A stretch of 42,414 bases of DNA from Dehalococcoidia bacterium (GCA_029936485.1 JAPYSM010000001.1:1-42414), one strand, 5' to 3'. Positions 1 to 42,414 are shown, counted from the first letter of the stretch. The notes: generated by a model not told the origin, from the letters alone. Numbers and translations: made by a program.

Positions 1-1062
1 TCCAAGTCTTATGGCGAGACGTTTGCTATTCGCGATGTCTCGTTGAACGTAGACCCGGGTGAGCTGGTCTGTTTGCTCGGCCCAAGTGGGTGTGGGAAAA
101 CGACTCTTCTCAGGATCATCGCTGGCCTGGAAACTATGGATTCAGGGACGATCTCGTTCCGTGGCGAAGACCTGAACGGGATGGCCCCCCATTCGCGAGG
201 CTTCGGTTTCATGTTTCAGGACCTCGCTCTTTTCCCCCACATGGACGTTTTCGGGAACGTGGGGTTCGGTCTGCGTATGCAAGGGATGTCGAGCGACCGA
301 GCCCGGATGCGGGTCGATGAAATGCTCGAACTTGTTGACCTCGGTGACTACCGAAACAGAAAAGTCCATGAACTGTCCGGCGGCGAACGTCAACGCGTCG
401 CCCTAGCACGTTCCCTCGCTCCAGCCCCAAAATTACTGATGCTGGATGAACCGCTGGGTTCTCTAGACCGGGTTTTGCGTGAGTCCCTTCAGGCACAGGT
501 TCGTTCGATCCTCAAAGAGATCGGAGTGACGGCGATCTACGTGACCCACGACAACGAGGAAGCTTTTGCCCTCGCCGACACCATCGTTTTTGTAAACGAT
601 GGACAGGTAGTTCAATCTGGCCCCCCCGAGGCGCTCTTCCAGGCGCCTGCAACTGAGATGGTCGCTCGATCTTTGGGTCTCAGGAACATCATCGAGGGGA
701 CGATAGTCCGGGCATCCGAGTCGGTCGAAATCGCGTCACCCGCTGGGACCCTGTCAACTGCAGGCCCACTACCTGGTGGTATATCCGTTGGAGACGGCGT
801 TTTAGTGATCATCAATGAAAGAAGTATTTCGGTCGCACCGGTTCACCACGAATGGGCAGAGGTGGGAATCAAGTTGTCCGGAGTTGTGAACGGGCAGAAA
901 TTCCGCGGTGGAGAATCTGAAATCCACATGACGGTTGGCCGGAGCGAGTTGATTTCCATCGTCCCCACGGTAGATGCGCAAACCGAAGTGACATCCGGGG
1001 ACGAAGTTTCCGTACTCGTCCCGCCCGAGGCGGTCACCCTTTTGCCGCCAGCAGAGGCGTGA
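1..1062 (+). CDS. ABC transporter ATP-binding protein, importer type (PotA/FbpC/CysA-like); 5' end cut by window edge
   Basis: The frame is open from base 1 (SKSYGETFAIRDVSLNV...), so the TTG at 43 is internal. Walker A GPSGCGKT, ABC signature LSGGERQRVALARS, Walker B LLMLDEP, H-loop YVTHD. The C-terminal ~100 aa tail is typical of importer ATPases. Confidence 0.9.
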   Translation, partial: SKSYGETFAIRDVSLNVDPGELVCLLGPSGCGKTTLLRIIAGLETMDSGTISFRGEDLNGMAPHSRGFGFMFQDLALFPHMDVFGNVGFGLRMQGMSSDRARMRVDEMLELVDLGDYRNRKVHELSGGERQRVALARSLAPAPKLLMLDEPLGSLDRVLRESLQAQVRSILKEIGVTAIYVTHDNEEAFALADTIVFVNDGQVVQSGPPEALFQAPATEMVARSLGLRNIIEGTIVRASESVEIASPAGTLSTAGPLPGGISVGDGVLVIINERSISVAPVHHEWAEVGIKLSGVVNGQKFRGGESEIHMTVGRSELISIVPTVDAQTEVTSGDEVSVLVPPEAVTLLPPAEA

Positions 1063-1280
1063 TAGAACGGATGCTTTTTACTGATCCGGCGCAGCAAACA
1101 GGCCGCACAAGAATCCACTCGACCGATCGACGTGCCCATACCGCCTGACCAGGATTGCGAAGCCACCAATGCGTCATTAGAATCGTGGTCATCCGGTCCC
1201 CCGGGCCATGCCGGAACAGAATTCAGGAGCGATCACGATTCCCGATCTCACGTCATACACACGGGTGTACCATCTGAAGG

Positions 1281-2225
1281 GTGCTCTCTAACGTGAGCAA
1301 CACTCCCGGCAACATAAACGAGGCGTTCATACGCGTACTTTCCGTTCCAGCGTCTCAGATAAACCTCCTTTCCGCTTCGTTATTGATAGCGGCTAGCGAA
1401 TACCCGGATATGGACCTCGTAGCCGAACGAGGACGGGTCGCCCTTCTGGCTGAACGTGTCCGTGACCGACTACCGCGCAGGCACGGCGTGTTCGACGCCG
1501 TGCACGCCGTAAACGATGTACTGTTCAGTGAACTCGGGATTCGTGGGGACCTGAAACGCTACTACGATCCACGTAACAGCTACATCCCGGACGTGTTGGA
1601 CCGTGGCCTCGGTAATCCGATCACGCTATCGGTCCTATATATGGAGATATCTCGTCGGGCGGGATATCATTTCCACGGTATTGGACTGCCTGGACATTTC
1701 GTCATTCGAGCGGGCGAAGGATCAGAATCGATCTTTGTTGACCCGTTTGATGCTGGTGGCCTCCTGAGCCGTCGCGAGTGCATCGCAATTGTTCAACGAG
1801 CCACGAGACGACCCGACCGCCGGTCGATACCGATGAGCGTGGAAGAGGCAGCGGCGTTCATGCGGCCGACCGGTAAGCGAAACATACTAGGGCGCACGCT
1901 CAGAAATTTGAAACAGATCTACCTCGATAAAGAGGATTATGTTCGTGCGCTGCGGATCGCGGAACGCATTCGAATCGTTGCGCCGACGTCGTGGCATAAC
2001 CTCGCTGACCTGGCGCGAATCCAAACAGAACTCGGCCGATTTAATGCTGCCGCCGAAACACTGTCTACATACGTGACTCGCGCTCCCCGAGGACACGACC
2101 TTGAGTCAGCCCGAGCCGCCCTGTCAGAGTTACGAAACCGCATAGTAAGCGAAAGCGCCTCTGATCCCGAGGCAGACGCGGCGGGCATGAGTGGGCCTAT
2201 CGGAGAATCACCCCGTAATCAGTAA
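1281..2225 (+). CDS. SirB1/YchA-family protein (transglutaminase-like N-domain plus TPR-like C-domain)
   Basis: 314-aa ORF with a GTG start. The block NSYIPDVLDRGLGNPITLSVLYMEISRRAGYHFHGIGLPGHFVIR resembles the SirB1 N-terminal domain, and the C-terminus is helical and repeat-like. Family recalled from memory. Confidence 0.6.
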   Translation: MLSNVSNTPGNINEAFIRVLSVPASQINLLSASLLIAASEYPDMDLVAERGRVALLAERVRDRLPRRHGVFDAVHAVNDVLFSELGIRGDLKRYYDPRNSYIPDVLDRGLGNPITLSVLYMEISRRAGYHFHGIGLPGHFVIRAGEGSESIFVDPFDAGGLLSRRECIAIVQRATRRPDRRSIPMSVEEAAAFMRPTGKRNILGRTLRNLKQIYLDKEDYVRALRIAERIRIVAPTSWHNLADLARIQTELGRFNAAAETLSTYVTRAPRGHDLESARAALSELRNRIVSESASDPEADAAGMSGPIGESPRNQ

Positions 2226-2388
2226 TCGTCTCGCGTGGCCCACCGTCATTCGGTTGGACTATACGGAGCATCGGGAATCGGACTCACACGATTTGTAAAC
2301 AGGTGAATCCGGGCGTGTACCCGCAACCGTATGCCATTGTGGTGGACACTACGATGGACCGGTTGCAGCGCGCATTCGGCCCAGACAT

Positions 2389-3006
2389 GTGGCTCCGCGG
2401 ACCTATCCGCTGCACGAGGTGGCCCGCTTGGGATACATAGAATTTACGGACGAGGCGCTGCTCGTCAAGATTGTCGAGCAAGACAGACTGGCACTTGAGT
2501 GTCTGTATCAACGTTACAGCACCAGGGTGTTTTCACTCTCTTTCCGGATGCTTTCAGATCAGGGAGCATCTGAAGAGGTCACGCAAGATGTTTTCCTCAA
2601 TGTCTGGCGACGGGCCGCAAGTTACAAACCTGGACGTGGCAAGTTCACGACATGGCTGTTCGGTATCGCACACCATCGAACAATCGACGAACTTCGTAAA
2701 CGGACGCGTGGTAAACAGCGCACCGTAGAGAATGTGGACGATTTTTTGAATCTTCAATCAGCCGATATACAACCGGTCGATGCGGCGGTAGCAAACTCGG
2801 AATACGCGACGGTGCGTAAGGCGTTACTAAACCTCCCTGACGCACAGCGTTCCGTTATTGAAATGTCGTATTTTGGCGGGTTCACTCAGGCCGAAATTGC
2901 CTTAAAACTTGATCAGCCACTTGGCACGGTGAAGACCCGCATGCGCCTCGGCTTGAAAAAGCTACGCGTCGCGCTGGCCTCGAAATTGAGAACGCCTGAA
3001 TTATGA
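2389..3006 (+). CDS. RNA polymerase ECF-type sigma-70 factor
   Basis: Region 2 (VTQDVFLNVWRRAASYKPGRGKFTTWLFGIAHHRTIDELRKR) and region 4 (LPDAQRSVIEMSYFGGFTQAEIALKLDQPLGTVKTRMRLGLKKLR). The start is uncertain (GTG 2389 or GTG 2419). Confidence 0.9.
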   Translation: MAPRTYPLHEVARLGYIEFTDEALLVKIVEQDRLALECLYQRYSTRVFSLSFRMLSDQGASEEVTQDVFLNVWRRAASYKPGRGKFTTWLFGIAHHRTIDELRKRTRGKQRTVENVDDFLNLQSADIQPVDAAVANSEYATVRKALLNLPDAQRSVIEMSYFGGFTQAEIALKLDQPLGTVKTRMRLGLKKLRVALASKLRTPEL

Positions 3007-3974
3007 CCGATCCACGAAACCACGAATCTATTTCGCCCGACCTTGCTGGCTATTCAATGGACGCGGTTGATGACGAAGCGCGTGAACTGGTTGAGCAACA
3101 CCTGATTGTATGTAAAGACTGCACTTCCGAGTTGGAGGAGTTGATGGAGGGCGCCGCCAATCTGGCGTTCGCTGTGCCAACAATTTCGCCACCTCCAAAC
3201 CTTCAAGATCGAATCAATGCCGCGATCGATGCGGATATGAATTTGTCACAAGAACAGCCAGTACCGATCGGGTATTTGCACCCGGGGGTATCTAAACCCG
3301 ACGTCTCATTCGCCTCACCGGTTCGGTTCCCCTGGTACGCGAACACGAGATTTGCGTGGGGCATTTCTTCGGGTATCGCGGCTGCCTTCATAGCATTGAT
3401 AGTCGTGGCGGGGGTAGCCGGTATACGCCTGAACGATCGTGTGGATGACTTTACGGCCCAAGTCGCAGCTCAGGATAGCGAGATAGCCTCTTTCACGGCA
3501 TCACTGAAATTGATGGAGGATGACGCCAAAATCGCATCGAGCGCAGATGCTCAACAAGTGTCAGTCCTCCAGAAATCCACCGACACGCTGGAACAGCAGT
3601 TGAACGATCTACGTTGGCTCCAGTACGTTACTTCGGTTGGTTCGTGGAGTACGCCGTCATTCTTTTCGGGTGGACTGCAACCACAGGCGCCTCAGGGCGT
3701 ACTGATCACTCACTCCAGTGGCGATCAAGCATTCCTCATGGTCAACGGCCTCGCGCCGGCGCCTGCGGGGTCCGTTTACCAGGTTTGGCTCACTTACGAA
3801 GGCAGCATGGTCCCCGGCAATACGTTCTCGGTTGACCAAGACGGATACGCAATCGTAAACCTTGATCTGACCGGAGATGCGACCGAGTACATCGGCGCAT
3901 CGGTGACCGTTGAACCGTTCGGCGGATCTGCTATCCCGTCCGATTTCACCGTGTTGATCGGGTCCGATCAGTAG
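3003..3974 (+). CDS. Anti-sigma factor (zf-HC2 N-terminus, one TM helix, RskA-like extracytoplasmic domain)
   Basis: The ATG overlaps the sigma stop (ATGA). H-x3-C-x2-C motif HLIVCKDC, TM segment WGISSGIAAAFIALIVVAGVAGI, and a C-terminal YQVWL... domain like anti-sigma-K RskA. Confidence 0.8.
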   Translation: MTDPRNHESISPDLAGYSMDAVDDEARELVEQHLIVCKDCTSELEELMEGAANLAFAVPTISPPPNLQDRINAAIDADMNLSQEQPVPIGYLHPGVSKPDVSFASPVRFPWYANTRFAWGISSGIAAAFIALIVVAGVAGIRLNDRVDDFTAQVAAQDSEIASFTASLKLMEDDAKIASSADAQQVSVLQKSTDTLEQQLNDLRWLQYVTSVGSWSTPSFFSGGLQPQAPQGVLITHSSGDQAFLMVNGLAPAPAGSVYQVWLTYEGSMVPGNTFSVDQDGYAIVNLDLTGDATEYIGASVTVEPFGGSAIPSDFTVLIGSDQ

Positions 3975-4069
3975 ATGGCGGCGATCCAGCGCCGTGTATA
4001 TATCCCCGGCGACCCGAAGTTAGCTTGATATACTCCCGGCGCTGTCGAATTCCTTCTTGAGGCGTCGTC

Positions 4070-4207
4070 ATGGGCTCGATCAATACAACGTCTGCTCCCG
4101 CCCATTTGATCTGGGTATGTGATCTTTGCGGCACCGAGATGCTGGACCTCCACTGCAAGCTGCGGTGCCCGATATGCGGTTTCATGCGTGACTGCTCTGA
4201 CCCATAG
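4070..4207 (+). CDS. Small zinc-ribbon protein (45 aa), below the ORF-track size cutoff
   Basis: Hand translation gives MGSINTTSAPAHLIWVCDLCGTEMLDLHCKLRCPICGFMRDCSDP. It has two CxxC pairs (C17/C20, C33/C36) plus C29, C42, H12 and H28. GAGG lies 7 nt upstream of the ATG. The 3' end overlaps the likely lipoprotein start by 20 nt. Confidence 0.55.
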   Translation: MGSINTTSAPAHLIWVCDLCGTEMLDLHCKLRCPICGFMRDCSDP

Positions 4208-4919
4208 ACATACCCCGTTATGGACCGGCCTGATTACGGCTGTCGGTATAGTCCTGACCCTTGCCTGCTCATCGGGCAAATCAGTAGATCCGGTTTTCGA
4301 CATTGAGCAGATATCGCCTGCCGAAATCATCTCCCGTTCATCGGCTGCCTTCTCGCGAGTAACGACCTTTCGATTCGGACTGGCCCACGATAACGGAAAC
4401 ACAATTCTGTCGAACGGGATCGAAGTGCCAAACGCTTCTGGGACAGTGTTGGTCCCCGGTAGCTACACGCTTGATGCAGACACGCTAGTGTCCGGCTTTT
4501 TCGTAAATACCGAAGTCACGGTAATCGACCAGGATTCATACATGACCCACCCGATCACCGGGCGCTGGCAACTCTTGGAGCCCGGGACCAGTCCCTTCGG
4601 TACATTCAACCCGGTATCGTTGGTCTCCAGTATTCTTGAGCAGATCGAGAACCCACAGATAGCGCCATCAGAAGCCTCTAAAGTAGGGTCTTACGTGATC
4701 GATGGACATCTACCGGCCATAGCCTTGAAATCGCTGACCAGCGGCGTAGACGAGACCGCACCCCGGCTAAATGTCCGGGTGACGATAGATGGCTCGTCGT
4801 TATACCCCGTTGAAGCGCGAATCATCGGGAGGGTGACGACCGCTGAGTCTGGAGATCTGGTGCGCACGGTCCGATTGTTCGAGTTCAATACCGATATCTC
4901 CATTGAGCCGCCGATTTAG
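4188..4919 (+). CDS. Lipoprotein, LppX/LprAFG (LprG-like) family
   Basis: The ORF track starts at 4119. The in-frame GTG at 4188 gives MTALTHRHTPLWTGLITAVGIVLTLAC-SSGKS, a signal peptide with lipobox LTLAC. The mature part aligns by eye, block for block, with mycobacterial LprG (recalled). Confidence 0.7.
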   Translation: MTALTHRHTPLWTGLITAVGIVLTLACSSGKSVDPVFDIEQISPAEIISRSSAAFSRVTTFRFGLAHDNGNTILSNGIEVPNASGTVLVPGSYTLDADTLVSGFFVNTEVTVIDQDSYMTHPITGRWQLLEPGTSPFGTFNPVSLVSSILEQIENPQIAPSEASKVGSYVIDGHLPAIALKSLTSGVDETAPRLNVRVTIDGSSLYPVEARIIGRVTTAESGDLVRTVRLFEFNTDISIEPPI

Positions 4920-4934
4920 GCCGGGCGTGAACGC

Positions 4935-6401
4935 GTGATCAACTGGCTACGGGACATCAGCGCTTACGCCGTCATCATTCCGGTTTGTGCCGGCGTATTC
5001 ATCGCTGCGGACGATCAGACATCGATAGTGGTCGTTTTGCCGGAGCTGCTCCAGGACTTCCGTATCGGCCCGGGCGAGTTGGATCGGGCATCTTGGACCG
5101 TTACGGGCTACCTGATCGGCTACACGGCCGCTATGCCGATCATGGGCCATGTAGCCGATCGATTCGGGCGTCGCACCGTGTTCGTTGGAGCGCTGGTCAT
5201 CTTCATGCTTGGATCGGCGCTGGTGGCGACCAGTCCGGACCTTCAGAAGCTGATCGGGCGGGATGAATCTGACCTGAACTGGATGATCGGCGCCCGTGTA
5301 TTTCAGGCGATCGGGGGGGGCGCAATGATCCCCGTCGCAATCGCTTCCGTTGGTGACGTGCTGCCACGTGCTCGTCATGCGATGGCGTTCGGCATAATCG
5401 GCGCCAGCGCGGAAGCCGGTGGTGTCATCGGCCCGCTATGGGCGGGATTGATTACAAACTTCAGCTCCTGGGAGTGGGTGTTTTGGATCAATATCCCTCT
5501 CGGACTGGCGGTAATCGCCGCGCTGAAGTTCTCTCCCGCCGGGGTGCGAAACCCGGCGAGGATCGACCTCGTTGGCGGTGCACTGTTCGTCGCCGTGTTA
5601 GCGCTGATCACAGCGGCGTTATCTCGTGCGGGTGACACAGATGTCGTGTTTGGCATATTGATCGCCGCCGCCAGCGCCGCTGCGGTAACCACCGTCTGGT
5701 GGCACCGTAAGGTAGACGACCCGATATTGCCCGTACGACTGCTCCGGACGATCAAGTTCACTGCTTCCAACGCCGCCCATCTGGCCGCCGGAATCTCCTT
5801 GATAACGGTGATGGTCACTGTGCCCTTGATGGCTAACACGGTTCTTGGTCTGTCCCCCTTGGACGGCGGGCTAATGCTCCTGCGTATGACCGTCGCCATA
5901 CCCTTCGGCGCTATCGCGGGCGGCTTGTTGGTCCAGCGAGTCGGCGCTCGATGGTCTGCGATCGCAGGGTTTGTACTGGCCGCGGTGGGACTGGCCGCAA
6001 TGTCCAAATGGGATATCGATATCGGAGATCCCTCAATGACGGTGCACCTTGCGATCTCCGGGTTCGGATTCGGGTTGTTAATCGCGCCGATACACACCTC
6101 GGCATTGCTTTATGCCAAGGCCGGCGAGCGGGGAACGGCATCCGCCCTCATCACGGCTTCCCGGATGATCGGTATGACAATCGGGTTGGCCGCGATCGCG
6201 GCGTGGGGGACGCTCCGGTTTGAGAACCTGGCTGAAGATGCGCCGATCACGTTCGAAGGAGTTGAGGAGATAACCTCCGCAGGTCTCACAGTCTTCCAGG
6301 GCTTCTTCGTGTCGGCGTCGGCCGTTGCCGTTCTAGGCGTCATTCCCGCGTGGTTGATGGGCCGGGACCGCGTTGAATCCGCGTCAGGCGCGTCTACCTG
6401 A
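4935..6401 (+). CDS. MFS transporter (drug/H+ antiporter-like, probably 14 TM)
   Basis: 488 aa and highly hydrophobic, with MFS motif A GHVADRFGRRTVF. GTG start 15 nt after the lipoprotein stop. Confidence 0.9.
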   Translation: MINWLRDISAYAVIIPVCAGVFIAADDQTSIVVVLPELLQDFRIGPGELDRASWTVTGYLIGYTAAMPIMGHVADRFGRRTVFVGALVIFMLGSALVATSPDLQKLIGRDESDLNWMIGARVFQAIGGGAMIPVAIASVGDVLPRARHAMAFGIIGASAEAGGVIGPLWAGLITNFSSWEWVFWINIPLGLAVIAALKFSPAGVRNPARIDLVGGALFVAVLALITAALSRAGDTDVVFGILIAAASAAAVTTVWWHRKVDDPILPVRLLRTIKFTASNAAHLAAGISLITVMVTVPLMANTVLGLSPLDGGLMLLRMTVAIPFGAIAGGLLVQRVGARWSAIAGFVLAAVGLAAMSKWDIDIGDPSMTVHLAISGFGFGLLIAPIHTSALLYAKAGERGTASALITASRMIGMTIGLAAIAAWGTLRFENLAEDAPITFEGVEEITSAGLTVFQGFFVSASAVAVLGVIPAWLMGRDRVESASGAST

Positions 6402-6598
6402 CAGCGCGTTAGGGACCTGGCCATCACGGGCTACCCGGATCGATATCGCATTGGCGAATTCAGAATTGTCGGTCTACCGCCGACAATCCTTTACGATGCG
6501 GACGGTATCTATGTGGCCACCAAAGGATCTTTGAGCGGCACGCGGTTGAATCGCACCATAACGTCGAATCTGGGGTTCAACGCGGGCAGCAACGGCTG
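6402..6598 (+). pseudogene. Possible C-terminal remnant of a TlpA/ResA-like thioredoxin-fold protein, in frame after the MFS TGA stop
   Basis: 66 codons stay open after the stop: QRVRDLAITGYPDRYRIGEFRIVGLPPTILYDADGIYVATKGSLSGTRLNRTITSNLGFNAGSNG. The cis-Pro region pattern (G-LP-T-L-D-DG-...-G) is present, but there is no CxxC part and no start codon. Confidence 0.3.
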
Positions 6599-6608
6599 AG
6601 CTTGGCCG

Positions 6609-8234
6609 CTATGTTTTTCCGTTACTGTTTCTCTCGTCCGCACGGCGCTCTGAATCAATTCGCTCCAGTTCGTACTCTTCGTAATCCACGAATTTCATGG
6701 CACCGGCTATGGCACGGTGTCCGGCTTTTTCGTAGATCAGCCGGTGCATCTCCTGACACACCCTGCGGTAGTCCGGATGGCCAGCGCGTGCGGTACGTAA
6801 CTCGAGAAGGTGGAACGCCTCTCGGGCGTTCATCTGCATCACAAATCGAATCCGATATCCGAACGGGACCGCGTACTGAGCGACATCAACTCCAAACCGG
6901 TCCATGAGGTTACCGCTCAGGCTGGCTGCGCGCTCCATGGCGGAATCCCATTCCTGTACGCGTCCGATATCGGTCAATACGTCCGGCGTGGCGTACCCAT
7001 GTTTTGTACCGAGTCGTTGCCAGTCCAAAGTCAACATTCTGTGACGTTGCAGGTCTCGAAAACTCCCGAAATCGCATGTGATATCGAATCTGTAGTCGAC
7101 TCGTTCCATGCCCCGGCCAGGCTTGTGCCGCCGATTGATCCGATCTCCAGAATACGCTCGGATTACTCCGGCCCGCTCCTCCACTCCCATGTTGCGTGCA
7201 GCTTCAAGTAACTGTGCACCCGACAGGTCCGAATAGGCGTACAACGCGGAAGCGGCGACCTTGATCTCGGCATCGGGGTCCCAGTCTTCAAGTGTGACTT
7301 CGGGGCCATTGCTGAACTCGATATTGATCCTATCCGCAATATCCTTCATACGCGCAGCTGTATCCGAAAAATAATGGGCCCAAGCTCCACCTCGGTCGGG
7401 AAGGTCAACCCTTTTGACAAACGCAGGGATGATCTCCCGGAGTTCCGTGAGCATCATCTCGCCATACTCACGCGCTTCCGCGAGCGGGTGCGCCTGCATA
7501 CGGATCAGCAATGATTCATATGCCTGTCCGGTTCCGTATACACCAACGTTAGACGTAGTAGCAGCCGGTAACAGTCCACGTGCGGCGTCACATGCTTTAG
7601 CGCGGATGGTGGCGTTATATGCACGCCTTGAGGTTCCGTCAGTTCTCGGGAATTTGCTTTCAAAATGCGGCGCCAGTTCATGCACAAGTTCCGAGTACTG
7701 GCCGAACAGGGCGTCCAGCGTTCCCCGGTACTCACGTTCCAAGGTTGAGCCGATGATCTCCGGTGGTACGTGATATCGATAACCCTCGCCGAGTGGGCGA
7801 TCGTAATAGATATACCGTGTGCTCTGCTCCAGGTAAGCGGCGATGCGCCCCCGTTCGAGCACCTTGGTAAGCAGGTTCGAAGCCTGCTCGCATGCCAGAT
7901 GAGCCCCGCCCAACTGCGCGACCGAGTCATCGCCATACTCGCCAAATACGCGGTCATACAGCGCCTCGGCCTTGTTGAGCCTTACAGACGGGTCGTCGTC
8001 AGCCACGGCCGCGGACATTGCGGCTATGCCGAGCTCTGGTTGGTTGTGGAACTCATCCAAGAACAACCGGCGAAGCGATTTGTGTGACCGTGAATAACGT
8101 GCGAACAGAGCCCCCTTCACTACCTCAGGCAGATTTACGAGGCCGAAGACAGGCCCATCTATATTCGTAAAAAAACGCTCCAGCACGGAGCGTTCATCGG
8201 GTAAAAATGGTTCTTCGTAGTACACGTTGCTCAT
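6609..8234 (-). CDS. Long (541 aa) FAD-dependent thymidylate synthase ThyX-like protein
   Basis: N-terminal block VVKGALFARYSRSHKSLRRLF and C-terminal block GSFRDLQRHRMLTLDWQR resemble Thy1/ThyX-family motifs. The length is about twice that of canonical ThyX. Assignment is by pattern recognition only. Confidence 0.55.
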   Translation of the reverse strand: MSNVYYEEPFLPDERSVLERFFTNIDGPVFGLVNLPEVVKGALFARYSRSHKSLRRLFLDEFHNQPELGIAAMSAAVADDDPSVRLNKAEALYDRVFGEYGDDSVAQLGGAHLACEQASNLLTKVLERGRIAAYLEQSTRYIYYDRPLGEGYRYHVPPEIIGSTLEREYRGTLDALFGQYSELVHELAPHFESKFPRTDGTSRRAYNATIRAKACDAARGLLPAATTSNVGVYGTGQAYESLLIRMQAHPLAEAREYGEMMLTELREIIPAFVKRVDLPDRGGAWAHYFSDTAARMKDIADRINIEFSNGPEVTLEDWDPDAEIKVAASALYAYSDLSGAQLLEAARNMGVEERAGVIRAYSGDRINRRHKPGRGMERVDYRFDITCDFGSFRDLQRHRMLTLDWQRLGTKHGYATPDVLTDIGRVQEWDSAMERAASLSGNLMDRFGVDVAQYAVPFGYRIRFVMQMNAREAFHLLELRTARAGHPDYRRVCQEMHRLIYEKAGHRAIAGAMKFVDYEEYELERIDSERRADERNSNGKT

Positions 8235-8290
8235 TCTAGGGTTAGCCCGGTGATCAGAACAGATGCCGGCGTCAGATACTTCCCTCGCGT

Positions 8291-8317
8291 AAAGGCCCGC
8301 CGAGAAGGCGGGCCTTT
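8291..8317 (-). terminator. Hairpin terminator candidate downstream of the E2 gene
   Basis: AAAGGCCCGCC gagaa GGCGGGCCTTT forms an 11-bp stem. It is flanked by A/T, so a short U stretch follows on either strand. It lies 38 nt after the E2 stop. Confidence 0.6.
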
Positions 8318-8354
8318 ACATCCGGTGTCACGATGAAGTCTTTTCTTCCTCAAA

Positions 8355-9605
8355 TCACACCAGCAGGCTGACCGGGTTCTCAAGCAATCGTCGGATCTCG
8401 CCAAGGAATACGCCACCTTCCGCGCCATCGGTTACCCGGTGGTCGGCTGACAGGCTTGCCTTCATCATCTGTCGTATGACTATGTCCCCGTCTCGTACGA
8501 CGGGCTGCTGTGCGACGGCACCAACGGCAAGGATTGCCGATTGAGGAGGCACGATGATCGCCTGGAAGTTGTCCACGCCTAGCATCCCCATGTTTGAGAT
8601 GGAGAAAGTACCCGCGGTGTTTTCTTCCTGTGTCAACGCACCGCCTTCGCCTCGGACCCGGTTCGCCAGGTCCTTTGTGGCGGCAGAAATCTCAAGCAGG
8701 CTCATGTTCTGGGTTCGGAGGATGGCAGGAACCATCAGGCCGACTTCTAGAGCTATTGCGACACCGATGTTGATGTCGGCATGGCTGATCAGGTGATCGA
8801 CCGCAAAGGTGGTGTTGAATTTGGGGTATTTAGTGATCGCCTTGACGCATGCACGGACGATCATGTCGTTCACGCTAATACGAGGGCCGGCATCGCCGAT
8901 CTCCTCGTTCAACCCTTGGCGCATCGACATCGCAGATGTCATGTCGATCGATAGGTCAATGTAGTAGTGCGGGTTTTCGGTCTTGCTTCGCACGGTTACG
9001 CGCGCGATCGCCTGTCGCATGGTGGAAAGTGGAATGTCTTCCCCGTTGAGCGTGACCGGCAAGATGGTAGACGGTTTTACGGCGGTGGAGGCCGCAACGG
9101 CTGGAGTCGCAGACAGAATACCTGGATAACCCTCGACGTCTGAACGTGTGATCCTGCCGCCTGGGCCTGTGCCGGTCACGGTCGTAAGGTCGATGCCAAG
9201 CTCAGTTGCGATCTTCCGTGCCACTGGTGACGCCTTGATGCGACCGGTCGCGACGAGAGCCTCAGTTGGTGCGACAGGGGCCCGCACGAAGGCAGGTTCC
9301 TCAGGAATCGATGCTACCGCTCTGATCGCGCTATCGCTGCCGTCCGGCACATCAGGAATCTCGTCATCCGCGTCGCCAAGGTAGGCAATCAGATCGCCCA
9401 CCGGCACCATAACGCCTTCGTCCACGACGATCTTGCGCAGAAGGCCTGATCCGTACGCCTCCATCTCGACGACGGTTTTGTCCGTCTCGATCTCGGCGAG
9501 AATATCTCCACGAGAAATTTCATCGCCCTCTGACTTGAGCCATTTGACGACGATGCCTTCGGTCATGTCGGCGCCCATGGCCGGCATTACGACTTCGGTA
9601 ATCAA
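8355..9605 (-). CDS. pdhC: Dihydrolipoamide acyltransferase, E2 component of a 2-oxoacid (pyruvate-type) dehydrogenase complex
   Basis: Lipoyl-lysine motif EIETDKTVVEME, E3/E1-binding domain ASPVARKIATELGIDL, catalytic DHRVTDGAEG. TTG start. Confidence 0.9.
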   Translation of the reverse strand: MITEVVMPAMGADMTEGIVVKWLKSEGDEISRGDILAEIETDKTVVEMEAYGSGLLRKIVVDEGVMVPVGDLIAYLGDADDEIPDVPDGSDSAIRAVASIPEEPAFVRAPVAPTEALVATGRIKASPVARKIATELGIDLTTVTGTGPGGRITRSDVEGYPGILSATPAVAASTAVKPSTILPVTLNGEDIPLSTMRQAIARVTVRSKTENPHYYIDLSIDMTSAMSMRQGLNEEIGDAGPRISVNDMIVRACVKAITKYPKFNTTFAVDHLISHADINIGVAIALEVGLMVPAILRTQNMSLLEISAATKDLANRVRGEGGALTQEENTAGTFSISNMGMLGVDNFQAIIVPPQSAILAVGAVAQQPVVRDGDIVIRQMMKASLSADHRVTDGAEGGVFLGEIRRLLENPVSLLV

Positions 9606-9670
9606 TCCGGGGACCCTTTACTAAACATTAGGTGCGGGTGCGCTACGTATGTCGATGGTATCTGGCCTGT

Positions 9671-10648
9671 TTAAATGCCGTATGTTTTTTCGATTTCGTC
9701 GATCACCCACGCGACCTGGGGAATGCCCAGCTGCTCAAGCGGGCGTGAGTAGGGAGAGGGAGTATCTGTGCCGCCTACCCTTGCCACCGGACCGTCAAGA
9801 TAGTCCGAACTTCTATAGCCGATCTCGGCCGCGAGCTCTGCGCCAAAGCCAGCCGTACGCCAGTTCTCGTCCAGGACTAGCGCCCTGCCCGTCTTCTCGA
9901 CAGACTCGATAACCGTTTCCATGTCCAGCGGCCGCAATGACCTGAGGTCCACAACCTCAGCGCTAACTCCGGTCTCGGCGAGTTTCTCGGCCGCTGCCAT
10001 CAAGGTGACTATTCCGTGCGCCCAGCCGACAAGCGTTATATCAGTTCCGGTCCGTTTCACATCGGCGACGCCTATAGGGACAAGATATTCCCCGTCCGGG
10101 ACATCGCCCCTTGTCGCGTAGAGTAGAGCGTTTTCGGCGAATACAACTGGGTTGTCGTCTTCGATCGAACTTCGGAGAAGGCCCAGCGCATCGTACGGCG
10201 TGGATGGCGTGACGACCTTCAGGCCCGGAACCGATGCGTACCAGTTCTCGAACGATTGAGAATGTGTCGCCGCTAGCTGGACGCCACCGCCGGTCGGTGC
10301 CCGAAGGACCAGCGGCACCTTTAGCTGTCCGCCGGACATATATCGAATCTTAGCAGCCATGTTTACGATCTGGTCGGATGCCACGAGCGAGAAGCTCATC
10401 GACATCAGCTCGACCACAGGTCGTAGCCCCGCGACAGCGGCCCCGACTCCGGCCCCGACAAAGGCGGCTTCAGATATAGGCGTGTCCCGAACACGGTCTG
10501 GTCCGTACTTCTCAAGGAGACCCTGAGTAACGGCGTACGCACCGTCGTACTTGCCGATGTCTTCGCCCATCAGGAAAACATTGGGGTCAGCGTCTAGAGC
10601 CTCCCGTAATCCTCGTTGTAGGGCCTGTCTGAACGTAATTTCAGTCAT
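9671..10648 (-). CDS. pdhB: 2-oxoacid dehydrogenase E1 component, beta subunit
   Basis: 325 aa. The N-terminus MTEITFRQALQRGLREAL...FLMGEDIGKYDGAYAVTQGL is typical of E1 beta, and the Pyr and C-terminal domains are transketolase-like. Confidence 0.9.
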   Translation of the reverse strand: MTEITFRQALQRGLREALDADPNVFLMGEDIGKYDGAYAVTQGLLEKYGPDRVRDTPISEAAFVGAGVGAAVAGLRPVVELMSMSFSLVASDQIVNMAAKIRYMSGGQLKVPLVLRAPTGGGVQLAATHSQSFENWYASVPGLKVVTPSTPYDALGLLRSSIEDDNPVVFAENALLYATRGDVPDGEYLVPIGVADVKRTGTDITLVGWAHGIVTLMAAAEKLAETGVSAEVVDLRSLRPLDMETVIESVEKTGRALVLDENWRTAGFGAELAAEIGYRSSDYLDGPVARVGGTDTPSPYSRPLEQLGIPQVAWVIDEIEKTYGI

Positions 10649-10683
10649 GCATCAATCCCGCCATCTCGAAAAGGACGGCGATA

Positions 10684-11607
10684 TTAGGCGTAAATATCGG
10701 TGAAAAGTTCTTCGTCCGGCGGGAACGGGCTGTCCTCGGCAAACTTGATCGCGACAACCACTTCGGCGTCAACGCTGGAACGAATCTCTTCCATTTCTGC
10801 CTCTGTAAACAGGTTTTGGTCAAGGAGATCACGCGGGAACGTGTTCAGAGGGTCACGCGCCTCCCAGGCCTCCGTTTCCAATCTATCCCGGTACTTCACA
10901 GGATCAGCCATTGAGTGTCCCTGAAAACGGAATGTCTTGGCTTCGATAAATGCGGGACCGTTGCCGGACCGGATGCTTTCGAGCGCAAGTTTCGTTGCTT
11001 CTTGCACGGCCATGACATCCATCCCATCCACCACCGCTGTGTGATCGATGCCGTAGGTTGCAGCGCCCGGGTAAAAATCTTCACCGCCGGCTCGCACTCG
11101 ATCGAACCTCGAGCCCATACCGTAAAGGTTGTTCTCGAGGAAAAACAGGATGGGAAGTTTCCAGACCGCGGCGAGATTCATGACCTCGTGATATGTGCCT
11201 TGGTTGGTGGAGCCATCCCCGAAAAATACGACACAAACACCGTCGCTCTTCCGGTACTGGTGGGACAGGGCGAGACCGGCAGCGAGGGGGAACTGCCCCC
11301 CGACGATCGCATGGCCGCCGATAAAGCCCTTCTCCGTGTCAAAAAGGTGCATCGAACCGCCTTTGCCTTTGCTCAGGCCGTCGATGCGACCAAACAGCTC
11401 AGCCATAACGCGATTGGGGTCAAGGCCACGCGCCAATGCGTGGCCGTGGTCACGGTAGTGCGTAACGATGTAGTCATGCGGTAGAAGCTGGGAGATCGCG
11501 CCGACCGCAATCGCTTCTTCTCCAATGTACAGATGTAGGAATCCGCGGACCTGGCCTCGAGTGTACATCTCACCGGAGGCCTCTTCAAATTGGCGAATCA
11601 GGTACAT
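10684..11607 (-). CDS. pdhA: 2-oxoacid dehydrogenase E1 component, alpha subunit (TPP-binding); true start probably upstream at 11694
   Basis: TPP motif GDGSTNQGTYHEVMNLAAVWKLPILFFLENNLYGMG. The conserved N-terminal helix ELAELYRQMYLIRQFEE extends upstream of the ATG at 11607 (see finding). Confidence 0.9.
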   Translation of the reverse strand: MYLIRQFEEASGEMYTRGQVRGFLHLYIGEEAIAVGAISQLLPHDYIVTHYRDHGHALARGLDPNRVMAELFGRIDGLSKGKGGSMHLFDTEKGFIGGHAIVGGQFPLAAGLALSHQYRKSDGVCVVFFGDGSTNQGTYHEVMNLAAVWKLPILFFLENNLYGMGSRFDRVRAGGEDFYPGAATYGIDHTAVVDGMDVMAVQEATKLALESIRSGNGPAFIEAKTFRFQGHSMADPVKYRDRLETEAWEARDPLNTFPRDLLDQNLFTEAEMEEIRSSVDAEVVVAIKFAEDSPFPPDEELFTDIYA

Positions 11608-11825
11608 CTGCCGATAAAGTTCGGCCAGTTCCTGTTTTCTTGCGCCTTCCTCCGAATCTGTTTCGGAAGACGCCTGTTCTTTACTCTGAACGATCTCTCA
11701 ACCTCCACGCCATGAACTTAAGTAGACCACTTTGTTTTGATGGGTCCGCGGCGGCGGCTATCTTACTATAGAACCCTCAATCTTCTCGAATGAATCGAGC
11801 GATTGACCTACGTCCCTTTTGTTCT

Positions 11826-12689
11826 TTATTTACGGGCGCCCTCGTCAACCAGGCGCGCCGCCTGCATAACGTTCTTCAACAGCATCGCGATAGTCATCGG
11901 TCCCACCCCGCCAGGCACAGGGGTCCGCATCGATGCCACGTCCCGCACGTCAAGTGCCATATCTCCGGCGAGCCGCCATCCGCGCTCCCGTGACGGATCA
12001 TCTACCCGCACGGTTCCGACATCTATGACGACTGCGCCGTATTTAACCATCTCTTTCGTGATCAGTCCGGGCACACCCATGGCAGTGACCAGGATGTCCG
12101 CCTGTCTGGTAAACGATCCCAGATCTGCCGTCCGGGAGTGGCAGACAGTTACGGTGGCATCGCCTCCCTGTCCTCGTCTCAATAGCAGCGCCGCGAGCGG
12201 GCGCCCAACGATGTTGCTTCGTCCGCATATCACAACGTGTTTACCACTGGTGTCCACGCCTTCTTCCGCTAGCAACCTCAAGATTCCGCTCGGAGTCGCC
12301 GGAGCAAGTCGCGGTGCACCCCCTAACAAAAGACCCATGTTGAAAGGATGTAGGCCGTCAACGTCTTTATTCGGGTCAATAGCGTGCAACACGGTGTCTT
12401 CGTCGATGTGATCTGGCAACGGCAACTGCACCAAGAAACCGGTAATCCGGTCGTCAGAGTTCAGTTCGGAGATCACTTCAAGCAACTCATTTTGGGTCAC
12501 GTCCGCCGCCAGTTTCCGTGTCTCAGAGTGGATCCCGACTTCTACCGACGCCCGCTCTTTCCCGCGCACGTATGTCGCCGAAGCCGGATCCGCCCCTACC
12601 AGCACTACGGCTAATGCGGGCCGGCGATTACCTGCGAAAACCCACTCTTCAACCTCTCGGGCGACCTCGTTACGAACCTTCTCCGCCAC
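11826..12689 (-). CDS. folD: Bifunctional methylenetetrahydrofolate dehydrogenase/cyclohydrolase FolD; true start probably upstream at 12719
   Basis: Motifs ATYVRGKERA, CGRSNIVGRPLA and PGGVGPMTIAMLLKN. The conserved N-terminal IDGKAVA lies upstream of the GTG used by the ORF track (see finding). Confidence 0.95.
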   Translation of the reverse strand: MAEKVRNEVAREVEEWVFAGNRRPALAVVLVGADPASATYVRGKERASVEVGIHSETRKLAADVTQNELLEVISELNSDDRITGFLVQLPLPDHIDEDTVLHAIDPNKDVDGLHPFNMGLLLGGAPRLAPATPSGILRLLAEEGVDTSGKHVVICGRSNIVGRPLAALLLRRGQGGDATVTVCHSRTADLGSFTRQADILVTAMGVPGLITKEMVKYGAVVIDVGTVRVDDPSRERGWRLAGDMALDVRDVASMRTPVPGGVGPMTIAMLLKNVMQAARLVDEGARK

Positions 12690-12998
12690 GGCCTTCCCGT
12701 CGATGCGTTTAGCGCGGATGAGGACTCTCCTGAAGATTAGATATGAGGAATGTTCTGTGATTGTTGGGCGTTATGTTCGCACCGAAAATTCATCGTGATG
12801 TCAACTTGATAGAGGTTATCACCGGGGCGACGGATAGGATCGGTTTTCATCAGGGATAAGATGAGACCTCGGTAGGAGGAGAACGTTGCGGCCCATATAA
12901 TCGGCCCGTCGCCTCATCACTATCCCGCGGGCCGCAATCTTTTACGGACGGGAAATGGACATCAGGGTTCGCCACTACCGGGCCCGGGAGAACACAGT

Positions 12999-13397
12999 TT
13001 GTACGTCGGCGTGGACTTAATCGAGATCGAGCGGATTGGACTCACCTACTCCCGGTATCCACGCCGATTCTTGGAGAAGATATACACGCCCGCAGAGCGG
13101 GCCTATTGCAGGGGCAGGGCGCCCCAACTGGCCAGCCGATTTGCAGCGAAAGAGGCGGTGATGAAGGCACTAGGAACTGGCGTCCGTGGAGTTAGCTGGC
13201 GTGACATAGAAGTTCAGCGCAAACGCGGCCGTGCGCCGGAGATTGTGCTGCATGATCGGGCGAGGGCGCGTGCGAAGAGTATGGGAATTGTACGGATAGC
13301 CGTCAGTCTCTCCCACTCCCGCGAGTTTGCCATAGCCAGCGTCGTGGCCCAGACCGCCGATTCACCCGGCCCGGAGGGAAGGACGGCGCAGGATTGA
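12999..13397 (+). CDS. acpS: Holo-ACP synthase (4'-phosphopantetheinyl transferase)
   Basis: MYVGVDLIEIERI... and FAAKEAVMKALG motifs. TTG start with GGGAG 8 nt upstream. Confidence 0.9.
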   Translation: MYVGVDLIEIERIGLTYSRYPRRFLEKIYTPAERAYCRGRAPQLASRFAAKEAVMKALGTGVRGVSWRDIEVQRKRGRAPEIVLHDRARARAKSMGIVRIAVSLSHSREFAIASVVAQTADSPGPEGRTAQD

Positions 13398-14926
13398 AGG
13401 TAGTCACAACTCGGCAAATGCGGGAGCTTGAACAGGCGTCAGTCCGGGCAGGAGTATCGCTGGACGCCCTGATGGAGAACGCCGGGCTCGCGATAGCCGA
13501 AGCGTTACGCGACCGGCTGCCCGCATCTGCAACAGGTCCGACCCTGATTCTCATAGGTCCGGGTAATAACGGGTCTGACGGACTCGTCGCCGCCCGGCAT
13601 CTCGCGTCCAGTGGAATTGACGTAACCGCCTACCTGTTGATGATTCGCTGCGCTGAAGACAAAAAACTTGATCTTGCGGCCGCCGCCGGGGTGAAGGTGG
13701 TTCACGAATTCGAAGACGACGATCATTCATTGCTTATTGAAACGGTTTCGGAAGCGCTTGTGATCGTGGACGCGGTTTTGGGGACAGGGTGTGGCCGTCC
13801 GATTGAGCCACCGTTATCTGATCTTCTTCGTACTGTGCGAGATAACGCGAAAGCGCCGATAATCGCCGTGGATATAGCAACGGGGATGTCGACCGACACC
13901 GGGAACATGGACCCCAACGGACTGGGCGCCAGCGAAACACTTGTGCTTGGCCGGCCGAAGATAGGCCATTTCCTGGAACCGAGCGGCGCACCTCGGCGGT
14001 ACCTTGACATCGGCATTCCTGAGGGACTGGATGACGAGATCCAGACGGAACTTATGACCAGATCTTTGATGGGCAGGGTGGTCCCGGATCGAACTCCCCA
14101 ATCGAATAAAGGTACCTTCGGTCGGGCGCTCATCGTCGCTGGGTCAGAGAATTACGTCGGAGCGGCATATCTATGCAGCGCGGCCGCCGGGAGGTCCGGA
14201 GCAGGCCTTGTGACGTTGGCGCTACCGGACACGATTTACCCTCTCATCGCTTCCCGTCTCGCCGAGGCCACCTATATTCCTTTGGTCGAGCACAGCAGAA
14301 ACGTTATCGACTCTCACTTTGCCGCTGTACAGGTCACAGACGCCTCTCGCAGCGCATCATCACTGTTAATCGGTCCTGGCCTCGGCCAGACACCCTCGGC
14401 AGTTGAATTCGTTCGTGCGGTATTGCTGGACCGGCGCGAAGGGCCAAGCCTGGTTATCGATGCGGACGCGCTCAACTCACTTGCGTCAGTCGATTATTGG
14501 CAGGAACGAATTCAGGGCCCGGCAATCCTGACGCCCCATCCTGGCGAAATGGCACGGCTCCGGGGCTCAACCGTTCCCGAGGTAGAACGTGATCGTGTTC
14601 ATACCGCACAATCTGCTGCCGAAACGTGGCGGCATATCGTGGTGCTCAAGGGCGCCTGTACGGTTGTTGCCCATCCGGATGGACGAACGGCGATCAGTCC
14701 TTGGGTCAACCCGGGAATGGCGACCGGCGGAACAGGCGATGTGCTCGCCGGTCTGATAGCCGGATTCCTAGCTCAGGGGATGGAACCATTTGACGCGGCG
14801 ACGCTAGGCGTTTATGCCCACGGACTGGCTGGCGAGGTCGCAAAAAGGAGAGTTGGTGAAGTGTCGATGGTGGCTGGTGACGTATTGGAGTCGCTACCGG
14901 CGGCACTCAAAAAGATATCGGACTGA
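13394..14926 (+). CDS. nnr: Bifunctional NAD(P)H-hydrate repair enzyme (YjeF_N epimerase plus ADP-dependent dehydratase)
   Basis: N-domain GPGNNGSDG and C-domain GTGDVLAG. The TTG start overlaps the acpS stop. Confidence 0.9.
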   Translation: MKVVTTRQMRELEQASVRAGVSLDALMENAGLAIAEALRDRLPASATGPTLILIGPGNNGSDGLVAARHLASSGIDVTAYLLMIRCAEDKKLDLAAAAGVKVVHEFEDDDHSLLIETVSEALVIVDAVLGTGCGRPIEPPLSDLLRTVRDNAKAPIIAVDIATGMSTDTGNMDPNGLGASETLVLGRPKIGHFLEPSGAPRRYLDIGIPEGLDDEIQTELMTRSLMGRVVPDRTPQSNKGTFGRALIVAGSENYVGAAYLCSAAAGRSGAGLVTLALPDTIYPLIASRLAEATYIPLVEHSRNVIDSHFAAVQVTDASRSASSLLIGPGLGQTPSAVEFVRAVLLDRREGPSLVIDADALNSLASVDYWQERIQGPAILTPHPGEMARLRGSTVPEVERDRVHTAQSAAETWRHIVVLKGACTVVAHPDGRTAISPWVNPGMATGGTGDVLAGLIAGFLAQGMEPFDAATLGVYAHGLAGEVAKRRVGEVSMVAGDVLESLPAALKKISD

Positions 14927-14966
14927 CGGTAAGTATCCGCCCTAGCGCTGATATCATCCCCATATC

Positions 14967-15755
14967 GTGGGAAAACTCCTCGCCGTCGACGTCGGCAATT
15001 CAAACGTCACAATCGGGGCATTCGAAGACGACCGCCTGATAGCAACCTGGCGATTCGCCACCGATGCACGCCGAACCGCGGACGAACACAACCTGTTGTT
15101 ACAGGGAATGTTGAGTTCAAAACACGTTTCGCCGTCCGATTTTCCGGCTTCGGTCATGTGCTCGGTTGTCCCGCCGCTGACCGGGGCCGTAACAACCGCT
15201 CTGACGGAGATGCTTGGCACTTCGCCGATGGTGGTCGGACCGGGCACTCGCACCGGGATAAAGATCAACTACAACCGGCCGCAGGATGTCGGCACAGACC
15301 GAATTGCTGACGCGGTGGCCGCTCACCGGTTGTACGGAGGCCCATGCATCATCGTGGACATTGGAACGGCGACGGTGTTCGATGCCATCGGCAAGGACGC
15401 CCAGTATCTGGGCGGCGCGATTGCACCCGGGATGACGCTTGCCGCAGAGGCTTTGTACCGTGGGACATCGCAGTTGCGGCGCGTCGATTTGCAGGCGCCC
15501 GAGAACGCCATCGGGCGTAACACGACGGACGCAATGCGTTCCGGTCTCGTGTTTGGTTACGTAGGGCTAGTGGAAGGCATGGTCAAGCGATTCGCCTCCG
15601 AACTCAGCCCTGACGATCCTTCGGCGTGCCGGGTTATAGGTACCGGCGGACTCGCAAAAATCGTGGCGGCACAATCGGATGTTCTTCAAGAGGTGAACGA
15701 AGACCTGACACTTGTAGGTCTACGGATGCTTCATGAGTTGAACAGCGGAGATTAG
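14967..15755 (+). CDS. coaX: Type III pantothenate kinase
   Basis: LLAVDVGNSNVTIG, DIGTATVFD and GTGGLA ASKHA-fold motifs. GTG start with no clear SD. Confidence 0.9.
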   Translation: MGKLLAVDVGNSNVTIGAFEDDRLIATWRFATDARRTADEHNLLLQGMLSSKHVSPSDFPASVMCSVVPPLTGAVTTALTEMLGTSPMVVGPGTRTGIKINYNRPQDVGTDRIADAVAAHRLYGGPCIIVDIGTATVFDAIGKDAQYLGGAIAPGMTLAAEALYRGTSQLRRVDLQAPENAIGRNTTDAMRSGLVFGYVGLVEGMVKRFASELSPDDPSACRVIGTGGLAKIVAAQSDVLQEVNEDLTLVGLRMLHELNSGD

Positions 15756-15757
15756 CC

Positions 15758-16957
15758 GTGACGACAATACTTGACGGCAAGTCGATCGTTCTCGGAGTTA
15801 CCGGCAGCATCGCCGCGTTCAAGGCCGTCGATCTTGCAAGCAAACTCACCCAGGCCGGAGCGTCGGTAGATGTGGTGCTCACGCGCTCCGCCCAGGAGTT
15901 CGTTGGCGTCGCCACCTTTACTGGGCTGACCCACAGGCCCGTTTCCACGGGACTTTACGAGTCGAACTCCGAGCTTGGCATCGACCATGTGGCCCTGGCC
16001 CGCCGAGCCGATCTGATTTTGATAGCGCCGGCAACGGCGAACGTGATGGCGAAGCTCGCCCACGGAATAACCGACGATGTTTTGACTGCGACGATACTCG
16101 CCGGTTCGCAGCCGTTGGCGATCGCGCCCGCGATGGACGCCGACATGTACGGCGCAGCTGCGACGCAGGCCAACGTGGCGACGCTCAAAGAACGCGGTGT
16201 TCACTTCATCGGCCCCGAATCGGGACGACTGGCGTCGGGACTGGTCGGTAACGGACGCATGACGGAGGTCCCGGATATCATCGGTCATATACGGGCGCTG
16301 CTTGGACGGGACGGCGACATGTCCGGTCGTCGCGTGGTCGTATCCGCAGGCGGCACCGAGGAGGCGATAGACCCGGTTCGGGTGCTGACCAATCGTTCTA
16401 CCGGCAAGATGGGCTATGCCATCGCAGAAGCGGCAAGAGATCGCGGAGCGAAGGTCACGCTGATAAGTGCGCCGTCGTCGTTGCCCCGCCCCGCCTGTGT
16501 GACCTTGTTGCCGGTTTCAACTGCTATCGAAATGCGGGACGCAGTTCAGACCGCGAGCGCCGACGCCGATCTACTGGTGATGGCAGCCGCGGTGAGCGAT
16601 TACCGGCCCGCAAACCCGGCCGGTCAGAAAATCAAAAAGACCGGCGAGGATCCGCTCAGTATCGATCTGATCCAGAACCCGGACATACTCGCCGGGGTCA
16701 GCGGAAAACACCTGATCAAGGTGGCTTTCGCCGCCGAGACGAACGATCTCATAGAGAACGCCGACGCCAAGGTGCTTTCAAAAGGCGTTGATATGGTGGT
16801 CGCCAACGACGTTTCGGCCGCCGATTCCGGGTTCGGCACGGACACCAACGCCGTGACATTTGTCTATCCGGGCCGCGAGCCGGAGCCGATGCCTCTCATG
16901 GACAAGCTGGACGTCGGCAACGCCCTGTTGGACCGGGCGCTTCCGCTACTCAAATAA
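15758..16957 (+). CDS. coaBC: Bifunctional phosphopantothenoylcysteine decarboxylase / phosphopantothenate-cysteine ligase
   Basis: Flavoprotein N-domain VTGSIAAFK...PAMDADMY and C-domain SAGGTEEAIDPVRVLTNRSTGKMG. GTG start with GGAG 7 nt upstream. Confidence 0.95.
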   Translation: MTTILDGKSIVLGVTGSIAAFKAVDLASKLTQAGASVDVVLTRSAQEFVGVATFTGLTHRPVSTGLYESNSELGIDHVALARRADLILIAPATANVMAKLAHGITDDVLTATILAGSQPLAIAPAMDADMYGAAATQANVATLKERGVHFIGPESGRLASGLVGNGRMTEVPDIIGHIRALLGRDGDMSGRRVVVSAGGTEEAIDPVRVLTNRSTGKMGYAIAEAARDRGAKVTLISAPSSLPRPACVTLLPVSTAIEMRDAVQTASADADLLVMAAAVSDYRPANPAGQKIKKTGEDPLSIDLIQNPDILAGVSGKHLIKVAFAAETNDLIENADAKVLSKGVDMVVANDVSAADSGFGTDTNAVTFVYPGREPEPMPLMDKLDVGNALLDRALPLLK

Positions 16958-16996
16958 CAGCCACATCAAGACACGACGCAGGAGTTAATTCACACG

Positions 16997-17263
16997 ATGC
17001 GAATGTACTGGAAAGAGCACCCGAAAGGTCTCGACCTGACCCTTCTCATGGACGACGGCCAGGAAGTCAGTCTGGGCGGCGTTCGATCAATGAAACGCGG
17101 CATTCAGGCAATTGCTGCAACACGTGGCTACGATCCCGGCCGCGCAGTAAAAGGTCTGGCGTCCTTGGACGAGGGCAAAGAGTTTGTGCTCGGTTTTCAG
17201 CCTTGGCGCGAGTACGTGCCGAATGAACTGGAAGTAGAGCCGGAGATCGTAAAAGCGGAGTAA
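16997..17263 (+). CDS. Hypothetical 88-aa protein
   Basis: ORF in the same orientation as its neighbours and between them, with GGAG upstream. No recognisable motif. Confidence 0.4.
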   Translation: MRMYWKEHPKGLDLTLLMDDGQEVSLGGVRSMKRGIQAIAATRGYDPGRAVKGLASLDEGKEFVLGFQPWREYVPNELEVEPEIVKAE

Positions 17264-17268
17264 TTCGA

Positions 17269-17282
17269 CACGTAAATACGTG
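17269..17282. promoter_or_regulatory. 14-bp palindrome CACGTA-AA-TACGTG just upstream of kbl
   Basis: Perfect 6-bp inverted repeat with a 2-nt spacer, 26 nt upstream of the likely kbl start. The spacer is too short for an RNA hairpin, so it is more likely a protein-binding site. Confidence 0.3.
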
Positions 17283-17307
17283 AATATTGGGGCCAGGGAG
17301 CACACAT

Positions 17308-18495
17308 TTGGCTTACACAGCTATCAAGTCCTGGCTCGATTCCGAGCTGGACGATATACGGGCCGCCGGTCTGTTCAAGGCTGAGCAGGTTATCGAGACG
17401 CCACAGGGTGCTCGGGTGACGACCAACGCCGGGCCGCGCATCAACTTCTGCGCCAACAACTACCTCGGGCTTGCGGATCATCTAGAGATTCTGGAGGCGG
17501 TATCGTCCGGGCTCCAGAGCCACGGTTACGGCATGGCTTCCGTACGATTTATCTGCGGCACACAGGACATTCACAAGGAGCTGGAGGCCCGGATTAGCCA
17601 GTTCCTTGGGACAGAAGACACGATCCTCTACAGCTCTTGTTTCGACGCCAATACCGGCCTGTTTGAGACGCTGCTCGGCCGTGAAGACGCCGTCATCAGC
17701 GATGAACTGAACCACGCCTCGATCATCGACGGCATACGACTGTGCCGGGCCGACCGAAAGCGCTATCTTCATAGCGACATGGCCGATCTCGAAGCTAAGT
17801 TGCAGGAGTCCTCGGACGCCAGATTCAGGTTGATCGCCACCGACGGTGTGTTCAGCATGCAGGGCGATCTCGCAAAGCTGGAAGAGATCTGCGACCTGGC
17901 CGATAAGTACGACGCGATGGTGATGGTGGACGATTCCCACTCGACCGGGTTCGTCGGCCCGGGTGGGCGAGGCACGCCCGCACAGCTCGGCGTAGAGGGC
18001 CGTGTGGACATCATCACCAGCACGCTCGGCAAGGCGCTCGGGGGCGCATCAGGCGGGTTCACCACTGGCCATTCCGAGATCGTGTCCTATCTCCGTCAAC
18101 GTTCTCGCCCGTATCTGTTCTCAAACACCCTCCCACCGCTCGTTGTTGTGGGCGCGTTGAAGGCGTTGGAGCTGGTCGAACGGCATCCCGAACTTCGAGA
18201 GAGGTTATGGGCGAACACCCGCTATTTCCGTGACCGTATGACAGGTTTCGGTTTTGAACTTATCCCGGGCGATCATCCGATCGTCCCCGTGATGCTGCGG
18301 GACGAGATCAAGACGGTGGAGATGGCTGCGGCGATGAATCGGCGGGGCATCTTCGTCGTGGGATTCAGCTTCCCGGTTGTTCCGAGAGGCGAGGCCCGTA
18401 TCCGAGTCCAGATGTCGGCGGCGCACGATCGATCACAACTGGACGAAGCCCTGGATGCGTTCCAGGACGTCGGCGCAGAGTTGGGCGTGATTTGA
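17308..18495 (+). CDS. kbl: Glycine C-acetyltransferase (2-amino-3-ketobutyrate CoA ligase)
   Basis: The block [43 protein letters not shown] and the PLP-lysine region [14 protein letters not shown] closely match Kbl. The ORF track starts at TTG 17287, but the in-frame TTG 17308 has GGGAG 7 nt upstream. Confidence 0.9.
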
Positions 18496-19295
18496 GCTCA
18501 TCAACATTGAATTTCGATCCGTCACGACTGCCGACGCCATTCCCGGATGAACTGGCGGGAAAGGTCGCGGTCGTAACCGGCGCGGGACGTGGCATGGGAC
18601 GTGCCGTGGCCCTACGCCTTTCCGCTGCGGGTGCTTCGGTTGTGGTCAACGATCTGTCCGTGGAGGCGGCCGAGGCCACGGCCGTGATGTTGCGCGACGC
18701 CGGAGGCCGGGCGATCGCCATCAGCGGCAATGTCACGAACTCTTCCGATGTCGCCGCCGTAATGGACCGTGCGGTCTCCGGGTTCGGGGCGCTTCACATA
18801 CTGGTGAACGCGGCAGGCGTGCTTCGCCGGACCGCGGTGTTCGACATGGGCGAAGACGAGTGGGACTTCGTGATCGGCGTGAATCTGAAGGGCACGTTCC
18901 TGCCCTCCCGCGCCGTTCTTCCGGCGATGCGTGAAGCTGGATGGGGCCGCATCGTCAACTTCTCGTCCACCGCAGGCAAGACCACCAGCACTCTTGGCAG
19001 TGCCGCCTATACGTCTTCCAAGCACGCCGTACTGGGGCTCACACGCCACCTCGCGATGGAGGAGGCGTCACACGGCATCACCGTCAACGCGGTCTGCCCC
19101 GGCCTGATCGACACGGAGATGGTTCAGGACGAGATCGACGAGGCACGCAAGGCCGCATACGCCAATAGCTTTCCGATATCCCGCTTGGGCGAGCCCTCAG
19201 AGGTAGCGGAACTAGTCGCTTTCCTTGCGTCCGACCGCGCCGCCTACATCACGGGGGCAGCGCTGGACATAAGCGGCGGAGATTTGATGGTCTAG
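18492..19295 (+). CDS. Classical short-chain dehydrogenase/reductase (FabG-like), coupled to kbl
   Basis: TGAGRGMG cofactor motif, NAAG, and catalytic S...YTSSK. The start overlaps the kbl stop. Confidence 0.85.
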
Positions 19296-19378
19296 AGCGC
19301 TGGTTAACACCCCAATTTGATTCACCTTTTACCGTCATAAGGGCGGATGGCAATCCGCCTGTGGACGGGCCGCCGCTT

Positions 19379-19397
19379 GCGCCATATGCGCGTTTTT
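19379..19397 (+). terminator. Weak intrinsic terminator candidate after the kbl-SDR operon
   Basis: GCGC catat GCGC followed by GTTTTT. The stem is only 4 bp. Confidence 0.25.
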
Positions 19398-19429
19398 CGA
19401 CCATCGGGGTGATGTCAGGAGGAAGCCGC

Positions 19430-22093
19430 CTACGTCTCCTCCTGAATTTCCGCCAGGATCGTCGCAACGAAGCGCTCTCCGTCCATGTCACCCTCAATAA
19501 CGTCAACACCCGAAGCGTTCGCTCCATCGTTGACATCACTGATGACCCCGGTCAACACTGACAAACTATCGGCGTTGCCGGCAAGTGACAGCGATGCCAG
19601 AGGGCGGCCCATGCCTAGTCCCATGTCCGTCTTGGCCTTTCGAACGGCCGCAATAGCATCGCAAGCCACAGCGAACGAGTCATCGCTATTAGGGTCAGGT
19701 ATGCCTTCAAACTCGGCTGCCGACGGCCAATCCGCTATGTGAATCGACTGTTTGCCGGTTTGTTCAGCGAAAGTCCATGACCAGACATCGTCGGTGATCG
19801 TGGGGACGAATGGAGCGAACAGCCGCATCGTCACATTCAGCCCCAAACGAAGCGTCGCTATCGCCGACGCCCTGCCCTCCGGGTCCTCGTCCGTACGGGT
19901 TCGCTTTTTGACAAGCTCAAGGTAGTTATCGGTGAACGCACTCCAGAAGAACGATTCGGTCTCTTCCAGCGCACGTGAGTACTCAAACTCCTCGAACGCC
20001 GCGGTGGCGCGCTCGACCAGCTTCTTCAACTCGGCAATAAACGCAAGATCGAGCTCGTTCGTGATCTCGCCCTCGGGACCTTCTTGCGACAACACAAACT
20101 TGCCGGCGTTGTAGATTTTCGTGACGAGTCGTTTGCCCACCCGGAATACCTGCTCATCAAATGCAGTGTCCGCGCCCAGACGTGCACTCCCCGCCCAGTA
20201 GCGGATCGCGTCTGCGCCGTACTCCTCTAGCATCCCGGTCGGCGTCACCACGTTACCGCGGCTCTTGCTCATCTTCTTGCGGTCCGGATCCAGGATCCAG
20301 CCGCTGAGCACGACGTTGTGCCACGGAACCTCGTCGTGGTGGAGCATCGACTTGGCGATCGTGTAGAACGCCCATGTCCGGATGATGTCGTGCGCCTGTG
20401 GGCGGACATCCATCGGGAACAGATTGTCCATCTTGTCCCCATCCTGGCCCCAGCGAGCGCCGATCTGTGGGGAGAGTGAGCTTGTGAACCATGTGTCGAA
20501 AACATCAGGCTCTCCGGCGAATCCACCCGGCTGCCCGCGTTGCGACTCTTCAAAGCCAGGCGCCACCGAGGACATCGGGTCCATTGGCAGCATTTCTCGC
20601 GTTGCCAGGATCGGATCCGAGTAGACCGGATTCGCCTGATCATCCAGTCGGTACCAGACCGGGAACTGGACTCCAAAATACCGTTGCCGGCTGATCGCCC
20701 AGTCCAGCCCGAGGTTTGCGGTCCAGTCTTCGTAGCGCTTGCCCATGTAGGCGGGGTGCCACTTGATCTGCCGGCCCTTCTCGATGAGCTGGTCCTTCTT
20801 GTCCATCAGGCGAACAAACCATTGGCGGCTGGTCAGGTATTCGAGAGGACTATCACCCTTCTCAAAGAAACGCACGGCGTGTTTGATCCGGCGCGGTTCG
20901 CCCTGGAGCGGTGCATCACCGCCTGCGATGGCCGCGTTGGCAGAGTCTTGGAGTTGCTCAACGACGATTCGTCGGGCCTGGTTGACGCGCTTGCCGATGA
21001 TCTCGGCGTAGTTGGCGTTGGCGAGTTCAGGGTCGTTGCTCTCCCAGCCGTCGTCTCCGTAGTGGCGATCGACGATGAGTCCGTTGCGGCCCAGCACCTG
21101 TCGCAGCTGCAGCGACTGCTCACGCCACCACTGCACGTCTGTCTGGTCTCCGAAGGAACAGACCATCAACACGCCGGTGCCCTTTTCGGGGTCGGCCAGC
21201 TCGGTCGCGAAGATCGGCACCGGCACGCGGTAAACCGGGGAAATCGCCATCTTGCCGAATAGCGACTTGTAGCGCTCATCATCCGGGTGCGCGGCGATTC
21301 CTACGCACGCCGCCAGTAGCTCCGGCCGGGTGGTGGCGATTACAAAGCTGCCGCCGTCTTCTGTCCCGAACTCAATATCGTGGAACGCTCCGTCGCGCTC
21401 ACGGTCTTCGACCTCCGCCTGCGCTACCGCGGTAGCGAAATCGACATCCCACATCGTGGGAGCATCGACCTGGTAGATGTAGCCCTTCTCGTAAAGGTCC
21501 AGGAAGCTGAGCTGGGCGATGCCACGTGATCGGTCGTCGATCGTGGCGTACTCCTCGTTCCAGTCGACCGAAAGCCCGAGCATCTTCCACAGGTCTTTGA
21601 AGGCCACCTCGTCTTCCGCCGTGACGATGTGACACAGCTCGATGAAGTTTCTGCGGGAGATCACCGTCGGGCGCGGGAGGTCCCGGGGCTTCGTTTTCGG
21701 GTCCACGCGTTCGACCTTGAGGTCCCCGTCGTACGCCATGAACGGGTCGGATCGGACGTTGAACACGTTCTGGACACGTCGTTCCGTGGGAAGGCCGTTG
21801 TCGTCCCAGCCCATCGGGTAAAAGATGTTCCGGCCCTTCATCCGCTGATAACGAACGATCAGATCCTGGTGTGTGTACGAGAACACGTGGCCCACGTGCA
21901 GAGAACCGCTGGCGGTGGGCGGCGGTGTATCGACAACGAAGGTCTCTTCCCGCGGACGCGACGGGTCAAAACTGTGGATTCCCCACTCGTCCCATAGCGC
22001 ACGCCAGCGCGGCTCCGCCTCTTCCGGCTCGAAGCGCCGGGGCAGTGCCGATACGTCGACCGGCTTCACCCATTTTCGTTCCGTCGTTGCCAT
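19430..22093 (-). CDS. valS: Valine--tRNA ligase
   Basis: HIGH-type motif HVGHVFSYTHQD and KMSKS. The ORF track starts at 22126, but ATG 22093 (MATTERKW...) has AGGA 7 nt upstream and leaves room after the leader terminator. Confidence 0.95.
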   Translation of the reverse strand: MATTERKWVKPVDVSALPRRFEPEEAEPRWRALWDEWGIHSFDPSRPREETFVVDTPPPTASGSLHVGHVFSYTHQDLIVRYQRMKGRNIFYPMGWDDNGLPTERRVQNVFNVRSDPFMAYDGDLKVERVDPKTKPRDLPRPTVISRRNFIELCHIVTAEDEVAFKDLWKMLGLSVDWNEEYATIDDRSRGIAQLSFLDLYEKGYIYQVDAPTMWDVDFATAVAQAEVEDRERDGAFHDIEFGTEDGGSFVIATTRPELLAACVGIAAHPDDERYKSLFGKMAISPVYRVPVPIFATELADPEKGTGVLMVCSFGDQTDVQWWREQSLQLRQVLGRNGLIVDRHYGDDGWESNDPELANANYAEIIGKRVNQARRIVVEQLQDSANAAIAGGDAPLQGEPRRIKHAVRFFEKGDSPLEYLTSRQWFVRLMDKKDQLIEKGRQIKWHPAYMGKRYEDWTANLGLDWAISRQRYFGVQFPVWYRLDDQANPVYSDPILATREMLPMDPMSSVAPGFEESQRGQPGGFAGEPDVFDTWFTSSLSPQIGARWGQDGDKMDNLFPMDVRPQAHDIIRTWAFYTIAKSMLHHDEVPWHNVVLSGWILDPDRKKMSKSRGNVVTPTGMLEEYGADAIRYWAGSARLGADTAFDEQVFRVGKRLVTKIYNAGKFVLSQEGPEGEITNELDLAFIAELKKLVERATAAFEEFEYSRALEETESFFWSAFTDNYLELVKKRTRTDEDPEGRASAIATLRLGLNVTMRLFAPFVPTITDDVWSWTFAEQTGKQSIHIADWPSAAEFEGIPDPNSDDSFAVACDAIAAVRKAKTDMGLGMGRPLASLSLAGNADSLSVLTGVISDVNDGANASGVDVIEGDMDGERFVATILAEIQEET

Positions 22094-22137
22094 TATTTGT
22101 CCTGTATCTGATCTTGATACCACCATAAAACGGCGGG

Positions 22138-22170
22138 AAATAAAAAACCCCGTCCCTCAAAGGACGGGGC
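22138..22170 (-). terminator. Intrinsic terminator of the T-box leader
   Basis: Minus strand CCCCGUCC uuugag GGACGGGG followed by UUUUUUAUUU, ending 45 nt before ATG 22093. Confidence 0.85.
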
Positions 22171-22390
22171 GTTTCGCCTCGCGGTACCACCTTCGTTGCC
22201 TTGACCTGATTGCAAATCAAGACCACTCGATGCTGTTAACGGTAGCTGCCGTTCACCCCTTACTCGTTGTTCGAGTTCAGGCTGACCGCTCCGGGATGAC
22301 TTCTCGTCTGGCATGTGGCGCCGGGATCACAGCATCCCCGGCTCTCTCTTGCCTGCCACTGCGGTACTACTTCCCATCTCTGCGTTACAT
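22138..22390 (-). promoter_or_regulatory. T-box riboswitch leader (Val specifier GUC) controlling valS
   Basis: On the minus strand: AGAGAG-type Stem I elements; specifier loop ...GAGAA-GUC-A... with GUC at 22300..22298; a Stem III hairpin (CUUGAUU ugc AAUCAGG); the T-box core AACGAAGGUGGUACCGCG at 22197..22180; then the terminator. Confidence 0.85.
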
Positions 22391-22393
22391 TTG

Positions 22394-22423
22394 ACGCTAG
22401 CACGAGGCGACGCAGGAGGTCAA
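22394..22423 (-). promoter_or_regulatory. Candidate sigma-70 promoter for the T-box/valS transcript
   Basis: Minus strand TTGACC (22423..22418), an 18-nt spacer, then TAGCGT (22399..22394). Confidence 0.3.
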
Positions 22424-22463
22424 TCTGCCGAATCCGTAGCCGAGATGTTTTCGCACCTTGCTA

Positions 22464-23348
22464 TTACGTACGAACCGGGCGGCGGGTCATTCGTCTTGCG
22501 TAGCGTGGAGGCGACTCATACGTGTGGAGGTCGCCGAGATCTATGAATGGCCTGGTGGCAGTCTCGTCTCTGTTTTTTCGTGCCTGGGCTAGTCGCATGC
22601 GTTCCAAAATCTCCAGCCCCTTGCGCGTGTCGCTGGCGATACGAGCCGGATCTGCCTTCTTGAACCGCCGCTGGAACAACCAGTACGTAAAATGGTCTAC
22701 GTTGCTCAGATTGCCAGTTGCACGTTCCGGGCCACGCGACTGTCGACGCACCTTCCGACCGGTCTCTCCCCCGAACTCGGTTATCAACTCGGCACGTGTT
22801 GCGCCGTAAAGGATTTCATAGGCCACGTCGGCTCCGACATCATCCGGCGCAAAGCCGCGGGCATATCGTCGTTTTCGGACCTCTTCTTCCACGGCCAGCA
22901 AAATCGCCTGTTCAACCGTGACCCCGTAGAAGTAGTTGAGGAATCCCGCGCCCTTTGCGAATCCAATTAGCCGACGAAACTCTTCTTCCTTCAATCCGGC
23001 AGGAAGCGCCCAGTCAAGTAACAGCTGCTCCCGATCTTCCTCAGGGATCGGGATGTCGCGGGCCTTGAGAATTCGTTCCGCAAGAGACCGCCAGTCGAAA
23101 GCTTCACCCGCAAGTAGATATACAAAATTCCGGCCATCGATCTGCTCGGACGCCAGAGGCCACAGCGCCATCGTCTCGATGAGCGACAGGCGCCAGTCCC
23201 TGCCGGGGTCGCCCACTGCCATCCGGAACCTCTCGAGGAGTTCCTCTGGATCCGTGGCCGCTGCCTCGGCCGTGATCACTTCACCGGACTCGATCGGCTG
23301 AAGTTCCTCCGGCTCTAGTGGTTCGCCTGGACCCGGTATCGGCGTCAT
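22464..23348 (-). CDS. Hypothetical 294-aa protein translationally coupled to polX
   Basis: The ATG overlaps the polX stop (ATGA). The N-terminus is acidic and the C-terminus basic. I recognised no motif. Confidence 0.6.
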   Translation of the reverse strand: MTPIPGPGEPLEPEELQPIESGEVITAEAAATDPEELLERFRMAVGDPGRDWRLSLIETMALWPLASEQIDGRNFVYLLAGEAFDWRSLAERILKARDIPIPEEDREQLLLDWALPAGLKEEEFRRLIGFAKGAGFLNYFYGVTVEQAILLAVEEEVRKRRYARGFAPDDVGADVAYEILYGATRAELITEFGGETGRKVRRQSRGPERATGNLSNVDHFTYWLFQRRFKKADPARIASDTRKGLEILERMRLAQARKNRDETATRPFIDLGDLHTYESPPRYARRMTRRPVRT

Positions 23349-25162
23349 CCGGTTACAGCCTGCTCGGTGATGAAAGATGCGCGTTCCGGTTTCGGCGTGT
23401 CAAGGAAACGTTCGAACTCCGCTACCGGGAGCGTGTTAAGCACTTCTCGTCTCTCGGCCCAGCCACGCCGTGCGTTACCTACACCGTACCGCAACTGATC
23501 CAGATCGCCCGGATTATGTGCGTCGGTGTTAATCAGGAATCGCACCCCCAGTTCCCGGGCTTGCCGGATGTGTGAATCTTTCAGGTCCATTCGCTTGGGT
23601 GAAGCATTTATCTCCATCAGCGTCCCGTTGGAGGCGGCGGCACGGAAGATGGCGGCAAAATCGGCCTCCACCGGTGGCCTGTTGAGCACAAATCGTGTCG
23701 TCAGGTGGCCGATGGCGGTCACGTGTGGATTTTCGATGGCCTTGATGATTCTTGCCGTCATGACATCGGATTCCTGTGACATTCCGGAGTGCACAGATGC
23801 GATAACGATATCCAGCTCCGCCAGCACTTCATCGGTGTAATCCAGCGTGCCGTCGGCGCGAATGTCCACCTCCGTGCCCTTGAAGACCCGGATACCGCCT
23901 GCGGCCCGTTCAACCTCGAGGACCTGTTCGTTATGTGCAGCGAGGCGCTCTACCGATAAACCGTTGGCGATCCCTCGCCCTGACGAGTGGTCCGTCATCG
24001 CGACGTATTCAAGACCACGTAAAGCCGCCTCACGCACCATTTCCTCCATCGGCACACGGCCATCGGACCAGTCACTGTGCACGTGGAGATCGCCACAAAT
24101 CTGTGATAGTTCCACTAGGTCTGGGAGATTCCCCGATTCTGCGGCGACAATCTCGCCAAGGTCCTCACGTATCTCGGGCGGGATGTATGGCAGGTTCAGC
24201 GCTCTGTATACACCGGCCTCGGTGTCGTACGGAGTCAGTTCGTCGCTCTCTTTGTCCGTGAGTCCGTATTCGTTGAGGGATAATCCAATCTTTTGGGCCC
24301 GGGCCCGGAGGCTGATTCCGTGTTGCTTGCTGCCCGAAAAGTACAGCAGCAACGCACCAAAGTGCCGTTCGTCAGACACGCGAAGGTCTATCTGGACGCC
24401 ACCGGTGACGATAACGCTGGCTTTCGTGCCGCCCTGCCCTAGGATGTCCACGACCATGGGCAGCGCGGCGAAAGCGGCAGTCACAGACTCTGGATCATCG
24501 GCCACACCGAGTATGTCGATATCTCCGGCTGTATCTCGCCAGCGTCGGACGCTTCCGGCGACGGTGAGTCTGCGCACTTCGGCCGCGGTTTCATATAGCG
24601 CGGAGATGACCTGCTCGGCTATCGGAAGGGCCTTTCCTATGGGCATCCGATCGGCCTGGCTGAACCGCGCTTCGAGGTGATTCAGGATGCTCTGGGCCTT
24701 CTTAACTCCCACACGCGGGAGCGTCGCAAAGGAGCCGTCTCTTATGGCCGCCTCAAGGTCTTCTATCGACTCGACGCCGAGGTCCTCTGAGGCACGTAAC
24801 GCCGTCTTTGGGCCAACTTCGGGCACCGTCATGATGTCGAGCAACCCGGGTGCGAATTCGCCGCGCAGTTTCTCGAAATACTCCATCTTCCCAGTGGTGA
24901 CGAGTTCGTGGGTCTTCGACGCGATGGCGTCGCCAATCCCTGGGATCTCCTGGAGTTGACCTGCGTCTTGGGCAAGGAGTGCCACCTGACCTGGAAGATG
25001 CTCAAACACCTCGGCGGCCCGAGTGTATGCGCGGATTTTGAACACGGACTCACCCTTGAGCTTAAGCAGGGTGGCTATATCAGCGAAGACGCGCGCAACG
25101 TCCTGGTTATCCAGAGATCGACCCGTTGAGGTTCCTGAGATCTGTTGTTCAAATTCCGGCAT
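23345..25162 (-). CDS. polX: DNA polymerase X family protein with C-terminal PHP phosphoesterase domain
   Basis: HhH-rich N-terminus, Pol-beta nucleotidyltransferase motif GSVRRWRDTAGDIDIL, and PHP motifs DLHVHSDWSDG ... MTDHS ... NTDAH. Confidence 0.9.
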   Translation of the reverse strand: MPEFEQQISGTSTGRSLDNQDVARVFADIATLLKLKGESVFKIRAYTRAAEVFEHLPGQVALLAQDAGQLQEIPGIGDAIASKTHELVTTGKMEYFEKLRGEFAPGLLDIMTVPEVGPKTALRASEDLGVESIEDLEAAIRDGSFATLPRVGVKKAQSILNHLEARFSQADRMPIGKALPIAEQVISALYETAAEVRRLTVAGSVRRWRDTAGDIDILGVADDPESVTAAFAALPMVVDILGQGGTKASVIVTGGVQIDLRVSDERHFGALLLYFSGSKQHGISLRARAQKIGLSLNEYGLTDKESDELTPYDTEAGVYRALNLPYIPPEIREDLGEIVAAESGNLPDLVELSQICGDLHVHSDWSDGRVPMEEMVREAALRGLEYVAMTDHSSGRGIANGLSVERLAAHNEQVLEVERAAGGIRVFKGTEVDIRADGTLDYTDEVLAELDIVIASVHSGMSQESDVMTARIIKAIENPHVTAIGHLTTRFVLNRPPVEADFAAIFRAAASNGTLMEINASPKRMDLKDSHIRQARELGVRFLINTDAHNPGDLDQLRYGVGNARRGWAERREVLNTLPVAEFERFLDTPKPERASFITEQAVTG

Positions 25163-25207
25163 AACCGAACATTTTATCGGAATTCCTGTTCGTTTCAGGC
25201 GCTTGGC

Positions 25208-27910
<2,703 letters not shown>

Positions 27911-27955
27911 GTAATCCCCGGCGTCAGATTTCGTGTCAGGCGCGGGTTTTCGGTT

Positions 27956-28918
<963 letters not shown>

Positions 28919-29120
28919 GTTACGATCTGTCCCGATGCGGCGCTGTATGCGAGATCAGTCGGACACGATGTCATGACGCACTTTCGATACCCTCACAATG
29001 ATGCACGGGGCATCACACAGGTTTCGGTCAGGGATACTTCAATATTCCCCCCCGACCGTGCAGGAGCGAGCGAAGACTAACGCCATATGTTCGTGCCGCC
29101 GTCGCTTAACGGCTCGCTGG

Positions 29121-29129
29121 ATTGTAGCA
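29121..29129 (-). promoter_or_regulatory. Candidate extended -10 promoter (TGcTACAAT) upstream of prs
   Basis: The minus strand reads GTGCTACAAT: TG at 29129..29128 and TACAAT at 29126..29121. The -35 region is weak. It would give a leader of about 195 nt. Confidence 0.35.
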
Positions 29130-29133
29130 CTGG

Positions 29134-29154
29134 GAAGTGAAGAATCTTCACTTC
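29134..29154. promoter_or_regulatory. Perfect 21-bp palindrome GAAGTGAAGA-A-TCTTCACTTC overlapping the -35/spacer of the candidate prs promoter
   Basis: 10-bp arms with a 1-nt centre, read directly from the sequence. The geometry fits a dimeric repressor operator. Confidence 0.4.
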
Positions 29155-29400
29155 TGGGCAAACGGTGGCGCCGAGTATCCCCACGCCAGCTCCACGTCGC
29201 CTCTACATTTGGGGTATGCCTTGAATAACAACATGGCATCGCTCCTGTGGCGGGTGCTCGCACCGCCAGATAAGTGCGTTAAGTGAAAATTGTCGGTCCG
29301 AGGCTAGGCGTTTGGTACACCGTCAACACAAATATCGGCATACGTGCAGACACTCATTCTGGGGGCGAAATCATCGTAATTCGCGTTGTTCGACGCCTTC

Positions 29401-29763
29401 CTAATCGAGGGAGAGGGCTTCCAGATCCGCCGCCTTTCCTCCCAGCACATATCGGCTAGTATCGTCTATCCGTATCGTGATCGGACGTCGGATCAATCGC
29501 GGTTCTTTCATCATCAGATTTATCAGGTCTGACTTAGTAAGATCGTCCTTGTTTTCCCGGTACTGCTTCGCACTTGGGCTGCGCCATGAAAACAACTCAT
29601 CAATCGTTACGATAGAACCCAGTTCTTGAAGTTCTTCCCGGGAAAGTGGGTCTCTGAAGAAATCGCGTTGATCTAACTCAACACCTGCTTGCGAGAGCAC
29701 CGCCCCCGCTTTTTTACAGGTGCTTCACCGTGTCCAGTGATAGAACCGCACTTTTACTGCCAT
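29401..29763 (-). CDS. ArsC/Spx/YffB-family thioredoxin-fold protein with in-frame TGA (candidate selenocysteine, U-S-T-C motif)
   Basis: ATG 29763 with AGGA 8 nt upstream. The translation is MAVKVRFYHWTR-[TGA 29727..29725]-STCKKAGAVLSQAGVELDQRDFF...LIRRPITI. The TGA sits at the position of the family's N-terminal redox Cys. The ORF track shows only the fragment 29401..29700. Confidence 0.6.
29681..29724 (-). promoter_or_regulatory. SECIS-like stem-loop immediately 3' of the in-frame TGA
   Basis: Fold A pairs AGCACC (29724..29719) with GGUGCU (29701..29696). Fold B has an outer stem GCACCUG/CAGGUGU and an inner stem GCGGG/CUCGC, with apical loop GGCGGUGCU carrying GGU 24-26 nt after the UGA. 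Confidence 0.4.
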
Positions 29764-30391
29764 AGAACTGTCCTTAATCTGCTGGAATGTGCACCGGGAG
29801 ACCAAGCCAATGGTCTTGCCTCAGATTTGAGGAGCATCGCATAGTGTTACGTCCGATGATTGTGATGTCCGCAACACCTCTCCTCTCCGGCGAAATCAGA
29901 TGTTCCCCGCGACCCGCACTCGACGAATACTTACGTTGCCCGAATAGTTTCGCCAATATGAGCGTATCCGCGTTCGGCCTGTCAACAGTCTAGATCCCGG
30001 TCAACAGAGTCCTACTCTAGTTTCGCGTCCTGGCTATCGCAGAAGTCGATCAGAAATAGGGGATGCTCGGGGCCATCGATGTCTATCCCGCCGGCTAGAT
30101 ATCGAACCGATTTGGCCGCAAACGTGTCTTGTACGGGTCATCGTTCGTGATAGCCGTCGTCGCCGAGCTGTTCGTTGTGGTGAACACGATCGTGCTCCTA
30201 GTGATTCTTGCCCATATTTTCAGGATCAGGGATGCGGTGAACAGACAATGGGAAAACATTGGGTATGACTCCCTGATAATCGGTATCCACGCGATGTCCT
30301 ATCCATCTATCCGCTTTGACAGGCTAGGAACGGTCTCTATCGGGCGAGCGCGGTCTTGAGTTGAAACAGGCGCAGACGGACCAGTCGTACG

Positions 30392-30397
30392 TATAAT
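30392..30397 (+). promoter_or_regulatory. Consensus -10 box TATAAT about 105 nt upstream of ispH
   Basis: Perfect TATAAT hexamer. The -35 at 17-nt spacing is poor (GGCGCA). Confidence 0.25.
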
Positions 30398-30503
30398 TCC
30401 TCTCACCGACCGACAGACGAGCCGGTTCAACACTGATCCGAACAGTCCAGGCGACTTCCTGAGAAAACCCAGAGTAGATGACCCAATCTAGGGACAATGT
30501 AAT

Positions 30504-31460
30504 TTGAAGGTATTTCTGGCAGCTCCACGGGGCTTCTGTGCTGGAGTCGTACGCGCCGTAGACATAGTGGAGATCGCACTCCAACGCTACGGAAAACCCG
30601 TCTACGTAAAGCACGAAATTGTCCACAACCCGCATGTTGTCGCCGATCTTGAAGCCCAGGGCGCAATCACAGTCGAAACGGTCGAGCAAATCCCTGAAGG
30701 TTCGATCGTCGTTTTCTCGGCACATGGCTCCCCGCCATCTGATTTCGAGGCCGCCGAGAAGCGCTCTCTACGTGTAATTGACGCCACATGCCCGCTCGTT
30801 ACCCGCGTCCATAACGAGGCAAAAAAATATTTGGCCAATGGTAAAAAGATCATCCTAGTTGGACATCGTGGGCACCAGGAGGTCAAAGGAACGACCGGCC
30901 ACGGTGAGATGGCCCTGATGGACGATCAGGAGGACCCACAGCCGCCAGACTGGGACAACGACACGGATGTCGCCGTCTTGACGCAGACGACCCTGTCTGT
31001 GGACGATACAGCTGCGATGGTTAACCGGATCAGTTCCAAGTTTAGTAACGTGACGATTCGAAACGACATCTGCTACGCCACGACTAACCGCCAGTCCGCG
31101 GTCAAGGAACTGGCGACGATGGTCGAGGTGGTCCTCGTTGTAGGCTCCCAGACGAGCTCAAACTGCCGAAGACTCCGGGAAGTCGCAGAACGCGTCGGTG
31201 TTCCCGCATATCTCATCAACGGGCCAGATGAACTGGATATGGCCTGGTTTGAAGGGGTCTCGAAGGTCGGTGTTAGCAGCGGCGCATCAACGCCTGAGCC
31301 GCTCGTGCAGGCTGTCTGCGACACCCTTGATCCGGACGAGGTAAATCACCTTGGTCTTGCAAGCGAGGACATCGAGTTCACATTGCCGGCAGAAATGCGC
31401 GACGCCGCGCCGCCCAGACAATCAAGCTCGTGGGCCACAAGCAGCGCAGATGACAAATAA
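30504..31460 (+). CDS. ispH: 4-hydroxy-3-methylbut-2-enyl diphosphate reductase
   Basis: MKVFLAAPRGFCAGVVRAV, HEIVHNPHVV and TCPLVTRVH motifs. TTG start. Confidence 0.93.
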   Translation: MKVFLAAPRGFCAGVVRAVDIVEIALQRYGKPVYVKHEIVHNPHVVADLEAQGAITVETVEQIPEGSIVVFSAHGSPPSDFEAAEKRSLRVIDATCPLVTRVHNEAKKYLANGKKIILVGHRGHQEVKGTTGHGEMALMDDQEDPQPPDWDNDTDVAVLTQTTLSVDDTAAMVNRISSKFSNVTIRNDICYATTNRQSAVKELATMVEVVLVVGSQTSSNCRRLREVAERVGVPAYLINGPDELDMAWFEGVSKVGVSSGASTPEPLVQAVCDTLDPDEVNHLGLASEDIEFTLPAEMRDAAPPRQSSSWATSSADDK

Positions 31461-31483
31461 GCAGTTCGCCCCGGGAGTTACGT

Positions 31484-32590
31484 TTGAAGGTCACTGACGT
31501 TGAGTGTTTGGTGCTGGACGGCGATTATCCGTTCGTAATCGTTAGTACCGATGAGGGAATCACAGGATACGGGGAGTGTTTCCGTCGTTCACCCGAGGTG
31601 TCACGTGCGGCGATCGATACGGTGTTCCGTCCTCTGGTGATCGGCAAAGATCCCTTTCAGACGGAGGCTATCTTTGACTTGATGCTGAAAGCGGGCTCGG
31701 TAAGTGGTCCTCCCGGCGCCCTTCTTACGGCGGCTTCCGGCATCGACATTGCGCTGTGGGACATAAAGGGCAAGGCGCTTGATGTGCCGATTTATGAACT
31801 GCTCGGTGGCATGAGGCCCGGGCGCGAGAAGATCCGGGTGTACGCAAGTTCACTCCGCCGTGATCTATCTCCGGTCGACGAGGCGAAACGGGCGGCCGGG
31901 TTCCAAGAGCGCGGGTTCACCGGGTACAAGATGCACTCCGCAGTGCCCGGAGCTATTGACCACCCGGCGGATCAAACCGTGAAATCCGTGCGGGAGATGC
32001 GTGCGGCGACCGGGGAGCAGTTCGACATCCTTGTCGATGTGAACAGCGCTTATTCGGTGCACCACGCGATAGAGATTGGTAAGCAGCTTGAAGACTACGG
32101 CGTGTTCCATTTCGAGGAGCCGGTAGTGCTGCACGACCTCGCTGGCATGGCGAAGGTGGCGGATGCGTTGACCATCCCCATTGCATCAGGCGAGAACGCC
32201 TACAACCGTTGGATGATTCGCGATTTGATCGTGAACGGAAGGCCCGACATCGTGCAGCCGGACGTGGTCAAAATCGGCGGTATCTCGGAACTGATCAAAG
32301 TTGGGAATGTGGCGAACGCTTTTGGCGTTCCTATGACGGTCCACAACACCCAGCCGATCATCTCTACTGCGGCGCACCTTCACTGGATCGCGACCCGGAA
32401 CGATGTCCCGTACGCCCAGGAGTACAACATCGAACCTGTGTCGATCCGTGACGACCGGCCGATCCTCAAGACGCCGTTGGATGTGGTGAACGGCCACATC
32501 ACTGTTCCCACGGGCCCGGGCCTTGGGTTGGAGTTCGATGAGGATGAAATTCGCCGTTGGGCGGATAAATCCGGCCGAAATTCTCTCTAA
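31484..32590 (+). CDS. Enolase-superfamily enzyme (mandelate racemase/muconate lactonizing family; sugar-acid dehydratase-like)
   Basis: N-terminal capping domain ITGYGECF. Barrel residues are in the expected order: YKMH, DVNSAY, FEEP, SGENAY, VHNT. TTG start with GGGAG 6 nt upstream. Confidence 0.85.
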   Translation: MKVTDVECLVLDGDYPFVIVSTDEGITGYGECFRRSPEVSRAAIDTVFRPLVIGKDPFQTEAIFDLMLKAGSVSGPPGALLTAASGIDIALWDIKGKALDVPIYELLGGMRPGREKIRVYASSLRRDLSPVDEAKRAAGFQERGFTGYKMHSAVPGAIDHPADQTVKSVREMRAATGEQFDILVDVNSAYSVHHAIEIGKQLEDYGVFHFEEPVVLHDLAGMAKVADALTIPIASGENAYNRWMIRDLIVNGRPDIVQPDVVKIGGISELIKVGNVANAFGVPMTVHNTQPIISTAAHLHWIATRNDVPYAQEYNIEPVSIRDDRPILKTPLDVVNGHITVPTGPGLGLEFDEDEIRRWADKSGRNSL

Positions 32591-32598
32591 CTAAGCCG

Positions 32599-33393
32599 TT
32601 ACTGGTCTCGGAGCGGCGGATCCCGGTCTTCCCACTCACTGCCCGCTGCATCCTTGGGTTCATACCCCAGAATTTCCCGAGCTCTATCTATGGAAAAAAT
32701 CTTCCACCTGTTGTCCGATGTAACGTACGTGACCGCGTAGTGCAACGAATCCGGGGCGTCGATCGCCCTCGCTACGGCCTGCGCCGTGTCCTGGTGACTC
32801 AGCCAGAGCGACAGTGCAAACGGCGAGAAACTCGGGTCGTCGTCCGATATCACCCAGCCTATGCGAAGGTGAATCGAACTCAGACCGTGATAATCGTCGT
32901 AGTAACTGCCAAGTGCTTCACCAAACGCCTTTGAGACGCCGTAATACCCGTCGGGCCGGATGCGATCATCCTCATTGACCAATCGGTATCCTGGTTCAAG
33001 CTCATCAAATCGGCCTTCTGCGATCAACTTCCAAGGATCGTCTAGATAAAAACCACCTTGGGAGTGGTTGGAGCTGGCGAACACCACCCGTTTTACGCCG
33101 GCGCGCTTAGCCGCCTCAAAGACGTTGAAGGTGGCAACAATGTTGTTATTGAGCGTGGACGACCAATCACTGTAGGCCCGACGATCGGCGGCGAGGTGGA
33201 CGACGGTGTGCTGACCCTCGAACGCCGGGATGATGGCGTCCATGTCCGAAAGATCGCCGATGAAGGACGGAATCCCTACCGCCTCTTTAAGGTCAAGCGA
33301 ATATAAGCTGTATCGATCCGAAAGACGATCACGTAGGACTTCACCTATGAGTCCGGCGCCGCCGGTAATCAGGACCTTTTTCAGTTCAACCAT
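32599..33393 (-). CDS. NAD-dependent epimerase/dehydratase-family protein, uronate dehydrogenase-like
   Basis: Start moved to ATG 33393 (GGAG 5 nt upstream), giving MVELKKVLITGGAGLIG. The blocks VVFASSNHSQGGFY, RPDGYYGVSKAFGEALGSYY, LRIGWV and LGYEPKD match Agrobacterium Udh as recalled. Confidence 0.8.
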   Translation of the reverse strand: MVELKKVLITGGAGLIGEVLRDRLSDRYSLYSLDLKEAVGIPSFIGDLSDMDAIIPAFEGQHTVVHLAADRRAYSDWSSTLNNNIVATFNVFEAAKRAGVKRVVFASSNHSQGGFYLDDPWKLIAEGRFDELEPGYRLVNEDDRIRPDGYYGVSKAFGEALGSYYDDYHGLSSIHLRIGWVISDDDPSFSPFALSLWLSHQDTAQAVARAIDAPDSLHYAVTYVTSDNRWKIFSIDRAREILGYEPKDAAGSEWEDRDPPLRDQ

Positions 33394-33483
33394 GTCGTCT
33401 CCATCAATAGATCGCTCAGACGGTCGAATACCCGGACACTGCGGCATCACAACGTGCGCCGCAATACAAAGATGGGCGCACAA

Positions 33484-34071
33484 ATGTATCACCGGGTCGC
33501 TTCGATGAGGGGGATCGTTCTCTTCGCTCTACTGACCATCGCTGCGTGTTCAGGTGGAGGGATTGATGGCTTTGTGAACAACCCGGGGTGTGAATCCATT
33601 GCCAAACGCCTGACAGAAGAGCCGCTCAGGGAAGCAAGAATCGGCCTTGTAAGTGGCGACACAACGAGGATGGTCGACGTCGAGGTCGCCGATGAACCCA
33701 GTTCTCAATGGCGCGGACTGATGTGCCGGACGGTTGTGCCATACGGTAGCGGGATGTTGTTCGAGTTCAACGAACTCGCTTCGGGACCGTTCTGGATGTT
33801 CAACACCTACGTTCCTTTGGACATCATCTATTTCAATAGATCCGGAGGCGTCGCCGGTACGGCAGTAATGCTCCCCTGCCCCAACGAGAGTGGTCTAACC
33901 GAGAGCGCCTGGCGTGTTCATTGTCTCGAAGAGGCTGCCGAGTACAATCCGGGCAAACCCTATACCAACGTCGTTGAACTACCCGGGGGGTGGTTGTTAT
34001 CAGAGGGATTAGCTATCAATTCGTTGCCCGAGGACCTGCGGTTGCAAAAGTTCGTCGCAGTTACTCGCTAA
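33484..34071 (+). CDS. DUF192-family protein with lipoprotein signal peptide
   Basis: Lipobox LTIAAC. DUF192 pattern RGLMCR...GSGMLFEF...FWMFNTYVPLDIIYF. The start is ambiguous (ATG 33484 or 33505; the ORF track gives 33454). Confidence 0.75.
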   Translation: MYHRVASMRGIVLFALLTIAACSGGGIDGFVNNPGCESIAKRLTEEPLREARIGLVSGDTTRMVDVEVADEPSSQWRGLMCRTVVPYGSGMLFEFNELASGPFWMFNTYVPLDIIYFNRSGGVAGTAVMLPCPNESGLTESAWRVHCLEEAAEYNPGKPYTNVVELPGGWLLSEGLAINSLPEDLRLQKFVAVTR

Positions 34072-35890
34072 GCCGCTCCTTCAACCACGATTCTATATAC
34101 GAATGATCGACATGTCCCCGACCGGTATTCAAATACAATTCCCCCGATCCACCAAGCCTCGAAATAAGCGGCGACGCGATATCTCTGTCCCATTGCGGGC
34201 ACGCCACCAACATTTCTCCGCTGTATTCCGACACGAAACTGAGCGGATCGAAGAAAAGGAGCGTTTCAGAGACCTTTCCTGATTTAGCAGGATGAGATCG
34301 GGCGAAGTCGTTCAGCTCCTCAAGCGGATAGTAGTCCGGCCATGAGTTTCTGCCGTTGGCGCCACGCAGGATCAGTGGGGCGGACATTAGTACCGCCTTC
34401 ACTGCGTCCGATCGCATCGAAGCCGCTATCAGACCGGATTCACTTCCGGCGATCCCGAGATTACCGGGGTCTACTTCCGGACGACCGGTGAGCCATTCGA
34501 GACCCGTAAGCACGTCGGCGACGATATCCCTGTACCGGTAAGTGGAACTATCCTCTATTCCGTCTGTAAGTAATCCAGGATATTCCGCCGCGTACTCTTC
34601 ATCGGCCAGCCGTTGACCTCGGTGTACAAGGGTCAGAACGGCGTATCGCTGCCTTCGCTCATACGGCGATATATGCACGACGCTGGCGTAGCCTGGCGCT
34701 TCCAGTAATCCGGGGAATGGACCGTCACCAGCCGGGACCGAGAAGTAACCGAAAATGCGTCCATCGCCGATGGACGGGAGGCTCACTGTGTACGTCGTTG
34801 AACCTTCTGTGGAACGCATCGGCAACGGCTCAAGGGTCACATCATCAAAAGAGAGTTCCCTGACTTGACTGTCCAGTTCGCTCCAGAACTTTGAAAAGTT
34901 TTCGTCCACCACGGCGGCCGATTCAGGGACGATTTTGGGCACATCATTTGTGATAGCTACGGGTTTCAACTGTAGTGACAGGAAGTCCTCAACAACTTCT
35001 TGGTGCCCGGCAGTTACGCCTGCGTCGTGGCCACATTTGTCGTACGGATATAACTTCTTGTCCGAGCTACCGATTTGTCCGAATACGGCGAACCCGGTCT
35101 CAGGCGGACACACGTCGTCCTGCAATCCGATATTCACGACAATAGGAGCCCGGATCGCGGACGCAAAGTGATGAATGTCGTAATAGTTCAGAACCTCCCG
35201 GACCACTGAATCATGTTCCGGGTTGATCCTCAGGTACTCGTTAATCTCCTGGTACGGGTACGAATGGGTCAGTGAAGCGGCATCCATGAACGAGCAGAGG
35301 TAGGGCGCACCCACTGCAGCCGCCGCAACCGAATTCACTCGCAAAGCAGATATCAGCAGCGTCAGCGCCCCGCCCTGGCTGGAGCCAGTTACGCCAACCC
35401 GGCGTTGGTCCACCTCCGGGAGCGCCGCAAGAATGTCAAAGGCGCGCAGCGCGTCCATGTAGAATCCGCGATATGCGTAGCCGTTTCGGTCTGTGATGTT
35501 GTGTGTCAGGAGGCCCGGGTAGCCAGGATCAAAATCTGAATTTGATCGCAACTTGCCACGTGGCGCTGCACTGAACACCGCGTATCCACGGCGAGCCCAA
35601 TCTTTGGGTACTTTTGGTTCGCTGACGTAACCGGGAACGATCAGTAGGCCAGGCATCTGTGCATGCCGGCCCGCCGGGCGTGCGTACCAGCCGGCGATGC
35701 GCATTCCGCCGTAACTGTCGTATCGGACATCAAACACATCAACAGCTTCATCGGACCGCAATTCGTCTTTCTTGAACGTCGCATTGGGTGGCACAGTGGC
35801 CAGGTCTGCAAGGGTGTCAAACCAGAAACTGTCAAAGTCCGCAGGACGTTTCGCAGTGCTGGTGAACGCGCTTGGATCGCGTCGGGGCAT
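34061..35890 (-). CDS. Tandem acetyl-xylan-esterase/cephalosporin-C-deacetylase-like (CE7/AXE1) alpha/beta hydrolase
   Basis: The first half has GVTGSSQGGAL (GxSQGG), LQDDVCPPE and CGHD. The second half repeats the same architecture, but its nucleophile elbow reads GIAGSESGL. GGAG lies 5 nt upstream of the ATG. Confidence 0.8.
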   Translation of the reverse strand: MPRRDPSAFTSTAKRPADFDSFWFDTLADLATVPPNATFKKDELRSDEAVDVFDVRYDSYGGMRIAGWYARPAGRHAQMPGLLIVPGYVSEPKVPKDWARRGYAVFSAAPRGKLRSNSDFDPGYPGLLTHNITDRNGYAYRGFYMDALRAFDILAALPEVDQRRVGVTGSSQGGALTLLISALRVNSVAAAAVGAPYLCSFMDAASLTHSYPYQEINEYLRINPEHDSVVREVLNYYDIHHFASAIRAPIVVNIGLQDDVCPPETGFAVFGQIGSSDKKLYPYDKCGHDAGVTAGHQEVVEDFLSLQLKPVAITNDVPKIVPESAAVVDENFSKFWSELDSQVRELSFDDVTLEPLPMRSTEGSTTYTVSLPSIGDGRIFGYFSVPAGDGPFPGLLEAPGYASVVHISPYERRQRYAVLTLVHRGQRLADEEYAAEYPGLLTDGIEDSSTYRYRDIVADVLTGLEWLTGRPEVDPGNLGIAGSESGLIAASMRSDAVKAVLMSAPLILRGANGRNSWPDYYPLEELNDFARSHPAKSGKVSETLLFFDPLSFVSEYSGEMLVACPQWDRDIASPLISRLGGSGELYLNTGRGHVDHSYIESWLKERLSE

Positions 35891-35983
35891 CTCGTCTCCT
35901 CACTTCGTCAACGAGTCACAAAAGTCATGGATCGGATCGGCCATGAGGCCGTTATTATGGGTGGTCACGTGGCGTAGGTCGTT

Positions 35984-38152
35984 ATGCCTCATGCCGGGGA
36001 CCTGAATTATCGCAGTCCTGCAAGTATGCCGGGCTATGGTGGCACATCCCCCTCCGGATTTCGTTCACCACATATTGCGCACAACTATCCCGAGTTGTCG
36101 GGGAAGTCCCGGGAGTCCTGCTTGCCTGAACGCTTTGTACTGCTCATTGTGCTTGATGGCCTCGGGTACAACCGGGATCGTCTCGACACCCTTAAGGAAG
36201 ATGCTTGGAAGTCCCTTCCACCAAGCGTTTCTTCCCTGTTGCTCACGCAGGCGGAATCCGTGCTCGAACGCAACCCAGGTTCGGTTAACAGGGATCCAGA
36301 AGAGCTGGCCAGGGATGCACTTCTCCCGGTGGGGGTTGAGAATCTACCGAAAAACGCTGGCTTCGATGAAGCCACCGCCCAACTGAAGTCGCTTGAGTCT
36401 CTGACCGCGGCGTCCGCCGGGACAAACGTTGTGAAGAGAGTCGCCGAGATCGTCCGGACGCAGGCCGTTCAGATGCGCTATGTTCCTATCGCCGCAAGAG
36501 CGGAACACTTTGCCGAGATTAGAAACTCAAACCTGACTATTCCGACAAGTGCTTCAGGTCGGTGGGCTGGCTTTGAGGACGTTTTCCCGCCCGTGCAGGG
36601 CAATTCCGACACGGGACACCAGCAAATTACCAACCTGAGGGTGGCGCCCCAGCTTTCCCTGGAGATAACAGAATCTATCAACAACGGTAGTTTCTTCAAA
36701 AATCCGGAACTTGCGCGCATCGTGTCTCGCGCCGTTTCCGACCGACGATCTCTGAATTTCACGTACCTGCTGTCCGGGGTTGGGGGCTCCGATGGCCGGG
36801 TGCATTCGGCCTGGAATCACCTCGAGGCGTTCCTGCGCCTGATATTTGAAATCCACAACGCCGATCCCCGATTAGTGCATATGCAGGCAATTTTGGATGG
36901 TCGGGATTCGCCCGATACCTCCTCGATGACATCCACGACGGATGCGAACAGTGGATCGAGTGGTGGATATATCGAACGCCTCGAAGAGTTGCTGGAAGGT
37001 TACGGCGCAAAGCGGTCCCTTGCGTGGGTTATCGGTCGGAATCAGGCGATGGATCGTGACTACCGCGAGCCAAACATTCGTGCGGACTATCTGTCCCTAA
37101 CCGGGGACGACACCGATACCGTGAAGGGGTTCGGAGACCTCAAACGAACGCTAACACGGCTGCACAAGGACGGTGTGATGGACGGCGATGTTCCCGCTAT
37201 GGCGGTGCTTCACGGAGACGCTCAAGCCGCACGCATTGGCCCCCTAGATTCGTTCGTTGATCTGAACTTTCGGGCCGACCGTCAGCGTGCAAAGATCGCC
37301 TCTCTCGCTGGCGCTCGCAGCTTTCTCGCGAGGGAATCAACCTCACGTGGTCGCAACTGGACATTCGGATGGATGCGCTCAGACCTAAACCTAGATATCT
37401 GTGGACTGGCGGATTACCACCCTGAGTTAGGCACTCGGTACGGGGTAAAGGCAGCGTTTCCGAACCGCCCCCACAGGGACAACCTGCTTTCTCTGTTCCC
37501 GTCGTTCGCCCCCGACGAACAGTATCTGCTGGTTGGTGAATCGGTCAAAGAATTGCACATGGGCTACTTCATTCGCGGGCGCCGAGAGGATCCGGTTACC
37601 TCTAACTGCGAGGTCCGACATATCATTCCGTCACTTGGGGAGCAGGAAGGCGTTGTCAACGACGCGGATGTCTACAAAGTGCCGCCGATGCGCACCGTTG
37701 AAATCACCAACACGCTTGTTAAAGCGATGTCGGCACGACGCTACCCCTTGATCTGCGCCAACCTTGCCAGCACGGATATGCTTGGGCACTTACTGCCGCG
37801 TCATTTCGAAGCGGCGGTGGCATCATACGAGGCAGTCGACATAGCGCTTGCTCGCATCGTAACGGTGGCCAGAGATTTCGGCTATCACGTCGTAATCACA
37901 TCGGACCATGGCAATATTGAGGACGACACTTCAAGTCACTCCGTCAACGACGTGCTAACCACCGTCATCGCCCCTCGTGGCCGGCTCACTGCGGCCAGGC
38001 GTGAGGTGTATCAGGCAAGGTTGTTCGATGTCTCGTGGACCGTCGGGAGGCTTCTCGGCGTCGAGGAGGAACTAAAACGGCACATGGCAGGTGCCGGCGA
38101 TTCCAATGTCGGCGGGCCTGATGTGGGACGACCGATCATAGAACCCATCTGA
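35984..38152 (+). CDS. Cofactor-independent phosphoglycerate mutase-like metalloenzyme (alkaline-phosphatase superfamily), unusually long at 722 aa
   Basis: iPGM-like motifs appear in order: LLIVLDGLGYN, GNSDTGHQQI, ANLASTDMLGHL, VITSDHGNIED. The central region is expanded. Confidence 0.7.
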   Translation: MPHAGDLNYRSPASMPGYGGTSPSGFRSPHIAHNYPELSGKSRESCLPERFVLLIVLDGLGYNRDRLDTLKEDAWKSLPPSVSSLLLTQAESVLERNPGSVNRDPEELARDALLPVGVENLPKNAGFDEATAQLKSLESLTAASAGTNVVKRVAEIVRTQAVQMRYVPIAARAEHFAEIRNSNLTIPTSASGRWAGFEDVFPPVQGNSDTGHQQITNLRVAPQLSLEITESINNGSFFKNPELARIVSRAVSDRRSLNFTYLLSGVGGSDGRVHSAWNHLEAFLRLIFEIHNADPRLVHMQAILDGRDSPDTSSMTSTTDANSGSSGGYIERLEELLEGYGAKRSLAWVIGRNQAMDRDYREPNIRADYLSLTGDDTDTVKGFGDLKRTLTRLHKDGVMDGDVPAMAVLHGDAQAARIGPLDSFVDLNFRADRQRAKIASLAGARSFLARESTSRGRNWTFGWMRSDLNLDICGLADYHPELGTRYGVKAAFPNRPHRDNLLSLFPSFAPDEQYLLVGESVKELHMGYFIRGRREDPVTSNCEVRHIIPSLGEQEGVVNDADVYKVPPMRTVEITNTLVKAMSARRYPLICANLASTDMLGHLLPRHFEAAVASYEAVDIALARIVTVARDFGYHVVITSDHGNIEDDTSSHSVNDVLTTVIAPRGRLTAARREVYQARLFDVSWTVGRLLGVEEELKRHMAGAGDSNVGGPDVGRPIIEPI

Positions 38153-38354
38153 ACAACCATGGCCGCATCAACGCCACCCACCCCCGGTATGCGTGAAAAC
38201 CCACACGTACTAACCGCGTACCACTCACTTGACCCCATGCTGAGGCTTACGTAACGCAGTGATTGCGTACCCTAAACACACTGGAAGCTAAAGAGCGGCT
38301 GATCAAACGAAAACGAAAGTTGGTCGCCAGCCTTTCTAACTAATCGAGTCAACA

Positions 38355-38386
38355 GAGCACGCCCCCGAAATATCGGGGGCGTGCTC
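38355..38386. terminator. Strong 13-bp GC-rich hairpin between convergent genes
   Basis: GAGCACGCCCCCG aaatat CGGGGGCGTGCTC, with no U-tract on either strand. Confidence 0.5.
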
Positions 38387-38434
38387 ACGTGGACACCTTA
38401 GCTAGAGTGGAGGTTGAAACAGCCGGTCGTTCAC

Positions 38435-39190
38435 CTACTGGGCGGTCATACCACCATCGATTATCAGTTCGCTCCCCGTCACAAAACTTGATTCTTCAGA
38501 AGCCAGGTACAGGATCCCGTAGGCTATATCTGACGGCACGCCCATCCGGCCTAACGGCGTTTTACGGATACGTTCATGACGCACACCCGGCTGCGCGTGC
38601 ATTCCTTGAGTCATCGGCGTGTCTACAAATCCAGGATGAACCGAATTGACGCGTATTTGCTCGTCCGCGTACTGAATTGCGGCGGCTTTAGAAAACGTCC
38701 TGACGGCGCCCTTAGAGGCGTGATACGCCGTGCCTCCCCTGCTGCCAACATTACCGTACACCGAGGAGATGTTTATGACGGACCCGCCGCCAACTTTTCT
38801 CATTTCTGGTATAGCGTGCTTGGTTCCAAGAAATACGCCTTTGGCGTTGACGGCCATCACGGCGTCCCAGCCTTCCACGCTCTGATTCTCGGTCGACGGC
38901 CGTCCCGGGACTGATATTCCGGCGCTGTTCACCACGATGTCCAACCTGCCATACCTATCGATCGTTTCGGCCACAACGCTTTGCCACTGGGCCTCGTCCG
39001 TGACGTCCAGCCTCAGGTAGGCGGCCTCTTCACCACCATTCTTGATGTCGGATTCCAGGGCACCGCCGAGCTCGTCGTTAACATCAGCGATCACCACACG
39101 TGCGCCCTCTCTGGTGAACAGCCGCGATGTCGCCTCGCCGATACCCGAAGCACCACCACTTACGATCGCAACTTTGCCTTCGAGTCTCAT
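38435..39190 (-). CDS. Classical short-chain dehydrogenase/reductase
   Basis: SGGASGIGEA, NSAG, and S...YHASKGAV. GGAGG lies 5 nt upstream of the ATG. Confidence 0.9.
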   Translation of the reverse strand: MRLEGKVAIVSGGASGIGEATSRLFTREGARVVIADVNDELGGALESDIKNGGEEAAYLRLDVTDEAQWQSVVAETIDRYGRLDIVVNSAGISVPGRPSTENQSVEGWDAVMAVNAKGVFLGTKHAIPEMRKVGGGSVINISSVYGNVGSRGGTAYHASKGAVRTFSKAAAIQYADEQIRVNSVHPGFVDTPMTQGMHAQPGVRHERIRKTPLGRMGVPSDIAYGILYLASEESSFVTGSELIIDGGMTAQ

Positions 39191-39420
39191 CTATGCCTCC
39201 ATTGACGGTGGAATTCCAGGCCAGCCCGGTTTGGTCAGGGCCGGAATGTACCACGCCGTTTCTCGGCGGAGCCAGAATGACACCGGGTCCTACTCGTAAC
39301 GACGCCGTTTCCGTGCCAACATACACGCAGGCGAATTTACTATCGCGGTCATGATCGAAAAGCAGGCGAATCAAGGGTGTCGAGCGCAACCGCTCCGGGC
39401 AGTCATTTGAGTGAACTTGA

Positions 39421-40692
39421 ATGAACCGGCTGAGAACGAAGGCACGTTCAACCAGTTACGGGTGGTGGATCGCAATAGCCGGGTCGCTCAATATGGCGTT
39501 GACATCCGGCCCCACATTCCATGCGCAGAGCGTCATCTTCGCCGCCGTGGAATCACAGACCGGGTGGAGCCGGACACTTGTATCCGGTGTCGGGACGTTC
39601 GGTCGATTCGGTGGCGCTATGCTGGGGCCGATCGAAGGCTTCATGGTGGACCGAATCGGCGCGGCCTGGATGATGCTTGTAGGTCTGGTTATCGGCGGTT
39701 TCGGGTTCATTTTACTTTCTCAAATGGGCGAGAGCGCCCTGATTTACTACATCGCGTACTTCATTCTTTCACTTGGCTTCTCCGGGGGAGGCTTCGTACC
39801 CGCTACAGCGGCTGTAGCCAAGTGGCTCCCCACACGTCGAGCTACCGGTATCGCCATCGTTCTCGCGGGGAGCAGCATCGGTGGATTCATGGTCCCCGCC
39901 ATCTCCTGGGGGATAAAGAACCACGGATTCGAATCAACCATGATGGCTATCGGAATTGCCGGGATCACGATGGCGCCGGTATTTTTCTGGGCTTTCTCAC
40001 GTCGGGGCGTACGGCCTGGCGATCAGGATATGGACGATCCGGCGAAATCCGGGGTGATCGTCGATGACGGTTCGTTCACCCTTCGGGAGGCCTTACACAC
40101 ACGTACCTTCTGGGTTCTGTCTGGGACCCACGCGCTTGCCAACCTATCGGTGGGCGCCGTCTCGGCACATTTGGTCCTGCATCTGACTGACATCGGGATT
40201 CCTGATTTGAAAGCCGCCGGCGTGATCCCGATATTCGTCGGAATCGCCTTCTTCGCACAACTTGGCGGAGGTTTCATAGGCGACAAGTTGGATAAGCGAT
40301 TCATGCTGTCCATCAGCCTGGTGATCCAGTCGATCTCTGTAATCGTCCTCGCTTACGCGAGCAGCTATGGCGGCGCCGTTGTATTCGCCCTCCTTTGGGG
40401 CGTCGGGTTCGGTAGCCGAGGTCCGATACTCCATGCCCTCAGGGGTGACTATTTTGGTTCTCGGTACTTTGGTTCCATCCTGGGGATCGCGAGCTTTCCG
40501 ATGATCCTAGGCATGACGGCGACGCCGGTTCTTGTTGGACTAGCCTTCGACTTGCAGGGCACCTATAAGTGGGCCTTCCTCACCACAGCGACAACCGGTT
40601 TCATGGCTTCGATACTTGTTCTATTTGCCCAAAGCCCTGTACGGCCTACACGTCACGGCGGATGGATAGACGATACGACCCCGCTGGTATGA
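39421..40692 (+). CDS. MFS transporter (OFA/YhjX-like)
   Basis: 423 aa with multiple hydrophobic helices. N-terminus YGWWIAIAGSLNM. Confidence 0.85.
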   Translation: MNRLRTKARSTSYGWWIAIAGSLNMALTSGPTFHAQSVIFAAVESQTGWSRTLVSGVGTFGRFGGAMLGPIEGFMVDRIGAAWMMLVGLVIGGFGFILLSQMGESALIYYIAYFILSLGFSGGGFVPATAAVAKWLPTRRATGIAIVLAGSSIGGFMVPAISWGIKNHGFESTMMAIGIAGITMAPVFFWAFSRRGVRPGDQDMDDPAKSGVIVDDGSFTLREALHTRTFWVLSGTHALANLSVGAVSAHLVLHLTDIGIPDLKAAGVIPIFVGIAFFAQLGGGFIGDKLDKRFMLSISLVIQSISVIVLAYASSYGGAVVFALLWGVGFGSRGPILHALRGDYFGSRYFGSILGIASFPMILGMTATPVLVGLAFDLQGTYKWAFLTTATTGFMASILVLFAQSPVRPTRHGGWIDDTTPLV

Positions 40693-40760
40693 TGCCGCCG
40701 CCTTCGTTTCAGGACGGTGGACTTCCAGTCATCTTCGTAATCCAAAGGAATCACTGAGCA

Positions 40761-42176
40761 ATGCCCGATAGCGACATCTGTTTCACGCCAGCGACCGAGC
40801 AGGCGCGCATGGTGCGGGGCGGTGAAATCTCTGCCGTTGAGCTGATGCAGGCGCATCTCGATCAGATCGAGCGCGTTAATCCGACTGTTAATGCAGTGGT
40901 GACGCTAGTAGCCGACGAGGCACTTGCCGGTGCTGCCGAGGCAGATCAAAGTCGGGCGCGTGGCGACGAGTTCGGACCGCTACACGGATTACCGACCGGA
41001 ATCAAGGACCTTATCGCAACCAGAGGTATCCGGACGACGATGGGGTCCCCGATTTTCGCAGACAACGTCCCTGATGCCGACGCCGGCATCGTGAGCCGAA
41101 TGAAATCGGCCGGGGCGATCGTGATTGGCAAAACCAACACCCCCGAGTTCGGCGCAGGCTCCCAGACCTTCAATCAGGTTTTCGGGGCGACACTCAATCC
41201 GTACGACACGTCCCGCACTTGCGGGGGCAGCAGTGGAGGTTCTGGCGTCGGGCTGGCTTGCGGCATGTTCTCTACTACCGTCGGGACCGATCTCGGCGGC
41301 TCGTTACGAAATCCAGCAGCCTGGTCAAACGTGGTCGGTTTACGACCCTCCCCGGGACGTGTGCCCGCCGCGGGCGCTCTGCCGTGGACGTCAATGAGCA
41401 CCGCCGGCCCGATGGGTCGCACAGTCGCCGACGTGGCGTTGCAACTCTCCGTGCAGGCCGGTCCTGACCCGCTAGTCCCTTCCTCGTTGCACGAAGATCC
41501 GGATCGGTTCGCTGACGCGCTGGGACGAGATTTTGCAGGGACCCGAATCGCATGGAGCCGGGATCTTGGCGGCCGTCCTATTGAGCCGGTCCAGACAGAC
41601 GTTCTGGACGCCCAACGGCATGTTTTCGAGGACATCGGCTGCATCGTTGAAGACGCTGAACCGGACCTCCGTGGGTCAGATTCGGTGTTCCAGGTTTTGC
41701 GTGCGTACTCGTTCGCACACGGTCAGGAACGTCACCTGATAGAGCACAGGGATTTGCTCAAGGACACAGTCATCTGGAACGCCGAAGAGGGTCTCGCTTT
41801 GAGTGCGTTAGACGTGGCGAAGGCGGAGGAGGAACGGACCAGGCTATTCGGTCTGATGATCGCATTCTTCGATGAGTACGATTTCCTGGCGCTACCGGTG
41901 ACGAGCCTGCCGCCGTTCTCGGTGGATATCCCTTACCCGACGGTAGTGAACGGTGTGGAGATGGAGACGTATATCGACTGGATGTGGCCATGCATGGATA
42001 TCACCGTCGTCGCCTGTCCCGCAATTTCAGTACCGGCCGGGTTCACGCCTGACGGCCTTCCCGTAGGTCTCCAGCTTGTATCCGCGCCACGGACAGACTT
42101 CGAACTTCTACAACTGGCGCACGCGTTCGAGGGAGCCACAGGGTTCTGGAAGCAGCGACCGGGAGTGGTGGGTTAG
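40761..42176 (+). CDS. Amidase-signature family amidase
   Basis: GGSSGGSG signature, catalytic Lys context GIKDLI, 471 aa. Confidence 0.9.
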   Translation: MPDSDICFTPATEQARMVRGGEISAVELMQAHLDQIERVNPTVNAVVTLVADEALAGAAEADQSRARGDEFGPLHGLPTGIKDLIATRGIRTTMGSPIFADNVPDADAGIVSRMKSAGAIVIGKTNTPEFGAGSQTFNQVFGATLNPYDTSRTCGGSSGGSGVGLACGMFSTTVGTDLGGSLRNPAAWSNVVGLRPSPGRVPAAGALPWTSMSTAGPMGRTVADVALQLSVQAGPDPLVPSSLHEDPDRFADALGRDFAGTRIAWSRDLGGRPIEPVQTDVLDAQRHVFEDIGCIVEDAEPDLRGSDSVFQVLRAYSFAHGQERHLIEHRDLLKDTVIWNAEEGLALSALDVAKAEEERTRLFGLMIAFFDEYDFLALPVTSLPPFSVDIPYPTVVNGVEMETYIDWMWPCMDITVVACPAISVPAGFTPDGLPVGLQLVSAPRTDFELLQLAHAFEGATGFWKQRPGVVG

Positions 42177-42274
42177 GAAGCTCCAACTCCCTCATTAAAA
42201 GCGGGCTGTTTGATCCCCTCCACCACCAGGAGCGGGCTAGCGTGAAGGGGAAGTCCTGTACAAGCTCGAACGGC

Positions 42275-42414
42275 CTACCGCCGTCGCAGCTCTGCGCGCA
42301 ATCGCGCCCCAACGATCTCCGACTCACCCGCCTGCATATTGAAGGCGTTGATCTCTAGTTCGTTGTGATCCGGGTCGAACCGGATGCCGATGCGGGGATC
42401 TCCGTCCATCATGG
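42275..42414 (-). CDS. Possible 3' end of a gene running off the window, or a 45-codon ORF
   Basis: The minus-strand frame is open to the window edge (...MMDGDPRIGIRFDPDHNELEINAFNMQAGESEIVGARLRAELRRR, stop at 42277..42275). No motif recognised. Confidence 0.2.
   Translation of the reverse strand, partial: MMDGDPRIGIRFDPDHNELEINAFNMQAGESEIVGARLRAELRRR

Follow-up and report, generated by a model that had tools for sequence, protein, structure and literature searches.

An in-frame UGA in an ArsC/Spx-family gene of a Dehalococcoidia bacterium very probably encodes selenocysteine and is followed by a SECIS-type hairpin

The minus strand of the window, by which we mean the whole stretch of 42,414 nucleotides analyzed here from a marine Dehalococcoidia bacterium of the SAR202 type (GCA_029936485.1 JAPYSM010000001.1:1-42414), very probably carries at 29763..29401 a single intact gene that encodes a selenoprotein of 120 residues, a member of the ArsC/Spx/YffB thioredoxin-like superfamily, and in which a UGA codon is read as Sec13 by means of a SECIS-type hairpin. 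A candidate UxxC selenoprotein had been proposed at this place in the initial annotation, and the proposal is borne out by the alignment of Cys with the TGA, by the conservation of TGA or TGY among relatives, by coding-type selection upstream of the codon and by a covarying hairpin that is specific to the Sec forms.

The reading frame and its protein family

Read 5' to 3' on the minus strand, the frame comprises an AAGGA, a gap of 7 nt, ATG, eleven codons, TGA, AGC ACC TGT and, at its end, TAG. The coding sequence (29401..29763, 120 codons including that of Sec13, plus the stop codon) runs from the ATG at 29761..29763, which is regarded as the true start, to the TAG at 29403..29401, and its translation consists of MAVKVRFYHWTR, the TGA, STCKKAGAVLSQAGVELDQRDFFRDPLSREELQELGSIVTIDELFSWRSPSAKQYRENKDDLTKSDLINLMMKEPRLIRRPITIRIDDTSRYVLGGKAADLEALSLD and the final stop, which makes 120 residues when the TGA is counted. 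The TGA thus stands between MAVKVRFYHWTR and STCKKAG, with LIRRPI farther on and SLD as the last residues, and the initial Met together with the following K-V-R-F-Y-x-W is kept in the orthologous loci. The in-frame TGA (29725..29727, minus strand) would provide U13, the first residue of a U-S-T-C redox motif, and the TGT at 29716..29718 of the same strand encodes Cys16, the predicted resolving cysteine of the UxxC, which shows no variation among 83 unique Sec contexts or among the Cys homologs. The principal readings of the initial annotation hold at this level: the TGA at 29727..29725 with an upstream ATG at 29763 is present on the minus strand in both sequence and translation; the Shine-Dalgarno sequence claimed for this ATG is found as the AAGGA at 29771..29775, 7 nt 5' of the start, a direct reading of the sequence that is called Shine-Dalgarno-like on its match to the consensus; and the mechanical ORF list gives, as had been stated, 29401..29700 alone, a 99-residue ORF initiated at GTG.

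TGA is the terminator of 10 of the 31 genes in the window, so that the genetic code is the standard one and any recoding would be site-specific; a reassigned code, which was considered as a candidate explanation, is ruled out by this normal use of TGA. Around the selenoprotein gene, the scan for promoters and terminators returned results at chance level, and a blind search for further ORFs bridged by a TGA in the window, which produced 237 candidates, had no discriminating power.

With Cys in place of the TGA, the window product matches the Pfam ArsC family (PF03960) above the gathering threshold, reaching 51 bits (cutoff 24) along residues 8-108; this match spans the TGA, in agreement with the earlier claim of homology on both sides of it. 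The best NCBIfam model is TIGR01617 (Spx/MgsR, 'arsC_related'), with which the window protein scores 69.1 bits, just under the cutoff of 75.05, and when eight other members of the subfamily were compared with the same model three passed (78.1, 82.0 and 85.5) and five fell below (62-71), the branch straddling the cutoff of 75.05. NF041106 scored 26.7 bits on the window protein against a cutoff of 85 and, on eight other members, either 31-41 bits (<42) or without a match at E<=1e-5. In a comparison of the family profile with the PDB, Spx structures came at the top with 62-65 bits, followed by ArsC-related proteins, YffB and R773 ArsC. Cys13 and Cys16 are invariant in 11 full-length homologs, and the column of Cys13 is that of the TGA in all of them, which answers the alignment check that had been proposed. 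Likewise, the placing of the TGA at the N-terminal redox Cys of the ArsC/Spx family, from which a U-S-T-C motif would follow, agrees with the position of C10 and C13 of Spx opposite U13 and C16.

The structure modeled was that of a Cys ortholog (P0029, 51% identical to the window protein), standing in for the window protein itself. In the AlphaFold model (pLDDT 92) a strand at 6-9 is followed by a helix at 14-25, which would place residue 13 at the N-terminus of helix 1, the canonical redox position of the thioredoxin fold. Foldseek searches with this model returned TM scores of 0.87 for YffB, 0.83 for Spx, 0.85 for an ArsC-related protein of B. fragilis and 0.73 for R773 ArsC. With a predicted structure as the query, the fold search confirms the superfamily but cannot separate its Spx-like, YffB-like and ArsC-like branches.

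Conservation of the codon, the hairpin and the locus

The homolog set comprised 166 sequences, of which 160 were obtained by scanning a genome and a metagenome collection and taking the best 80 matches of each; among these best 80 matches per collection, all 160 further loci belong to Dehalococcoidia, Chloroflexota or SAR202 MAGs. Across the 166 sampled loci, whose products are 40-95% identical to the window protein, the catalytic codon is TGA in 127, TGC in 27 and TGT in 12 (39 Cys codons), and TAA or TAG in none. The initial annotation had proposed to look among relatives for TGA or TGC/TGT within conserved flanks, and it is this pattern that emerges, with 127 TGA, 39 TGY and no other stop. 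In the 83 unique Sec contexts no variation of the TGA was detected, and the codons of the conserved upstream residues F-6, Y-5, W-3 and R-1 are fixed at positions 1 and 2 and variable at position 3, the signature of a translated region. The decay upstream of 29700 that had been named as a possible objection is therefore not the case, the region being under coding-type purifying selection. Two syntenic contigs, of 250 kb and 138 kb, retain the TGA next to synonymous changes in the adjoining codons (CGG to CGC; GTG CGG TTC to GTT CGT TTT). The occurrence of the same TGA, with coding conservation on either side, in 127 of the 166 sampled loci appears far beyond chance, and the comparative data indicate that the UGA is translated, at the nucleophile position of a CxxC-type motif.

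A bacterial SECIS element is a stem-loop located shortly 3' of the UGA, with a G-containing apical loop. In the window (numbering with the U of the UGA as +1), an upper hairpin of this type begins 15 nt after the UGA, its 8-bp stem being predicted at +19..+26/+30..+37 (29691..29709, minus strand) and its apical loop, GGU, at 29701..29699. The stem is supported by folding, by covariation and by RNAalifold, which predicted it independently. In an alignment of 40 diverse Sec forms, 94.1% of the cells of the upper helix are paired and compensatory double changes are found in four of the eight pairs (C-G to U-A, G-C to A-U and A-U to C-G); the observed covariation score or percentage paired was matched by none of 500 shuffles, and registers slid by 1-3 columns gave 36-53% pairing for the whole structure. 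With the register fixed, at least 7 of the 8 pairs are formed by 54 of the 56 unique Sec forms of one group (group A). Sequences of the SAR202 type (group B; loci L067-L085 and L112-L152) have a 5-bp hairpin, GGCCC-GUC-GGGCU at +18..+30, which is complete in 28 of 29 unique sequences and lies about 4 nt nearer the UGA than the 8-bp hairpin of the window clade; this shorter hairpin is nearly invariant and hence essentially without covariation. None of the 35 unique Cys sequences reached the threshold for either hairpin, and the Cys forms have a lower folding stability in the hairpin region. The loop is G-first in 117 of the 127 Sec loci, and in seven Sec forms the loop is UUU, where the customary G is missing. 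The SECIS model is consequently not uniform across the family, as both these UUU loops and the shorter, shifted SAR202 hairpin make plain.

Around the upper hairpin, the centroid structure of the window and its close relatives contains an extended stem (29680..29724, minus strand) with a lower helix at +4..+12/+40..+48. Family-wide, 61.9% of the cells of the lower helix are paired; it is a clade-specific, weakly supported element, and this degree of pairing rules it out as a feature of the whole family. A search of Rfam gave no family match for the hairpin, the one match returned being at chance level and to an unrelated sRNA (14.7 bits against 40).

The upper hairpin lies inside the coding sequence, and part of its conservation is protein constraint. 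In the double changes one arm is altered at the amino-acid level and its partner synonymously, a combination that speaks for selection at the RNA level. Conserved, covarying and specific to the Sec forms, the hairpin fits a bacterial SECIS element, and its distance and loop would also agree with the published bSECIS model. Its 3' arm (29691-29699, minus strand) encodes Leu-Ser-Gln, and 'LSQ' is present in nearly all group-A Sec forms and in none of the sampled Cys forms; the tripeptide looks like a constraint of RNA structure imprinted on the protein sequence.

About 70 Sec and about 35 Cys loci have the same neighbors, with a divergent ispH upstream, prs and secA downstream and, in many cases, an MFS transporter, and this shared ispH/prs/secA neighborhood makes the Sec and the Cys forms orthologs at a single housekeeping locus. 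No ars operon or ars Pfam family was seen among the neighbors in the syntenic loci examined. A midpoint-rooted NJ tree was built from 141 unique proteins with the catalytic residue masked, the sample being the best 80 matches per collection. On this simple tree parsimony puts Sec at the root and requires at least three changes from Sec to Cys, distributed over one large Cys clade and two singletons, a result that is suggestive of Sec as the ancestral state in the ortholog group.

Several other features of the locus and of the window were recorded. Between the selenoprotein gene and prs, 480 nt (28919-29400) are devoid of a convincing ORF, and at the corresponding place (10492-11208) a syntenic contig of 86% identity (L001) has a 238-aa gene without a Pfam match, the difference reflecting either the loss or gain of a gene or a failure to call one. 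Two ORFs had no Pfam match at E<=1e-5, one of 266 aa at 4119-4919 (plus strand) and one of 294 aa at 22464-23348 (minus strand), the latter keeping its synteny beside a PolX-like gene in L001 and in a further locus, L002. A T-box leader at 22157-22389 (minus strand; RF00230, 107 bits against a cutoff of 93) lies directly upstream of an adjoining gene for a class I aminoacyl-tRNA synthetase of 898 aa (19430..22126). Furthermore, a 541-aa ORF at 6609-8234 (minus strand) contains two stretches that match ThyX (Pfam Thy1), the best at residues 318-503; it is longer than a typical single-domain ThyX and may represent a tandem or fused double ThyX.

Selenocysteine machinery and alternative readings

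The statement in the initial annotation that the window holds no selA, selB, selC or selD agrees with our results, given that no tRNA was found in it and that the Pfam annotation shows no family of the Sec machinery. SelA, SelB and SelD domains are absent from the annotation of 20 window ORFs (43..23348 and 40761..42176), which are housekeeping genes or have no match, and the window genes at 23345-40692, read through the Pfam tags of the syntenic locus L001, likewise include no Sec-machinery family. Neither selA, selB and selD nor tRNA-Sec were found in the window or in the approximately 1.1 Mb of largely syntenic flanks that were scanned. ARAGORN detected no tRNA-Sec in the window or in any of the fetched loci, nor did a separate run on 60 loci, a result that is uninformative because these loci are almost without any tRNA genes. 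Of the ten bacteria richest in selenoprotein genes in BSepDB, two are Dehalococcoidia MAGs, one with 49 such genes and the other with 46 (PMC13326102), and from this literature on the class we infer that the present organism would possess the machinery.

Recoding of the UGA to a residue other than Sec, either by a SelC-like tRNA carrying Cys or by near-cognate readthrough with Trp or Cys, would yield a full-length protein free of selenium. Insertion of Cys by SelC-like tRNAs in a manner dependent on SelB and SECIS has been described in some bacteria, the comparative data prove only the translation of the UGA and the need for the downstream hairpin and not the identity of the residue, and no gene of the Sec machinery came to light in the window or the scanned flanks. 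Nevertheless, the hairpin has the geometry of a bacterial SECIS and a G-first loop, the sole alternative codon is that of Cys, which makes the classic Sec/Cys pair, and Dehalococcoidia are documented as heavy users of Sec (PMC13326102). If Cys were the outcome, a stop codon combined with an RNA element would have no obvious advantage over a plain TGC, and we consider a recoding of this kind improbable. Even less probable is a functional product that starts at the GTG of 29700 and has 99 residues, the upstream 36 nt and the TGA then being an untranslated leader. Both the ORF list and the retrieved public calls begin 3' of the TGA, but such a product would lose strand 1 and the family-invariant CxxC, as the initial annotation had already pointed out in stating that the fragment lacks the first beta-strand and the active site. 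Moreover, the upstream codons vary at their third position while the amino acids F, Y, W and R are kept, and the supposed start is inconsistent among orthologs, with calls of 67, 91, 93 and 99 aa. The GTG itself (29698..29700, minus strand), from which gene callers begin the 99-residue ORF, falls within the apical loop and closing pair of the SECIS-type hairpin, and is not the real start; the 12 N-terminal codons farther upstream are preserved in the manner of coding sequence.

Seen within one sequence, a single in-frame stop has the look of a fresh pseudogene, in which the TGA would be a recent inactivating mutation of a Cys codon. The same TGA occurs in 127 loci whose proteins are down to 40% identical and which have neither frameshifts nor further stops, and on the NJ tree Sec appears as the ancestral state with at least three changes to Cys, so that this explanation retains a negligible probability. 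The same applies to a sequencing or assembly error: TGA is one base from TGC or TGT, either of which would be the true codon, and the initial annotation had itself raised this objection, which is countered by the presence of the TGA in independent assemblies from many projects and platforms, chromosome-level MAG assemblies among them. Taken together with the standard code, the comparative codon data leave effectively no room for a pseudogene or an assembly error, for a reassigned code or for a true start downstream of the TGA, and the reading of the UGA as Sec within an intact gene is the one retained below.

Proposed function, annotation and comparison with known systems

From the mechanism established in bacteria we expect that, during translation, the hairpin located 15 nt after the UGA, with its G-first triloop, would serve as a bacterial SECIS element and recruit SelB-GTP-Sec-tRNA(Sec) to the approaching ribosome, whereupon the UGA would be read as Sec and not as a stop. 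Sec13 would lie where strand 1 turns into helix 1, and it and Cys16 would pass reversibly from a selenol/thiol pair to a selenenylsulfide. The protein would then be a small cytoplasmic redox protein, acting either as a reductase of the thiol-disulfide type or as a redox switch. The lack of an ars operon, and of a conserved counterpart (by eye) for the third Arg of the arsenate site of ArsC, makes a general redox role likelier than arsenate reduction, which on this sequence evidence is unlikely for the window protein. It is also doubtful that the members of the branch act as regulators in the manner of Spx, binding RNA polymerase and sensing redox state by a selenenylsulfide switch and not by a disulfide, since the residue aligned with Gly52 of Spx is not conserved in the Sec forms (by eye) and Sec is typically used at catalytic sites. 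Were this the case, a selenoprotein would be acting as a transcription factor, with Sec as the majority and apparently ancestral state in the sampled Dehalococcoidia/SAR202.

The closest database relatives of the protein are nearly all called as fragments of 67, 91, 93 or 99 residues, and those at a greater distance (48-59% identity) have their full length and carry CSTC or CTTC. Among the proteins recovered by the protein search (P0001-P0067), the Sec-form orthologs (for example P0003, P0026 and P0033) are all mis-called, either as truncated products of 67-102 aa or as a readthrough with Trp. The latter is illustrated by P0003, which reads '...HWARWTTCKK...', that is, with the TGA taken as Trp under another code table, and which has Trp also at the real stop. 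In the NCBI record of one truncated Sec-form ortholog, the fragment is named 'hypothetical protein'. None of the curated NCBIfam models tested covers the branch as a selenoprotein, and a dedicated model that includes both hairpin types would correct the annotation in many SAR202/Dehalococcoidia genomes.

Sec predominates in the subfamily (127 of the 166 sampled loci), which is unusual. With Sec as the root state, and with Cys having replaced it only about three times at a conserved housekeeping locus, the subfamily would offer a clean natural system for the replacement of Sec by Cys, and the ortholog group is also suited to the study of how a SECIS within the coding sequence constrains the protein, as in the case of LSQ. 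Of interest are the predominance and possible ancestral status of Sec, the occurrence of two SECIS variants and the closeness of the branch to Spx, on the Spx/MgsR side of the superfamily. The finding is a further instance of the heavy use of selenium by the Chloroflexota that abound in the deep ocean, and it leaves general concepts unchanged.

ArsC-like selenoproteins in bacterial genomes were reported in 2006 (PMC1794560), and the GOS metagenome study distinguished 'Arsenate reductase 1, UxxS', with 77 sequences, from 'Arsenate reductase 2, UxxC', with 42 sequences (PMC2398784); ArsC-like selenoproteins with UxxC or UxxS are therefore established (PMC2398784, PMC13188914). The model NF041106 (ArsC_rel_Se_1) corresponds to the GOS 'Arsenate reductase 2, UxxC' (PMC2398784) and to the 'Arsenate reductase-like protein' (PMC13188914). 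With this group the window protein shares the PF03960 fold, a UxxC at the same structural position, a small single domain, an occurrence in marine metagenomes and the alternation of Sec and Cys. In contrast, a GOS ArsC-2 read scores 116 bits with NF041106 (cutoff 85) and the window protein 26.7, and in a pairwise comparison the GOS ArsC-2 resembles the window protein only over a stretch of 26 residues about the motif. In addition, the signature peptides SWRSPS and LIRRPI were not found in the part of the GOS sequence set that was searched. The identification of the gene with the GOS 'Arsenate reductase 2' was considered, and it is ruled out by the NF041106 scores, the 26-residue extent of the similarity and the absence of the signature peptides from that part of the GOS set.

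Spx/MgsR proteins (TIGR01617; Spx of B. subtilis, PDB 1Z3E and 3GFK) provide the best sequence model (62-85 bits) and the best PDB matches. The CxxC is in the same place (C10/C13 in Spx), an Arg aligns with R60 of Spx, the TM score is 0.83 and the LLRRPI motif is shared with Spx, which bears out the earlier remark that the LIRRP motif fits the family. The window protein differs from Spx in having Sec for the first Cys, in its score of 69.1 against the cutoff of 75.05, in being devoid of the C-terminal extension of Spx and in its lineage, which is Chloroflexota and not Firmicutes. Furthermore, Gly52 of Spx, which is needed for binding to the C-terminal domain of the RNA polymerase alpha subunit, aligns by eye with a Thr in the window protein and with variable residues in the Sec forms.

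The ArsC of the R773 type (TIGR00014), of which 'Arsenate reductase 1, UxxS' is the Sec form (PMC2398784), is similar in fold (TM 0.73) and in the position of the nucleophile, which is that of Cys12 in ArsC. The two differ in that the window protein scores 41.2 bits against a cutoff of 106, that its motif is UxxC and not UxxS, and that ars genes are not found nearby. In a comparison by eye with the R773 sequence, Arg107 of ArsC has no conserved counterpart in the branch. YffB (PA3664, PDB 1RW1; NF008107) is the best structural match (TM 0.87), has a similar size and also bears an N-terminal motif of the CxxC type, but the window protein scores 31.5 bits against the cutoff of 121 of NF008107, and the function of YffB itself is not settled.

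In the literature that we searched, neither an Spx-like family containing Sec nor selenoproteins of SAR202 in particular were described, and BSepDB may well hold these genes under 'arsenate reductase-like'. Considered against these systems, the branch is a new, uncurated member of the known UxxC selenoproteins of the ArsC/Spx superfamily, from a lineage rich in Sec, and as such it will not surprise the specialist.
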